This document shows, piece by piece, positions 1 through 64,000 of a DNA stretch of 64,000 bases. The notes beneath the pieces were generated by a model. It saw only the letters and a list, made by a program, of their open reading frames with translations, was not told the DNA's origin and ran no database searches. The position numbers and the translations under genes are program-made. Positions within the stretch are counted from its first letter, which is position 1. Each line of letters begins with the position of its first letter. The DNA is from Candidatus Marinacidobacterales bacterium (GTDB lineage Bacteria; Acidobacteriota; Vicinamibacteria; Marinacidobacterales; DATDRI01): the NCBI GenBank assembly GCA_965226495.1, contig OZ245365.1, forward strand, positions 6,176,001 to 6,240,000, in the 5' to 3' direction.

Positions 1-92
1 AGAGCGGCAAAATTTTCTCGATCGTGCCGACACTTTCTATAGAGAGAGGGGAGCCGTACCGGCGAAACGGCCATAACGATTTGTAAGGTGGA

Positions 93-1199
93 ATGATGCA
101 ACAGCAGCGAAGGAACATAGCCGTGTTTGTGCTTTTGGCCGGGGCATTCTTGTCCTGTCGAGGTCGCGAGGAGCCACCACCGCCGCCGCTCCGACCGGTG
201 CGCTACCACGAGGTTTCGTCTAGCAGCGGCCAACGGGTGCGCACGTTTTCCGGGGTGGCCCGAGCCAACGTGGAATCCAATCTCAGCTTCCGAGTATCAG
301 GCAACGTTCAGCGACGGCTGGTCGAGGTCGGCGACCGCGTAGAGAGGGGACAGCTTATTGCGGAGCTCGATCCGACGGATTTCGAGCTTCACGTCGAGGA
401 AGCTCAAGCCGCCTTGCTGCAAGCGCAAGCGCAAGCCCGCCGTGTGGAAGCTGACTACGAACGTGTGCGAGGCCTCTACGAGAACCGGAACGCTGCAAGG
501 AGTGACCTCGATGCGTCGCGAGCCGCAGCCGAGTCGGCGCGGGCTCAAATCGATGCTGCGGTGCAAAGGTTGGAGCAGGCGCGCTCCCAACTTTCCTACA
601 CGCGTCTGCGCGCGCCCCTGGGTGGTTCCATCGCCGCCGTGGACATCGAGGTAAACGAGAACGTCCGAGCGGGCCAAAAGGTAACGATGTTGACCTCGGG
701 TTCCCGGCCGGAGGTGGAGATTGCGGTTCCGGAGACGTTGATCGGTGAGTTTCGAGTGGGAAGCGACGTCGACGTGAGTTTCGATGCGTTGGGTGAGAGG
801 GAGTTCCCGGCGATGATCACCAAAGTCGGCGTTGCCGCGGTCGGCGTCGCCACCACCTTCCCCGTGACCGTTCAGCTTCTCGAGGCGACACCGGACGTCC
901 GTTCCGGGATGGCCGCCGATGTAAATTTCACGTTCGGTACCGAGGACGGGGGGGGGCGCTTCCTCGTTCCGGCCCACGCGGTGGCGGAAGATCGAGAGGG
1001 TCGGTTCGTCTTCGTTGTGGAGTCTACCGAGGCGGGGCGCGGCAAGGTTCATCGACGAGCGGTCACCGTCGGCCAGTTAACCGGTCAGGGCCTGGAGGTC
1101 TTAGACGGAGTCTCGGTCGGTGATCTGGTCGTCACCGCCGGGGTGAGTCAGATCCAGGACGGTCTCGAAGTGAAGCTCGAGGAAGAGAGTCCTAAATGA
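93..1199 (+). CDS. RND efflux periplasmic adaptor (membrane fusion) lipoprotein
   Basis: Lipobox-like FLSC, lipoyl-like VGDRVERGQLIAELD, coiled-coil hairpin, LSYTRLRAP; stop overlaps the AcrB-like start. Confidence 0.93.
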   Translation: MMQQQRRNIAVFVLLAGAFLSCRGREEPPPPPLRPVRYHEVSSSSGQRVRTFSGVARANVESNLSFRVSGNVQRRLVEVGDRVERGQLIAELDPTDFELHVEEAQAALLQAQAQARRVEADYERVRGLYENRNAARSDLDASRAAAESARAQIDAAVQRLEQARSQLSYTRLRAPLGGSIAAVDIEVNENVRAGQKVTMLTSGSRPEVEIAVPETLIGEFRVGSDVDVSFDALGEREFPAMITKVGVAAVGVATTFPVTVQLLEATPDVRSGMAADVNFTFGTEDGGGRFLVPAHAVAEDREGRFVFVVESTEAGRGKVHRRAVTVGQLTGQGLEVLDGVSVGDLVVTAGVSQIQDGLEVKLEEESPK

Positions 1200-4100
1200 G
1201 CATTACCCGCGTCGCGATCGAGAAGAGCCGGGTCACCGCGGTCGCGCTCGCTGTCATCTTGTTCGTCGGGATCGGCTCGTTCCTGAACGCTCCGCGAGCG
1301 GAGGATCCGGGCTTCGTCATCCGGGCGGCGCGGGTGATGACCTACTTTCCGGGAGCCAGTCCGCAGCGAGTCGAGCAGCTCATCACCGACAAGCTGGAAA
1401 AGACCATTCAAGAGATGCCGGAAGTAGATTTTATTTCCAGCGAGTCCAAGACCGGCGTTTCGATCATCATGGTTAACATCTTGGAGAGCTATAAGAACAT
1501 GCGTCCCATTTGGGACAAGCTGCGCCGAAAAGTCGAAGACGCGAAGTCGGAGCTACCGGAGGGTGTGATCGGACCAACCGTCAACGACGAGTTCGGCGAT
1601 GTATTTGGGACCATCGTTACCATCACCGGTGAGGGGTACTCGTACGCGGAGCTCAAAGACACTGCGGATGACCTGCGCGATGAGCTGCTGCTGATCGAAG
1701 AAGTCGCGAAAGTGGAGATCTACGGTGCTCAGGAAGAACGCATCTTCGTCGAGTACAACAACGCTCGGCTCGCCGAGCTTGGGCTCTCCGCGTTTCAGCT
1801 CCAACAGATCCTGCAGAGTCAGAACATTATTTTCCCCGGCGGGGAGGTCACGACCGAATACGAAAAGATCGTTCTCGAGCCCACCGGCAACCTCGAGTCT
1901 GTGGAGCAGCTAAGAAGCACCATCATCCGGCCACCGGGACGCGACGAGCTGGTTTATCTCGGAGACCTCGCCAACGTCTACCGGGGCTATATCGATCCGC
2001 CGGCCACCAAGATGACGGCGCGTGGACATCCGAGCCTGGGACTCGCCATAAGCCTTCGCGAAGGAGGCAACATCACTGTACTGGGTGACAAGGTCCAACG
2101 ACTTCTCACCTACCTACAGGGTGTCTATCCGTACGGACTGGATTTCGACATTCTATACCTACAATCGTTCTACGTAGACCGCAAGGTCGATGACTTCGTG
2201 GGGAACCTCCTTCAAGCCGTCGTGCTGGTCTTGGCGGTGATGCTGGTAAGCCTCGGATTGCGGACCGGTTTGGTGGTCGCAGCGCTCGTACCCATGGCGA
2301 TGATCATGGCGCTTCTGGTTATGTCCTTCTTCGATATCGGGCTCGACCAGATGTCTCTGGCAGCTCTCATCATTGCTCTCGGGATGTTGGTCGATAACGC
2401 GATCGTCATGTCGGAGTCGATCATGGTGCAGATGTCGGCGGGGAAAAAATCGGTAGACGCTGCCATCGACTCGGCTCGCGAGCTTCAGATCCCTCTCCTT
2501 ACCTCTTCACTGACGACCGCAGCGGCGTTTCTCCCCATTTACCTGGCAGAGTCGAACGTCGGTGAGTACACTGCGCCGCTTTTCAAGGTGGTGTCGATCA
2601 CGCTTCTTTGCTCCTGGCTCCTTGCCCTCACCATGACGCCTTTGCTCTGCGTGCATTTTCTCAAGGTCAAGCAAAACCCGGAAGCGACGACCTACGACAC
2701 ACCTTTTTATGACCGATACCGCGGCCTTCTCTTGCTCGGCCTGCGTCACAGAATTCCGTCTCTTGGAATTACGCTAGTGGTCTTTGCGCTCGCGATTTAC
2801 GGCTTGGGTTTTGTGCCCAACATTTTCTTTCCTTCTAATGACAAGGAGATCATGACCGCGGAGCTCGCCTTGCCGGTGGGAAGTCCCATCGAGCGGACGG
2901 AGGCGGTGGTGCGGGAAATCGATGAGTTCATTCGATCCGAGCTCGCCGCCAGAGGAGACCGGCCCGAGGGTGTCACCACCTGGGCCTCGTTCATAGGGGA
3001 AGGAGCGCCGCGCTTCATGCTCCCTTACAACCCAGAGCCGAGAAAGTCCGAGTATGCCTATTTGGTAATCGTCGCCACGTCGCAAGAAATCATTTTGGAG
3101 GAGCTGATACCGAAGCTCGAGTCCTTCACGCAAGCACGTTTTCCCGACCTGCGGGCGACCGTCGATTTGCTTCCGATGGGGCCGTCGGCCAAGGCTCCGG
3201 TGGAGGTCCGCGTCATTGGGAGGGAAGAGGATGTCGTCTTCCAACTCACGGACACGGTCAAAGCGGAGGTGATGAGTCTTCCGGGCACCAAGAACATTCG
3301 GGATGACTGGGGACTCCGGACGAAGAAGCTGATCGTCAACGTCGTCCAACCGCGGGCGCAGCGGGCAGGCCTTACCAACATGGACGTCGCGCTATCTTTG
3401 CAAACGGTTCTGACCGGCTACGAGACCACCCAGTTTCGAGAAGATGACAAGCTCATTCCGGTAACCTTGCGCTCGGTCGCGGCCCAGAGGGACGACATCG
3501 GAAAGCTAGAAAGCCACAACATCTTTTCCCAATCAACGGGACAAACGGTGCCCCTGAAGCAAGTGGCGGATGTCGAGGTGGTGTGGCAGCCGGCGGTTAT
3601 CTTCAGAAGAGATCGGTTGAAGACGGTAACGGTACGGGCCGATGTCGAGTTGGGGGTGAGCCCCGTCGAAGTGGCCTTCGTCTTGGACGATTGGTTGCGA
3701 GAGCAGAGTGCAACGTGGCCGCTAGGCTACCGATACGAGCTCGGCGGAGAGTTAGAGAACTCTCAGAAGGGAAATGAGTCTATTGGAGAGAAGCTCCCCA
3801 TCGCGGGTTTCATCATTGTGATGTTGCTCGTCGCACAGTTCAACTCCGTTCGACGCCCTCTCATTATTCTGGCGACGATCCCCCTCGGGCTCATTGGAGT
3901 TACGGTGGGCTTGCTGGTCATGGATTCCTACTTCGGCTTCATGACCCTGCTCGGTATCATTTCGTTAGCGGGAATCGTCATCAACAACGCCATCGTCCTC
4001 ATCGATCGAATCAAGACAGAGATTGAAGAGAACGGGTTGGAACCTACCCGAGCGGTAATCGAGGCCGCCCAGCGGAGGCTACGTCCCATTCTTCTCACGA

Positions 4101-4297
4101 CGGCGACCACGGTTGGAGGCCTGATTCCTCTGTATCTTGGTGGCGGACCGATGTGGCAGCCGATGACTATTGCCATCATGTTTGGGCTCGTTTTCTCGAC
4201 CATCCTGACGCTGGGCATCGTGCCGATTCTTTATTCTCTGCTTTTTCGGGTGAGCTACCGCGGATTCAACTACCTACCGATGATGACTGGTGATTAG
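1196..4297 (+). CDS. RND efflux permease (AcrB/AcrD/AcrF family)
   Basis: 1033 aa; GMLVDNAIV, GIVINNAIVLID and RLRPILLTT motifs. Confidence 0.96.
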   Translation: MSITRVAIEKSRVTAVALAVILFVGIGSFLNAPRAEDPGFVIRAARVMTYFPGASPQRVEQLITDKLEKTIQEMPEVDFISSESKTGVSIIMVNILESYKNMRPIWDKLRRKVEDAKSELPEGVIGPTVNDEFGDVFGTIVTITGEGYSYAELKDTADDLRDELLLIEEVAKVEIYGAQEERIFVEYNNARLAELGLSAFQLQQILQSQNIIFPGGEVTTEYEKIVLEPTGNLESVEQLRSTIIRPPGRDELVYLGDLANVYRGYIDPPATKMTARGHPSLGLAISLREGGNITVLGDKVQRLLTYLQGVYPYGLDFDILYLQSFYVDRKVDDFVGNLLQAVVLVLAVMLVSLGLRTGLVVAALVPMAMIMALLVMSFFDIGLDQMSLAALIIALGMLVDNAIVMSESIMVQMSAGKKSVDAAIDSARELQIPLLTSSLTTAAAFLPIYLAESNVGEYTAPLFKVVSITLLCSWLLALTMTPLLCVHFLKVKQNPEATTYDTPFYDRYRGLLLLGLRHRIPSLGITLVVFALAIYGLGFVPNIFFPSNDKEIMTAELALPVGSPIERTEAVVREIDEFIRSELAARGDRPEGVTTWASFIGEGAPRFMLPYNPEPRKSEYAYLVIVATSQEIILEELIPKLESFTQARFPDLRATVDLLPMGPSAKAPVEVRVIGREEDVVFQLTDTVKAEVMSLPGTKNIRDDWGLRTKKLIVNVVQPRAQRAGLTNMDVALSLQTVLTGYETTQFREDDKLIPVTLRSVAAQRDDIGKLESHNIFSQSTGQTVPLKQVADVEVVWQPAVIFRRDRLKTVTVRADVELGVSPVEVAFVLDDWLREQSATWPLGYRYELGGELENSQKGNESIGEKLPIAGFIIVMLLVAQFNSVRRPLIILATIPLGLIGVTVGLLVMDSYFGFMTLLGIISLAGIVINNAIVLIDRIKTEIEENGLEPTRAVIEAAQRRLRPILLTTATTVGGLIPLYLGGGPMWQPMTIAIMFGLVFSTILTLGIVPILYSLLFRVSYRGFNYLPMMTGD

Positions 4298-4324
4298 ACC
4301 AATCATGCCAAGATCAAACTGAAC

Positions 4325-5017
4325 ATGTCGCACATACGATCTGCGTGGAACGTCCTTCGAGAAGGACGTTTTTCGAGCCTCTTGTTCTCCATGCTGCTCT
4401 TGTTGTTGTTGCAGCCCTTCTTCTACAATTTCGAGTTCGGCAACAAGTTGTTGAGGGCTTTCTTTCTTCTGACCTTGTTGACCGCGCTCTATAGCATCAG
4501 TGACAACAAAAAGAGGTTAACCATTGGATTGATCTTGGCCTTCGTTGCTCTATCGGCGATCGGATCCTCTTACGTGATAGAGCAAAAGGGATTGCTCGAG
4601 GTGGGGGTTCTGGTCTTCATGTCCTTCCTCACGTTCATTGCCGTCACCATCTTGCGGCACGTTCTCAAAGCCCGGGAAGTCACTGCAGACGTCGTGTATG
4701 GCGCCCTCTGCGTCTATCTCTTGATCGGATTCATCTGGGCCTCGGCCTACTTCGTTTTGGAGGTTTACCTACCAGGCTCGTTCGAGTTGGATGGGGTCGC
4801 TTTGACCACAAAAGCGGAGTCGCTGGAAGCCATGCTTTCCAAGTGCCTCTACTTCAGCTACGTCACCTTGACCACGCTTGGCTACGGCGATGTAAAGCCC
4901 ATCAATCCGCCCGCGCAGTCGCTTGCCTACGTGGAGGCTCTCACCGGCCAGCTGTATTTGGCCGTATTGGTGGCGCGCCTAGTGGCGCTACAGATCATCC
5001 ACTCCATGCGGAAGTAG
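4325..5017 (+). CDS. Potassium channel family protein (Ion_trans_2)
   Basis: Selectivity filter TLTTLGYGD preceded by YFSYVT; several TM helices. Confidence 0.88.
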   Translation: MSHIRSAWNVLREGRFSSLLFSMLLLLLLQPFFYNFEFGNKLLRAFFLLTLLTALYSISDNKKRLTIGLILAFVALSAIGSSYVIEQKGLLEVGVLVFMSFLTFIAVTILRHVLKAREVTADVVYGALCVYLLIGFIWASAYFVLEVYLPGSFELDGVALTTKAESLEAMLSKCLYFSYVTLTTLGYGDVKPINPPAQSLAYVEALTGQLYLAVLVARLVALQIIHSMRK

Positions 5018-5039
5018 GTTCTGTTCGGACCGGGGAAGG

Positions 5040-5981
5040 CTATCGCGGTCTTCCCGGTGCACCCGACCGGCCCGTCTTTCCCGGCCGGCCCATCAGGCCC
5101 CGGGAGGGCGACACTGGGCTCCGGTTCATCGTTCTCGGGGTCGAGCCTGTGAAGCGGCGCCCGCCGGTTGAGGGCGACACGGCACCACCTCGCGAAGGAG
5201 CGCGGCGAGTGGCCGCGACAGGGTTCGTTGCGCGCCCTCCGGAACGGCGGACGGGCCGACCGGCCTTGCTGCCCCTTCCGCGATGATGCGTCAACTTGTT
5301 GCGGCCGTGGATGTTTCCGCCGCGATGCCCCCTGTGATTACTGACACCGCGAAGGGAGCCATAGGGGTAACCCCCTCCGTAACCGTAGCGACCATAAAAG
5401 CCGGGATAGACATACGGGTAGAACGGGATTCCTTCGGGAGCCGCATCGGCGTATGCGGGCTCGGGCGCGGCGACCACGTCTCGGCTCCGATCCCGAGGAG
5501 GACCACTGTAGCCTGGAAAGAACTGCCGTTTGCCCCCGGCGCGGACCAAAAACTGCAGGAATGCCTCGCTGGCCCCAGCCGCCTTGAGCGCTAGCAAGTC
5601 GTTGGCGGAAAGATCGTAGCGACCCCGTTTCCCCCGCACGAAGGTTTGGATGGTTGCCTCCGAAATCCCGGCCTGAAGGAGCTCGAGCACGTCGGAGACG
5701 GGTAGAACGGTTTCGGACGATCTGCTGAGCCCGCGATTGATTTGCTCTACCGTGATGCCCTCGAGATCCTCTGTTCCCAGCGCGTCGAGAGGTACCGAGT
5801 AGAGCCGACCGTCCTCACTTTTGAGAAACAGCTGACCCCTTTCCTGCCAGACCTCCTCCATTCGCGTCTCCGGAAGTCCGGAGATCTTGATTTGGGCGGC
5901 GGCAAGCCCAGAAAAGACGTGGAAGATCAAGAAGGCCATGAAGGCTTGTAAAACCAATCTGTTGGCTCGCACGATAGCCAT
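5040..5981 (-). CDS. Hypothetical secreted protein with Tyr/Gly- and Arg/Gly-rich low-complexity tail
   Basis: Signal-peptide-like N-terminus, helical repeat LLQAGISEATI/LKAAGASEAFL, YPGFYGRYGYGG region; start uncertain. Confidence 0.55.
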   Translation of the reverse strand: MAIVRANRLVLQAFMAFLIFHVFSGLAAAQIKISGLPETRMEEVWQERGQLFLKSEDGRLYSVPLDALGTEDLEGITVEQINRGLSRSSETVLPVSDVLELLQAGISEATIQTFVRGKRGRYDLSANDLLALKAAGASEAFLQFLVRAGGKRQFFPGYSGPPRDRSRDVVAAPEPAYADAAPEGIPFYPYVYPGFYGRYGYGGGYPYGSLRGVSNHRGHRGGNIHGRNKLTHHRGRGSKAGRPVRRSGGRATNPVAATRRAPSRGGAVSPSTGGRRFTGSTPRTMNRSPVSPSRGLMGRPGKTGRSGAPGRPR

Positions 5982-6061
5982 CGGAGACACCCTCGCTTGG
6001 TGGGTTCTACCGGGAGTTTATGCCGGCCGGCGCGTGGCCGCAACCATATACTCCAGTCCTA

Positions 6062-7809
6062 CTAGGGGACGTCTCGGGACTGTATGTTTCTAATCGCTTC
6101 CTCGGCGTATTGCCGCGTGCGCCCCTTTTCCTTGTTTCGAATCTGCTCCAACAAGGACATGCTCGAGCTGCCGGCGAGGCGGCCCAAAGCCTCGATCGCA
6201 TTGAGTCGGACCAACTCGTAGGGGTCGTTGACTCGTCGCTCCAGTAGGGGCAGGGCGTCTTGGCCCCCCGATTCGCCTATCGCGAACAGGGCGCAAGCGC
6301 GGACCCATCTAGAACGATCACTGGCGAGCTCGTAGAGCACTTGAAGCGGATCCTTGGAAGGCAGTTGATAGAGCGAGCCTCCGTGCTCAGCCGTCACCTG
6401 CAGGTTGGTGTGCTCGAAGAGTGGCTGCACGCCTCCCAACACCGATTGGTCGACCCGGACCTCGAGCGCTTCGATAGCACTCGCCCGGACGTAAGGCTCA
6501 GGGTGAATGAGGTTACTCAAAATGAGACGCATTCCTTTTCGGTCACCGAACGTGAGGCGAAGCACCTCCAGCGCATTCTGCTTGGCTTGCTGCACCCGCT
6601 TGGCAAGCGAGTCGGAGAGCAACACTAGGCCCGGGGTCTGCGGAAGCTGGCTCAGCTTTTCCTGGCGGACGAGGTCGTAATAGGCTTCCTCTGCCTCCAG
6701 CGAGAGGATATGAATGAGTGCTTGTCGGGCGCGGGGAGTGCCGATCTGTCCGAGCGTCTTGGTCACGAACTGGCGGACTTCGACGGTCGAACCCCACAGC
6801 GCCATGATGAGAGGATCCACCGCGGCCTCTCCGCAGGACTGGAGGGCACGGGCCGCGAGATGGCGCGTAGAGCCATCTCCTTCCTCGAGACATTGCAAGA
6901 GCATGTCGATGGCCTCGCGCCGCCCGGCCTGGGCCAGCCCCGTTGAGAGCCGCGTAAAAAGCGGTCAAGGACTCGGGATTGACGACCCCCTGCGCATCGG
7001 TGAACTGCAGGCTCGCCGCTTTACCCATCAGAAAGTCCAGGATCTGCGCCAGGAGCGCGAACAGCAGTGCGGAGATGGACAGGTTTCGTAGGAGGCTGGA
7101 GCTTAGCGAGATCCGAAGATCGGAACGGAGTTGGCTCCAGATCTCACGAACACGAAAACGACCCGGCACGGCAGGTCGTTGAAGTCGATCGCGGTAATGG
7201 CGGGCTACCAAATGGGTCGGGAGCCATCGTAATGGCGGGCTACCAAATGGGTCGGGAGCCCGCCGCCAGCAAGATGGCGGCCGTGAGGAGCAAAGTCTCG
7301 GTGGAGATCCAACGAGGAAGAAACGAGGCGGCGGCGGACGCGGTGAGTCCACCCGCCAGGCTGAAGCCCAGTAAGATGGGAAAAATCCGCTTGGCTTGAC
7401 GGAGGTCGCAAATCTCACCGGCGATCAACCAAAACTGCAGGAAGATGAGGCCTTTCATCAAATAACAAAGTAGGTACAGGCCTCGATAGACGACGTCGGG
7501 GGCGCGGGGACCCAGGTTGTGGAGTGCCGCCAGCGCGGCGGCGAAGAAGAACAAGGTAAAGGTGAAAAGGCGGACGCGGTCCACCCGATCGATGACGGGG
7601 ATCACGAACAATCCGACGGTAACAAGAAGGAGGGCGCTACCGATGTAGACCTGCGGCAAAACCTCTGGTCCCAGATTGGCAAGCAGCAGCGAAGTGGAAC
7701 CGATATCGAACAGCGCGTGGGAGGCGGCGACGACGAAGTGAAGCGCACCCAACAATAGAAGAGGCCGCGTATCGCCCTTCAGGATGTTGAGGACCTTACG
7801 TAGTTTCAA
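6062..7809 (-). pseudogene. Disrupted Npt1/Npt2 (TLC)-like nucleotide translocase fused to HEAT repeats
   Basis: N-terminal part 7809-7240 has FW..A.EI.D.RQAKR.FP; frameshift from a 35-bp duplication at 7194-7260; frame jump near 6935 into the HEAT-repeat ORF 6904-6062. Confidence 0.75.
7194..7260. repeat. Tandem duplication, period 35 bp
   Basis: GTAATGGCGGGCTACCAAATGGGTCGGGAGCC at 7194-7225 and 7229-7260. Confidence 0.95.
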
Positions 7810-8272
7810 CTTGTCCTTTTTGAAGCTCCCCCGCGAGATGCCGGATCCGAAGATCCGCCTCCCGTAACCGGCGCACGAACTCTTTGAGTACTTCGAACGC
7901 GATCTCCGGATAGTCGTGGACCGCGGTCCGGAAATCGCTCTTGTGAAGGACTAACAACACGGATTCTTCCGCCGCGCGCGCCGACGCCGAGCGCGGCTGC
8001 TCATCAATAAGGGCCATCTCACCGAAGTACCCTCCGGCACGCACCGAGTCGAGAATGTGCTCGCGGCCAGCGGTGTCGTGGTAGATGACGACCTTTCCCG
8101 AGTGGACCACGTACATCTCCTCACCGAGCTCGTGCTCGGCGAACACTAACTCGCCCTTGGAGATCGCTTTCTCACGGACCGATTCGGCGATTCGTTTCAA
8201 GCCTTCACCGTGGACGCTAGCGAACAGAGGAATCCGCTTGAGAGTGATGATCAGATCCATCACCGAAAGCAT
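7796..8272 (-). CDS. Cyclic-nucleotide-binding domain protein (stand-alone)
   Basis: LKRIPLF, MYVVHSGKV, GGYFGEMALIDEQPRSASARA; no HTH tail. Confidence 0.92.
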   Translation of the reverse strand: MLSVMDLIITLKRIPLFASVHGEGLKRIAESVREKAISKGELVFAEHELGEEMYVVHSGKVVIYHDTAGREHILDSVRAGGYFGEMALIDEQPRSASARAAEESVLLVLHKSDFRTAVHDYPEIAFEVLKEFVRRLREADLRIRHLAGELQKGQVETT

Positions 8273-8289
8273 GCGGGAGCTTTCTCCTG

Positions 8290-8321
8290 CCCTCACCCCA
8301 CCCTCTCCCAGCGCGAGAGGG
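8290..8321. repeat. Single copy of the CCCTCACCCC..CCCTCTCCC hairpin repeat family
   Basis: CCCTCACCCCACCCTCTCCCAGCGCGAGAGGG resembles the reverse complement of the 37666-37821 units. Confidence 0.6.
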
Positions 8322-8617
8322 AGTGAAACAAGAAAGCCATCTTCGATCGTATTCGTCTTGGCTGAGCCGTTGGGGCGCCCGGTCGCGGCCCTTATAGTAT
8401 CAGCGATCCACGATCTACGGGCACCGTCCAAACCTCATCACTGGCGCATGTTGCGAGACTCTGTCGGGCTTGTTGGGCTTTTACTACCCAGACGTGGGCA
8501 ACGCCCCCCGGGGTCGCTAAAAAGGAATCAGCAGGATTTCCCCCCCGCTTTCGCGCTAACTCGCTGAATTTTAGCTGGTTAACGAAACCAGAATAAAACG
8601 CGAGAAAGGGCTCTGGC

Positions 8618-8633
8618 CGGCACAACCCTTGCT
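8618..8633 (+). promoter_or_regulatory. Putative sigma-54 (-24/-12) promoter of the EAL gene
   Basis: CGGCACAACCCTTGCT = GG-N10-GC, close to consensus TGGCACG-N4-TTGCW. Confidence 0.7.
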
Positions 8634-8683
8634 CATATACACATGCTGGTGTGGCGCACGCTCACCAAAAGGGGGTCCACTTC

Positions 8684-10147
8684 GTGTCATCAACCAAAGA
8701 AACCAACAAGGCCGACCACGCGGACAACCCGACGAACGGGCGAGCGCGGGAGGCAAACGCAAAGGTAATCGCGTCGATTTTCAACCCGCCATCGAGCCCT
8801 AACGTCTCCCCTCCGGCAGAGACTCGCCGAGAGGAGAGCCATCACGAACCCAAGGCGGTTCTGGTTGACTCTGAAGTCGCGACCTACCGTGAGAAGTTCG
8901 ACGAGATTAAGGAGATGCTGGTCCAGAATCGATCTCTCGCTCTTCTGTACATCGATGCATCGAGACTATCCCAGATCGAGCACGATTACGGGAGCCAGAT
9001 CTACGAGGAGGTTCTGCAGCTGGTCACCAAGCTCATTCTCGACATGCGCGGCATGCAGACTCGTCAGGACGACCTGGTCACGGTCAATGAAAAGCACGGC
9101 GATGTCTTTCTGATCTTTCTATCCAAGAAACGCGAAGAGAAGCCGTTCGGCAAGGGCGATCTGGAACATCTTGCGGACCGCATTCATTCCTACCTGAGTA
9201 AGCGCATCTACCGAATGACGTGCTCTTATCTACGCAGTCGACCCAAACTGGGGATTGGATACGGCCTCGTTCTGCACAACCCGCTCATCAAAGAAGAACG
9301 GCTCATCCTCAAAGTGATCGACGACGCGCGGAAGATGGCCAAGTTCCAAGCTTACCGGGTGGAAGTGAAGAACAAGGAGATTCTTCAAGAGATCATCCTC
9401 AAGGAAGACGTGCAGACCGTCTTCCAGCCGATCGTGAACATGCAAGACCGGTCGATCGTGGGTTACGAGGCGTTGACCAGAGGTCCGAAAGGGACCGAGT
9501 TCGAGAGTCCTTACACGCTTTTCGATATCGCGACCGAATCGGACCTGCTGTTCGAGCTCGACCGATTGTGCCGTCGCAAGGCCTTGATCAACGCGTCGAA
9601 CCTCGAGTCACCCTACAAGCTTTTCGTCAACACGCTGCCCATGACCATTCGCGATCCCGAGTTCCAGGGGCAGCTAATGGTCGAGTTCCTGAAGGGACTG
9701 GACCTCGCTCCGTCACGTATCGTTTTGGAGATCACCGAGCGGTTGGCGATCGACAACTACAGTCTCTTCTTGGAAGCGATGAACTACTTCACAGATGTTG
9801 GTTTCGCAGTGGCGGTGGACGACATGGGTGCCGGCTATTCGGGCCTTGAGAAGATCGTCCACCTGAAGCCCAACTACTTGAAGTTCGATCTTCTGATGGT
9901 TCGCGACATCGACACCAGCTTCGTCAAACGAGAGATGCTGAAGGCGATTCTCTCGCTCGCCGAGAAGGTCAAGGCCAGCGTCATCGCTGAGGGCGTCGAG
10001 ACCCAGGAAGAGCTCAATACTCTCCTGGACCTGGGTATTACCTACGGTCAGGGGTTCTTCTTTGCTCGGCCCGAGCCCGGTTTCGCTCACCAACAGCCGG
10101 GAGGGTTGGCGGTCGAAACGAATCGGATCGTTACTCCCACCGAATAG
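8684..10147 (+). CDS. EAL-domain c-di-GMP phosphodiesterase with degenerate GGDEF-like domain
   Basis: FQPIV..GYEALTRG, VLEITE, AVDDMGAGYS, KFD, AEGVE, GQGFFFARP; GGDEF position reads HGDVF; start chosen at the GTG after AAGGGGG. Confidence 0.92.
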   Translation: MSSTKETNKADHADNPTNGRAREANAKVIASIFNPPSSPNVSPPAETRREESHHEPKAVLVDSEVATYREKFDEIKEMLVQNRSLALLYIDASRLSQIEHDYGSQIYEEVLQLVTKLILDMRGMQTRQDDLVTVNEKHGDVFLIFLSKKREEKPFGKGDLEHLADRIHSYLSKRIYRMTCSYLRSRPKLGIGYGLVLHNPLIKEERLILKVIDDARKMAKFQAYRVEVKNKEILQEIILKEDVQTVFQPIVNMQDRSIVGYEALTRGPKGTEFESPYTLFDIATESDLLFELDRLCRRKALINASNLESPYKLFVNTLPMTIRDPEFQGQLMVEFLKGLDLAPSRIVLEITERLAIDNYSLFLEAMNYFTDVGFAVAVDDMGAGYSGLEKIVHLKPNYLKFDLLMVRDIDTSFVKREMLKAILSLAEKVKASVIAEGVETQEELNTLLDLGITYGQGFFFARPEPGFAHQQPGGLAVETNRIVTPTE

Positions 10148-10202
10148 CTCCTTCCCTTCATCTCACCTTGCCAACTTCCCGGTAGGGAACTACTCTTCCG
10201 GT

Positions 10203-11936
10203 GTGGTAACCAATCGAGACATCGGTAAAATTCTCCGTGAGATCTCGGCCTACCTCGAGATGGAAGGAGTAGGGTTCAAGCCTCGAGCCTACGAGAAGGC
10301 TGCCGATGCAGTCGAGGCCACGGAAGAGCCGGTTTCGAAGCTCTTCGTAGAAGGCGGGGTCAAGGGGGTCGCAACCGTTCCCGGAGTCGGCAAATCGATC
10401 GCCGAGAAGATTGCCGAGTTCATCGAGACCGGTAAGGTCGGCTACCTCGAAGAGATGAGGTCGCGGCGTCCCGTCGATTTGATGGAGCTCGCCGTCATCG
10501 AAGGAGTCGGCCCTAAGACGGTCGGGATGCTCTATGACGCCCTCGGTGTCCGCACCCTCGACGATCTGGAGCGGGTCGCCCGCGAAGGAAGGGTCCGGCC
10601 GCTTCGTGGTTTCGGCGAGAAAAGCGAGCAGGAGATTCTGCGGGGGCTTGCCTTTCTCAAACAACATCGGGGCCGATTTCCACTCGGTGAAGTACTCCCG
10701 CTCGCCTACTCCATCGAGCAGCGTTTGCGAGAACTAGAAGGAGTCGACAACGTGACGGTGGCAGGGAGTGTCCTTCGCCGGAAGGAGACGGTAGGGGATG
10801 CCGATGTCCTAGTGGTTTCGCGCGATTCCGAAAGAGTAATGGATTTTTTCGTAGAGATGTCGGAGGTTGCCCACGTTTACGGAAAGGGACCGACCAAGAG
10901 CAGCGTACGCCTAGAGAACGGTCTGGACGTGGATTTGCGTGTGGTCCCCGCCAAGAGTTTCGGCGCTGCTCTCAACTACTTCACGGGGAGCAAAGCGCAC
11001 AACGTCCAACTCAGACGGATCGCGCAGAAGCGGGGGTTGAAGCTCAACGAGTACGGCCTCTTCAAAGGCACCAAGGCCGTGGCCGGCAAGACCGAGGAAG
11101 ATCTTTACCGAGCGCTCGATCTTCCTTTCATCCCTCCCGAACTGCGTGAAGACCGAGGCGAGATCGAAGCCGCGTGCGAAGGGCGCTTGCCTAAACTCAT
11201 CGGCTACGGAGAACTGAAAGGCGATCTGCAAACGCAGACTGATTGGACCGACGGGAAACACTCGATCGAGGACATGGTCAGCGCGGCGCTGGCTAACGGC
11301 TTGGAGTACATCGCGATCACCGACCACACAATCAGCCTGGCGATGATGGGAATGGATGAGACCAAGCTGGCCAAGCAGATGGAGGCCATCGAAGCGATCG
11401 ACCGACGCTCACCCGGTATCCGTGTGCTGAAGGGGGCGGAGGTCAACATCATGCCGGACGGCTCTCTGGACATCGGCGACTCGTTGCTCTCTCGCTTGGA
11501 CATTGTGGGGGTGGGAGTGCACTCTCACTTCCATCAAAGCAGGGGCGAGATGACCGAACGACTCTGTCGGGCGATGCAAAACCCGCACGTGGACATCCTC
11601 TTTCACCCCACCGGCCGTGTGGTGCTGAAGCGAGATCCCTACGAGCTCGACCTCGACGAGGTACTCCGGGTAGCCAAAAAAACGGGAACGGTTCTAGAGA
11701 TCGACGCCATCCCAGATCGGTTGGATCTGAAAGACGTGCACGTCCGAAAGGCGATCGATGCCGGTGTGAAACTGGTCATCGACAGCGATGCGCACGCCAC
11801 TGCGCACTTCGGGCTTTTGCACTTCGGTGTCGCCCAGGCACGGCGTGGCTGGGCAACCGCAAAGGATATTCTGAACACACTTCCGGTTGAGGGGCTTTTG
11901 GCCTCGTTGAAGGGCGTTCGTAAGGAGCGGCGCTAA
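10203..11936 (+). CDS. polX: DNA polymerase X / PHP 3'-5' exonuclease
   Basis: HhH VPGVGKSIAEKI, AGSVLRRKETVGDAD, FTGSKAHN, C-terminal PHP domain (ITDH, HPTGR, SDAH). Confidence 0.95.
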   Translation: MVTNRDIGKILREISAYLEMEGVGFKPRAYEKAADAVEATEEPVSKLFVEGGVKGVATVPGVGKSIAEKIAEFIETGKVGYLEEMRSRRPVDLMELAVIEGVGPKTVGMLYDALGVRTLDDLERVAREGRVRPLRGFGEKSEQEILRGLAFLKQHRGRFPLGEVLPLAYSIEQRLRELEGVDNVTVAGSVLRRKETVGDADVLVVSRDSERVMDFFVEMSEVAHVYGKGPTKSSVRLENGLDVDLRVVPAKSFGAALNYFTGSKAHNVQLRRIAQKRGLKLNEYGLFKGTKAVAGKTEEDLYRALDLPFIPPELREDRGEIEAACEGRLPKLIGYGELKGDLQTQTDWTDGKHSIEDMVSAALANGLEYIAITDHTISLAMMGMDETKLAKQMEAIEAIDRRSPGIRVLKGAEVNIMPDGSLDIGDSLLSRLDIVGVGVHSHFHQSRGEMTERLCRAMQNPHVDILFHPTGRVVLKRDPYELDLDEVLRVAKKTGTVLEIDAIPDRLDLKDVHVRKAIDAGVKLVIDSDAHATAHFGLLHFGVAQARRGWATAKDILNTLPVEGLLASLKGVRKERR

Positions 11937-11948
11937 ACAGGCGGGCTA

Positions 11949-12989
11949 TTAGGGTAACTGCTGCGGATCGGATCGCTGCCGGCGAGACAGTGTGCGCAAC
12001 GTCTCGAAGGGGACCGCGAGAGAGACTTCTACGCGGTTGTCGAGCGCTTGGACTTGCACGGAGTCCAGGATCGCGAGGATCTCCGGGCCCGAGCTTTGCT
12101 GGTTCATGCTTCCCATCGCAACGAGACCGCGCGCCAGGTCCGCCAATTTCATCGCCGATTCGTTATCTTCGGTAACGCCCCGAGCGGTCATCTTGAGATC
12201 GGTACCCACCCGGCCGGAAAGTGCGAAGGTTTGGAGCGGTGGGAGTTGCATCCCCTCGGTGCGCTGTTTCGCCAGCGTGCGCACCGCATCCATCGATCCC
12301 AGAATCCAAAACGTCTCCTGCCTAATCATATCGTCCATATCGTCCATATCGTCCAGCCACTCCTTTAGGAGCGCCCCGTCCGCCGCGGAGGGCTCACTCC
12401 CTCGCCCGGTGTCGAGCATAGCCTTGACGTGGTCGGGGGTACCGAAAAGACCGATGTCACGACTGGGGAATGCCATCGCGTGCCGCTCCGTGAGGCCTCG
12501 GTTTTCGGCCGGGGGAAAGAGATAAAGAGTCTCGCCTCGGTGCTCGATTCGCTCCAGTTTTATTAGGCCTTCGATCTTGGCCAGGATAGCGCTCGGATCA
12601 AACTTTCCGGTGAGCGCCAAACCCCAAGGCCTTGGACCGCCGCCGCCGGTGCCCGCGGTTGCCACTGGCCTGTTAACAGAAAAGCTCATGCTATGTAGGT
12701 CGGTACGGGGATCCACGCCTGTAAAATCTTCAAACTTCTCCAGCTGTTCGAGGTGCCCTTGCGCTTGGCGCGAGGCTTCTAATTCCTGGGCCAAAGGGCC
12801 TTCGAGCAGGGAGGCGAGGTCCACGTAGGCCACGAGTCCCGCGGAGGCAGGCATCCAGGCGGTCGCCGTCGGAAGGCCGGCCGAGCGTGCCTCCGCCCCG
12901 TCGAATCCGAGCCGTGCCATCGAGCCCAAAACGAGCCCGCCAACGACTACGCCGACAGCTAGGATGAGAAGCAATCGATAGGGCTTCAC
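11949..12989 (-). CDS. Hypothetical exported protein
   Basis: 346-aa ORF with N-terminal hydrophobic helix, RBS AAGGAG; in-frame 9-bp triplication (DDMDDMDDM). Confidence 0.7.
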   Translation of the reverse strand: MKPYRLLLILAVGVVVGGLVLGSMARLGFDGAEARSAGLPTATAWMPASAGLVAYVDLASLLEGPLAQELEASRQAQGHLEQLEKFEDFTGVDPRTDLHSMSFSVNRPVATAGTGGGGPRPWGLALTGKFDPSAILAKIEGLIKLERIEHRGETLYLFPPAENRGLTERHAMAFPSRDIGLFGTPDHVKAMLDTGRGSEPSAADGALLKEWLDDMDDMDDMIRQETFWILGSMDAVRTLAKQRTEGMQLPPLQTFALSGRVGTDLKMTARGVTEDNESAMKLADLARGLVAMGSMNQQSSGPEILAILDSVQVQALDNRVEVSLAVPFETLRTLSRRQRSDPQQLP

Positions 12990-13096
12990 GATGAGACTCC
13001 TTACTTAAGAGCGCCTATTGAAAACAACGTGGATCGCCATTCCTAGGTTCCACTTGTTGTATTGAATTCCGTACTGAACTCCGTACTGATTCGTAC

Positions 13097-13903
13097 TCAA
13101 TACAGGCCGCCGCCTGGAAACTGTTTGCGCCTAAAAACCAGTATAGCGAAACCATGGCTCGCGACGCTCAGCACTATCAGAACCAGAGCCGCTTGAAGGC
13201 CGCTTTCCCGGGCGCCCAGAAATCCAGAGAGCGCCCCTTGGAAACTCTCGTGCGGAAGGAGGGATTGGAGATGGTAGGCCACAGTCAGCTTACCGACTAA
13301 CCCGGGAACGTAGGTCGCGACCGCCTGCCATCCGAAGACGAAGAGGAGGCCCACCAAGACCGGCCGTCTAAAGACGACCCCGATGGCGGCGAAGAGACCA
13401 CTGTAAGCCGCCAGTCCCAGGAGTGCGGCACCGAGATCGCGCGCCAGGACCGGAAAGTACCTTCCTACCTCCTCCCATCCGACGGGTGCCACCGCGAAGA
13501 AAAACGTGAGGACCACAGACGGTAGGAAGAGTATCGCCGCGATGGCCATGCATCCCGCCATCTTGCCCGCCAGCAGGCTGGCTCGAGACCGGGGTCTCGT
13601 TATGAGGTAAACGAGGGTCCCCGATTCCAGCTCGTCGACGAGAATCCCACTGGAATAGAAGAGAGCCAGCATGGGTGCGATGAACTGAAGCCCGACCGTA
13701 GCCGTGAGGAGCGAGAAGAAGCCGAAGCCGGTGACCGGAACGTCGAACCCCAGCGCCGAAACAGCCCTGAAGAGCAGCGCAAGCGCTGCCGGAAAGAACG
13801 CCATGGCACCCATGGCAAGGGTCCTTGGGGACCATAGGAGCCGATCGAGGCTCCATTTCGCCATCAGGATGGTGCCACCGCTTGCCCAACCCGCGTGCTT
13901 CAT
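13097..13903 (-). CDS. ABC-2 type transporter permease
   Basis: DELESGTLVYLITRPRSR..LLAGK motif; multiple TM helices. Confidence 0.9.
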   Translation of the reverse strand: MKHAGWASGGTILMAKWSLDRLLWSPRTLAMGAMAFFPAALALLFRAVSALGFDVPVTGFGFFSLLTATVGLQFIAPMLALFYSSGILVDELESGTLVYLITRPRSRASLLAGKMAGCMAIAAILFLPSVVLTFFFAVAPVGWEEVGRYFPVLARDLGAALLGLAAYSGLFAAIGVVFRRPVLVGLLFVFGWQAVATYVPGLVGKLTVAYHLQSLLPHESFQGALSGFLGARESGLQAALVLIVLSVASHGFAILVFRRKQFPGGGLY

Positions 13904-14817
13904 CGCTCGACCAGGTATTGGAAAACGGCTTCCAGGTTGTCGTCAGGAGAAGATAGTTCCTCTACCGGGATCCCCTCTTTCGAGACCAGTTCGGTCAGAG
14001 AGCGGTAAAAGTGGTCCGGCTCGAGCGTCTGCAGTCTCACTTCTCGATCCTCTTCCGAAAAAGAAATGGTGTGAATTCCCTCGAGCGCGATGAGCCGGGC
14101 CGCAAGCTGCTTGGGCTGCGGTGTGGAGATGAGAATGCGGTGGGGGTGTCCATCCATCAGCCTCCGGATCTCGTGTACGTTTCCGCTCGCCAGCACTCGT
14201 CCCCGACTAACGAGGACGATCTCTTGGGTCATCATCTCGACGTCGTGAAGGACATGGCTGGAGACTAAGACCGTCCGCCCCTGCTCGCCCCAACGCCGGA
14301 TCCAATCGATCATTTGCCGGCGGCCTCCGGGGTCGAACCCGGAGAGAGGTTCATCCAACACGAGCAACTCGGGCTCGTGAGCGATCGCCTGTGCAAACTT
14401 GAGTCTCTGGCGCATTCCTTTGCTGTACGTGGCGATCGGTCGATCGGCCATTTCCTGAAGCCCCACTGTCTCCAAAGTTTCCTCGCTTTTGCGGGCCGCT
14501 TCTACGGAGCCGAGTCCCTGGAGCCGCAATAAGAACCCTAGCCAGTCCCTTCCTCGAACTCCCGAAGGAAAACCGTCTTCTTCCGGAACGAGACCCCATC
14601 GAGCGGCGACACGAGGATTCGCGAAAGGGTCCTCTCCCAGCACCGTCAGCTCCCCGGAGCTCGGTCGAATCTGCCCGGTGATGAGTCGCATTAGGGTGGA
14701 CTTGCCCGCTCCATTTGGGCCCAGAAGCGCGGTGACTCCTGGCCCCAAGGAGAGATCGATCCGGCTCACGCCCAGAACCGATCCGAACCACCGCGAAACG
14801 GTGCGCAGTTGGATCAT
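13900..14817 (-). CDS. ABC transporter ATP-binding protein
   Basis: GPNGAGKST, YSKGMRQR, LVLDEP, SSH; ATG at 14817 overlaps the upstream stop. Confidence 0.95.
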   Translation of the reverse strand: MIQLRTVSRWFGSVLGVSRIDLSLGPGVTALLGPNGAGKSTLMRLITGQIRPSSGELTVLGEDPFANPRVAARWGLVPEEDGFPSGVRGRDWLGFLLRLQGLGSVEAARKSEETLETVGLQEMADRPIATYSKGMRQRLKFAQAIAHEPELLVLDEPLSGFDPGGRRQMIDWIRRWGEQGRTVLVSSHVLHDVEMMTQEIVLVSRGRVLASGNVHEIRRLMDGHPHRILISTPQPKQLAARLIALEGIHTISFSEEDREVRLQTLEPDHFYRSLTELVSKEGIPVEELSSPDDNLEAVFQYLVER

Positions 14818-15650
14818 GAGCGTATTCCCAGGGAGCGAAGCCGGCGACTCATCAAGAGGACCGCCGCCGCCATGAGTGCCGCCATAGTGAGAAGCGATAG
14901 ATAGGACGTGGAACCGCCCCCAAAAAATACGCGCGCCGCGTCGACGGCGGCGCCGACGATGGACAAAAACGGAGGCACGTCGCCGAAAGTTAGGCGGGAC
15001 GCCGCCTGGTAGGCGAAATGGCTTCCCATGGCTACGAGAACGAACCCGGCAGCTGCCAACCTCCCGCTGCGCGTCAGGCTGGATATCGCCACCACGACGA
15101 GACTGAAGTAGGTCGCCACGCATCCGCTGTACGCGAATACCGATAGGGGAAGCCAGGGGGAGTCACGAAGAAGACTCAGATCATCCGCCAGCGCGATGTG
15201 AAGGCAGAGGAGTGCCAGAGCGGGAACAAGGGTAATGCTCAGCAAGGAGAAAAACACTGGCAAGATCTTTCCGAGAAGGTAGCCGGTTCGGGAAAGAGGC
15301 TTCGACAAATAGATGACGAGTGCTCCCGACCGGAGATCGGAAGCAATGGCGCCGGAGCCGGCGTAGAGTGCGATGAGGACGACGGGAAGAAGAGAGATCT
15401 GTTGGGTGAGAAAGCTTGCCCAGAGCTCGGGGCTAACCTGTAACCATTCTCCCGCCTGAGGAAACTGTCGCGCGGCGTAGATTTGTCCTCCTCGGATGAC
15501 GGCCGGGACCCAGGCGAGGGCCAGGAGGAACAAAAAGCGGCGCTGTTTGAGCAGCCGCCCGACTCCGTTTCGCACCAGGGCCCAACTTCTCATCCATCCT
15601 TTCGTCCGCGTTCCATCGAAGCGTCGATATGAAGGCTCGTAGACAGGCAT
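14814..15650 (-). CDS. ABC-2 type transporter permease
   Basis: IASDLRSGALVIYLSKPLSR..YLLGK motif. Confidence 0.88.
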   Translation of the reverse strand: MPVYEPSYRRFDGTRTKGWMRSWALVRNGVGRLLKQRRFLFLLALAWVPAVIRGGQIYAARQFPQAGEWLQVSPELWASFLTQQISLLPVVLIALYAGSGAIASDLRSGALVIYLSKPLSRTGYLLGKILPVFFSLLSITLVPALALLCLHIALADDLSLLRDSPWLPLSVFAYSGCVATYFSLVVVAISSLTRSGRLAAAGFVLVAMGSHFAYQAASRLTFGDVPPFLSIVGAAVDAARVFFGGGSTSYLSLLTMAALMAAAVLLMSRRLRSLGIRS

Positions 15651-15652
15651 AC

Positions 15653-16576
15653 TCAGGTTCGCTGGTCCACAGCTGCGAGGAAGAGTTCTTCCAAGCTCGA
15701 TTCGAAGCGTCGAAGGTATCGGAGCTCTGCACCGGTGGCAAGAGCGGTCTCGAATAAAATTCGACCGTCCGCCTCCGGAAGGGAGATACGGAACAAACCG
15801 TCCTTTCCGGCGACGGGCTCCAAGCCTCGCGCGGCGAGCGCCGCCGCGAAACGCCCGGGTTCTTCCTCACGTACCCGCGCCTCATAGACCCAACCAGGTG
15901 CTTTCTTGAGCGAGCGGAGATCGCCCGATAGAACGAGCCTCCCCTTCTTCAGGGCTACGACGCGATCGCAAACCGCTTCGACGTCATGGAGGAAATGGGT
16001 GGAAAGGAGCACCGAGATTCCATGGTCGCGGCTCAATTGTCGGATGAGCTCGAACAGGTGGCGCCGGCCGGCTGGGTCGGTACCGCTGGTGGGTTCGTCT
16101 AGAAGGAGGAGATCTGGATCGTGAACCAACGCCGTGGCCAGCTTGGTTCGTTGGAGCATGCCGGTAGAAAAGGAGTCGATCATCCGGTAACGCGCCTCGC
16201 CGAGGCCGGCAAAGGTAAGGACATCGTGTGCGCGCTCGAGGGCGCTCCATCTTGGCAAACCTCCAGCTTCGCCGGCGAGCGCCACCGATTCGACAGCCGA
16301 GAGCTCGGGAATAAAGGCTTTTTGCTCTGGAAGATAGCCGATTCTGGTTCGTGACTCCGTTCGGTGGGGGTTCACGCGCTCCCCGAGCACGTCTGCATAT
16401 CCCTCCGCTGGCTCGATAAAACCGAGCAGGGTCTTCAGAAATGTGCTCTTGCCGGCACCGTTCGGCCCGAGCAATCCAACCACACCGGGGGGGATGGCGA
16501 CGCTCAGTGAATCCAAAGCGGTCCGGTGTCCGTACCGCACGGTGAGATTCTGAGTCTGGATTAAGGGTTGTCCCAT
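15653..16576 (-). CDS. ABC transporter ATP-binding protein
   Basis: GPNGAGKST, FSTGMLQR, LLLDEPT, STH. Confidence 0.95.
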   Translation of the reverse strand: MGQPLIQTQNLTVRYGHRTALDSLSVAIPPGVVGLLGPNGAGKSTFLKTLLGFIEPAEGYADVLGERVNPHRTESRTRIGYLPEQKAFIPELSAVESVALAGEAGGLPRWSALERAHDVLTFAGLGEARYRMIDSFSTGMLQRTKLATALVHDPDLLLLDEPTSGTDPAGRRHLFELIRQLSRDHGISVLLSTHFLHDVEAVCDRVVALKKGRLVLSGDLRSLKKAPGWVYEARVREEEPGRFAAALAARGLEPVAGKDGLFRISLPEADGRILFETALATGAELRYLRRFESSLEELFLAAVDQRT

Positions 16577-16677
16577 CGAATCTTCAATGGTTAACGAGTT
16601 TCCGGGTCCGGGAGTTCCGACCGTATGGACGCTTCCCCGGTTCGGGCGTACAATAGATCAAATCTCAAAAGGGGAAA

Positions 16678-17058
16678 ATGAGGGTCGCGTCCAATCTTCG
16701 TTCAGAGCGTGGAGAGATCCGTCTGCGTTCCCTTTTCGAGCTAGCTCTTGTCTTCTTGATTGCCTACGCCGCCATCCAAGTGGGGCCGGCGGTGGTGTTG
16801 CGTCTCAAGTTTGTCGATGAAATGGCGGTGGCGGCGAACTCGCACATAGAGATGACCGAGGGTACGATCCATAGCAATCTTATGGAGACGGCGGCGGGAT
16901 TCGGCATCACGCTTTTTGCTGATGACCTATATGTCAGCCGCAACCAAAAAATGCGGAAGACGTTCGTCACTGCCACCTACGAGATACACATCAACTTCTG
17001 GCCCAACTACATGTACGTGTGGTTGGTTCGTGATGATATCCAAGCGGCATATTTTTAG
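16678..17058 (+). CDS. Small membrane-anchored pilin-like (DUF4845-like) protein
   Basis: Basic leader ERG followed by a hydrophobic helix; RBS GGGGA. Confidence 0.5.
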   Translation: MRVASNLRSERGEIRLRSLFELALVFLIAYAAIQVGPAVVLRLKFVDEMAVAANSHIEMTEGTIHSNLMETAAGFGITLFADDLYVSRNQKMRKTFVTATYEIHINFWPNYMYVWLVRDDIQAAYF

Positions 17059-17391
17059 TATTAACTAGCTTGTTGGTGCCCCACCCGCCGCCTGGCTAGC
17101 TCCGGTCGAAGCAACCGCGTAATTTGACGGCCGACATCCGCTCGCTCTTCGCTCGCGCCTAAAACCACGGCCAGGTTCCCTTGCGCCGTATCTCAATTTC
17201 AATTCCTCCTCGGCGGCGGGCCTTCGGCCCGTTAGTTTCGCCAGCGCTGCGGGCGTCTATTAGTGGTCTGGGGCCCCCCACCCCCAGACCCCGCGCTACG
17301 TCGGCAAGCGACTTCGCGCGGGCTGAGGGCTCCTTGTCGGTCGACGATGCATCTGGTATCATGAACAACATATACAGTTAGAGGCTGACCG

Positions 17392-17706
17392 GTGGAAAGT
17401 GAAGACAAACTAAGACCGATGGTTCGTGACCTTGAGAAGAGTATCGAGCGCGCGATCTCGAGCTCGCCACAAGTGGAAGAGTGTTTAACTCGCGTACGCG
17501 ATGCCGGGTACGAGATTTCGCTCGTACTCCAAGCCACCCTGGCGTTCGCGCCCATCGGCCAGCTCGACGAAACGGCGGCTGAGACCCTCGCCGGAATTTC
17601 CGGAGAGAAGGGGGCTTCTTTTCGGATTAGCCCGCTGGACAAGAAGTTCTTGCGATCTCTCAAAATCGCCGTCGATGCCAAGGAAGACGACAAAACCCGT
17701 TCCTAG
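17392..17706 (+). CDS. Small hypothetical protein
   Basis: 104-aa ORF with RBS GAGG; C-terminal DKKFLRSLKI. Confidence 0.7.
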   Translation: MESEDKLRPMVRDLEKSIERAISSSPQVEECLTRVRDAGYEISLVLQATLAFAPIGQLDETAAETLAGISGEKGASFRISPLDKKFLRSLKIAVDAKEDDKTRS

Positions 17707-17742
17707 CGTTTTCGGGCGGCGACCGCCCTCCTGCCTTTTCAA

Positions 17743-19098
<1,356 letters not shown>

Positions 19099-19269
19099 CT
19101 AACCCGAGCCCGGCCGTGGTCCAATCCGCGCCTGGACGCGTGGCTAGATGATGGCCCCCGTCGTTTCTTTAGGCATTCTGTTTGAAACGAATCTTCCGGC
19201 ACAGAACGCGGATAATTTGACACTGTCGGGTGGCTATGGTAATCACAACTAGGCACTTAGTATCACATC

Positions 19270-21276
19270 ATGACATACACAAACCACGGTGGCCATAATT
19301 TGTTTGTTGTCATAGGTTTATCAGCCAAGAGGCCTGTTTTCTCGAAGAATCGGCTCTCCACGCTTGTCCTCCGTTTGGCTCTAGGCACGCTAGGTTTCGT
19401 TGTGTCCTTGGCTGGCCCCAGCGTTGCCTTTGCCTCCTTGGGTAGAAGCGAGGCACCCCCACCGCCGGATGTTGGCGAAGACTCTGGAGCCTTGCAAGTT
19501 CTGGAGGGCGATGTCAGTACCGATGGCGGCGAGCCGCTCGTCGGTGCGCTTATTTCCATCTTCGGCGCCAATCTCGGAGGGCGCGGCTTGATCGCGTTCA
19601 CCGACGAGGAGGGGCATTTCCTGGTGCCGGACCTCGAACCGGGTCTCTACTCGATCCGGGCATATCTTTCCGGCTTTCTGCCGTCGAGCTACTCGCGAAT
19701 ACAGTTGGACGCCGGCGAGGATGTGAGCTCGAAGCCCGTCTCCATGCAATTGGCTTCGCGCGAGAGCGATGCGAACCGTGCCGAGGGCCCTACCAGCCCT
19801 ACCAGCAACGAAGACGAGAGCATCCCGAGCGAGCCAACCCTGGAATACGATGAGAAAATGGCGGAGTTCCAATGGCTCCTTCGCCACGGAAGGAGAAACG
19901 TCCTCCACCAGGAGGCCGAAGGGCTTCCTGAGCTTTTGGACGAGGAACGCCTAAGCGAGGAACCTGCAAGTGAGACTGCCGCTCAAGCGATGGCGGCCTC
20001 GCAGATGCCCATAGAGGCAATGAAATCGATGGCCGGTGAGCTCGGGCTCTTCGCATTCGAACGAGGATTCGACGATCTCCCAACCACCCCTGGCGAAGTC
20101 GATGCCCAACTCGCCTATGCACGGTTGAACATTCCGACCGGACCTACGAGTCAGTGGATGGTGAGCGCCGAACTTTTGGAATCAGCGCTGTCCTCGTGGA
20201 TGGCACAAGCGGAGTTCATTACCGAGGTTGACTCCGACCGGCAGCTGGCCGCGGGCGTCACCTACGGTAATCATCAGTACCGCGACATCGGGAGCGCATC
20301 GGCAGGGCTCGTTGGGATGTCCTATGACCCGTCAAGCCCCGCGGGCAGCCGCGCGAGCGAGTGGTTCGGGACCGTCTATGGATCGCACCGTTTCCAAATT
20401 GGTGCAGCCGACGTGGGTGCCGGCCTCGCCTATCATTACTATTCCTATCTGGATCGTTCGAGCTACGCGGCGCCGCGGGTCGATGTGTCGTTCGCCGTCG
20501 ATTCGGACGCGGACACCCTGATCCGCGGTCTTCTGGACTACCGCGTCTCGGCCCCCGGCGGCGAAGACATGGGTCTGCTGGAGCGGATGGTCAGCGCCGA
20601 CTTTTTGGGCACAGCGGAGGGAAGACGTCGCGGCCTGCCCAACTTGACCGCGGAAACGGCGACTCGTTATCAGGTGAGCGTCGAGCGTCGGCTGGGTGAG
20701 GAGGGGGCGGTCGAGGTTCGAGTCTTTCAAGAAAACGTCAAAGGTCCGCTGCTCAAGGCCTACCTCAAGCATCCCTCTGGAGCCGGGGGGCCTGGGCACT
20801 ACCTGGTGTTGAATCAGGGGGACTTGCAAGCGAGAGGGGTTGGCCTCGCGGTCTCACGCCAGTTTGGGGGCATCGTGGGTTCGTTCGGCTATACGTTCGG
20901 GCTGGGGCGTGCTCTCGCCGAAAACGTCGGTGCGTTCCAGGCGGGCGCCGACGAACAAATGCACGACTGGACCACAAGTGTCCAGACCCGGATCGACCAG
21001 ACTCGTACTCGCGTTGTCGCGGTGTACCGGTTGAGCTCGCACCCCACGTTGGCACCGAGCCTGGTTCGCGGGAGCCAGAGCAGTCTGGATTCTCGCTTCA
21101 ACCTTCAGGTTCACCAATTGTTGCCGTTCGTGGGATGGGACAGCACACAGTGGGAGCTTATGGTCGCGGTGAGGAATCTTTTTTACGAGGACTTCGAGTC
21201 CGGGACGTTCTTCGAGGAGATGTCGGTGATCGATTCGCCGGCTCGAGTGGTAGGAGGGGTTTCGGTCCACTTTTGA
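19270..21276 (+). CDS. Outer-membrane protein: carboxypeptidase-regulatory-like domain plus TonB-receptor-like beta-barrel
   Basis: GEPLVGALI..TDEEGHF..LEPGLYSIRA; C-terminal AVRNLF..GGVSVHF ending in Phe; true start probably downstream. Confidence 0.7.
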   Translation: MTYTNHGGHNLFVVIGLSAKRPVFSKNRLSTLVLRLALGTLGFVVSLAGPSVAFASLGRSEAPPPPDVGEDSGALQVLEGDVSTDGGEPLVGALISIFGANLGGRGLIAFTDEEGHFLVPDLEPGLYSIRAYLSGFLPSSYSRIQLDAGEDVSSKPVSMQLASRESDANRAEGPTSPTSNEDESIPSEPTLEYDEKMAEFQWLLRHGRRNVLHQEAEGLPELLDEERLSEEPASETAAQAMAASQMPIEAMKSMAGELGLFAFERGFDDLPTTPGEVDAQLAYARLNIPTGPTSQWMVSAELLESALSSWMAQAEFITEVDSDRQLAAGVTYGNHQYRDIGSASAGLVGMSYDPSSPAGSRASEWFGTVYGSHRFQIGAADVGAGLAYHYYSYLDRSSYAAPRVDVSFAVDSDADTLIRGLLDYRVSAPGGEDMGLLERMVSADFLGTAEGRRRGLPNLTAETATRYQVSVERRLGEEGAVEVRVFQENVKGPLLKAYLKHPSGAGGPGHYLVLNQGDLQARGVGLAVSRQFGGIVGSFGYTFGLGRALAENVGAFQAGADEQMHDWTTSVQTRIDQTRTRVVAVYRLSSHPTLAPSLVRGSQSSLDSRFNLQVHQLLPFVGWDSTQWELMVAVRNLFYEDFESGTFFEEMSVIDSPARVVGGVSVHF

Positions 21277-21311
21277 GACAGTTCGCCGGAAAGGCAGAAA
21301 AGGAACACACG

Positions 21312-21339
21312 CCACCCGAGATTCGGGTGGTTTTTTTTT
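21312..21339 (+). terminator. Rho-independent terminator
   Basis: CCACCCGA-GAT-TCGGGTGG hairpin followed by T9. Confidence 0.9.
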
Positions 21340-21389
21340 GTCCTGCCGGTAGAGTTTCTTATCTCTTTTCGTCACAGCCAATTAGGTGG

Positions 21390-21426
21390 ATCCTGAAAAA
21401 TGGATCCTAGATCCGAAAATGCGGAT
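21390..21426. promoter_or_regulatory. Tandem palindromic sites, putative enhancer (UAS) for a sigma-54 activator
   Basis: ATCC-N8-GGAT at 21390-21405 and 21411-21426, 21 bp apart. Confidence 0.6.
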
Positions 21427-21507
21427 CGAGGACCAGACTAGTCGTGCGGCTCGATAAATAACTCCCTTTTTGTGAAGGGTTTAAGGGCGTGGGGCGGTAG
21501 CCGCCAA

Positions 21508-21523
21508 TGGTATGGAAATTGCT
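21508..21523 (+). promoter_or_regulatory. Putative sigma-54 promoter
   Basis: TGGTATGGAAATTGCT = GG-N10-GC, 43 bp before the kinase start. Confidence 0.7.
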
Positions 21524-21565
21524 CCTAATTACCTATGGTCTTAGATAGAATCTCATGAGGCACAC

Positions 21566-24469
21566 GTGCAACTGACCTCCAGAGCGCGCTCCTTGAAGAT
21601 CCTGTTGGTCCTAGCGACTACCGGGACGCTTCTGGCTCTCGGGTTCAACAACATCGCGCTCAAGGCTAGCTTCCACCTCCCGGATGACGGTGTTTTCTGG
21701 GAGGCCCAGGACGCACAGGTCGTTGCCAAGAGGATGGACCCGGGTGGTCCGGCTGCGGAAGCGGGGCTTCGAAAGGGCGACGTCCTGGTGGCCATCGGTG
21801 ATCAAGCGGTCGATGCGCCGATTGACGTTCGAGAGATTCTCGATCGCTCCACAGAAGGGCAGACGCTCACCTACCAGGTGATTCGAGTCGATGAGCGCCG
21901 CGCGTTTTCCATTCCCGTTGCGCCCCTGCCTCGAGGCAACGTTGGCCTCTACTACTTCCTGGCAGCGGTCGGTATCTTCTCGCTTGTGGTCGGCACCGTG
22001 GTCTACATCCGCCGGCGAGGGGTTGCGGGAACCGCGCACTTCTACCTTCTCTGCGTGTTCTGGTTTCTGGCGTGGGGTATCACTTTCACCGGCAAGCTGA
22101 ACGTTTGGGACTCTGCCTTTTACTGGATGGACGTGGTCGGCGTGCTCTTCTTTCCGCCGGTGTTCTTACATTTCGCACTCGGTTTTCCGGAGAGAAAGCC
22201 TTTCGCAGAAAAACACCGCTGGGCTTTCCCGATTCTTTATGTGCCCTCTCTTTTGCTGATCTATGTGATCCTCCTGGGAAAGCTTTTCTTTTTTGCCAAA
22301 GTTCCGTGGGGAGATGAGTTCTTCGTTCAATCGAATCACGTAATCGATCGATTGCTACCGTTTTTTGTGGCGGTCATGTCCCTTGCCGCTTTTGCCGGCT
22401 TCGTCGATTCCTACCACAAAGCGCGAACCATTACGGTCAAGAAACAGATGAAGTGGATTGTTTGGGGAACCGGCTTTGGAATCGCACCTTTCGCGCTTTT
22501 CTACGCACTTCCATATTCGGTTGGCATCCAACCTAGTTTGGCCCTCGAGCTCTCGGCCGTCCCGCTGGCGCTGATACCGCTGTCGTTTGCCTACGCAATC
22601 GTCAAGTACCGACTGATGGATGTCGAGGTTCTCTTCAAGCGCGGCGTGGTCTACACCTTGGCCTCGGTCACCGTGGTCGGACTCTATCTCGCGATCTTTC
22701 TTCTCGGAACGCATTACTTGGTCGCCGACCCTCACAGCACAGTCATCGCACTCCTCGCCACGATGGTGGTCGTGTTGGTGTTCACCCCGCTGAAAAGCCG
22801 CATTCAAGTCGGGATCGACCGGCTGTTTTATCGGGAACGGTACGACTACCGCAGAGCTCTGTTGGCGTTCTCGAGGGATTTAAACGGCTATCTAGATCTT
22901 GACCATCTATCGCAGAGACTGGTCGAACGCATCCGCGATACCTTCGAAGTAGAAAAAGTTTCGCTGCTGGCACCGAACGAGGACGGATACTTTTCGGTGC
23001 TGGCGGGTTTGGGACTATCGGAAACGGAATGGCGTACGGTTCGCATTGCTCCGGAATCGATGCTGTTGAGCCGTTTGGCTCAGGGCGCACCTGTCTATTA
23101 CGACGGAACAGAGACTCGCGAGGACGCGGCGTTACCCGAGCTCGACGAGTTCATGACGCATGGACTGCCCTATGCGATCCCATGTCTGGCTCAGGGCAAA
23201 GTCGTCGGTGTCATCCTGCTCGGCCGTCGTTGGGACCAGAGCGCGCTTTCCAGCGAAGACGTGGAGTTGCTCCATACGCTATCGGGCCAGGCGGCGACGG
23301 CTTTGGAGAACGCTCGTTTGTATCGGTCTTTGGAGCTCAAGGCGGAACAATTCGAGAGGCTCAAAGAACACAGTGATAACACTATCGAGTCTCTCGAGGC
23401 CGGTATCTTGGTACTCAATCTGGATGGCGAGGTCGTCCGCTGGAATCGTTCCCTCGAGCGACTGTACGGGGTCTCGCGAGACGAAGCTCTGGGCCGCACC
23501 ATCGAAGAGCTGTTTCCAGTCTCCATCCAAGAGGTCTTGGTGGCTAGTATGGGGGAGGCCTGGTGGACGAGGGCCGAGGCGAGTGGCGTGTCTCGCTTGA
23601 ATCTCCGCAACCGGAATGACGAAACAAAGGTGGTAACGCTTCGGGTGGCTCCTTTCGTTTCCGGCACTGGAGAAACTCAAGGGACGATCGTCATCTTCGA
23701 GGACGTCACCGAAAAGGTCGGACTCGAGAACCAGCTTCGGCTCCGAGAAAAAATGGCATCGCTAGGTCTCCTCGCCGCGGGGGTAGCGCACGAGGTCAAT
23801 ACTCCACTGACCGGCATTAGCAGCTTTACGCAAATGCTGATAAGCCAAACGAAGAGAGACGATCCCCGCGCCAAGCTGTTGGAGAAGGTGGAACGTCAGA
23901 CGGAGCGCGCCTCCAAGATCGTCAACAATCTTCTCAACTTTGCACGCCAAGGACGGTCGAGCTTCGTCCCGGTTGACCTCAACGAGCAGATTCAGGATGT
24001 GCTCTCCCTGCTGGAGCACCAATTGACCCGCGCCCGGGTTCAGGTGCGGCTCGAGTTGAGCGAGGATTTACCAAGAGTTCTGGGCGACGAGAACAAGCTC
24101 CAACAGATCTTCTTGAACCTGATCCTGAACGCCCAAGATGCGATGCCATCCGGCGGATGGCTCACCATCAAGACCCTTGCGCGGACCTCCGAGGTAACGG
24201 TGGAAGTTAACGATACCGGCCAGGGCATCAGCAAGGATGACGTCAAGAGAATTTACGACCCGTTCTTCACGACCAAGCGCGCGGGTCGGAGCGGCACCGG
24301 CTTGGGTCTTTCCATCAGCTACGGAATTGTTCAGGAACACTCCGGACACATTTCGGTGGAGAGCACGGTCGGTAAGGGAACGCGCTTTCAAATCAGATTG
24401 CCCTCTCTTGAGACAGTGGCGGCCTCCTCCGCAGCCCGACCTATGCTCGGGAAGGCGAAAGGGAGCTAG
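21566..24469 (+). CDS. Sensor histidine kinase (PDZ, multi-TM, GAF, PAS, HisKA, HATPase)
   Basis: GPAAEAGLRKGD, AAGVAHEVNTPL, QIFLNLILNA, DTGQG, FFTTK, GTGLGL. Confidence 0.95.
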   Translation: MQLTSRARSLKILLVLATTGTLLALGFNNIALKASFHLPDDGVFWEAQDAQVVAKRMDPGGPAAEAGLRKGDVLVAIGDQAVDAPIDVREILDRSTEGQTLTYQVIRVDERRAFSIPVAPLPRGNVGLYYFLAAVGIFSLVVGTVVYIRRRGVAGTAHFYLLCVFWFLAWGITFTGKLNVWDSAFYWMDVVGVLFFPPVFLHFALGFPERKPFAEKHRWAFPILYVPSLLLIYVILLGKLFFFAKVPWGDEFFVQSNHVIDRLLPFFVAVMSLAAFAGFVDSYHKARTITVKKQMKWIVWGTGFGIAPFALFYALPYSVGIQPSLALELSAVPLALIPLSFAYAIVKYRLMDVEVLFKRGVVYTLASVTVVGLYLAIFLLGTHYLVADPHSTVIALLATMVVVLVFTPLKSRIQVGIDRLFYRERYDYRRALLAFSRDLNGYLDLDHLSQRLVERIRDTFEVEKVSLLAPNEDGYFSVLAGLGLSETEWRTVRIAPESMLLSRLAQGAPVYYDGTETREDAALPELDEFMTHGLPYAIPCLAQGKVVGVILLGRRWDQSALSSEDVELLHTLSGQAATALENARLYRSLELKAEQFERLKEHSDNTIESLEAGILVLNLDGEVVRWNRSLERLYGVSRDEALGRTIEELFPVSIQEVLVASMGEAWWTRAEASGVSRLNLRNRNDETKVVTLRVAPFVSGTGETQGTIVIFEDVTEKVGLENQLRLREKMASLGLLAAGVAHEVNTPLTGISSFTQMLISQTKRDDPRAKLLEKVERQTERASKIVNNLLNFARQGRSSFVPVDLNEQIQDVLSLLEHQLTRARVQVRLELSEDLPRVLGDENKLQQIFLNLILNAQDAMPSGGWLTIKTLARTSEVTVEVNDTGQGISKDDVKRIYDPFFTTKRAGRSGTGLGLSISYGIVQEHSGHISVESTVGKGTRFQIRLPSLETVAASSAARPMLGKAKGS

Positions 24470-24643
24470 GATCGCCGTTCGCTGCTTCGAAAATCGCAAG
24501 CTGCCTTTTGAGGTGTCGAGCGGCCCTTGTTTTGTTGCACGCTTCCCGTCACCCGGGCCAGAGGAACGAGAGAAACAAGAGGAGCGCGTTCGAGCCCGCG
24601 GATTTGGTCATCCCCGTTTGTCGAGCCAAAATAGAGATCGCAC

Positions 24644-26044
24644 ATGAGTGACAAAGGAACCGTCCTCGTCGTTGACGACGAGGAGGTTATGCGCGAGATC
24701 TTGGACTCGCTGCTGATCAAGGAAGGCTACCGCGTAAAGTTGGCGGCGACCGGCGAGGGGGGGCTGGAGCTGATGCGTCGCGAGCCGGTCGACGTGGCCA
24801 TTGTTGACGTCATGCTCCCCGACATGTCGGGCATCGAGGTTCTCGAAGCGCTCAAGAAGGCGGACCCTGAAATGGTGGTGATGATGATCACCGCCTTCGC
24901 TTCGGTAGAAACGGCCATCACCGCGATGAAGATCGGTGCCTTCGATTACATCACCAAGCCTTTCAAAAACGATGAGGTCCTAGCGGTGGTGGCCAACGGG
25001 GCCCACCAGCGCCACCTTGTCACCGAGAACCGGACGCTCAAACAGGCACTCTCTAGCCAACAACGCTACGACGTCTTGGTGGGCAAGGCGCCTAAAATGC
25101 AAGAAGTTTACGCCTTGATCCAGCAGGTGGCCCCTTCGCGAAGCACGGTCCTGATCTCCGGCGAGAGCGGCACCGGGAAGGAGCTAGCGGCAAAGGCCAT
25201 TCACAACAATAGTACGCGTCGCGAAAAGGCTTTCGTCACTGTGAACTCGGGGAGCCTACCGCCCGATCTGCTCGAGAGCAATCTCTTCGGGCACCTCAAA
25301 GGAGCCTTCACTGGAGCGGTCAGCCCCAAGAAGGGCCTCTTCGAGGTCGCTAGCGGCGGAAGCATCTTTTTTGACGAGATCGGGACGGTTCACCTCGAAA
25401 CACAAGCCAAGCTCCTTCGCGTCATTCAGGAAAAGGAGTTCATGCGTCTAGGAGGTGTCGACAACATCAGGGTGGACGTTCGCATCATCGCGGCGACTAA
25501 CACCGATCTCAAACGACTCGTGGAGCAAGGGGGCTTTCGAGAAGATCTCTACTATCGACTGAACGTCATCAATGTCGCGCTGCCGGCGCTGCGGCAGCGT
25601 AAAGAAGACATCCCCTTGTTAGTAAACCATTTTCTAGCCAAGTACGGTGAGGAGAACGGTCGTCCGGATCTCGAGCTCGAGAAGGAAGCGTTGCAATCAC
25701 TCGTCGAGTACGATTGGCCAGGCAACGTGCGGGAGCTCGAGAACGTCATCGAGCGAGCGGTGGTGCTGACGGAAAGTACGTCCATCGATCGCCAACTCAT
25801 CCCTGAACACGTCCGTGCCGGTCCTTCCTTCCACGTGCCGCAGGTGGTCGTCCCCGAGGAGGGGATCTCTTTTCGCGACGTCATAACCGCTTTCGAGAAA
25901 AAGTTAATCGAGTCGTCACTCGAAACATCGGGGGGAGTACAAAAAAAAGCCGCGCAACTTCTCGGACTCAAACCTACGACCCTGAACGAGATGATCAAAC
26001 GCTACAATATTCAGTTAGAGAGGAAGGAAACGTCGACTGGTTAG
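24644..26044 (+). CDS. Sigma-54-dependent response regulator (NtrC/AtoC family)
   Basis: REC (VVDDE, DVMLPD), GESGTGKE, GAFTGA, FFDEIG, WPGNVRELEN, Fis-type HTH. Confidence 0.97.
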   Translation: MSDKGTVLVVDDEEVMREILDSLLIKEGYRVKLAATGEGGLELMRREPVDVAIVDVMLPDMSGIEVLEALKKADPEMVVMMITAFASVETAITAMKIGAFDYITKPFKNDEVLAVVANGAHQRHLVTENRTLKQALSSQQRYDVLVGKAPKMQEVYALIQQVAPSRSTVLISGESGTGKELAAKAIHNNSTRREKAFVTVNSGSLPPDLLESNLFGHLKGAFTGAVSPKKGLFEVASGGSIFFDEIGTVHLETQAKLLRVIQEKEFMRLGGVDNIRVDVRIIAATNTDLKRLVEQGGFREDLYYRLNVINVALPALRQRKEDIPLLVNHFLAKYGEENGRPDLELEKEALQSLVEYDWPGNVRELENVIERAVVLTESTSIDRQLIPEHVRAGPSFHVPQVVVPEEGISFRDVITAFEKKLIESSLETSGGVQKKAAQLLGLKPTTLNEMIKRYNIQLERKETSTG

Positions 26045-26070
26045 TACTGACAACGACGGACGGCCGTAAA

Positions 26071-28161
26071 ATGAAGAGAGTCCTTTGTCACGCTTTTCTG
26101 GTAGTGCTTTTCCTTGCCGCGATTCCGTTACCGAGTCGGGGGGAAGACGATCGCATCGAAAAACTAGGCCCCGAGCACCGCAAATGGCTGGAGGAGGAAG
26201 TCGTCTACATTATCCTCGACCGTGAGCGTGAGGTCTTTCTCAGTCTCGAGACCGTGGATGATCGTAATCGATTCATCGAGGCATTCTGGCGAAAGCGCGA
26301 CCCTAATCGAGCGACGCCAGGGAACGAGTTCAAGGAAGAGCACTACCGGCGCATAGAGTACGCCAACAAGTTCTTAGGGCGGGAAACGTTCCGGAAGGGA
26401 TGGCAAACGGATCGCGGAGAAATGTACATCATTTTGGGAAAGCCGCAGGACATCCAAACTTTCGATGGCTATCAAAACCTTGTGAGCCAGCACCTTTGGT
26501 TTTATAGTGGCGACCCGACCAAGGGACTGCCTCCTTTTTTCTATCTCCTGTTTTTCAAAAATCAAGGCGTTGGCGAGCTCAGGCTTTACAGTCCGCTCGG
26601 CGACGGGCCGTCTCGACTCGTTCAAGGATCGGTTGGCGGCGGCAACGACCCGGGACAGGCGTTGTCCCTCCTCCAAAAGGCGTCACCAGAGTTAGCGCGG
26701 GCTTCCCTCACGTACGACGCAGGCGATGCGGTGGACATTCGGAATGCGCGTCCTTCGCTGGGCAGCGAAATCGTGATGGCGAGGATCTACGAGTCTCCCA
26801 AGCGGGCCGTCCGTGCCGATTATGCCGATGCCTGGCTCGAGTATCGCGATCGGGTCTCCGCCGAGTACTCCTTCAACTACGTATCTAACCGGAGCTATTT
26901 CGCCGTCCTCAACGGGCCGGATGAGACACCCTTCGTGAGCTATGCCATCGAGCTCGATCCGGAGAACTTCAGCATGGAGACCGATGAGGACCAGAGCAAG
27001 TTCTACACGACACTCGACGTCAGTGTAGAGGCTCGGAACAAGGAGGGGGTCGTCGTTCTCGCCAGCGACAAAGCGGACTATCTCGAGTTGAGCGCCGGAC
27101 AGTTTCAGAACGCCCGGTCATCTCCATTGTCCTATCAATCCAATTTCCCTTTGCTCCCGGGCGAGTACGACGTCAGTATCATTCTGAGGAATCGCGTCGA
27201 AAAGCGATACACCGTTGCTGAGATCAAGCTGGCGGTGCCTGCGCCTTCCTCCGAGAAGCTCGTGCTCAGCGATGTTGTTCTGGGTTACATGATCGAGGAT
27301 TTTCAGAGGACTGGTGCCGCGCCCGGCGAGGTTCGCGCCTTCCAACTCGGAAATTCTCGAGTACAACCTGCCGCGGACAGCATCTTTTCGCTCGGTGAAA
27401 CCATCCATGTGTTCCTTCAGGTCGAGGGGGCCAGCCAGGGTTCGCAGTTTCACTTCGCGCTGATGAACGGAGACGAAGTCGCACAGGAGAAGACGATGGC
27501 CTTGAGCACCTACCTGGGTGGTCCGGTCATCGAGCGGTTTCCGCTTCGGGGAATGGTTGGGGGGCGTTACACGGTACGGGTTCGTCTTCTGGATGCTTCG
27601 GGCTCCGTCTTGGCGGAGCGCGAGGCCCGCTGCCAAGTATCTCCTCGAGAGAACATCGTCCGCCCTTGGGTTAGACGAGTGAGCTTCAACACGGCTAGCC
27701 CAGGACTGCTTCCTCTGGCACGGGGACAACAATTCGTCGCCACGAGACGCTTCGAAGAAGCGAAAATCGAGTTCGAAAAGGTGATCGCCGCCGGCGGGCC
27801 CAAACAGACGGAGGGGCAAATGCGGCTGGCATGGATATCGATTCAGACCGGCGACTCCGCTCGTGGGTTGGAGCTTCTAACGCCGCTGGAGCAAGAGTTC
27901 CCTAACCAATACGAGGTGGTCGCGGGGTTGGGACTCGGCTATGGCCTTCAGGGGGATTGCTCGAAGGGAGTTCAATACCTCGAACGTGCCATGACGCTCC
28001 GCTCGCCGGATACCGCCGTGCTGAATGTTGCTGGCGAATGCTACATGCGAATGGGAGATAAGGAAAAAGCGACAAAGGCCTTTGAGCGTTCTCTGAATTT
28101 GAACCCCGAGCAGGCCAAGGTCAAAGAAGTCCTGACTTCCCTTCAAGGCAACGACGGCTGA
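26071..28161 (+). CDS. GWxTD-domain protein with C-terminal TPRs
   Basis: FWRKRDP..NEFKEEHYRRI..GWQTDRG..YI.LG.P; TPR-like C-terminus. Confidence 0.92.
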   Translation: MKRVLCHAFLVVLFLAAIPLPSRGEDDRIEKLGPEHRKWLEEEVVYIILDREREVFLSLETVDDRNRFIEAFWRKRDPNRATPGNEFKEEHYRRIEYANKFLGRETFRKGWQTDRGEMYIILGKPQDIQTFDGYQNLVSQHLWFYSGDPTKGLPPFFYLLFFKNQGVGELRLYSPLGDGPSRLVQGSVGGGNDPGQALSLLQKASPELARASLTYDAGDAVDIRNARPSLGSEIVMARIYESPKRAVRADYADAWLEYRDRVSAEYSFNYVSNRSYFAVLNGPDETPFVSYAIELDPENFSMETDEDQSKFYTTLDVSVEARNKEGVVVLASDKADYLELSAGQFQNARSSPLSYQSNFPLLPGEYDVSIILRNRVEKRYTVAEIKLAVPAPSSEKLVLSDVVLGYMIEDFQRTGAAPGEVRAFQLGNSRVQPAADSIFSLGETIHVFLQVEGASQGSQFHFALMNGDEVAQEKTMALSTYLGGPVIERFPLRGMVGGRYTVRVRLLDASGSVLAEREARCQVSPRENIVRPWVRRVSFNTASPGLLPLARGQQFVATRRFEEAKIEFEKVIAAGGPKQTEGQMRLAWISIQTGDSARGLELLTPLEQEFPNQYEVVAGLGLGYGLQGDCSKGVQYLERAMTLRSPDTAVLNVAGECYMRMGDKEKATKAFERSLNLNPEQAKVKEVLTSLQGNDG

Positions 28162-28199
28162 TCCCGAGTCACCCTGGACTCCATCCCCGGCTAGAAGCG

Positions 28200-28631
28200 A
28201 TGGCCTTCACTAGCGTTCAAAAGATCCGATTCGATGACGTCGACGGTGCCGGCATCGTTTACTACCCACAGTTTTTTCACATCTGCCACGCCGCCTTCGA
28301 AGACTTTTTCGACACCGCAGCTCCCGTTTCCTACCCCGAGCTGGTGCGCGAACGGCGTCTGGGGTTCCCCACCGTGGCGATTGAAAGCACTTTCTCGGCG
28401 CCCCTCGTCTACGGTGACGTGGCGGTCGTCGAGCTCAACGTCGAGCGAATCGGTAAGACCTCGGTCACTTTCGGCTATGTGATTCGTCGCAAGAGCGACG
28501 GAGTCCTTTGCTTTCGCGCCAGCATCACTACGGTGTTGGTGGGCATGGACAGCCTGGAGCCGGTTCCGCTGAGCGACGAGTACCGCTCTATCTTCGAACG
28601 CCTGCTCTCTTCGAAAGAGGCGTCTGGCTAG
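28200..28631 (+). CDS. Acyl-CoA thioesterase (4HBT/YbgC family)
   Basis: IRFDDVDGAGIVYYPQFF hot-dog motif. Confidence 0.92.
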   Translation: MAFTSVQKIRFDDVDGAGIVYYPQFFHICHAAFEDFFDTAAPVSYPELVRERRLGFPTVAIESTFSAPLVYGDVAVVELNVERIGKTSVTFGYVIRRKSDGVLCFRASITTVLVGMDSLEPVPLSDEYRSIFERLLSSKEASG

Positions 28632-29036
28632 GTTGAGTTAAGCACCCACCCATTTTGACGCCCGGCGCCTGGCCAAACTGATGCCGGCAACCCGATATTT
28701 TGGCGCCAATCACGATTTAGCAGACGCGTCTGGCAAAGGTGATATCTAGCAACATCCCTATTCTGACGCCAGGCACGTGGCGGCACCCGCGTCTGGCTAG
28801 GGCCGTCTGGCGCCCCCGTTCGATCTGAAAGCCGCTGGCGCGAAACTATTCGGCCCCCCTCCTCGTATACAGGAGTGTGACGGATAGGCGCAGGTTGAGG
28901 GGGTCCAAGTCAACACGTTTAAATAGAACAGTTACCTTGTGGTCTCTCCTGACTCCTGGCCGCCACCCGTTGCTCGACCCGGGCTCTTGGGGGAGCAGTC
29001 CGGAGGAATGCGAAACTTTTCCCGTGGAGTGGAACG

Positions 29037-29855
29037 ATGCCCAATGCGCTTATCTTTAGCTTCCCCCTGGTGGCCGCGCTCTTAGCGACGTCCCCCGACC
29101 AGCAACCCTTTGGGCTCCCTCTCGAAGGAGAAGAGGCGGAACGATTTCTCGCGAACGCCCGAGTTGTCCGTATGAAGCCGGTGGGGGTTGGGATCACCAA
29201 TCCCTATAAGGTGTACCTGACGGACGGAAACCGGACGATCAAGGCCATCTGGAAGACCGTGGACGAGCTCCGCCAGGAGGTCTCGCGGTCCGAGAAGGGG
29301 AGCTTTCAACTCGGATTTCGCGACTCCTACAAATACGAGATCGCCGCGTACGAGCTGGACAAGCTTCTCGGTCTTGCTCTCGTACCGCCCACTGTGGAAC
29401 GGACCATCGACAACAAGACCGGTTCTCTTCAGCTCTGGGTGGAAGGGGCCTTCACCGAGTACGAGCGGAGAAAGCAGAAGCTGCTTCCCAAAGACGGTGG
29501 GCGGTGGGGAGCCGAGATGTACAAGGTGAACCTTCTGAACCAGCTCACCTACAACACGGATACGAAAAACGCACTCAACATCCTCTTCGATCCAGATTTT
29601 CGCGTCTACGCCATCGACAACTCCCGGAGCTTCCCTCTCTATAAGGAGCTTCCCGCAGCCAAGGAGCTCCGCCGGTTCTCACGCTCGGTCATCGGTAGGC
29701 TTCGGGAGCTGGATCGAGAGAAGGCTGAAGGTCATCTCGGGAGCTGGCTCCACGACAGCGAGATATCCGCCCTCCTGAAGAGGTGCGACCTAGTTTTGGA
29801 GCACGCCGATCGTTTGCTCGCGGAGCAGGGAGAGGCGGTGGTTCTCTACGAGTGA
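29037..29855 (+). CDS. Hypothetical exported protein with atypical kinase-like (PI3/4K/Fam20-like) motifs
   Basis: AIWK, EIAAYELDKLLGL..VPPTVER, GSLQLW, YNTD....N, AIDNSRSF. Confidence 0.6.
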   Translation: MPNALIFSFPLVAALLATSPDQQPFGLPLEGEEAERFLANARVVRMKPVGVGITNPYKVYLTDGNRTIKAIWKTVDELRQEVSRSEKGSFQLGFRDSYKYEIAAYELDKLLGLALVPPTVERTIDNKTGSLQLWVEGAFTEYERRKQKLLPKDGGRWGAEMYKVNLLNQLTYNTDTKNALNILFDPDFRVYAIDNSRSFPLYKELPAAKELRRFSRSVIGRLRELDREKAEGHLGSWLHDSEISALLKRCDLVLEHADRLLAEQGEAVVLYE

Positions 29856-29862
29856 GGCCGTT

Positions 29863-30780
29863 CTATTTTCCTAGCTGGTCGAGTACCGCTTGGGCCTGCT
29901 GCGCCGCCTCACTATCCGGCGCGACCTCGATGACCTTCCTCAACTGCACGGCCGCATCGTCTAACTTCCCGAGGTTCAGGTAGGCGTACCCGGTCTTCAG
30001 ATAGGGTTCCATCCAATCAGGTTTGATTGCGGCGGCCTTCTGGTAAAAGTCGATCGCCTTTTCTATTTGCCCGTTGTTGAAGCAAAGCTCTCCCACGTTG
30101 AAAGGGAGCGTTTCATCGTCCGGACTTGATTCTATCGCCAGCTCGAAATAAGGGACAGCTTCATCGAACTTCTCTTGTTTGACTAGAACGTCGCCGATGT
30201 TCACCGTAGCGATGCCGTGCGTTGGGTCTTCGTCCAGCACCAGTTGATACTCGGCCAAGGCTTCTTCTAGCTTACCTTGACGCTTGTACACGTTGCCGAC
30301 GTTGGCGTGGATTTGATAGAGGCCAGGGTCTTCTTCGATGATCTCGAGATACTTCACTAATGCCTGGTCGTAGTTTTCCTGACGATAGAGCTCGTTGGCC
30401 TCGGTCAGGAGATCGCGAGCGCCGTCGCTACGAGCGGCACCCTTCCGCATCTTCTCCAACTTGATCTCGATGGGTGGGTTCTTGGATATGCCTTTGATCG
30501 AAAGCGTGTCGGCTTGTGGCACATACCCTTCGGCGGTCACGGTGAACGTCCAGCCTCCGCCTCGGAAACCCATCATGGCGAACTCACCGTCTTCATCGGT
30601 GGTGGCTTCGATTTCATGTCCACTGCCTTCGGTGGTGGCCACGATGTGAGCGTCGGGTATCGGATTGCCATCTAGGTCCGCGACGATGCCAGTGACCCGG
30701 CCGGTACCCATTTGCAGGGCTTCGCTGGTCCCGACGAACGCCAAGCCAAGACACGCTAGGAGGAGAATACGTTTCTTCAT
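29863..30780 (-). CDS. TPR protein with carboxypeptidase-regulatory-like N-terminal domain
   Basis: Signal peptide, GRVTGIV.D..GNPIPDA..TDEDGEF, several TPRs. Confidence 0.9.
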   Translation of the reverse strand: MKKRILLLACLGLAFVGTSEALQMGTGRVTGIVADLDGNPIPDAHIVATTEGSGHEIEATTDEDGEFAMMGFRGGGWTFTVTAEGYVPQADTLSIKGISKNPPIEIKLEKMRKGAARSDGARDLLTEANELYRQENYDQALVKYLEIIEEDPGLYQIHANVGNVYKRQGKLEEALAEYQLVLDEDPTHGIATVNIGDVLVKQEKFDEAVPYFELAIESSPDDETLPFNVGELCFNNGQIEKAIDFYQKAAAIKPDWMEPYLKTGYAYLNLGKLDDAAVQLRKVIEVAPDSEAAQQAQAVLDQLGK

Positions 30781-30978
30781 CTTGTCATCCCTCGATATTT
30801 CCTGGTCCGGCCCGATTATAGACCACCCGGTCCCTTAAGGCCATATCCGGTAGTGGGAGGGAGGGGCGACGGGCCCGAAGATCTTGACAGGTCAGCACTT
30901 GCCGTGATACGGTCCTCCGGCGAGAAATCGGCCCCAGCCTAACCAAGGCCGCAACAAACCCGAGAGCAATATCCGCGA

Positions 30979-31533
30979 ATGGATTTTCAGGGTTCCTTGA
31001 CCGAGTTCCAGCTGCCGGACATCGTCCAGTTCCTCAGTGGTGCCCGCAAGACCGGGGTCCTTAGGCTGGTGGAGGGCGAAGAGATCGGTGAGATTTACCT
31101 CGACAAGGGGCGCATCGTTCACGCTCTACTTGGAGACCATGCGGGTGAGGAAGCAGTCTATGCCGTGGTTCTCTGGAGCAGTGGCGAGTTCCTGTTCGAG
31201 CCGGGCGTCACGACCGACAAGAACACTGTCAACAAGGGCAACACCAACCTGTTGATCGAAGCCGCCCGCCGGCGAGACGAATGGGCGGTGATCTCCAAGC
31301 AGATTCCGTCCGTGTACTGGATTCCCGAGTTCGTCGTACCGGACGAGAACGAAACAGGAGGACAGATCAACCTGAACACCAGCGAGTGGATTCTCCTTTC
31401 CAAGATCGACGGAAAGCGCAGCTTGAAGGCGATAGCGGACGCGGCGGATCTCTCGATCTTCCACACCGGCCGCCTACTTTACGGCCTCGTCTCTACCAAG
31501 CTAATTCGCCTCCGTAAGCCCGAAGAAGCCTGA
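30979..31533 (+). CDS. DUF4388 domain protein
   Basis: FQGSL..FQLPDIVQFL...RKTGVL..GEIYLDKGRIVHA, LLIEAARRRDEW. Confidence 0.88.
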   Translation: MDFQGSLTEFQLPDIVQFLSGARKTGVLRLVEGEEIGEIYLDKGRIVHALLGDHAGEEAVYAVVLWSSGEFLFEPGVTTDKNTVNKGNTNLLIEAARRRDEWAVISKQIPSVYWIPEFVVPDENETGGQINLNTSEWILLSKIDGKRSLKAIADAADLSIFHTGRLLYGLVSTKLIRLRKPEEA

Positions 31534-31610
31534 GTCGGTGGTGCGGCAAGGCCATCTTAGTCAGGATCTCTTGCGCCTCACGACTCAAGGCGATCGAGCG
31601 GAGCCTTCAG

Positions 31611-32078
31611 CGCGACGCCTGGGGTGGGGCCCCAGGCGACTGATTGCCGAGCCTTCAGCCCGCGCAGTCGCCGCCGGCCGCAGCGAAGTTTGCCGAGCGG
31701 AGGCCCGGCGCCGAACGAAGAGTGAGGACCCGACAGACGGATGCCGACGGAGCGCGACGCCTGGGGGTGGGGCCCCAGGCGACTGATTGCCGAGCCTTCA
31801 GCCCGCGCGCAGTCGCCGCCGGCCGCAGCGAAGTTTGCCGAGCGGAGGCCCGGCGCCGAACGAAGAGTGAGGACCCGACAGACGGATGCCGACGGAGCGC
31901 GACGCCTGGGGGTGGGGCCCCAGGCGACTGATTGCCGAGCCTTCAGCCCGCGCGCAGTCGCCGCCGGCCGCAGCGAAGTTTGCCGAGCGGAGGCCCGGCG
32001 CCGAACGAAGAGTGAGGACCCGACAGACGGATGCCGACGGAGCGCGACGCCTGGGGGTGGGGCCCCAGGCGACTGATT
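31611..32078. repeat. Tandem array of ~145-bp hairpin-containing units (3 full + 1 partial)
   Basis: Units start 31611, 31753, 31898, 32043; each has the CGCCTGGGG..CCCCAGGCG hairpin. Confidence 0.95.
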
Positions 32079-32079
32079 A

Positions 32080-32955
32080 ATGGCCGATCCAAAGAAACGA
32101 CTCGCGGGAAACGTCGTCGGCCCTTGGTTCGTTGATTCTTCGTGCATCGACTGCGACGCTTGCCGGCAGTTGGCACCTGATGTGTTCTCCGACGGACCTG
32201 GATATGCCTTAGTCGCACGACAGCCCGTCGGCCCCGACTCCCCGGACTCTGATGACCGGCTCGGTGCCCTCCGCGCGATGGTTGCCTGTCCGGTAGGGGC
32301 CATCGGAAGCGAAGAATCGACCGCGGTGCCTCCCGGGTTGTTCCCGATGCTCCTCGAGGACGGAGTCTTCTATTGTGGCTACAACTCGGAGGACTCATAC
32401 GGAGCCAATAGTTTCTTCGTTGAGCGTCCGGAGGGGAACATTCTCGTCGACTCGCCACGATGGGCGAAGCTCTTGGTTCGTGAGCTCGAAGAGCGAGGCG
32501 GCATCTCAGACATCTTGCTAACCCATCAAGATGACGTAGCAGACGCCGGTCGCTATCACGAGCATTTCGAAGCCCGGGTGTGGATTCACGAGGCGGAGCG
32601 CCGATCCGCGCCTTACGCTACCCATCTACTCGAGAGTGAAGCGCCGAAGGAGATCAGTCCAGGTCTACTTGCCATCCCGGTTCCGGGACACACCCGGGGA
32701 AGCACGATGTTTCTCTTGGAACAGAAGTTTCTCTTTACTGGCGACTCACTCTACTGGAGCAGACGGCGGGGCGGGCTAGCCGCCTCGAAGAGCTACTGTT
32801 GGTATTCGTGGGACAAACAAGTGGAATCGTTGATCCGGCTAGCAGACTACCGCTTCGAGTGGGTGCTCGCCGGGCACGGAGAACGCATTCGACTATCGCC
32901 CAATGAGGCACGCGAGAGCCTGATGGCCCTAACGAGTCGATTCTCTCGCGTATGA
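32080..32955 (+). CDS. Ferredoxin-fused metallo-beta-lactamase-fold hydrolase
   Basis: CIDCDACRQLAP..ACPVGAI; LTHQDDVAD, PGHTRGS, FTGD, LAGHG. Confidence 0.92.
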   Translation: MADPKKRLAGNVVGPWFVDSSCIDCDACRQLAPDVFSDGPGYALVARQPVGPDSPDSDDRLGALRAMVACPVGAIGSEESTAVPPGLFPMLLEDGVFYCGYNSEDSYGANSFFVERPEGNILVDSPRWAKLLVRELEERGGISDILLTHQDDVADAGRYHEHFEARVWIHEAERRSAPYATHLLESEAPKEISPGLLAIPVPGHTRGSTMFLLEQKFLFTGDSLYWSRRRGGLAASKSYCWYSWDKQVESLIRLADYRFEWVLAGHGERIRLSPNEARESLMALTSRFSRV

Positions 32956-34121
32956 ACTTCCGCGCTCTATTCGCTCTCGCCACCGCTCACTTCCTCGGAG
33001 ACTCCTATGCCAGTTTCCTGGCCCCTCTTCTCCCGGCACTGATCATTCGACACGGACTGGATCTGAAGGAGGCCGGACTTCTGGCCGCGGTGTTGTCGAC
33101 CGCGAGTCATCTGATGCAACCGGCCTGGGGCTTTCTGGCAGACCGCTGGCCGGGCCGCCGTTTCGCGGTTGCGGGACCCCTTTTGATGGCGATCTGCATC
33201 AGTACCATTGGCTTGGCTCCGAGCTTGGGTTTCCTTGTCCTCGCGCTGGCCGTCGGTGGTAGCGGGATGGCCGCCTTTCATCCCGAAGCCGCTTCTTTGG
33301 CTCGTCAGTCGAGCGGCTCCCGTCCGGCGCTCGGAATGTCGCTCTTCATTAGTGGAGGGAACCTGGGCTTTGCTTTTGGCCCGGTGGTCGTAACCAGTTT
33401 GGTTGCCGCCTTCGGTCTCGGCGGAACCATCTGGGGCATGATACCCGGAGTTGTCGGCGCTCTTATCTTGCTCAAGCTGGTTCCGGCCCCCGCGAACGTC
33501 GCAGAGAGATCCACCGCCAGAAATGCGATCTCCGCAGCGCCTTCTTCTCCCACGATGAAAGCGCTGGTGAACCTTTGGGCAATTTCCATCTTGCGCGGCC
33601 TGGTCACGGTGAGCTTCCTGACATTCTTGCCAATCCTCTTTGCGAGTCGGGGGCTCAGCCTAACTATGGGCGGTCAGTTAGTTACTCTATTTCTCCTTGC
33701 CGGAGCGATCGGGGGCGTCCTGGGAGGCTTTGCCGCCGAGAGGTTCGGAAGCAAACGCATGATGGGTACGACCCTCGCGCTGGTAACGCCGATTCTCCTA
33801 TGTGCGATTTGGACAAGTGGTGTCGTGCAAGGAACGGCCCTGCTGGTGGGCGGGGTTTTGCTGGTCGCTTCCCATCCGGTGAACGTCAGTCTCGCTCAGT
33901 CCCTCGCCCCTAATCGAGCCGGCACGGCGGCCGCGTTCATGATTGGTGTGGCGATGGGTGTTTCCGGTCTTCTCATGCCGGTGGTCGGGGCTGCCGCAGA
34001 CGCGTACGGCATCGAAAAGGCTCTTACGGTTTTGGCGTTCGGTCCATTTTTCGGATCCATCCTCGTGATACCGCTTCCCAAGGCGGTGCCTCGGAATACC
34101 ACCGTATCACCGCTTCCATAG
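32952..34121 (+). CDS. MFS transporter (Fsr-like)
   Basis: HFLGD.Y, QPAWGFLADR, AAFHPEA, GGNLGFA.GP. Confidence 0.9.
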   Translation: MNFRALFALATAHFLGDSYASFLAPLLPALIIRHGLDLKEAGLLAAVLSTASHLMQPAWGFLADRWPGRRFAVAGPLLMAICISTIGLAPSLGFLVLALAVGGSGMAAFHPEAASLARQSSGSRPALGMSLFISGGNLGFAFGPVVVTSLVAAFGLGGTIWGMIPGVVGALILLKLVPAPANVAERSTARNAISAAPSSPTMKALVNLWAISILRGLVTVSFLTFLPILFASRGLSLTMGGQLVTLFLLAGAIGGVLGGFAAERFGSKRMMGTTLALVTPILLCAIWTSGVVQGTALLVGGVLLVASHPVNVSLAQSLAPNRAGTAAAFMIGVAMGVSGLLMPVVGAAADAYGIEKALTVLAFGPFFGSILVIPLPKAVPRNTTVSPLP

Positions 34122-34155
34122 TTGGCTTGAGATATGATCAGTTTCGGGAGGTAAA

Positions 34156-35193
34156 GTGAATAACCGATTTCTAGACGCCTGTCAGCGCAAGCCGGTAGAT
34201 GCGACGCCGGTGTGGTACATGAGACAAGCGGGGCGTTACATGCCGGAGTATCGGGAGCTTCGCACCAAGCACGCGCTTCTCGAAATCTGTCGCACCCCCG
34301 AGCTCGCGGTTACCGTTACGCTACAGCCTTTGGCCCGCTTGAACGTGGATGCCGCGATCTTGTTTTCAGATCTTCTTATTCCTCTCAAACCGATGGGCAT
34401 CGATTTCGATTTCGTGAAGGGTGAAGGACCTCAGATCGACAATCCGATACGGGGTAGGGAAGATGTGGACCGGCTTCGAGAGTTCGAGCCACGAGAGGAG
34501 CTAGGGTTCACGATGGACGCGATTCGCCTGCTCCGTAAAGAGCTCGAGGGTAAAGTTCCACTAATCGGATTCGCCGGGGCGCCTTTTACATTGGCGTCCT
34601 ACTTGATAGAGGGAAGCTCTTCCCGCAGTTTCGAGAAGACCAAGTCTCTGATGTACGCCGATCCCGAGAGTTGGCATAGGTTGGCTTCTAAGTTGGCCTC
34701 GATGGTTCGGGACTATCTTCTCGCGCAGGTCGAGGCCGGCGCCCAAGCGGTGCAGATATTCGATTCCTGGGCCGGCATCTTGTCACCCGAGGACTATCGT
34801 GAGTTCGTGTTACCACACAGTCAGGCCGTCATAGAAGGCCTGAAGGATACAACAGGCTCATCGGTCCCGGTAATTCACTTTGCAACCGGGAGTACCGGCT
34901 TGCTCCACCTTATTCGCAAGGCTGGAGGAGACGTCATCGGCCTCGACTGGCGCGTCGATCTCGACGTGGGTTGGGACATCGTAGGTAACGACGTTGCGGT
35001 TCAGGGCAACCTCGATCCAGCATTTCTCCTGGGTCCGCCCGAGCTTGCCTTTCGGCGAGCCGACGACATCTTGGCTCGCGCTGGCTCACGCTCCGGCCAC
35101 ATCTTCAATCTCGGCCACGGAATTCTTCCCACCACACCCGTCGAAACGGCGGCCGCCCTGATCGAGCATGTCCATCGGAAAACCGCACGATGA
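34156..35193 (+). CDS. hemE: Uroporphyrinogen decarboxylase
   Basis: PVWYMRQAGRYMPEY, AAILFSD, QIFDSW, FNLGHG. Confidence 0.98.
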   Translation: MNNRFLDACQRKPVDATPVWYMRQAGRYMPEYRELRTKHALLEICRTPELAVTVTLQPLARLNVDAAILFSDLLIPLKPMGIDFDFVKGEGPQIDNPIRGREDVDRLREFEPREELGFTMDAIRLLRKELEGKVPLIGFAGAPFTLASYLIEGSSSRSFEKTKSLMYADPESWHRLASKLASMVRDYLLAQVEAGAQAVQIFDSWAGILSPEDYREFVLPHSQAVIEGLKDTTGSSVPVIHFATGSTGLLHLIRKAGGDVIGLDWRVDLDVGWDIVGNDVAVQGNLDPAFLLGPPELAFRRADDILARAGSRSGHIFNLGHGILPTTPVETAAALIEHVHRKTAR

Positions 35194-36086
35194 TCGCGGT
35201 CCTGATGATGGCGCATGGAACGCCTGACTCGGTCGACCAGATGGAAGCGTATCTAACGCGTGTTCGAGGTGGTCGTCGACCGTCCGCCGAACTCCTGAAG
35301 GAAATGATCGGTAACTACACCGCGATCGGTGGCCGGTCTCCGCTAACGGAGCTGACCCACGCGCAGGCACGAGCCGTCGAGGCGAAGCTCGGCGAGCCGT
35401 TTCGAGTCTTCGTGGGAATGCGCAACTGGCACCCTTATATAGAGGATGCGGCGAAGGAGATCGTTGACCAAGGGGCGGAGAAGTGCATTGGTATGCCCAT
35501 GGCCCCACAGTACTCGGAGTTGAGCGTCAAGAAGTATTTGGACGAGGCGCAACGGGTCGTCCCCGCCGAGGTTCCCCTCGAGCTGGTTCAATCTTGGTAC
35601 GATCATCCGGGTCTGCTGGACGCGTTCGCCGAGAAACTGAGTTTGGCGCAAGAAATCTGGGGCGTGCCGGAAGAAGTGATCCTCACCGCGCATAGTCTGC
35701 CCGAGCGAGTAAAAGATGTCCCGGGACCGGAGAGTCCGGCGTACCCTGTCCAATTTCAGAAAACCGCCGAAGGTGTTGCGCAAAGGGTTGGATTGAAGCG
35801 CTTTCACATCGCTTACCAGAGTGCGGGTCGGACTCCCGAGCCTTGGCTAGGCCCGGAGCTATCGCAAGTTCTGGAGGAGTTGGCCCGGCAGGGAACAAAG
35901 CGCGTGCTGGTCGTGCCAGTCGGCTTCGTGTGCGATCACACCGAGATCCTTTTCGATATCGATCAACAAGCCAAGGCGTTGGCCGAGGGACTGGGAATAG
36001 AGCTCGCGCGCACCGAGTCACTCAATACCTCCCCGCGGTTCATCGAGGCGGTGGCGGACATCATTCGCTCTCGTGTCGATTCGTGA
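35190..36086 (+). CDS. hemH: Ferrochelatase (probably coproporphyrin III type)
   Basis: IGGRSPL, GMRNWHP, PQYS, TAHSLP, YQS..WLGP, GFVCDHTEILFDID. Confidence 0.95.
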   Translation: MIAVLMMAHGTPDSVDQMEAYLTRVRGGRRPSAELLKEMIGNYTAIGGRSPLTELTHAQARAVEAKLGEPFRVFVGMRNWHPYIEDAAKEIVDQGAEKCIGMPMAPQYSELSVKKYLDEAQRVVPAEVPLELVQSWYDHPGLLDAFAEKLSLAQEIWGVPEEVILTAHSLPERVKDVPGPESPAYPVQFQKTAEGVAQRVGLKRFHIAYQSAGRTPEPWLGPELSQVLEELARQGTKRVLVVPVGFVCDHTEILFDIDQQAKALAEGLGIELARTESLNTSPRFIEAVADIIRSRVDS

Positions 36087-37486
36087 AACGCACTTCGGTC
36101 GTTGTCATCGGTGGCGGAATCACTGGTCTCGCTGCCGCTTATACCCTTGCTCGTAAGTCGATCGATTTCCTACTCCTCGAAAAAGAGCCAAGGCTCGGCG
36201 GCACGATTCGTACCGAGCGCGAGGCGGGGTTCTTGTTGGATACCGGGCCCGACGCATTCCTCGCTCAAAAGCCGGACGGCGTAGCTCTCTGCCGGGAGCT
36301 CGGTCTCGAAAAACGCTTGATTCCAACCAATCCGGCCGAACGAGCGGTCTACGTGCTACACGGCGGTCGTTTGCATCCGCTTCCCGAAGGAATGGTGTTA
36401 ACGGTGCCCACCCGGATTCTCCCTCTGGTGTCTTCGAGTTTATTTTCCCTTGCAGGGAAAGTGAGGATGGCACTCGATCTTCTGATACCGGCGCGGACGG
36501 GACCGGATGAGTCCATCGCTTCTTTTGTGAGGCGCAGGCTAGGGCAAGAGGCCCTGGAACGACTGGCCGAGCCTCTTCTCGCAGGAATCCATTCCGGCGA
36601 CCCGGAGCGGCTCTCGATGAGTTTCCTTTTTCCGCGTTTCGTCGAGCTCGAGAAGAAGCACGGAAGTCTCATTCGGGGAATGCGCAAAGCTGCCCCTCGA
36701 AGAACTCCCGACAAGAAAGGTGGACTGGCGGCCTCGGTCTTCCTGTCGCTCGCGGGCGGCCTCGGTGAGTTGGTGGATGCGATTGCCGAGAGACTTCCCG
36801 AGGACTCGCTCCTCAAAGGAGAAGGGGTCCGAGCGCTTCGGAAGGACGGGGAGGGTTACTGCTTGCGGCTTGATTCGGGTGAGGAAATCTCTGCCTCCGC
36901 CTGCGTGATGGCGGCTCCGCTGCGGGTGGCGGAACGGCTGGTCGAAAACGTCTCCTCCGACATCGCCGACTTGCTCATAGGTATCCCGACGGTTTCTACC
37001 GCGGTCGTCTTCTTGGGTTTTCCCCGTGAACAGGTTCGCCATCCTCTCAATGGGTATGGTTTCGTCGTACCACGCACCGAGGGACGTCGGATTCTGGCCG
37101 CGACGTTCGTGTCTTCGAAGTTCGCGAACCGTGCCCCAAGCTCTCATGTGCTTCTGCGAGCTTTTTTGGGTGGAGCGAGAGATCCGGACGTGCTCGGACT
37201 CTCAGACACCGCGCTCGTCGACCTGGCGGTGCGCGAGCTCGGTGGAATTCTTGGCTCGCTCGGAGAGCCATCTTTCTCGAGAGTGCGCCGCTGGCAACAC
37301 GGCACACCTCAAGTAGAAGTGGGTCATGCGGATCGCCTGGCGGCTATCGAAGCCCGGCTAAAGGAAATGCCTGGCCTGGAGCTCGCAGGGAATGGAATCC
37401 GTGGAGTCGGTATTCCCGACTGCATTGCGGATGGGCGCGGTAGTGCCGAGGCGGCCGTGCAATTTCTGGAAAGCGGGGGCGCGTGA
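36083..37486 (+). CDS. hemG: HemY-type proto/coproporphyrinogen oxidase
   Basis: VIGGGITGLAAA, RLGG, TGPDAF, EPLLAGIHSGD, GYGFVVP, GVGIPDCI; GTG overlaps the hemH stop. Confidence 0.95.
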   Translation: MKRTSVVVIGGGITGLAAAYTLARKSIDFLLLEKEPRLGGTIRTEREAGFLLDTGPDAFLAQKPDGVALCRELGLEKRLIPTNPAERAVYVLHGGRLHPLPEGMVLTVPTRILPLVSSSLFSLAGKVRMALDLLIPARTGPDESIASFVRRRLGQEALERLAEPLLAGIHSGDPERLSMSFLFPRFVELEKKHGSLIRGMRKAAPRRTPDKKGGLAASVFLSLAGGLGELVDAIAERLPEDSLLKGEGVRALRKDGEGYCLRLDSGEEISASACVMAAPLRVAERLVENVSSDIADLLIGIPTVSTAVVFLGFPREQVRHPLNGYGFVVPRTEGRRILAATFVSSKFANRAPSSHVLLRAFLGGARDPDVLGLSDTALVDLAVRELGGILGSLGEPSFSRVRRWQHGTPQVEVGHADRLAAIEARLKEMPGLELAGNGIRGVGIPDCIADGRGSAEAAVQFLESGGA

Positions 37487-37517
37487 GTCAACGGCGGAAG
37501 TTTGAAGTCAGCCGAAA

Positions 37518-37591
37518 TGGCTGGGAAGCAGGGATTCGAACCCCGATTCCGTGGTCCAGAGCCACGTGTCCTACCATTGGACGACTTCCCA
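37518..37591 (-). tRNA. tRNA-Gln (CTG)
   Basis: Acceptor TGGGAAG/CTTCCCA, anticodon loop CTCTGGA, GGTTCGAATCC, encoded CCA. Confidence 0.96.
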
Positions 37592-37665
37592 AACAACCGA
37601 GTCGTGTCCAGCATAGCGGCGGCCAGGCAAATTTGTCAACGAATTGAAGCCCACCTTCATTTACT

Positions 37666-37821
37666 CCCTCTCCCTCAGGGGAGGGCCGGGGTGAGGGTGG
37701 CATGTTGGTCTCTTCATTCTTTCCCCCCTCTCCCTCAGGGAGAGGGCCGGGGTGAGGGTGGCTGTTGGTCTCTTCATCCTTTCCCCCCTCTCCCTCAGGG
37801 AGAGGGCCGGGGTGAGGGTGG
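37666..37821. repeat. Three ~60-bp tandem REP-like hairpin units between the tRNAs
   Basis: CCCTCTCCCTCAGGG(A)GAGGGCCGGGGTGAGGGTGG x3, period 60. Confidence 0.93.
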
Positions 37822-37870
37822 TTCAACACTTGCCCAAGCCGCTTTACCAAAGCGGTTTACGTAGATCGGA

Positions 37871-37965
37871 TGGCGGAGAGGGAGGGATTCGAACCCTCGA
37901 CACAGGCTCATCACCCGTGTAACTGCTTAGCAGGCAGCCCTGTTCAGCCACTCCAGCACCTCTCC
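37871..37965 (-). tRNA. tRNA-Ser (GCT)
   Basis: GGAGAGG/CCTCTCC acceptor, loop CTGCTAA, long variable arm, GGTTCGAATCC, CCA. Confidence 0.96.
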
Positions 37966-38047
37966 ATCCAGGGGGGGTTGATTCGAGCCGAGCGGCAGAG
38001 CTATCGTACAACCAAAGGGAAGGGCCGGTCAAAGAAACGCGGCGGTG

Positions 38048-38611
38048 TCACGAAGTTTCTATCGCCTTGAATTGATCTTCGGTGATCCCCATCAGCACGA
38101 TGTCGTGGTAGTCCCCCTCGCGAAAGAAGGCCTCCCGTAACCTTCCCTCTTCGACTAATCCCGATTTTTGATAAGAGCGGATGGCGCGCTCGTTGAAATC
38201 GAAGACCTGAAGGCCCACCCGATGTAGGTTCAGTTCGTTGAAACCGAAACCGAGGAGGAGGTCGACGGCTTCTTTTCCGTATCCCTTGCCTAGGTAGTCG
38301 TGGTTTCCGATCACAATCCCTAGCTCACCGGAGCGATTACGCCAATCGATATTGATGAGCCCGGTCGTGCCGATGCAGAGGTCGTTGTCCCGAAGGGAGA
38401 TCACGAAGGCTCGATTCATCGGGTCCTCCCCACCCATTTGTGTCTCTACGAAGCGCTCGGTCTCACGCTGTGTCTGCGGGAAGATGGCCCAGGAAAGGAA
38501 ACGGACGATGAGCGGGTCGTTCACCCAAGCGTGGATGACGGGAACGTCCTGTGGGAGGAACTCTCTTAGGACTACCTTCTTGCCTTCCACGCGGGGCAAA
38601 GGCTCTCTCAA
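38048..38611 (-). CDS. GNAT N-acetyltransferase (RimJ/RimL/SpeG-like)
   Basis: GELGIVIG...GKGYGKEA..GFNELNLHRV..NERAIRSYQK.G..EG.LR. Confidence 0.93.
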   Translation of the reverse strand: MREPLPRVEGKKVVLREFLPQDVPVIHAWVNDPLIVRFLSWAIFPQTQRETERFVETQMGGEDPMNRAFVISLRDNDLCIGTTGLINIDWRNRSGELGIVIGNHDYLGKGYGKEAVDLLLGFGFNELNLHRVGLQVFDFNERAIRSYQKSGLVEEGRLREAFFREGDYHDIVLMGITEDQFKAIETS

Positions 38612-39597
38612 GACGCAGCTTGGAGCTCTCTGAGTCGCTTCTTGGCGTCGGTGACTCCGGGAAGAGAGCCCTCGGCATCCCCCCAAAGCGCGAGGAATTT
38701 CTGATAGTACGAGGCGGCTTCTTCGCTTCGCTCCAGCGCGTCAAGCACTCTCGCCAGCTCGAGTAGGGTCTTCACGTAGTAAACGGGTACGTCGAGCCTC
38801 TGATCTGTAGACTCGACGATCGCTCGATAAGTTGCCGCGGCGTCGACCAGATTCTCCTCGGCGAGGTAAGCGCGGGCAATGGCGTCCTGATAAAGGGGAT
38901 GTGGGAATAGGCCGTTGGCTTTCTCCAGCAGCTCGTGTGCTTTCTTCGGATTGCCTTGGGCGATCGCCAATTCACCTTGCAGATGGTAGACGCGACGCAT
39001 CTGATCGGGCTGCCCCGAGCGTGCGACGGCCTGCTCGAGATCCTGTATCTGGTAGCGCAGGCTTCCCCAGTCGCCCTGCTTGGTGGCAAGGACGCCGGCT
39101 TGGTGGAGCGTGTTCAGGTCGTTCGGACCCAGTTCCAAGGCTGCGACGAAGGCCGCATTCGCCCGACCGAACTGATCGAGCTGGGTAAGTACGTGGCCGG
39201 GATACCAGATCGCGTGCACTTCGGCCGACCGTTCACCCAATTGCTTGGCGAGCTGGGCCTCCTTCTCTGCCTTCGCGAGCGAGGCATCGATGTCGCCTTG
39301 ATAGATATGAGCCCACCCTCCCCACTTGGCTGATTCCATTTGCCAGCGAAGATCCTTCGAGGCGGCGAGCCTCTCGTAGGCCTCGATCGCTTCCCGGTAT
39401 TGGCCGGCGAGCGCGAGACTATGTCCCAGCTCCAGCTGGGCTTCGGGCAAGTCGGGCTGGCTGGCGAGAATTTCCTGGAAGGCAACGATGGCCTCTTCCA
39501 ACTTTCCTTCTTGCCGGAGCTTCTTCCCGGAGTCCAGATCCGGTACGGAACTAGAAATAAACGATGCGAGAATGAGTTGAGTCGTTATGAACATCAT
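38608..39597 (-). CDS. Tetratricopeptide repeat protein
   Basis: Repeated TPR helices; ends YQKFLALWGDA..AKKRL. Confidence 0.85.
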   Translation of the reverse strand: MMFITTQLILASFISSSVPDLDSGKKLRQEGKLEEAIVAFQEILASQPDLPEAQLELGHSLALAGQYREAIEAYERLAASKDLRWQMESAKWGGWAHIYQGDIDASLAKAEKEAQLAKQLGERSAEVHAIWYPGHVLTQLDQFGRANAAFVAALELGPNDLNTLHQAGVLATKQGDWGSLRYQIQDLEQAVARSGQPDQMRRVYHLQGELAIAQGNPKKAHELLEKANGLFPHPLYQDAIARAYLAEENLVDAAATYRAIVESTDQRLDVPVYYVKTLLELARVLDALERSEEAASYYQKFLALWGDAEGSLPGVTDAKKRLRELQAAS

Positions 39598-39691
39598 GGC
39601 CCTCAGATAATCACAACGGGTGGCGAAGAGTCAATGGGGTGTTGGTCGTCGTGTTAGACTCTGTTTCCGCAGGCCCGCGGCCCAGCTTCCG

Positions 39692-40924
39692 ATGAGCGAA
39701 TACCTACCCCGACTCCGAACGACACTGGACATCATGCCGTCGCCCTTTCCCGATCAGCCGGGTATCGTATTGCGGGACCCGTTCGGTTACAGCGAGGAGC
39801 TAGTCCTGATACCGGAGTCTATGCTCACCATCCTGGCCCGCCTCGATGGGGCACACACCGAGCTCGACGTGCGAACGCTTCTCACCCGGCAACGGGGAGG
39901 GCAGCTCGTTGCTCCGGATCATGTGCGGGGATTCGTATCGCTTCTCGACGAAAGAGGGTTCCTGGAAACCGACGCTTTTTTCCAACTTCGCGACGCCAGG
40001 CATTCGGCGTTCGAAACGGCCCGCGAGCGTGTTCCCGCTCATGCCGGAATAGCCTACCCGGAGCTTGAAGAAGAGCTGCGACAAACGTTCGATGAACAGT
40101 TTCAGGACGACACCAAGCCAGAGGTATCGCCGCTCATGGGCTTGGCGGCTCCTCACGTCAGCCCGGAGGGCGGTTGGGCATCGTATACCGCCGCCTATCG
40201 GCAGCTCGATACCTCACTCAGTGATCGGACCTTCGTCATTCTCGGCACATCGCACTACGGTGAGCCCGAGAAATTCGGGCTCACGAAGAAGGCCTTCTCG
40301 ACACCCCTTGGTATTGCCGAGACCGACGTGGAGTTGGTGTCGGCCTTGGCCGAAGGCGCTCCCGGATCGGTGGTGGAGGAGGATTATTGTCACGCCGTCG
40401 AGCATTCGATCGAATTCCAAGTGGTCTTCTTGCAGTACATGATGAGATCTCCAATACGTATTCTTCCGATACTCTGCGGGCCCTTTGTGGAGAGTCTTGC
40501 CACCGGAAAACCGCCCGAGTCTAACGCGGCGGTCGGTCGGTTCTTCGATGCGCTGGCCGAGCTCGGCGACCGCTATCGAGACAGGCTTTTCTGGCTGCTG
40601 GGAGTGGATCTTGCCCACATCGGAGTTCGATACGGAGACTCCGTTGCGGTGCGAGCCGGCGAGGGCCGCATGGCCGAGGTCGCGGAGCAGGACGGTGAAC
40701 GGCTCGAGCAGATATGCGCCGGCGAGGCCGATGCGTTCTTCGAGTTGGTAAAGCCGGGAGCCGACGAGCTCAAGTGGTGTGGGTTTTCACCGATCTATAC
40801 ATTCTTGGCCTCGCTTCGCCGCCTCACCGAAATCCGAGGCCGGGTACTCCACTACGAACAGTGGAATATCGACCCCGAGTCGGTGGTGAGCTTTGCGGGA
40901 CTCGAGTTCGTAGAGAAGTCGTGA
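39692..40924 (+). CDS. MEMO1-family protein (AmmeMemoRadiSam protein B-like) with N-terminal extension
   Basis: AHAG..YP, APH, ILGTSH, HAVEHSIEFQ..FLQ, VDLAHIG, WCG..P. Confidence 0.9.
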   Translation: MSEYLPRLRTTLDIMPSPFPDQPGIVLRDPFGYSEELVLIPESMLTILARLDGAHTELDVRTLLTRQRGGQLVAPDHVRGFVSLLDERGFLETDAFFQLRDARHSAFETARERVPAHAGIAYPELEEELRQTFDEQFQDDTKPEVSPLMGLAAPHVSPEGGWASYTAAYRQLDTSLSDRTFVILGTSHYGEPEKFGLTKKAFSTPLGIAETDVELVSALAEGAPGSVVEEDYCHAVEHSIEFQVVFLQYMMRSPIRILPILCGPFVESLATGKPPESNAAVGRFFDALAELGDRYRDRLFWLLGVDLAHIGVRYGDSVAVRAGEGRMAEVAEQDGERLEQICAGEADAFFELVKPGADELKWCGFSPIYTFLASLRRLTEIRGRVLHYEQWNIDPESVVSFAGLEFVEKS

Positions 40925-40935
40925 ATCGGAAGTGA

Positions 40936-42261
40936 CTAATTGCTGCCCGCGATCTCGGCCAGTGCTTCGTAGAAGATCCGGATCCCTTTCCCCATATCCG
41001 TAATCGGCACGCGCTCCGCGTCCCCGTGCATCGAGCTCACGACGTCGGCCGTCAGGATCAGCGGGGTAAGCCCATAGCTCTTAGCACCTTTGTGGCGGAA
41101 GGCATTCGAGTCCGTGCCATAAGGGATGAGGATGGGAACCACCGTGGCGTCCGGATCGTGCCGGACAATCGCTTTCGCGAGGGCACCATAGAGACCGCCT
41201 TCGTAGGGTGTCACGACGCTGTCATCTGATTCGTAAAGGACTTCCAGCTCGATCTCTGGATCATCTAACCGTCGCCGGATCTCCGCCAACCACTCGTCGG
41301 TCGAGGTTCCAGGGAGGAGCCGACAGTCGAGCGTGGCCTCCGCCACCGACGGAATGACGTTTACCTTCACCGGCTCGCCCACTCCCGAACGCAAAGTGGT
41401 GAGGGAAATGGTCGAGTGCTGAATGGCACGAGTGAACTTGTTTTCTCCGAGGGGTCCCAACTCGGTTCGCAGCTGCTCCAGCAGCGGGACGGGCGAGCTC
41501 GGCAGTGGATGCGATAGGAGTCGAGTCAGCGCTCGCACTAGACGATCGTTGGGGTTTTGCGCGTGGGGCTGCGAACCGTGGCCGGCGACGCCTTCCGCCC
41601 GCACCTTCAACCACACGAGCTTTTTTTCCGCGACCGAGATGCCGAACACGAGCTTTCCGTCGACGAAAAGGTCACGGCTACCAAACCCGCCTTCGTCCAA
41701 GACGTACTCGGGATCGAGCTCTTGGTAGTGATTTTCGATCATCCATCTCGCGCCTAGCTCGCCCCCGATCTCCTCGTCAGCCACCGCCATGAAAATGATG
41801 TCACGGGAGAGTGGAGCTCCGGCGCGTTTGAGGGAGAGAAAGGAGTAAAGATGGATCATGCCAAGGGCCTTCATGTCCATGGCGCCTCGGCCCCAGACGT
41901 AGCCGTCTTTCGAGACGCCGCCGAAAGGATCCACGTCCCAGCGCGTGCGATCGGCAGGCACCACGTCCATGTGGTGGAGCAAGAGAATCGGTTTCCCATG
42001 CCCTGAGCCTGCGAGACGCGCGGTCAGGTTCACTTTGCCCGGGGCCGACTCGTACTGTGTGACTTCGACACCTTCCGCCCTTAGGACTCCGGAAAGAAGC
42101 TCGGCGGCGGTCGTGACCTTTCCGGGGGGGTTGGAGGTATCGATGCGAATGTAGTCTGTGAGGGTTCGGACCGCCTCGTCAGCGGTTTGCTCCCAGTTGA
42201 TCTCTTGAGCCCGGGCGCCAAGAGGGGTCAAGAGAAGCACGAGCGGTAAGAGAGCTCTCAT
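40936..42261 (-). CDS. M20/M25/M40 family metallopeptidase
   Basis: LLHHMDVVPA, WGRGAMDMK, ADEEIGG, DEGG, GTD, HGDAER; signal peptide. Confidence 0.95.
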   Translation of the reverse strand: MRALLPLVLLLTPLGARAQEINWEQTADEAVRTLTDYIRIDTSNPPGKVTTAAELLSGVLRAEGVEVTQYESAPGKVNLTARLAGSGHGKPILLLHHMDVVPADRTRWDVDPFGGVSKDGYVWGRGAMDMKALGMIHLYSFLSLKRAGAPLSRDIIFMAVADEEIGGELGARWMIENHYQELDPEYVLDEGGFGSRDLFVDGKLVFGISVAEKKLVWLKVRAEGVAGHGSQPHAQNPNDRLVRALTRLLSHPLPSSPVPLLEQLRTELGPLGENKFTRAIQHSTISLTTLRSGVGEPVKVNVIPSVAEATLDCRLLPGTSTDEWLAEIRRRLDDPEIELEVLYESDDSVVTPYEGGLYGALAKAIVRHDPDATVVPILIPYGTDSNAFRHKGAKSYGLTPLILTADVVSSMHGDAERVPITDMGKGIRIFYEALAEIAGSN

Positions 42262-42473
42262 GGTCGTCACCTGTGAGTCTTGGCTTGCAGCTGTCCGCCT
42301 TCGTTCGCCGTATTGCTCCCGCAAACTTCGGCGGACAACCTTCGCCCCAATCCAAAGGCTGGCTTGTCAACCGAAGCCCAGCGGTTTTGATCACTGGGCG
42401 AAGGTTGGCGGATGGTGTAGTTTGGAGCTATCCGGTCTCGGCTGGATTCCATAAAAAACAGGGAATTTACAGG

Positions 42474-42569
42474 TGTGCCTTCTATTTATTCATCCGCGCC
42501 GACCCGAACCTGATCGGTCTCCGATCTGCCGGGACTATGCCTGCATGATTTCGTCGTTTGTTCGCGCTC
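42474..42569 (+). mobile_element. Left-end fragment of an integrase-core (rve) element
   Basis: TGTGCCTTCTATTTATT..ATGATTTCGTCG matches 55045-55140 and the reverse complement of 48616-48730. Confidence 0.75.
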
Positions 42570-42628
42570 GGCCCTGGGCACGGCCGCAAACACAGACTCT
42601 AAGTTGCTGATTTATGGGCTATTTCAAA

Positions 42629-42795
42629 GGGACTTATAACGATTGATTGACAGGCATTTCTCAAACCACCACATCTTGTGCTCTCGCACTTTACTACATG
42701 TTGTTATATGTAGAGGTGGGATGATTGGGGTGTCTTTGATAAGCTGCTCAAACGCAAGGGGTTACTAACATTGTCAATCAATCGTTATAAGTCCC
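42629..42795. mobile_element. 167-bp MITE with 24-bp perfect TIRs and 8-bp target-site duplication (IS1595-like)
   Basis: GGGACTTATAACGATTGATTGACA / TGTCAATCAATCGTTATAAGTCCC; ATTTCAAA on both sides. Confidence 0.88.
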
Positions 42796-42885
42796 ATTTC
42801 AAAAGGGCTGAGTTTTGGCACAGGACGGGATGCTCTCAAGCCTTGCCGGATCCTGGTTGATACAAAATCCGAGGCAAGTGAGGGC

Positions 42886-42979
42886 TGTGCTCCGCAAAAA
42901 GTCGATCCGGCGTTGATTGCGCGGGTTAGACCTACCATAGTCGGCTGCTTCTGGCCGGTTTTCTTTTTTGCGGATCACA
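42886..42979. mobile_element. 94-bp MITE-like element (TGTG..CACA ends)
   Basis: TGTGCTCCGCAAAAA / TTTTTGCGGATCACA (14/15 IR); relatives at 45107-45131 and 63703-63758. Confidence 0.65.
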
Positions 42980-43030
42980 ACAGCCAGCGGCCAACGTGGT
43001 CAATACCGGAAAATCAGGTGTTGCCTAGCC

Positions 43031-44446
43031 CTAGCTGAAGTCCACCCCGAAGAACAGCACCGCGATGATGATCGCCGCCACGGCCAGCGGCGACACGAAC
43101 TGAATGAAGAACCGCCACGCTCCATAGTTGAACCACCTGGGTTCTGAGCCATCCACGAGCTCCCGCTCGGTGTAATTGCGCGTCAGGAACCAGCCCGCCG
43201 CGATCGTGATCGCAAATCCCCCGGTCGGGAGCATCCAGTTCGACACGAAGTGGTCGACCATGCCGAACCAGCTCGTCTTGCCGCCGAAGAGCATCTGGCC
43301 GAGCGCGCCGCCGAGTTGGAGCTCGGTGATCGCGCCGACACCACCGAACGACAACGCGGCGAGGACCGTGAAGGCAAACACCGCACCGCCACACAGCAGC
43401 GTCGCCGTGGCCCGCGGCATGTGGTGTTCGTCGATCACGTAGGCAGCGACCACTTCCAGTAGCGACATCGTCGAGGTGAGCGCCGCGAGGGCCACCAGCA
43501 CGTAGAAGAGTGGCCCCAGGAATGCCCCGAACGGGACCTCGGTGAAGAACAGCTGCGGCAGCGAGATGAAGAGCATCCCCACAGTGCCCGTGCCGCTGAC
43601 CTGCTCATCCATACCCGGCACGCTGAAGATCACCGAGAACATGATCACCGTGGCCACGAGTGCGATCAGCGTATCGAGCACGACGATGATCGCCGAGGCT
43701 TTCACGATCGACTGATGCTTTGCGATGTACGAGCCGTACGTCACCATCGCGCCCATGCCGAGCGAGAGCGTGAAGAACGCGTGGCCGAGCGCCTCGAGGA
43801 CGCTCCCCCCATCCAACTCGCCGAAGCGCGGCAGGAAGATGAAGCGGAGCGCCTCACCGGCCCCGGCCATCTCCAAGGCGGAGACGAGCAGCAAGACGAG
43901 GATCCCGAAGAGAATCGGCAGAAAGACACGCGCGATGCGCTCGATGCCCTTTTGGACGCCGAAGTAGACGACCGAGACCGTGGCGATACTGAACCCGAGA
44001 GACAAGCCAAGCTGTAGGCCGCCATTGGCCGCCTGCGCACCGAACAGCTCGCCCATCGAGGCGCCCGCCGGGAATCCACCGACCGACCAGCCCGCGGACT
44101 TGGCGAAGTAGAAGAGCGACCAGCCCGCAATCACCGTGTAGTAGCTGAGCAGCAGAAAGCCGCAGAGCACGCCCCAGAGGCCAACGATGCCCCACGCCGG
44201 CCCGATGGCCTGCTTGAGCGCCCCGACCACGCTCTTCTGCGTCGCTCGCCCGATCAGCAGTTCGGCCATCATGATGGGCAGGCCCACGGCGGCGATGCAC
44301 ACGAGGTACACGAGGACGAAGGCCCCGCCGTTGTTCTCCCACGTGACGAACGGGAACTTCCACAGGTTGCCGAGGCCGATCGCGCTCCCGGTCGCGGCGA
44401 GAATTAAGCCGGTGTTCGAACTCCAATGACCGCGCGGCTCTGACAT
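43031..44446 (-). CDS. Sodium-dependent transporter (NSS/SNF family)
   Basis: GSAIGLGNLWKFP, NGGAFV, AE..IGR, KGIER, FFTLSLGMG, YGSY. Confidence 0.96.
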   Translation of the reverse strand: MSEPRGHWSSNTGLILAATGSAIGLGNLWKFPFVTWENNGGAFVLVYLVCIAAVGLPIMMAELLIGRATQKSVVGALKQAIGPAWGIVGLWGVLCGFLLLSYYTVIAGWSLFYFAKSAGWSVGGFPAGASMGELFGAQAANGGLQLGLSLGFSIATVSVVYFGVQKGIERIARVFLPILFGILVLLLVSALEMAGAGEALRFIFLPRFGELDGGSVLEALGHAFFTLSLGMGAMVTYGSYIAKHQSIVKASAIIVVLDTLIALVATVIMFSVIFSVPGMDEQVSGTGTVGMLFISLPQLFFTEVPFGAFLGPLFYVLVALAALTSTMSLLEVVAAYVIDEHHMPRATATLLCGGAVFAFTVLAALSFGGVGAITELQLGGALGQMLFGGKTSWFGMVDHFVSNWMLPTGGFAITIAAGWFLTRNYTERELVDGSEPRWFNYGAWRFFIQFVSPLAVAAIIIAVLFFGVDFS

Positions 44447-44831
44447 GTGTCGTTCTCCGATCGATGGCGTGGTCTACGGGAGGCGATGCGGCCCCAACAG
44501 ATCCCGGCCCGTGAAGTCTCGCCCAGTAGACGTTACGTAAATACTCTAAAGGATTTCTGTCGGACCAGCGAGCGGCACGGCAGTATCGCGCGTCAGCACG
44601 CTACGGAAAGTCATCCGACCGTGGCGGCCGCCACGCACCTGGGTACTTTCGAGTGAACGAACGATTTCGGTCACTCCTGAACCGCCCCTGGGGCGGTTCA
44701 GTGCCGCCGCTACCCCAAATTCAACATCCGGCGGGACATCCCCCCGCGAGCACGGAGGTGATTACAGCTTTGAAGGTTTTCGAGCTTCTCACAAGTTCTT
44801 GTCAATAGGTGTGTAAAAAAGTTCAGGCAGC

Positions 44832-44997
44832 GGTGCTTCCGCCATTAAGTGTTGGTGAGATGACGCTAAGACTTTACGCTGCATTAAATTACAGCCAAAA
44901 TAGCGCTCGCGACCTTCGCCGCGCGCTAAATGGAGCGTAAGCTCTTTTTTTGCAAAGGGATACGTACACATCACCAACAGCAAACAGCGCAAGCACC
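44832..44997. mobile_element. 166-bp MITE with imperfect GGTGCTT-type TIRs
   Basis: GGTGCTTCCGCCATTAAGTGTTGGTGA vs GGTGCTTGCGCTGTTTGCTGTTGGTGA; inverted second copy at 61836-62002. Confidence 0.75.
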
Positions 44998-45204
44998 TCT
45001 CAAGCACGTTATTGCGTCGGTGGCCCGGCGGCGACAGTGTGCAGAATTTCCACCGCGTCGAAGACGAGTTCGCAGGGCGGCGCTCTCATGGCTGTCTGCC
45101 CGTCGATACGCGATCTTTTTTGCGGATCACAGGCGGATTACACGGACACGAACGGGACGCCGACCAGTAGTTTTCCGCTCAATCTTAACCTCAATCAGAC
45201 TCCT

Positions 45205-45413
45205 CTAGAAAAGGTACTTTAAGTTCAGGCCGACGCCGAACATTTGGATGTCGCCGACCTCAAGGCCGCCCGACACAGGCTCGCTGCCATCCCTGCGAAG
45301 ATTGGGCGGGTGGCTGCGCAGTGGATCCCAGACAATACTGTCGTCGTTTCGAAAAGAATGAAAGTTAACCCAGCGTCCCTTAACCCCGAGCAGTAATACT
45401 TCGGTGAGCGCGT
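45205..45413 (-). pseudogene. C-terminal remnant of an outer-membrane beta-barrel gene
   Basis: Ends MFGVGLNLKYLF*; cut off by the transposon end at ~45414. Confidence 0.45.
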
Positions 45414-45501
45414 TGTGCATCGTCAAAACTGCTCCGCCCACGAAATCAAGGACTTACGCTCCGCTTGAATTCCGGGCCGAAGACGGCGAAACTCCGCCGC
45501 T

Positions 45502-46551
45502 ATGCTCAACGTTGTTGTCTTCCTCGTCTCACTTGGCGTCCGTGCCATTCGGGCGATGTGTCGGCGCCGCGCCGACCTGGTGTTGGAGAACGTCGCTTTG
45601 CGGCAGCAAGTGACGGCGCTGAAGAAAGAGCGCCCACGCCCACCGCTCGACGACACGGAACGGGCTTTCTGGGTTGCCCTTCGAGGTTCGTGGCCCGTGT
45701 GGGCGAGCCGCCTGCTCATCGTCCACGCGGACACCGTAGCCCGTTGGCATCGCGACCGATTCCGACGGTACTGGGCAAATATCTCGCAGCGCCGCCATCC
45801 CGGTCGGCCTCGGATTGATGCCGAGATTCGCCGCCTCGTCCGCACGATGGCGCAAGACGGCTGGGGGGCGCCACGCATCCATGCTGAGCTCACCAAGCTC
45901 GGTTTCATCATCTCCGAGATTACGGTGTCGCGATACCTACCGCGGCATCCCGCGGAGCCCGACCAGCTGAAGCGATGGATGGCTTTCTTGCGCAACCATA
46001 AAGACGATATCGCCGCCATGGATCTGTTCACCGTGCCCACCGCGTCGCTCCGGCTGCTGTACGGCTTCTTCGTCATCGAGCACGGCCGTCGGCACATCGT
46101 TCACTTCAACGCCACCTTCCACCCGACGTCTGCTTGGGTTATTCAGCAACTGCGTGAGGCGTTTCCCTACGACACTGCTCCGAAATATCTCATCTTCGAT
46201 CGCGACTTCATCTTTAGCGCTGCGGTCATCGAGTTCATCAAAGCAACGGGCACAAAACCCGTTCGCACTTCGTTTCGCAGCCCATGGCAAAACGGAACTG
46301 CGGAGCGGTGGGTCGGCAGCTGCCGTCGCGAGCTCCTTGAGCACGTCGTGGTTCTCGGCGCATGTCATCTCATCCGGCTCGTGCAAGCTTACATCAGCTA
46401 CTATCACGAGGACCGTTGCCACTTGGGGCTGAACAAGGACACACCGAGCTTGAGAGCGGTCACGCACCGACCGTCTCCTACGGCGAAAGTAGTCGCACTG
46501 CCGCGAGTCGGTGGATTGCACCATCGATACGAGTGGCGAGAGGCAGCCTGA
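45502..46551 (+). mobile_element. Integrase-core (rve/DDE) transposase, apparently intact
   Basis: LENVALRQQ, GRPRI, WGAPRIHAEL, AMDLFTV, LIFDRD, SPWQNG.AER, GGLHHRY; end motif TGTGCATCGTCAAAA at 45414. Confidence 0.92.
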
Positions 46552-46715
46552 GTCAGCTTGGTCGCTCGCGTTACTCGGCTGGTCGCCGAGAAGTTCGTCC
46601 TCAGCACCTTCCCTCGCGCGCTGACCACGCTCTCCAGCATGTGCTCGAGGGCAGTCCGGGCCTAGAGTCCAGTCCCGGATTAATAATGATGATGGACAGG
46701 CCCTTGGCCCAGTCG

Positions 46716-46775
46716 CTAAGCTGCTGATTTATGGTCTATTTCGAAAGGGCCGAGTTTTGGCACAGGACGGGGTCA
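46716..46775 (-). repeat. 60-bp repeat (IS-end-like), inverted partner of 50705-50764
   Basis: 58/60 identity to the reverse complement of 50705-50764; further copies near 42600-42829 and 55452-55520. Confidence 0.9.
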
Positions 46776-47089
46776 TGGAAAGCGACTCCGGCCACATGGC
46801 TGAAAAACGAGCTGCTCATGGTACTAGTCGGCTGCTAGAGGAACAGGCCGATCCCGCGGCTCGGCTCTCTGACCCAGAAATCCGCCTAACAGCCCTTGAA
46901 GAGCTTGATGAACTCCTTGCCCTCTTCACGGAAGACCAGACTGCTCTCGAACTCCTCCGCCTGAAGGGCGATGGCCTTTCTGCGTCCGGGATTCAGCGCG
47001 AACTCGGCATGGGAAAGACGCAGTACGACACCGTCACCAAGCGGATTCGCCGTCGCCTTGCCAAATACCTATCCGAGGGAGGCCAGTGA
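46757..47089 (+). pseudogene. 5'-truncated sigma-factor-region-4-like HTH protein
   Basis: ALELLRLKGDGLSASGIQRELGMGKTQYDTVTKRIRRRL; the ORF start lies inside the 60-bp repeat; stop overlaps the next start. Confidence 0.6.
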
Positions 47090-47628
47090 CCATGGAGCCA
47101 AAGAAACAGAACCGGACCAAGATTAACCGAGCACTACGAGATTGTCTCCTTGAGGCGTCGGAAGGCGAGCTTCGTGAAACACTCGCCGATACAGGACAGG
47201 ACTTCGATTCGCTAGCGGCTCGTGGCCGTGCTGCTGCGCAGCGAGCCCTCGCTAAACTGCCCGACGCCGCAGATGTTCAAGACCTGCACCGCGGCCTCGG
47301 TGCGATCCTTCAGATGCTTCGCCGACGCGAGCAGCTTTCCGCGGACAAGCTTGCTCAGGAGGCCCGCGTCAACGTTTCTGAGTTGCGCCGCATCGAGCTC
47401 GACCCAACGTTCGACCCGAACCCACGCACTATCTTCCAGCTCGAGCAGTACTTCAAGCTTCCCTCAAGAAGCCTAGTGGTGCTGTCCGGCGCCGTTCACG
47501 TCGACGACAATGTGCGCGAGGAGGTCGTCCGCTTTGCCGCGAGTTCCGGGGACATCTCTGGACTTACGAAGGAGCAGCGCAAGCACCTTAACCGATTCGT
47601 GAAGTTCCTTCGAGAGAACACCGACTGA
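47086..47628 (+). CDS. XRE-family HTH transcriptional regulator with N- and C-terminal extensions
   Basis: LGAILQMLRRREQLSADKLAQEARVNVSELRRIE..PNPRTIFQLEQYFKLP; RBS GAGGGAGG. Confidence 0.85.
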   Translation: MTMEPKKQNRTKINRALRDCLLEASEGELRETLADTGQDFDSLAARGRAAAQRALAKLPDAADVQDLHRGLGAILQMLRRREQLSADKLAQEARVNVSELRRIELDPTFDPNPRTIFQLEQYFKLPSRSLVVLSGAVHVDDNVREEVVRFAASSGDISGLTKEQRKHLNRFVKFLRENTD

Positions 47629-48551
47629 TGAAGAACCGGCCGATAGACCCGTTCGCGGCGCAAGATATTGAGGACCAGGTTGACAAGGTTCTGCGTGGTC
47701 TGGGCAACCCAGAGCCACCTTTGGACCTGCGCGACGTGCGCGAGTTGCTCAAACTCGACCTTCAGTTCTACAGCAGCACGAACACCGGACCGCTGCGCGA
47801 GTTCGTGAGCAAGGTTAAGCTGGGGGCGAAGCAGCTCGCGATGAAGCCCACCCTCATCCTCGACTTGGTCCGCCAGGCAGGCTTGAAGGCCCTTTGGCTT
47901 CCTGACAGAAAGCGCATCCTCATCGACGAAGGTATGCCTGACCTCAAGATGCGGCACACAGAAGGCCATGAAATCACACACAGCATCACGCCGCACCACC
48001 GCCTGTTCTTGTTTGGCGATGACCGCGAGACGTTGCGTACCTCGTGCCACGAGAAGCTCGAGGCGGAGGCGAACTTCGGCTCCGGACAGCTCCTTTTCAT
48101 CCGGGGCCGCTTCGTTGCCGAGGCCCATGACCTTCCCCGAACGCTGGCAACCGTTCGCGCACTGGCCAAGACCTTCGGTAACACCATAACGATGACACTG
48201 TGGCGTCTTGTCGAAGAAGCGCACGATGACGAGCCCCTCTTCGGGGTCATCTCTCCGCACCCGAAGTACCTCTGCGACGACTTCGATCCGAGGACACCGT
48301 GTCGCTACTTCGTCGAATCACCGGCGTTCCGTGAGAGCTTCGGTATCGTCACTGAAGTAGCAGCCTTCGAGGCGATCCAAGGCTACACGTCATGGGCACA
48401 TGGCGGCTCATTGGGCGAGGGAGAAGTTGTCTTCGTCAGTCGTGACGATGAACGCCATCGCTTTCACATGGAGACGTTCTTCAACCGTCACGAAGCACTC
48501 ACTCTTGGCGTCTATCTCGGTCCCGTTTGTTCACACGTGGTCGTGCCTTGA
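47628..48551 (+). CDS. ImmA/IrrE-family zinc metallopeptidase
   Basis: PPLDL, RILID, RHTEGHEITH (HExxH), EAEANFGSGQLLF, LAKTFG; TGATG coupling. Confidence 0.88.
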   Translation: MKNRPIDPFAAQDIEDQVDKVLRGLGNPEPPLDLRDVRELLKLDLQFYSSTNTGPLREFVSKVKLGAKQLAMKPTLILDLVRQAGLKALWLPDRKRILIDEGMPDLKMRHTEGHEITHSITPHHRLFLFGDDRETLRTSCHEKLEAEANFGSGQLLFIRGRFVAEAHDLPRTLATVRALAKTFGNTITMTLWRLVEEAHDDEPLFGVISPHPKYLCDDFDPRTPCRYFVESPAFRESFGIVTEVAAFEAIQGYTSWAHGGSLGEGEVVFVSRDDERHRFHMETFFNRHEALTLGVYLGPVCSHVVVP

Positions 48552-48615
48552 AATCGTATTGGCCGATGTCCGGCACCTCCTTGTTTGCGGGCAGAGGGAA
48601 GTAGAACGCAACGCT

Positions 48616-48730
48616 AGCCTTGAAGGCAGAGACGAGAGCGCGAACAAACAACGAATTCATGCCGGCATGGTGCCGGCAGACCGGAGACTAATCAAGTTCG
48701 GTGCGCGCGGATGAATAAATAGAAGGCACA
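48616..48730 (-). mobile_element. rve-element left-end scar between the peptidase and the Ubl gene
   Basis: Reverse-complement match to 55045-55160 and 42474-42569. Confidence 0.8.
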
Positions 48731-48801
48731 GGATTTCAAGGAATATCAATCCGAACACTGGATCGAGGAACTTGAAAAGACGATTCAAAGGAGGGTTTCC
48801 A

Positions 48802-49059
48802 ATGACCAAACCTGACACCGACAAAGGCTTCGACATCATCGTCAACGGCACAAACTATCCCGTCCCCAACGACGAGGTCTCATTCGATCAAGTCGTCGAT
48901 CTCGCGTATCCCAACGGAGGTCGAGGTCCACTGATCAAGTATACGGTGGATTTTTACAACGGCGCCGGTCGGCCACCGGAAGGCAAGCTGACCGCAGGCC
49001 AGGAAGCCAAAATCAAAGACGGGACCGTGTTCAATGTCACGCGCACTGATCGCTCGTAA
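48802..49059 (+). CDS. Ubiquitin-like protein (single multi-ubiquitin-type domain)
   Basis: IIVNG..VSFDQVV.LAY..YTV.F..G.L..G....IKDGTVFNVT.TDRS; RBS AAGGAGG. Confidence 0.82.
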   Translation: MTKPDTDKGFDIIVNGTNYPVPNDEVSFDQVVDLAYPNGGRGPLIKYTVDFYNGAGRPPEGKLTAGQEAKIKDGTVFNVTRTDRS

Positions 49060-50230
49060 TGCGGATCTGCGAAGACTCGAGGAAGAGGGTTACACGCTTC
49101 GCATCGTTGACGACGCGTATCTCTTGATCGAGAACGTCCCGTATGTCACGGCTCAAGGCGATGTCCAGGAAGGCACCTTGGTCATGGAACTAACTTTGAG
49201 TGGAGATCGCACGGTCCAACCAACCACCCATGTCGCCCGCTGGACCGGCGAGTTTCCTTACGAAGCCAGCGGCGACAAGCTCCTTGCGTTGATTCGCGAA
49301 GATGCAACAAAAGGTTTGCTCTCCGAATCCATTCCGCCCGTGTACCAGCTTTCGGCCAAGCCTGACAGGGGCTATAAAAACTACCACCACAAGGTAACTA
49401 CCTATGTAGACATACTCAGCCGTGAGGCTCGTTGCATCTCCTCCGATTCGACGGCCCAACAGTGGAAGGTCGTTGCCGACCGCGACGACGCCGACAGCGT
49501 CTTTCTCTTTGCGGACACCGCATCCGCCCGGCAGAACACTGCCGACCTCGCCCGAAAGCTCCAGCACGAGCAAGTAGCCATCGTCGGTGTAGGTGGTACT
49601 GGCTCCTATATCCTCGACTTGATTGCGAAGACATGGGTGCGCGAAATCCATCTCTTCGACGACGACCGATTTCTCCAACACAACGCATTCCGGTCGCCCG
49701 GCCCCTTCTCCCGAGACGAACTCGAAGGAGGACCGTTCAAGTCGATATTTCATGCCGAGAGATACTCGCGCATGCGCAAGGCACTCATCGCATCCACCAC
49801 ATGCATTGACGAGACCAACGTCCAGCAATTAGGCGTATTCGACACGGTTTTTCTCTGTATGGACGGGCATCCGATCAAGGCTCAGATCCTAGAGACCTGC
49901 ATGGCCCACGACACCTTACTCATCGACGTCGGTATGGGCCTGTACCGCGTAAACGACTCGATCGCAGGCGTCATCCGGACAACCACCTTCTGCCCGGAAC
50001 ACCACCACCACGCCGAGGCCTGCATAGACCTGGCCGGCGACGATGCGCCAGGCGAGTACGAGCGGAATGCCCAGCTTGCCGAGCTGAATGCGCTGAACGC
50101 CGCGCTCGCTGTCATCAAGTGGAAGAAAGCAAGGGGCTTCTACAACGACCTAACACGGGAACTCAACAGCGAATACGTCATTGACGGCGACAAGCTCATC
50201 AACTCCTACTGCCTAGACGAACCCTCGTGA
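49034..50230 (+). CDS. DUF6791-like N-terminal domain fused to ThiF/E1-like adenylyltransferase
   Basis: VAIVGVGGTGSYILD, IHLFDDD.F.QHN.FR, FLCMD, IDVGMG, Y..N.Q.AELNALNA. Confidence 0.9.
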   Translation: MSRALIARNADLRRLEEEGYTLRIVDDAYLLIENVPYVTAQGDVQEGTLVMELTLSGDRTVQPTTHVARWTGEFPYEASGDKLLALIREDATKGLLSESIPPVYQLSAKPDRGYKNYHHKVTTYVDILSREARCISSDSTAQQWKVVADRDDADSVFLFADTASARQNTADLARKLQHEQVAIVGVGGTGSYILDLIAKTWVREIHLFDDDRFLQHNAFRSPGPFSRDELEGGPFKSIFHAERYSRMRKALIASTTCIDETNVQQLGVFDTVFLCMDGHPIKAQILETCMAHDTLLIDVGMGLYRVNDSIAGVIRTTTFCPEHHHHAEACIDLAGDDAPGEYERNAQLAELNALNAALAVIKWKKARGFYNDLTRELNSEYVIDGDKLINSYCLDEPS

Positions 50231-50674
50231 AGCTGCGCCAAGTCACGCCGGAATTCGTGGACGAGATCCCGCGAGAGTTAGACCCAGGCAAGCTTTATGT
50301 CTGTTGTCGATACCGTGCGGTCAAGCACCTGTGTGCGTGTGGCTGCGGTGCTGAGATCAACACCCCGTTACATCCCACCGGCTGGACGCTTACGTGCGAC
50401 GGCGTTTCAGTCAGCTTGTCACCGTCCATCGGCAATTGGAGTGAGAAGTGCCAATCCCACCTGGATCATTAACAACAAAATCCAATGGGAACCAAAGTAT
50501 CCAAGACACAAAATTCTGCAAACCAGAAGAGCGCGGGACTTGGAACTGGAACAGTATTTCAGCGCCAATACCAAGCCCGAAACGGGTCACTTTGAGCCGA
50601 AACGGCTCCTCATTTTGACGTCGATGCGACGCTGTCTCACACGAATCTGGCACTGGATCTTGCGTCGTCGCTAG
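50227..50674 (+). pseudogene. DUF6527-like Cys/His metal-binding protein, frameshifted at ~50461
   Basis: HLCACGCG...TPL..W..SLSPSIGNW..CQSH, then continues WIINNKIQW in another frame. Confidence 0.82.
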
Positions 50675-50704
50675 CCTTGGTCGCTACTCCCTGACCGAGG
50701 GAGT

Positions 50705-50775
50705 TGACCCCGTCCTGTGCCAAAACTCGGCCCTTTTGAAATAGACCACAAATCAGCAGCTTAGACGCCCTTGGA
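50705..50775 (+). repeat. IS-end-like repeat copy
   Basis: TGACCCCGTCCTGTGCCAAAACTC..CTTAGACGCCCTTGGA. Confidence 0.9.
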
Positions 50776-50981
50776 TGATGGTGGCGCTCTCCATAATATA
50801 GATGAACTCGACGATGGCCCGTCGCGCGGGTCTTAGAGTGCGTTTGTATTCTTGGACACGACGCGCAGACCTACCCGCCAGGTCCGCCCGTTGCGGACGC
50901 ATTCCGGGCCGACTTCGAAGCTGAGAAGGAAAGGCTTGCGCGAGAGCTCGGGCCCGCGCCGCCCACCTAGGGTGGCCGTCG

Positions 50982-51740
50982 CTACCGACGAATGATCTGC
51001 TGCTTCAGGAGCGCGTCGACGGCGACGACGAGATTCTCGAAAGGCTGCTCCGTACTCGGCGCGGGTTGCAGCCGTCCTTCGCGATCGATTAGGTAGTTGG
51101 CGGGGTATCGCGCCGTCGTCTGATAAATCTCGGGGACGTCCCCCTCGATCGTCAGAAGGGGGTAGCTCACCGACAGGACGTTTTCTTCGAAGTCGAGCTG
51201 CGTTTCGAGGTCCTCTGTGGAGAGGCCGAAGACCATGAATCCCTGTTTCTTGCGTTCCTGATAGAGCTTGTCGAGACCCGGCATTTCCTTGCGGCACGGC
51301 GGACACCAGGTCGCCCAAACGTTTACGAGCACGACCTTTCCTCCATGCTCGTCGAGACGATGAGTGTTGCCGTGGATGTCCGCCGTCGAGAAAGGCGGCG
51401 CCTCGACGTCACTGAGCGCCAGATTCCGCGCCTGCGTAGCGCGCTCGACGACGCCTCGAATCGGAAGGAACACGAGACCGAGCGACAAAATGCCGAGCAT
51501 CAGGCCCACCTTGCTCACGGTTGAGAAGGCTCCTTTGCGGTGGTCGGCGAGCGCGAGGACGAGAGTGATGATGCCCGGCAAGGCCATCGCGATCGCGACT
51601 ATGGAGAGACGGAAGACGAAGTCGGCGTCCCTGTCGGCGCTCGCGCGCGTCAGGCTCCGATAGACGAACAGGCCAAGACCCGCTGCCGCAAAGGGCGACG
51701 CGACGCCGGCCCATAGAGTCCGAAAGTACAGCTTCGACAT
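50982..51740 (-). CDS. TlpA-family thiol-disulfide oxidoreductase with N-terminal TM helices
   Basis: GKVVLVNVWATWCPPCRKEMP, YP.NYLIDREG. Confidence 0.93.
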   Translation of the reverse strand: MSKLYFRTLWAGVASPFAAAGLGLFVYRSLTRASADRDADFVFRLSIVAIAMALPGIITLVLALADHRKGAFSTVSKVGLMLGILSLGLVFLPIRGVVERATQARNLALSDVEAPPFSTADIHGNTHRLDEHGGKVVLVNVWATWCPPCRKEMPGLDKLYQERKKQGFMVFGLSTEDLETQLDFEENVLSVSYPLLTIEGDVPEIYQTTARYPANYLIDREGRLQPAPSTEQPFENLVVAVDALLKQQIIRR

Positions 51741-51980
51741 AACGAAGCCATTCTAGCGTGAGACGGTTCCGTAGCGTGCTAGGGTATTGTCAGGTGCTAT
51801 CAAGTTGAGACGGCGACTGACACAATGAGCCGATGAACAGCCAGCCATCCCGCTACCACATTAATAAGGGGCAATGCCGTTCGCCGAATGATGGAGGCCA
51901 AAAGCGAGCGTGGCAGTAGCCGCGGGTTGGCTTTACAGGCGTGGCCTACCTTAAAGCGTTGCGACGAGGGCGCGTTGCTA

Positions 51981-52387
51981 GCCGGTCTTGAGTTCGTTTG
52001 TGTTTTTGGACACGACGGCGATGAGCCTTCGGTGCCAAGCCAGAAGGGTTTCCGGTGTGACGATACCGGCGACTTCTGCCAAGAGTTTCCGGCCAAGCGC
52101 CTTACCCTTTACCGCGAGCCGACGTCGCTCGTCGTCTGTGAGACGAAGCTTCCTCCCGCAAAGCCGAGCTTTGAGGATTTTGTTCTCCTCGAGCAAGTAG
52201 ACGATAGCGGCCTGGTGGTCACGCTGGAGCCAACCAGCGATGGCGACGACCAACAAGGTCAAGGGCTGGACCGGCGTGCTCATGACCGAGGATTCTAGCT
52301 CCCATTGGCCAATCAAACGTAGATACGTCTATTACGAAACGTCCGGGCGAGCCGGTCTTGAGTTCGTTTGTGTTTTTGGACACGACG
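51981..52387 (-). mobile_element. rve-transposase N-terminal remnant flanked by 37-bp direct repeats
   Basis: YLLEENKILK..RLTDDERRRLAVKGKALGR..VTPETLLAWHR; GCCGGTCTTGAGTTCGTTTGTGTTTTTGGACACGACG at 51981 and 52351. Confidence 0.8.
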
Positions 52388-52401
52388 CCCTACCGCGGTC
52401 C

Positions 52402-52833
52402 TCAGACTTGGAAGCTACCATGCTGGGCGCGACCCCGAACTAACTTTCGAATGTGTCGCTTGTCGTAGTATCGTCCGATACCGATACCAGGACAGTGCTC
52501 TCGCGCCGTGTTCCACTGTGAACGAGTAGCGATTGGCGAGTCTTTGCCCGGCGTGAAGGGGAAGTTCCGGCACTGCGTCGGCCGCACGTCGTAGATCCCA
52601 CAGCCCTTCGTTCTCGGATCCAGGAATACGCAGGTGCCCGAAGCCTCCGATAGAACGCGATGGTCGCCACGTTCCTCAATCGCCCACGCAACCCCAGCCT
52701 TCTGCAACCGACCCACATCGCGCTTGCTCAAAAAGACGCCCTCGACGTCACCCTTGCCGAACATTGACTGTGAGCAGCAGTGACCGCAGTCTGGTTGGCA
52801 CTCGAATCTCAAACCTTTCTTAATCCATCTCAT
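52402..52833 (-). CDS. YkgJ-family cysteine-cluster protein
   Basis: FECQPDCGHCC, CVFLD...CGIYDVRPTQCRNFPF, CPGIG. Confidence 0.9.
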   Translation of the reverse strand: MRWIKKGLRFECQPDCGHCCSQSMFGKGDVEGVFLSKRDVGRLQKAGVAWAIEERGDHRVLSEASGTCVFLDPRTKGCGIYDVRPTQCRNFPFTPGKDSPIATRSQWNTAREHCPGIGIGRYYDKRHIRKLVRGRAQHGSFQV

Positions 52834-52920
52834 TCCATGTACCGCGCAGTCGCCGCTCGGAGCTCCCGACTCGGACCCCTCATTCGTCCTCTTGCGCTCC
52901 GACTGGCATGAACAGCATCC

Positions 52921-53019
52921 AAATAACGAACCGGGGAGTTGCGGCCGGGGGCCGGGCAAAAGAGACAGACTACAGCTAATGCAGTGCGCCCGGCCGTCAG
53001 CTTCAATGGCGCGTTAGAA
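52921..53019 (-). other. Putative degenerate integron attC site
   Basis: Minus strand TTCTAAC..TTGAAGCTGACGGCCGG..CCGGCCGCAACT..GTTATTT, overlapping the upstream stop codon. Confidence 0.55.
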
Positions 53020-53325
53020 TGCCCCCTGCCACATGCCGTCGTCATATGACTCCATCGTGGTTTTTAGCCGCTCATAGAGATGGTCGAGTTCCTTTTGGAG
53101 CTTCTTGTCATCCGTGTGATTTGCTTCCGCCGCGATGTAGCCAATTATCTCATCCAGATCATCCAGAGTCAGCTTAACGATGAGTTTCTTACCTTTGACC
53201 ACCGCCATCCGTAGAGGTCCAGTGACCTCGGGCCCACCCATCGCATGCTCCAGTATGAGACTCCTTTGCCGTGGTGTAATGGCGACTTCAATGGGTTGGC
53301 CGTATTCGATCTTCTGTCGGTTCAT
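53014..53325 (-). CDS. Small acidic hypothetical protein, probable gene cassette
   Basis: 103 aa; LTLDDLDEIIGYIAAEANH; bounded by GTTAGAA and TTCTAAC. Confidence 0.75.
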   Translation of the reverse strand: MNRQKIEYGQPIEVAITPRQRSLILEHAMGGPEVTGPLRMAVVKGKKLIVKLTLDDLDEIIGYIAAEANHTDDKKLQKELDHLYERLKTTMESYDDGMWQGAF

Positions 53326-53440
53326 GATTTGCTGAGACTTCGGGTCGTTCTAACGTTCTACCGCCTAAGTATTGTATCTGGCGCACGGGGAACCAGAAAG
53401 AGGTAGGCAGGTAACTCGCGTTACAGTGATTCCCATGGCG

Positions 53441-53475
53441 TGAACCGCCCCGGGTTTTCCAGGAGACTGTTTTAG
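53441..53475 (-). mobile_element. IS3-family right-end remnant split by IS1380 (continues 54985-55004)
   Basis: TGAACCGCCCCGGGTTTTCCAGGAGACTGTTTTAG + TTGAGTCTCGCCATCT is the reverse complement of 59509-59558. Confidence 0.85.
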
Positions 53476-54984
53476 CCCTAATCGCAAAAAAAAGAGAGCA
53501 AAGTAGCGCGAAAGTATTGACAAAGGAGCCTCTGGGTTTATGTTTGGAGCGTTGCTTCCAAACATAACACCAAACGACCAGAGGCCCCTATAGTGCGCTT
53601 GAAACTATCTCGATTTCGCCGGAACTTCAACAAGGATCTTCCGATCGAGTTCACAGAGCAGAACCTGAGCTCGTTTGGTGGACTGGAACTGTTTTCACGA
53701 TATTTGCGCCGCGTTGAGCTAAGCCGCCGGGTAGGAAAGGCGTGCAGAGGAAAAGGCATTCGGTCGGACTACGGGAGCGTCCGACTGGTTCTGGTGTTGG
53801 TTGGGATACTGCTCGTGGGAGCTCGTCGTCTAGAGCACCTGCAGTATGTCTGTGATGACCCGATGCTGCTTCGCTTCTGTGGGTTGAGAAGACTACCGAG
53901 CCGTCCGACGATCGTGAATTGGCTGAAGCAATTCACGGGAGAGCGGCTCAAGGGCCTATCGGAGTTGAACGGTGTATTGGTCCACGAGCAGATCGAGCGA
54001 TTGGGTCTGAACCGTCTGACGGTAGATATGGACGGCACCGTGGTTCAGGCAGGCAATCAGGTTGGATGGGCGTTTCGAGGATTCAATCCTCATCGCAAGA
54101 AGAATAAAAGTTACTACCCTTTGTTCGCTCACCTGGCTCAGACGGGCCAGATTCTCAAATCCAGAAATCGTCCTGGCAACGTTCACGACTCCAAGGGTGC
54201 CGATGCGTTTCTACGGGAACTGATAGGCGAGCTACGGGGCCAGTTCGGTCGGTCCCGAAAGCTGGAATTCCGCACGGACGCCGCGTTTTTCAACGAAAAG
54301 ATTCTCAAGAGGCTAGAGCGCTCCCGAAGCGAGTTCGCGATCAAGGCTCCGTTCTGGCCGTGGCTCGGCCTAAAGGAGGTCGTCGCTGGGCGCAAGCGAT
54401 GGCACCGCGTGAGTGACGAAATCGACGGCTTCTCCATCAAACACTTCATCGAGCCCTGGAATATCACCGTCCGGATCGCGATCTATCGGAAGCGAGTTCG
54501 ACATCGAACGGCGAAGAACTTCCAGCTCGACCTGTTTTCTCCAGACGACGGCTACTTCGAGTACTCAGCCGTCGCCACCAACAAATCGCTCACCGTCCAA
54601 CGCCTTTGGTACTTCGCTGCTGGGCGAGGCGGCCAAGAGAAAACCTTCGCCGAATTGCGCAGCCAGTTCGCTCTCGACGTCGTGCCCACTAAAAGCTATG
54701 CCGCCAATAGCGCCTGGCAACAGTTGAACGTGCTCGCACACAACCTGTGTCGCAGCTTTCAGCTCGACACCATCGCTGAAACGAAAGGCATCTCTCGAAA
54801 GCGTACATGCACCCATCTGCTGCACACCATCCGCACCATCCCCTTCCGCATCATCAACAAAGCCGGCCGCCTCGTTCGCGTTAGTGGTCGAAACGCGCTC
54901 CGAATGGCCACAAACTCCTCCACTCAGACACTCTTTGAAAGAATCGAACTCGCGCTAGCGTCATGAATTATTGTTCGATTAGGG
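53476..54984 (+). mobile_element. IS1380-family element, transposase 53593-54966
   Basis: SSFGGL.L, VDMDGTV, YYPL, RPGNVH, RTDAAF, RG..EK..ELR, ANSAW; IRs CCCTAATCG/CGATTAGGG; TTAG duplication. Confidence 0.95.
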
Positions 54985-55044
54985 TTAGTTGAGTCTCGCC
55001 ATCTATGTCGAATCCTAGAGGCGTTCTCAAAACTCGCGGAGACC

Positions 55045-55451
55045 TGTGCCTTCTATTTATTGATCCGCGCGCACCGAACTTGATTAGTCTCCGGTCTGCC
55101 GGCACTATGCCTGCATGATTTCGTCGTTGGTTCCCGCTCTCATCTCTGCCTTCAAGGCTCGTCGCGAGCTGGCTCTCGAGAATGTCGCTCTTCGGCAGCA
55201 GCTCGCCGTCCTCCGCCGTTCAGTGAAACGGACGCGGCTCTCGAATGTCGACCGCGAGTTTTGGGTGCTGTTGCGCAGAATCTGGACTGACTGGGAGAGC
55301 GTCCTAGTCATCGTGAAACCTGAGACGGTCATCCGCTGGCACCGTTGTGGGTTCAGACGATATTGGACTTGGAAGAGCCGACGGCGTAGGCCCGGACGAC
55401 CAGGCGTCGCTCCCGAAATACGTGAGCTGATACGGAACATAAGCAGGGCCA
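55045..55451 (+). mobile_element. Truncated rve element (left end plus 5' part of transposase 55115-55451)
   Basis: LENVALRQQL..VKPETVIRWHR.GFR..GRP..IRELIR..SRANP, cut by the repeat at 55452. Confidence 0.85.
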
Positions 55452-55626
55452 ACCCCGTCCTGTGCCAAAACTCGGCCCTCTTGAAATAGACCACAAATCA
55501 GCAGCTTAGACGCCCTTGGAATCCGCCGACCCTTGGGCTGCGTGGCGAGCTACGGGCAGCGGACTTCGCACCCGGAAGTCCCTCATTAGACTGGACTTTA
55601 TCGAGCACAAGAGCGAACGTTCGGTG

Positions 55627-56064
55627 ATGCCGCAGGATACAGGGGTTGGCCGGAACGTCGTTCTGGACGGTTTGGACTTCGCCAGCTTACGGCGGGTCTG
55701 GGAGCAAACGTTTGGGGCTGCTCCCCCACGCTCGCTCTCTCGCGTTTTCATGCGCCGCGTTCTTGCGTACGAACGCCAGTGCCGGACCCTTGGCTGGCAT
55801 TCGGCCACAACCCGGCGCGCTCTGGCTGCCATGGCGAACGGGACGCCAGGCAACGGCGCCGCCGCTCCCGCAGGGTCCGTTTCTGCCGGCACCCATCTCG
55901 TCCGCGAGTGGAATGGCCGGACCTACCAGGTCGAGATACTCGACAACGGCTATCGGTTCGATGGCAAAACCTATCCGTCCCTCACTACCATCGCAAAGCG
56001 AATCACCGGCACCCACTGGTCTGGACCACGCTTTTTCGGTCTGACGCCCAAGCGCAAGGCCTAA
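55627..56064 (+). CDS. DUF2924 domain protein
   Basis: LRRVW..FG..PP..LAYERQ, GTHLVREWNG, YPSLTTIAKRITGTHWSGPRFFGL. Confidence 0.9.
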   Translation: MPQDTGVGRNVVLDGLDFASLRRVWEQTFGAAPPRSLSRVFMRRVLAYERQCRTLGWHSATTRRALAAMANGTPGNGAAAPAGSVSAGTHLVREWNGRTYQVEILDNGYRFDGKTYPSLTTIAKRITGTHWSGPRFFGLTPKRKA

Positions 56065-56065
56065 C

Positions 56066-57726
56066 ATGAAGAAAATCCGCTGTGCCATCTATACGCGAAA
56101 GAGCGCGGAAGAAGGTCTCGAGCAGGATTTCAACTCCCTCGATGCGCAGCGAGAAGCCTGCGCCGCGTATGTCGCGAGCCAGAAAGCGGAGGCCTGGGTG
56201 CTGCTGCCAACCGTCTACGAAGACGCGGGGCTCTCGGGAGGAACCCTAGAGCGCCCGGGCCTGCAGCGCTTGCTCGCCGACATCGATGCCGGTCTCGTCG
56301 AGCAGATTGTGGTCTACAAGGTCGACCGGCTGACCCGTTGCCTTCCGACTTTGCGAAGCTCGTCGAGCGGCTCGAGGCGGCCGGCGCGGTTTTCGTCTCG
56401 GTGACTCAGTCCTTCAACACCGCGACCAGCATGGGACGACTGACGCTGCATATGCTGCTGTCCTTCGCACAATTCGAACGCGAGGTCACGGCCGAGCGGA
56501 TCCGCGATAAGATCGCTGCCTCCAAGCGCAGGGGACTATGGATGGGCGGCCGCGTGCCGCTCGGCTATGAGAAGGACGAGCGCACGCTGTGCATCAACGA
56601 GGCTGAGGCCAAAACAGTCCGGACGCTCTATGCGCTGTACCGGAAGCACGGAACGCTCCGGCAGGTGAAGGCCGAGGCGGACCGTCTGAGACTGCGCACC
56701 AAGCAACGCTTCGCCGCGGATGGAACCCGGACAGGCGGGCTGCCGTTCCGTCGCGGACACCTCCACTGCCTGCTGACCAATCCTCTCTACGCCGGCCGCA
56801 TCCGGCACCAGAGGCGTGTCTACGAGGGCCAGCATCCATCGATCATTGCTCCCGAGCTCTGGGACGCGGTCCAGGCGCAGCTGCAGGCAGGGGCTGCCAA
56901 ACCAAGGAGACGCACGACGAAGGGCCGTGCAGTCCGTTCCCCGCTGGCCGGCAAGCTCTTCGACGAGACCGGGGACCGGCTGACGCCGAGCCACACCAAA
57001 AAGAAAAACGGGCAACGGCTCCGCTACTACGTCTCCCGGCGCCTCATCCAGCACAGTGGCCAAAAGGACCTCTCCGGCTGGCGCCTGCCCGCCCCGATGC
57101 TGGAACAGACCGTCGTGCATCTCATCCGACAGCATGTGGATGCTACGACCTCCCCGGCCTCGTTGATCCATGCTCCGACGATGCAAGAGCTCGCCTCGGT
57201 GCGTCGCTTTTTAGACGGGCTGTGTTCCGGTAGCAAGAATGATAGTGCCTCGGCAGCCCCCCTGCTCCGTCTTATCCGGCGGGTCGACATCAGCCCCGGC
57301 TCTGTGTCCATCCTGCTCGACCGCAATACGTTCGCTGCTTGCCTCTCTATGGAGCCCGAGCGCATTCGCGAGGATGCACTCCGCATCCACGCACCGTTCC
57401 GCTTGCGTCGACGCGGCGTCGAGACCAAGCTCGTTCTGGGCAACCCCACGAAATCCGTCGACCGCACACTCCTGCGCAATATCGCCAACGCCCTCTCCTG
57501 GCTCGACCGAATCAAAGCAGGCAAAACCTATGAGCAGATTGCCACCGAAGACGCCATCCCAACGGACCGCGTGCGCAAGGCAATCCGCTATGCCTTCCTG
57601 GCTCCCGACATCGTCCGCGCCATTGTCGAAGGCCGCCAGCCCGTTGGGCTGACCTCGAGCTACCTCTTGCATCATCCGCTTCCCGACGATTGGGAGAAAC
57701 AGCGAGTGCTCGTCAAAACGCTGTGA
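56066..57726 (+). pseudogene. Large serine recombinase, frameshifted at ~56340
   Basis: RCAIYTRKS..QDFNSLDAQRE, SGGTLERPGL, YKVDRLTR then frame change to DFAKLVE, FAQFEREVTAERIRDK, GG.VPLGY. Confidence 0.9.
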
Positions 57727-58005
57727 GCCTGCCAGCGCCCACTCCGTGAATCGGCTCGGTTAGCAGCAAGCTGCTCTCCGACACTGGCCTCCACCAATCA
57801 GCCTCAAACTGGCCCAAATTCCCTGTCATGGTTTCCAGACTCGGATAGCTCCTTGTACTTGGACCGTCTGCGGAGTCATCTTCGTTTCCTCCGTAAAACT
57901 CCGCTGGATGAATTCGAGGTTTGGCCAATTCGAATTCCGCTATTCGCCTTCTCCTCAGGCGCGATCTAGGCGTAGAGCGTCTTCTCATTGTCTGCGCGAT
58001 TAAGT

Positions 58006-59089
58006 GCCTTGGTGCACAACTCGCGATCTCGGTCCACAATTGTCCTGTACTCGCGGATACGAGGTCCCCATGAGCATTTTCAAACGCACTCAGCGGAAGT
58101 ATGTGAAGAAGGCCTATCGCGTGAGGAATTGGCGTGAATATGAGGCGGGTCTACGCAACCGCGGGAGCCTGACCGTCTGGATCTCGCTCACCGCCGGCAA
58201 GCTTGTGAACTGGGACGCGCCCCGGCCAAGGAGGAGGAAACCGGGCCGTCAACGCAAGTACTCGAACCACGCCATCGAGACGGCTGTCACCCTGGGCATG
58301 GTGTTTCATCTGTCATCTAGGCAGAGCGAGGGATTGCTGCGGTCGTTGTTCGCTCTGATGAAGCTAGACAATGATGTGCCCGATCACACCACGATCTCGA
58401 GGCGCAAGGCGAAGCTGGGTAAGGTCCCCTTCTACCAAGACAAGCAGAAGACGCCGTTGCACATCTTGATCGACAGCAGCGGTCTCGCTGTCCACGCCAG
58501 CCAGCTGCGCAGAGCACCAAAGAGCAGGGACTATCGCAAGCTCCATCTGTGTGTCGACGAGCAGAGTGGCGAAGTCGTCGCCGGCGAGCTGACGAGCAAA
58601 AGAGCCCGCGATTCATCGCGGGTTGCATCGCTTGTCGGACAGATCGACAGTCCCATCTCATCGGCCAGAGCTGACACCGCATACGACGCCAGCGGCGTCT
58701 ATGAGGCAATCGAGAATCACAGCGCTCATCGCTCGCCGAGGGTGCTGATACCGCCGCGCAAGGGCGCCCTGCTCGCATCGGGGCCGGCGAGCAGCCGACA
58801 GCGCAATCGCAACATTGCAGCACAAGCTCGGCTCGGCAAACGAAAGTGGCACACAGAATCGGGCTACAGCAAACGGAGCAAAGTCGAGACAACGTTCCAT
58901 CGCTACAAGGCTATCGTGGGCTCAGCGATGCGAGCGAGAGGGTTGGCGGCACAGAGAGTTGAGGCAAGGATCGGGTGCAAGATTCTCAACACCATGACGG
59001 CGCTCGGGATGCCTGATAGCGAGATGATCGGATGATGGGAGTCGGGGCCAAGCGAGCTCTCGGCCTCTATCGGAGTTATGCACCAAGGC
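58006..59089 (+). mobile_element. IS5-family (IS903-like) element, transposase 58070-59035
   Basis: YRVRNWREYEAGLRNRGSLTVW, PDHTTISRR, IDSSGL, RKLHL, ADTAYD, GYSKRSKVET; IRs GCCTTGGTGCACAACTC / GAGTTATGCACCAAGGC. Confidence 0.93.
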
Positions 59090-59090
59090 A

Positions 59091-59558
59091 ACTCATCGTC
59101 GGTTGGCGAGCGACGACATCGTTGACTGCCGGCATCGCTCTCGATGCGTTGGAGCAGGCGCTGCACGAGCGCCGACTAAACCCAGAAGATACATTGGTGC
59201 ATCACAGCGATCGCGCGTGCAGTACGTCTCGATCCGTTACACCGAGCGGCTCGCCGAGGCGGGTATTGAGCCGTCCGTCAGCAGCCGAGGCGACTCTTAC
59301 GATAACGCTTTGGCTGAATCCATCATCGGCCTCTACAAGACCGAGGTGATCCGTCGACGCGGGCCCTGGCGTGGTCCTGAGGACGTCGAGTTCGCCACCC
59401 TCGAGTGGGTGCATTGGTACAACACGCAACGACTCTTGGAGCCGATCGGAAATGTCTCCCCCATCGAGTACGAGATGAACTACTATCGGTCGCAGGAAGG
59501 CTCGCTAGAGATGGCGAGACTCAACTAAAACAGTCTCCGGAAAACCCGGGGCGGTTCA
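59091..59558 (+). mobile_element. IS3-family 3' remnant (frameshifted OrfB plus right IR)
   Basis: IVGWR..ALDALEQA..HHSDR, QYVSIRYTERLAEAGIEPSV..GDSYDNALAE; ends GGGGCGGTTCA. Confidence 0.9.
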
Positions 59559-59869
59559 AAACGGTTAGCAGGCAATTCCCTGTTCCGGAAGAACAGGGAA
59601 TTTGAGATGGGCGATCCGGGAATCGCTCTAGAAAGAATAGGGACTTGAGATGACCGATCCAGGGACTTGTCATGAGCAATCACGTGACGATTCAATTCGA
59701 GCCAGGAGCAGCATCCCATACTCTAGCGCGAGTAGCCGGAAGTAGTTTTCACCCAGGGCGATGTTCTTGAAGGCGGCGTCGCTTGCGTGTCCGATTGTGA
59801 GGAAAAATCTTCGTCCCTCGGTGTTACAATCCAGCGCGGGTTTGTTGTTGATTGTCCACCACAAAGCAC

Positions 59870-60075
59870 GGTTGGGGCATCCCGGCGGCGGTTGCCGGAT
59901 GGGAACGGATCCGGAGGAGAGCGTCTGCGACAGCTACGGACGGACTCATGATCACGAGAACCTCTTTGTCGTCGGTCCCCCGACGATGCCCGCCGGCGGA
60001 TACACCAACGGAATACTGACGTTGGTTGCTTTAAGCCTACGTTCGGCTCCGAAGATGGCAGAGACGTTGAGCTAG
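59870..60075 (+). pseudogene. C-terminal remnant of a GMC oxidoreductase
   Basis: HPGGGCRMGTDP..SVCDSYGRTHDHENLFVV..P..G..N..LT..ALSLR. Confidence 0.8.
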
Positions 60076-60078
60076 TTC

Positions 60079-61710
60079 ATGCGAACCACGTGGGTGACTC
60101 TCGCGACGGCCCTGGCCTTGAATGCGGCCGATGGGGTCGCGGCCTCTGAGTACTCCGAGCTTGTCGTGATCTATGGCGACATCGGTACCGCGCGGTCTCC
60201 CAAATGGGTCGATGGATTGCCGGATCCGAGTCCGGAAACGCTCTCCACGGACCGGCGTCAGTACGAAGAGCTTCGAAAGCGATTGGCCGCCATCGATCCG
60301 ACCGGTTGGCCGGCGGCTCGCAAGATCGACTACCTCCTCGTCCGGTCTCTTCTGAACGGATGGGATTTCGAATATCGCGTCGTGCGAAATCCGTCTCGCA
60401 ATCCCGGTCACTACCTCGTCGGGATTCAGGGTATTGCTTATACCGAGCTTCCTCTCGACGAGAAAAAGCTCGCCGGAATTCGCATGAAGCTGCGCGCGAT
60501 TCCCCGGGTCTTGGAGCAGGGAAAGAAGAATCTCCATGAGAGGTCGCCGGCCCTATCGTGGATCACGATTGGGAATCTGGAGCTCGACATCGGAGTCCCT
60601 CATGGTGAGCCGCGGCGAGACGTGCCGCCTCCGGGGACGATTGGTTGGTTCCGAGATCTCGAGGAACGACTAGGGAAACATCATCCGGAGCTCGTGCCGG
60701 ACGCCGAGGCGGCGCGGGCTGCACTCGAAGGCTACCGGGATTGGCTGAGGAAGGATCCGGGCCGGGCGGACGAGCATCCCGGAGTTGGGCGCGTCGAGTT
60801 CGACTGGTACTTGAAACATGCCCGACTGATTCCGTTTACCGCCGAAGAGATACTTGCGTTTGCAACCCACGAGCTGAAGCGGATGCAGGCGATGCTAGCT
60901 TGGGAGCGGCATCGGAACCGGAAACTACCCGAGCTCGAGCCGGTGGGATCGACAGAAGAATATGCCCGTCGAAAAGAAGACGCAGAGCGGCATATTCGAA
61001 CCTTTCTCGTCGAGGACGACATTCTTACCGTTCCCGAGGACGTCGGGGATTTCACCGAGGCGCGGGAGCAAAGCCGCCCTTGGTTCGCTCGCCCCAGCGG
61101 AAAGCGAAACCTCTGGGAGGAGATCCAATACCGGGACCCGCGACCCGATCTGCTTCATACGGTTATACCGGGCCATGCATTCGACGATCGGGTTCGAAAG
61201 GGGCCCACCCCGATTCGCGAGAACTTCCGCGACCGGGCGGGAAGGGAAGGCTGGACCCTTTATGCTCAGGAGATGCTGTTACGCACGGGTTTTCTGGATC
61301 ATCTGCCCCGCACGCGTGAGCTCATGGTCAACTTCCTCATAGCACGGTCGGCGCGGGCGATTGTGAACGTGAAGCTTCAGCTCAACGAGTTCTCGATCGA
61401 AGAGGCCGTCGATTTCCTTTCTGAGAACGTGCCGTTCAACGCGAAAGACAGCTACCGTATCGATGCCGAGTTCTATGACATGTTGCGGCGGCCCACTTAC
61501 GCCATCAACTGGTATGTGGGCAAGGTGCAGATCGACCGGCTGGTGGCCGACCGCTCTCGCCAACTGGGAGCGGAGTTCGACTTACGGCAGTTCCACGATG
61601 CGTTTCTCGCTTCGGGTGCGATTCCGGTCGCTCTCGTTCGCTGGGCGATGACGGGATTCGACGATGAGATTCAACCCTTGTGGAACGTCGAAACGAGCCC
61701 CAATAGGTAA
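60079..61710 (+). CDS. DUF885 family protein
   Basis: LHTVIPGH, EGWTLYAQE, RSARAIV, PTYA..WYVGK.QI, FDLRQFHDAFLASGAIP. Confidence 0.88.
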   Translation: MRTTWVTLATALALNAADGVAASEYSELVVIYGDIGTARSPKWVDGLPDPSPETLSTDRRQYEELRKRLAAIDPTGWPAARKIDYLLVRSLLNGWDFEYRVVRNPSRNPGHYLVGIQGIAYTELPLDEKKLAGIRMKLRAIPRVLEQGKKNLHERSPALSWITIGNLELDIGVPHGEPRRDVPPPGTIGWFRDLEERLGKHHPELVPDAEAARAALEGYRDWLRKDPGRADEHPGVGRVEFDWYLKHARLIPFTAEEILAFATHELKRMQAMLAWERHRNRKLPELEPVGSTEEYARRKEDAERHIRTFLVEDDILTVPEDVGDFTEAREQSRPWFARPSGKRNLWEEIQYRDPRPDLLHTVIPGHAFDDRVRKGPTPIRENFRDRAGREGWTLYAQEMLLRTGFLDHLPRTRELMVNFLIARSARAIVNVKLQLNEFSIEEAVDFLSENVPFNAKDSYRIDAEFYDMLRRPTYAINWYVGKVQIDRLVADRSRQLGAEFDLRQFHDAFLASGAIPVALVRWAMTGFDDEIQPLWNVETSPNR

Positions 61711-61835
61711 TTTCTTAGAAAGCTGTGAGCGGGTACTAATCGTACAAAAATGCCGTGAAGATTTCGACGATATTGGATCACATCGACAGTGGGCACATGG
61801 CGCTCCCGGAATTCCAGGGCGGTTATGTCTGGAAC

Positions 61836-62002
61836 GGTGCTTGCGCTGTTTACTGTTGGTGATGTGTACGTATCCCGTTGCAAAAGAGTCGCTTACGCTC
61901 TATTTAGCGCGCAGCGAAGGTCATGAGCTGCTATTTTGGCTGTAACTTAATGCACCGTAACGTCTTAGCGTGATCTCACCAACACTTAATGGCGGAAGCA
62001 CC
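61836..62002. mobile_element. Second, inverted copy of the 166-bp MITE
   Basis: Reverse-complement similarity to 44832-44997. Confidence 0.75.
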
Positions 62003-62306
62003 CGAGCATGCCGGAACGGATGTCGTTCGGCTGCCGTACCGTTCTCCGAATCTGAACGCTTACGTCGAAAGGTTTGTGTTGTCGATCAAGAGCGAGTGCC
62101 TGGAGCGGACGATCTTCTTCGGTGAGCAATCGCTGCGCCGGGCCGTCGCTGAGTTCATCCATCATTATCATGGAGAACGCAACCGTCAAGGGCTCGGGGA
62201 CGCGTTGATCGAAGCGGAAGAATGCGTCGGCAGTCCCCACGGGAACGTGCGATGTTGTAAGCGATTGGGCGGCTTGCTCAGTTATTATCACCGCGCCGCC
62301 GCATAG
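62003..62306 (+). mobile_element. rve-transposase C-terminal remnant
   Basis: LPYRSPNLNAYVERFVLSIKSECL..HYHGERN.QGLG..RLGGLLSYY. Confidence 0.85.
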
Positions 62307-62608
62307 GAGTTCGGGCGCGCAAGCTGGACGGAACGGATGGTCTGGAGTAGAGGTCTGCTCGCGATCGCCTATCGCAGACCCAGTGCCGCGTCGGCTGGTT
62401 CCCGCAAATTTCGAGAACGCCTCTAGGATTCGAGCTTTCCCGTCGTGTCCAAAAACATAAACGAACTCAAGACCGGCGCGCCGGGACGTTTCGGATTAGA
62501 GGTGGTCCTGGACATGCGAGCGAAACTTCCCGTATAAGGTGGGCATTGCTCGGGGCTGGTTGGCTTCGACAGTGACCTTCTTGTTTCAACTCATTTGTGG
62601 AGGCAGTC

Positions 62609-63019
62609 ATGGAACGTATGTTGGGTAAATTCTCACCGCAGATCTACGCGCTCTTTCGAATCGTCGCTGGCTTTCTCTTTGCATGCCATGGAGCGCAGAA
62701 ATTATTCGGCGTGCTGGGCGGTTTTGGTGGAGAGCCAGGCAACACCGCGGCATTGTTCTCCATGATGGGCTTGGCTGGTGTGATCGAGTTCGGTGGCGGT
62801 GTTTTCATCATGCTCGGCTTCTTCACCGGCTGGGTGGCTTTTGTCTGCAGTGGTCAGATGGCTGCTGCTTATTTCATGGCCCACGCGGGCAACACCCTTT
62901 TTCCGATACAAAACCGGGGTGAACTATCAATGCTTTATGCCTTCCTGTTCCTTTTCATGGCTGCCCGAGGCTCGGGGATATGGAGCATCGATGCCCTGCG
63001 GGGAACTGCAGACAAATAG
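62609..63019 (+). CDS. DoxX family membrane protein
   Basis: RIVAGFLFACHGAQKLFG, AGVIEFGGG, GQMAAAYFMAH, NRGEL, GSGIWSID. Confidence 0.93.
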   Translation: MERMLGKFSPQIYALFRIVAGFLFACHGAQKLFGVLGGFGGEPGNTAALFSMMGLAGVIEFGGGVFIMLGFFTGWVAFVCSGQMAAAYFMAHAGNTLFPIQNRGELSMLYAFLFLFMAARGSGIWSIDALRGTADK

Positions 63020-63243
63020 GGAGCGCCGGCAACTGCGGACGCCGCCGAGAATCGACGCTTCCAGCGTCAAGCTGTCGGGCTGGTGAGTGACGACGACTCG
63101 CCGCCAAGGGATTCATAGAGCGCCATTTGCCCGCCATAGGAGGCCAGGCGAACGACGAGCCGGGCGACCAGGTAGCTTATGGTGCAAAAACTCAGCCGGT
63201 CATCTTCCGCAGCGGTAAGTGACTTCCGCTACGATGCTTGCGA

Positions 63244-63900
63244 TGAGCACATTTGTCTCGCCACAAATCTTCCTGGTCTTGCTCCTGGCCGGTTGGCTGA
63301 ACCAGGAGCAGCAGAAGATCCTCGAGTATCTGCAGGAGGAGAACCGTGTTTTGAAGGTGCAGCTCGGTCAGCGGTTAGGCTTGAGCGACGAGCAGCGTCG
63401 ACGGCTCTCGGCGAAGGGGAAAGAGCTTGGACGGAAACTCCTCGCGGAAGTGGCAACTCTGGTCACCCCGGATACGATCCTCCGATGGCACCGTGAGCTC
63501 ATCGCGAGGAAAGGACGTACCCTCGTTGTCAAACGGGGCGTCCGCCCATCTCGTTGGAAATCGAGGAGTTGGTCGTGCGCATGGCCAAGTCGAGCCCGTC
63601 TTGGGGCTACGACCGAATCCAAGGAGCTATGGCCAACTTCGGCCACAAGATCGCGCCGAACACGGTAAAGCGGATCTTGAAGGATCACGGTATCGAACCG
63701 GCTGTGCTCCGCAAAAAGTCGATCCAGTGGTACGCGATCTTCCTTTTTTGGAATCACAGGGCTCGTGGACCCAGCTCCACGCGGTACTCTGGGCCGCGAG
63801 GCGCTGGCCCAGATTGCGTCCGTTGCCACACCCGCTACGCTTCTACGCTGGTACCGCGCTACCTCATCGCAGCCAAGTACGATGGCACCAAGAACCGGAG
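63244..63900 (+). mobile_element. Two rve-transposase N-terminal remnants separated by a 56-bp MITE (63703-63758)
   Basis: [38 protein letters not shown]; after the MITE, LGREALAQIASVATPATLLRWY..LIAAKYDG. Confidence 0.75.
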
Positions 63901-63931
63901 CCCAGGCGACCTCCGACGGTAGGAGTGCGGC

Positions 63932-64000
63932 ATGAGGTCGTCCATGCGCAGCCCGCGACGTTTTCGAGGGGCCCTGCTCGGGCTGGCGGTCGGTGACGCT
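63932..64000 (+). CDS. 5' end of a probable ADP-ribosylglycohydrolase (runs off the window)
   Basis: MRSSMRSPRRFRGALLGLAVGDA; RBS AGGAG. Confidence 0.65.
   Translation, partial: MRSSMRSPRRFRGALLGLAVGDA

Follow-up and report, generated by a model that had tools for sequence, protein, structure and literature searches.

Within the window (the whole stretch of 64,000 nucleotides that was analysed), six co-oriented ORFs, all judged real, form two overlapping blocks bracketed exactly by inverted copies of a 60-nt repeat that are 97% complementary (Table 1). By class, block 2 belongs to the Type II Bub operons, formerly called 6E.2 or DUF6527, and has bubA, bubBD, and bubE in that order. In block 1, what remains of the 3′ part of an ECF-type sigma gene lies in front of the genes for an XRE protein of CapH-like type and an M78 peptidase of CapP-like type. 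The junctions overlap throughout, by GTGA (sigma-like/CapH-like) and TGATG (CapH-like/CapP-like) in block 1 and by 26 nt (bubA/bubBD) and GTGA (bubBD/bubE) in block 2. An earlier reading of the same DNA, made from the letters alone (hereafter the sequence-only reading), had proposed these ORFs and overlaps, which are confirmed, and had made domain calls that Pfam and PADLOC matches uphold; its placement of the locus in a mobile region was also right.

Table 1. Features of the locus, in window coordinates
Feature	Position	Strand	Remarks
IS element	45412..46552	+	rve_3 (IS3-like) transposase ORF 45502-46551; Pfam rve_3 7.4e-9
60-nt repeat unit, left arm	46716..46775	+	inner end gives first ORF1 codons
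ECF-type sigma-like gene, 3′ remnant (ORF1)	46757..47089	+	region-4-like half alone left; family homology from ~46775 (MESDS...)
CapH-like XRE-HTH protein	47086..47628	+	180 aa; 178 aa from ATG 47092; ~65-residue N-terminal extension before HTH
CapP-like Zn-metallopeptidase (M78/IrrE type)	47628..48551	+	HEITH motif; Pfam Peptidase_M78, PADLOC capP
Conserved 39-nt element	48566..48604	+	ATGTCCG-N16-SGGCA...GTAG; could serve cargo operon as sigma-dependent promoter or as CapH operator
115-nt repeat	48616..48730	+	inserted in leader, between conserved element and bubA; "scar" of the sequence-only reading
bubA	48802..49059 (ORF 48772/48802-49059)	+	85-aa single beta-grasp ubiquitin-like protein ending ...TDRS; Pfam Multi_ubiq 3.5e-14
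bubBD	49034..50230	+	E2-like (DUF6791) + E1 (ThiF) fusion, 398 aa
bubE	50227..50674	+	DUF6527 Zn-finger Ser/His protease gene; ORF 50227-50472, then other frame to 50674; frame broken after 50460
60-nt repeat unit, right arm	50705..50764	-	inverted partner of left arm

The cargo is identified as Type II Bub because of its profile matches, a match to a solved structure, its gene order and content, the conserved residues of BubBD, and the C-terminal Ser of BubA. The profiles are those of the multi-ubiquitin/DUF6791-ThiF/DUF6527 family named by the sequence-only reading: besides Multi_ubiq, Pfam DUF6791 (2.9e-43) and ThiF (5.3e-13) and NCBIfam NF004805 (1.6e-130) for BubBD, and Pfam DUF6527 (3.2e-17, profile positions 3-52 of 63) for BubE. 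BubA aligns with the last domain and C-terminus of the multi-ubiquitin protein of Escherichia coli ZDHYS365 (PDB 9cd2_A; E 5e-8), a match in favor of the sequence-only reading, which depends on a beta-grasp fold of the 48802 ORF; the terminal Ser of BubA is common to all 70 Type II BubA sequences. BubBD is 37-47% identical to its nearest metagenome relatives, and by its sequence all catalytic residues are present: H66, S107, K109, R220, and Y342 (kept in 66-68 of 68 sequences) and the G-loop at 185-190, 97-100% conserved in the same set, with positions at, or one residue off, the published E. coli residues S106, R219, and Y342. The three genes are syntenic in 80 metagenome loci, and bubE follows bubBD in 73 of them, the remaining 7 having at most 169 nt downstream. 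By the mechanism that the literature has established for the family, the BubBD of the window would adenylate the C-terminus of BubA and pass it as an oxyester from the crossover-loop tyrosine Y342 to S107 of the E2 domain (with K109 and H66), whence it would be conjugated to target proteins, and BubE, a Zn-finger Ser/His protease, would strip the conjugates.

A sulfur-carrier or biosynthetic pathway of the ThiF/MoeB type, with BubA as a ThiS/MoaD-like carrier rather than a protein modifier, has next to no probability. BubA is indeed a small beta-grasp protein, and the ThiF domain weakly matches NCBIfam ThiF and MoeB (E 2e-8 to 2e-4), though far under the cut-offs. ThiS/MoaD carriers typically end in Gly-Gly, however, whereas BubA terminates in Ser; the E1 forms one polypeptide with an E2-like domain whose Ser, Lys, and His are invariant; a dedicated protease gene follows in the operon; and no thiamine or molybdopterin genes are adjacent. 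Moreover, protein conjugates have been demonstrated for both Bub types (bioRxiv 10.1101/2024.11.21.623953). From the same source, which the reference list of PMC13373217 gives as published in Nat Struct Mol Biol 2026, come structures and biochemistry of the class, including oxyester intermediates and the assignment of BubE as a Ser/His protease. The guess that this operon class was already catalogued was thus correct, and its description as poorly characterised is outdated. The absence of a JAB protease and of a separate E2 stands, yet an E2 is present as the N-domain of BubBD, and there is a deconjugating protease in BubE. As to function, a role of Bub in phage defence is described as not demonstrated in a 2026 paper (PMC13373217).

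The call of a CapH/CapP-type regulator pair was likewise right, with PADLOC matches to HTH_VI at 2.5e-8 (and capH at 0.015) for the first protein and to capP at 2.5e-8 for the second. The HTH of the CapH-like protein spans residues 71-126 (Pfam HTH_19, HTH_31, and HTH_3; HTH_19 at 7.8e-5); a pure anti-sigma factor would have no need of the domain, which counts against the anti-sigma reading set out below. Homologues number 120 clusters of ~178-181 aa. The N-terminal extension is conserved; canonical CapH has none. The peptidase narrowly misses the Pfam Peptidase_M78 cut-off (2.6e-4, 21.2 bits against 22), its HEITH motif is invariant in 5/5 homologues (H114, E115, and H118 unchanged), and it is 72-79% identical to the peptidases of four triad loci (L009-L012). 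A foreign origin of the block is suggested by two counts: a sample of 400 other genomes of the phylum yielded 0 with this CapP-like family (E <= 1e-40), and of 40 relatives 1 had a full-length BubBD.

Linkage of the regulatory triad to a ubiquitin-like block elsewhere, on which the sequence-only reading also depends, was found in all 4 other genomes, where the intact, high-identity triad adjoins ubiquitin-like operons; in L009, L011, and L012 it precedes Type I Bub, and in L010 an operon of Metal_CEHH, Prok-JAB, and E1-N/ThiF. Among 39 related Type II Bub loci surveyed, an M78 gene lies upstream in 32 and a sigma-like gene together with M78 in 12. According to Ye et al. (bioRxiv 10.1101/2024.11.21.623953), 168 of 544 Bub operons have CapH and CapP as neighbours. 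Lau et al. (bioRxiv 10.1101/2022.04.27.489752) showed in 2022 that the pair is associated with 6e.2 operons, and also noted, for 24 CBASS systems, a sigma-70-family gene beside capH/capP. To that extent the view of the sequence-only reading that the regulatory arrangement looks uncharacterised is outdated; the literature searched held no study of the sigma-like gene from those 24 systems.

The window copy is not in good order. Repeats flank it: the IS element to the left has ~8 long copies elsewhere in the genome (78-81% identity, all spanning the same interval), and the 60-nt repeat occurs in 25 copies of at least 45 nt, each with a unique right flank and a left flank drawn from a few recurrent classes. 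It is at this 60-nt repeat that the sigma gene is cut, so that the 5′ half of the gene is gone, together with the promoter-like element that would precede it; the first six codons of ORF1 derive from the repeat, and ~104 of the ~188 codons of the family are retained. A second lesion lies in the leader between capP and bubA, where the supposed scar proves to be a 115-nt repeat, of which the genome has 8 full-length copies, the window's included (91-96% identity); a depth spike and loose ends are seen at 48616 and 48730 in four runs. The third is in bubE, which the sequence-only reading had correctly called broken: a 2-nt deletion after 50460 brings frame 0 to a stop at 50472 and leaves the remainder in the +1 frame, at a place where homologues read CxSHYWI..N.V.W. 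This deletion is polymorphic, an otherwise identical allele with both bases being found in contigs of two other studies. Contigs of runs X4, X6, and X7 have TA behind 50460, whereas those of X1 and also some of X4 read as the window does. Its recurrence in X1 and in the independent study X4, and the otherwise identical intact allele in X6 and X7, mark it as a real allele rather than an assembly error.

These lesions bear on whether the locus could be a fully working inducible Ubl-conjugation defence system, with ORF1 truly a small region-4 regulator and a sequencing error behind the bubE break. In its favor, nothing is broken in capH, capP, bubA, or bubBD, which keep every conserved residue, and the conserved element on the cargo side is intact too. 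But the leader is split by the 115-nt repeat and the start of ORF1 is repeat sequence; of the 46 ORF1 homologues, 43 of the 45 other than the window's own entry are 177-193 aa long (the other two have 84 and 146), and the window copy aligns to their last ~104 residues only. Together with the deletion allele across runs, the homologue lengths and repeat-derived start largely refute the idea, which we regard as highly improbable. ORF1 is not the small region-4 protein of the sequence-only reading but the 5′-truncated remnant of an ECF-type gene, whose missing N-terminal half was not found across the rest of the genome. From the sigma truncation, the leader insertion, and the bubE deletion it follows that the window copy is probably silent or deregulated rather than the inducible system once proposed; as BubA and BubBD are intact, an unrecognised promoter, or read-through out of the flanking repeat, could still drive their transcription.

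For the full-length family, sequence scores point weakly to a sigma factor. Pfam Sigma70_r2 falls under its cut-off (E 0.014-0.11), but a family HMM of our own connects at E 1e-27 to L017-type proteins, which match TIGR02937 at 8.9e-8; L090-type sigmas score above the TIGR02937 cut-off. In a Foldseek search with an AF2 model (pLDDT 82), the leading rows are nearly all ECF sigmas, with probabilities of 0.94-1.00 across the first ten and a best E of 1.5e-3, none reaching E <= 1e-3. The gene is kept with capH and capP at 50-87% identity over several phyla, always first in the module. In complex prediction, the sigma-like and CapH-like proteins score ipSAE 0.82/0.83/0.82 (best of 3 controls, 0.00), the runs sharing at least 97% of contacts with partner pLDDT of at least 81; of solved complexes 116 of 157 attain this ipSAE mark, against 2 of 215 mismatched pairs, counts that are rough since our own alignments were used. 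In the L009 homologue, CapH residues 9-62 are predicted to contact sigma residues 19-89 and 132-190, such that the CapH-like N-terminus would clamp the sigma, although sigma/anti-sigma complexes are already among solved structures and the high score may mirror likeness to them rather than real binding. It also speaks against this reading that in the other two types of triad the middle gene has no detectable similarity to the window-type CapH-like family.

In 5/5 triad loci the 39-nt element lies downstream of capP, and in the 4/4 that retain the 5′ end of the sigma gene it recurs upstream of that gene; it has no other occurrence in 679 kb of fetched loci, and the ATGTCCG-N16-SGGCA spacing is fixed at both sites. 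The element doubles as an imperfect inverted repeat (TGTCCG ... CGGCA) and so could be a CapH operator. This is consistent with classical control, in which the CapH-like protein would be a repressor on that operator, cleaved by CapP after DNA damage, with transcription by the house-keeping sigma and the sigma-like gene as an accessory or unrelated passenger. The XRE HTH fits this, as does the precedent of CapH/CapP in CBASS and DdrO/IrrE in Deinococcus (PMC13373217; bioRxiv 10.1101/2022.04.27.489752), and a sigma gene is absent from 20 of the 32 Type II Bub loci that have M78, 15 of these 20 having next to the peptidase an ordinary XRE HTH protein or an HTH-M78 fusion. Nevertheless, we find classical control a possible but doubtful account. 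The sigma-like gene is steadily retained at the head of the module; the sigma interface is predicted in the very extension that sets this protein apart from canonical CapH; and two conserved blocks at fixed 16-nt spacing before both sigma gene and cargo make an autoregulated layout, as is usual for ECF sigmas. Sigma-70-type promoters in 46500-51000 are also not above chance (1 found, 1.3 expected), which is weak evidence.

The regulator module thus looks like a sigma/anti-sigma/protease switch, the sole fresh lead of the locus. The anti-sigma reading is drawn from the predicted complex score, the contacts of CapH 9-62, and the motif at both expected promoter sites. In such a switch, a CapH/CapP-type DNA-damage module with a dedicated ECF-like sigma, the CapH-like protein would hold the sigma with its N-terminal ~60 residues, as an anti-sigma domain does; a damage signal would lead the CapP-like peptidase to cut CapH, and the released sigma would fire two ATGTCCG-N16-SGGCA promoters, those of its own gene and of the cargo operon. 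Taken as a whole, a decayed Type II Bub copy with a CapH/CapP-type switch extended by an ECF-like sigma is very probably the best explanation.

Compared with known systems, the locus is a damaged copy of an already described Type II Bub operon with protease/regulator genes of the DNA-damage type. With the E. coli ZDHYS365 operon it shares the same genes and order, the E2 Ser with Lys and His, the crossover-loop Tyr, and the adenylation Arg at matching positions, the lack of a JAB peptidase, the mobile region, and the CapH/CapP association. It differs in the single beta-grasp domain of its BubA (the solved protein has 222 residues, homologues 41-330 aa), in the frameshifted bubE, and in a co-oriented regulator module with a sigma remnant. 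Unlike Type I Bub (BubAB, BubCD, BubE) and Bil, the cargo has neither a JAB domain nor an E2 of the Prok-E2_E family, its E2 being fused to the E1. Adjacent XRE-HTH and M78 HExxH genes immediately upstream of a defence-type operon are shared with DdrO/IrrE and with CapH/CapP, described by Lau et al. as a CBASS-associated HTH repressor and ssDNA-activated M78 peptidase; here, however, the CapH-like protein, at 180 aa, has ~65 extra N-terminal residues before its HTH (Lau et al. place the C-terminal domain of E. coli CapH at 67-107), the 307-aa CapP-like protein is borderline on Pfam M78, and the regulator genes, with a sigma-like gene at their head, run in the same direction as the cargo. In the sigmaE-RseA, SigW-RsiW, and AlgU-MucA pairs, the sigma is freed by regulated proteolysis. 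The window-type family, whose sequence similarity is under family cut-offs, would share with these ECF sigmas a two-domain fold, with partner helices predicted between the region-2-like and region-4-like halves as in the class I anti-sigmas; further likenesses are a protease gene within the operon and a motif before the sigma gene that suggests autoregulation. In contrast to the class I anti-sigmas, the putative anti-sigma would be cytoplasmic, with an HTH of its own and cut by a soluble M78 enzyme instead of membrane site-1/site-2 proteases.

The locus is a partly degraded addition to the characterised Type II Bub family, and its regulator module is a sigma-bearing subtype of the CapH/CapP type. 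All six of the co-oriented ORFs that the sequence-only reading had described were found, with Pfam and PADLOC matches that agree with its domain calls, and the JAB protease that it had declared absent is indeed missing, since Pfam gives no Prok-JAB match among the block ORFs. The first three ORFs form a triad (a sigma-like remnant, ORF1; a CapH-like XRE-HTH protein; a CapP-like M78 peptidase), and the other three are bubA, bubBD and bubE. For bubA, the ATG at 48802, which gives 85 aa, is preferred over the TTG at 48772 because a good ribosome-binding site precedes the ATG. A scan for sigma-70 promoters over 46500-51000 stayed at chance level. The earlier interpretation named the right kind of system but is outdated on novelty; the trio of Multi_ubiq, DUF6791-ThiF and DUF6527 is the "6E.2/DUF6527" operon, renamed Type II Bub.

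Features of the locus, with key BubBD residues and the copies of the two repeats (window coordinates)
Feature	Position	Strand	Remarks
ORF1	46757-47089	+	without family match
CapH-like	47086-47628	+	XRE HTH: HTH_19 7.8e-5; PADLOC HTH_VI 2.5e-8, capH 0.015
CapP-like	47628-48551	+	M78/IrrE peptidase: Pfam 2.6e-4, 21.2 bits against a cut-off of 22; PADLOC capP 2.5e-8
bubA	48772/48802-49059	+	Multi_ubiq (PF14452) 3.5e-14
bubBD	49034-50230	+	DUF6791 2.9e-43 (residues 10-162) and ThiF 5.3e-13 (residues 171-301)
bubE, frame 0	50227-50472	+	DUF6527 3.2e-17, profile positions 3-52 of 63
BubBD H66			conserved 68/68
BubBD S107			conserved 68/68
BubBD K109			conserved 66/68
BubBD R220			conserved 68/68
BubBD Y342			conserved 68/68
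60-nt unit, left arm	46716-46775	+	inverted repeat
60-nt unit, right arm	50705-50764	-	inverted repeat
60-nt unit, further window copies	55452-55509; 42796-42829
115-nt repeat, further window copies	55043-55159; 42474-42569	-; -	second copy partial

The enzymology of the family to which this cargo belongs is published. As described in the Bub preprint (bioRxiv 10.1101/2024.11.21.623953; published version Nat Struct Mol Biol 2026, PMC12885553, as cited in PMC13373217), BubA is the ubiquitin-like protein, BubBD is an E2-E1 fusion, and BubE (DUF6527) is a C4-zinc Ser/His protease that takes off conjugates. ATP-dependent conjugation of BubA via oxyesters was demonstrated there for E. coli and Citrobacter systems, and BubBD uses oxyester intermediates, with the crossover-loop Tyr Y342, the E2 Ser S106 and the adenylation Arg R219 named for E. 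coli and an invariant Lys and His accompanying the E2 Ser; a catalytic Cys is not required. The window BubBD scores 435.7 bits against NCBIfam NF004805, exceeding the cut-off of 352. A scan for its relatives matched 194 stretches, 142 of which encoded relatives; the best 80 of these 142 loci, 37-47% identical, were fetched, and 67 of them were aligned with the window protein. In this 68-sequence alignment every key residue is present in the window BubBD, as are the Gly-rich loop at 185-190 and D209-D211, and by matching position and conservation the window residues S107, Y342 and R220 probably correspond to E. coli S106, Y342 and R219. The C-terminus of BubA is Ser in 70 of 70 sequences, window included, with (K/R)S in 69, so the ...TDRS end of the window protein (49045-49059) is canonical for Type II; Type I BubA, according to the same preprint, carries a C-terminal Gly. 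The tail pattern among the Type II proteins examined, taken from the metagenome loci (L013-L092) and the window, is ...T-D/N/G-K/R-S. Residues 9-85 of BubA match PDB 9cd2_A, the multi-ubiquitin protein of E. coli ZDHYS365 (E 5e-8), in the final beta-grasp domain and the C-terminal end of the latter; no PDB sequence was matched by BubBD or by CapP, and a literature search on DUF6791 found no paper. The protease gene bubE follows 3' of bubBD in 73 of the 80 loci; in the remaining 7 the available sequence ends no more than 169 nt downstream. By itself the operon contributes little, as a further and damaged copy within a family of published enzymology.

The damage to bubE is an allele rather than an error. 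The gene keeps the DUF6527 domain, Cys residues and SPSIGNW...CQSH motif, and a 2-nt deletion interrupts it right behind the His of CQSH: frame 0 ends in ...CQSHLDH and a stop, the +1 frame resumes as WIINNKIQW... and runs to 50674, and homologues read ...C-x-S-H-Y-W-I-x-x-N-x-V-x-W... across the break. When this region was compared with contigs of four public sequencing runs from four studies (X1, X4, X6 and X7), a "TA" was present behind 50460 in one contig of X4, one of X6 and two of X7, and the TA-bearing X6 contig was otherwise identical to the window over 50434-50732. The deleted form occurs in a contig of X1, identical to the window over 50088-50732, and in one of X4, identical over 50321-50641. 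With TA restored, the codons become CAC TAC TGG and BubE reaches 149 aa, homologue lengths being 113-187 aa. Since the run contigs contain both deleted and intact alleles, the 2-nt deletion is a genuine allele, found side by side with an intact one in related populations. X1 may have been the source sample of the genome, so only X4 supports the deleted form independently.

A second change concerns the bubA leader. The "scar" that the sequence-only reading had placed at 48616-48730 does sit between the triad and bubA, but it is a 115-nt repeat with 8 full-length copies in the island, the window's included, at 91-96% identity. Inserted between a conserved 39-nt element (48566-48604, between capP and bubA) and bubA, it takes the leader from about 83 to 198 nt, compared with about 22-110 nt in other loci, and it ends in the same GGCACAGG motif as a 60-nt unit whose inverted arms, 97% complementary, bracket the Bub block (46776-50704). 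The 60-nt unit has 33 blastn matches in the genome, 25 of them at least 45 nt and in both orientations, all but a few lying in 6.2188-6.3375 Mb plus 0-24 kb, which would make up about 143 kb were the single contig circular. It reads CTAAGCTGCTG...GGCACAGGACGGGG; the sequence past ...GGCACAGGACGGGG is unique in every copy, on the other side a few sequence classes recur, extending from 60 to more than 1,400 nt, and the unique side of both arms faces the Bub block. We read the unit as the probable terminus of flanking repeated modules, one of which would have cut the sigma gene. Identification as a Tn3-type or IS3-type terminal repeat was considered and dropped, because the strand and termini misfit the consensus ends. 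No target duplication is visible flanking the inverted pair. An Rfam scan of 40000-58000 at E <= 0.1 gave no match, so neither repeat is a known RNA family, and the 60-nt repeat folded as single-stranded DNA shows no special structure (z-score -0.20). Both repeats occur at contig depths in the thousands in public runs and are therefore abundant well beyond the window genome. One outlying 60-nt copy, at genome position 1,352,508, abuts the apparent 3' end of a tRNA gene.

Segmental repeats make the island region a mosaic. Stretches of 1.4-1.6 kb or more beside 60-nt units occur in duplicate at 96% identity (about 20.6-22.0 kb paired with 6,272-6,273 kb of the genome, and 6,231,450 with 6,294,180). 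Upstream of the block is an rve_3 IS with about 8 diverged genome copies, and downstream are a redoxin, a CxxCxxCC protein, two DDE transposases, and a DUF2924 protein followed by a serine recombinase ORF (55516-57726); the Resolvase match of the latter begins only at profile position 80 of 145, and this ORF may lack its N-terminus. The CapP-like family was found in none of 400 other genomes sampled from the phylum (E <= 1e-40), and full-length BubBD in only 1 of 40 relatives (G034, 43% identity), the other six matching relatives having the ThiF part only; this scarcity is evidence that the locus is probably an import. In the population data, a defence-type operon has been caught decaying, with its activator truncated, a repeat inserted in its leader, and loss-of-function and intact bubE alleles coexisting, and such decay bears on the cost of carrying these systems.

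The association of the triad with ubiquitin-like operons extends to other genomes. A scan of one genome per species with the sigma-like alignment as query returned four loci (L009-L012), from MAGs labelled Acidobacteria, Syntrophales, delta proteobacterium and Latescibacterota. In all four the order is sigma, CapH-like, CapP-like and then a ubiquitin-like operon, with CapH-like proteins 65-73% and CapP-like proteins 72-79% identical to those of the window. The triads of L009, L011 and L012 precede Type I Bub: L011 has fused Multi_ubiq and Prok-E2_E with JAB-ThiF and DUF6527, and L012 has the same parts, with Multi_ubiq and Prok-E2_E as separate genes (all three components were scanned in these two, and JAB-ThiF and DUF6527 in L009). 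In L010 (10142-12687) the triad precedes another ubiquitin-like operon, consisting of a 97-aa ORF, Metal_CEHH, Prok-JAB and E1-N+ThiF. Counting the window, the high-identity triad is thus tied to ubiquitin-like operons in 5 of 5 visible loci.

The converse survey began from the cargo. At least 2.5 kb of sequence 5' of bubA was available for 40 of the 80 Type II Bub loci, and with L015 dropped as a duplicate of L014, 149 upstream ORFs of 39 loci were scanned against Pfam. An M78 peptidase lies upstream in 32 of the 39 (in L039 by tblastn and family HMM), and 12 of the 39 have a sigma-like gene together with M78. Nine of these are divergent (L017, L020, L024, L029, L031, L039, L042, L052 and L056; family HMM, E 1e-18 to 1e-27), and three, L090, L091 and L092, are co-oriented as in the window, with sigmas that match Pfam Sigma70_r2 at 2.3e-7 to 5.6e-6; that of L090, the one of the three compared with NCBIfam, scores 55.3 bits against TIGR02937, over the cut-off of 42.9. 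L046 has a sigma-like gene and no detectable M78, and L016, L027 and L030, which also have a sigma-like gene, were left out of the count because their upstream sequence is too short. The middle ORF had no Pfam match in any of the 10 scanned from the 12 sigma+M78 loci; of the 20 M78 loci that lack a sigma gene, 15 encode an ordinary XRE HTH protein next to the peptidase, or else an HTH-M78 fusion in that place. Three loci (L055 2921-4650, L081 2037-3760 and L089 2016-3817) have a DarT/Macro-domain (DarTG-like) pair directly beyond the CapP gene, and there the CapH/CapP pair lies between two defence-type modules. These regulators are known neighbours: the Bub preprint reports CapH+CapP at 168 of 544 Bub operons, Lau et al. 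(bioRxiv 10.1101/2022.04.27.489752) report that CapH/CapP adjoin 6e.2 systems and that a sigma-70-family gene stands alongside capH and capP in 24 CBASS systems, and a 2026 paper (PMC13373217) reports a third regulator pair, CapK/CapS, also at Bub operons and states that protection against phage by Bub has not been demonstrated. Hence the "unusual regulatory layer" of the sequence-only reading survives as a sigma-like gene within the module, but it is recurrent in our survey and had been noticed before, in CBASS. Our literature search found no study of the sigma-bearing module, and supplementary Table S1 of the Bub or CapH/CapP papers may list such operons.

What kind of protein the sigma-like gene encodes is best judged from its full-length relatives. 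A collection of 5.8 billion proteins holds 46 ORF1 homologues, the 104-aa window entry among them. Of the 45 besides that entry, 43 have lengths of 177-193 aa and the last two are shorter, at 84 and 146 aa; two homologues bear JGI names of sigma-24/ECF type. ORF1 aligns to the last ~104 residues only and starts inside the invariant HLDRVMESD motif, so that instead of ECF regions 2 and 4 in one protein of ~170-200 aa the window has the region-4-like half only; tblastn found neither a second family copy nor an N-terminal half in the 6.34-Mb genome. Full-length homologues match Pfam Sigma70_r2 (E 0.014-0.11) and the NCBIfam SigE-family TIGR02983 (9.8e-4) weakly. The AlphaFold2 model of the full-length protein has two helical blocks (pLDDT 82, pTM 0.68), and Foldseek with this model returned nothing at E <= 1e-3 (best E 1.5e-3), its list being almost entirely ECF sigmas (SigH, RpoE, SigL, AlgU, SigW, sigmaE, CnrH, BldN and SigK), with a probability of 0.94-1.00 for the first ten and a TM of ~0.3 because the two domains are posed differently. 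From these matches and the model, we call the family a probable diverged ECF-type sigma-like protein. Its gene is disrupted in 3 (window, L012 and L042) of the 21 loci where it was found (the window, L009-L012, 13 by family HMM, and L090-L092). A DDE transposase inserted into the L012 gene divides it (5932-6198, 6260-7792, 7986-8435), and in L042 (4495-5114) the gene occupies two overlapping frames, which may reflect a frameshift or an assembly error.

A partner for this sigma is suggested by the CapH-like protein. The CapH-like family (120 clusters, ~178-181 aa) has a conserved N-terminal extension of ~65 residues ahead of the HTH, which gives HTH_19/31/3 matches at residues 71-126; the HEITH motif of the neighbouring CapP-like protein is invariant in 5 of 5. 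Against PDB, the CapH-like profile finds generic XRE/SinR HTH domains only, weakly (E 0.007 and weaker), and profile-profile comparison with the middle genes of two other triad types was not significant (probability 0.3% and 1.3%), so a common origin of those genes with this family is not supported. The complex of the L009 sigma with the L009 CapH-like protein, each with its alignment, was predicted with ipSAE values of 0.82, 0.83 and 0.82, the best of 3 controls giving 0.00; of 157 solved complexes 116 attain this mark, as against 2 of 215 mismatched pairs, counts that hold only roughly here because own alignments were used. The runs share at least 97% of contacts, partner pLDDT is at least 81, and the predicted contacts join CapH residues 9-62 with sigma residues 19-89 and 132-190. 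The CapH N-terminus would thereby lie between both sigma halves, which we take to be the sandwich geometry of class I anti-sigma domains, and the score may partly reflect likeness to solved sigma/anti-sigma complexes.

The conserved element provides a candidate target. The motif ATGTCCG-N16-(C/G)GGCA lies just 3' of capP in 5 of 5 triad loci (48566-48593 in the window) and just 5' of the sigma gene in 4 of 4 loci that keep the sigma 5' end, and L010 has the element twice (7940-7978 and 10023-10061). Elsewhere in the fetched loci (679 kb, both strands) it was not found, and the whole genome has 2 matches against 2.6 expected by composition. Two blocks 16 nt apart, before the sigma gene and before the cargo, would be as expected for an autoregulated ECF promoter. 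The blocks also form an imperfect inverted repeat, so the element may instead be a CapH operator. A coding role, as a 12-codon ORF or CapP C-terminal tail, was dropped: the 39-nt element shares the capP frame in 3 of 5 loci, yet in the window and L010 it follows a stop codon in another frame, and it is therefore treated as DNA.

Taking the element as a candidate ECF promoter, we tentatively propose, at somewhat less than even confidence, that the triad is a soluble sigma/anti-sigma/protease switch. The N-terminal ~60 residues of the XRE-HTH "CapH" would act as a clamp on a dedicated ECF-like sigma of high divergence; the M78 peptidase, once activated by damage, would destroy this clamp; and the freed sigma would turn on its own operon and the adjacent ubiquitin-like conjugation operon from ATGTCCG-N16-SGGCA promoters. 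This is the single lead from the locus worth bench testing, on an intact relative rather than the window copy, and it offers a concrete, testable account of how a subset of Bub operons switches on. If it is true, the broken sigma genes of the window and L012, and the two frames of L042, could reflect selection against firing of the system. Our literature searches found no paper describing a sigma/anti-sigma reading of CapH/CapP. In comparison with canonical CapH, the window CapH-like protein is larger and has an extra N-terminal domain. At the core of the proposal, a private sigma would be set free when an HTH-bearing anti-sigma is proteolysed, and the candidate promoter is a defined one. In the CapH/CapP repressor system, cleavage of CapH by CapP, activated by ssDNA or DNA damage, derepresses the cargo; the proposed switch would be its positive-control counterpart, and the same account may extend to those 24 CBASS systems in which a sigma gene has been reported next to capH/capP.
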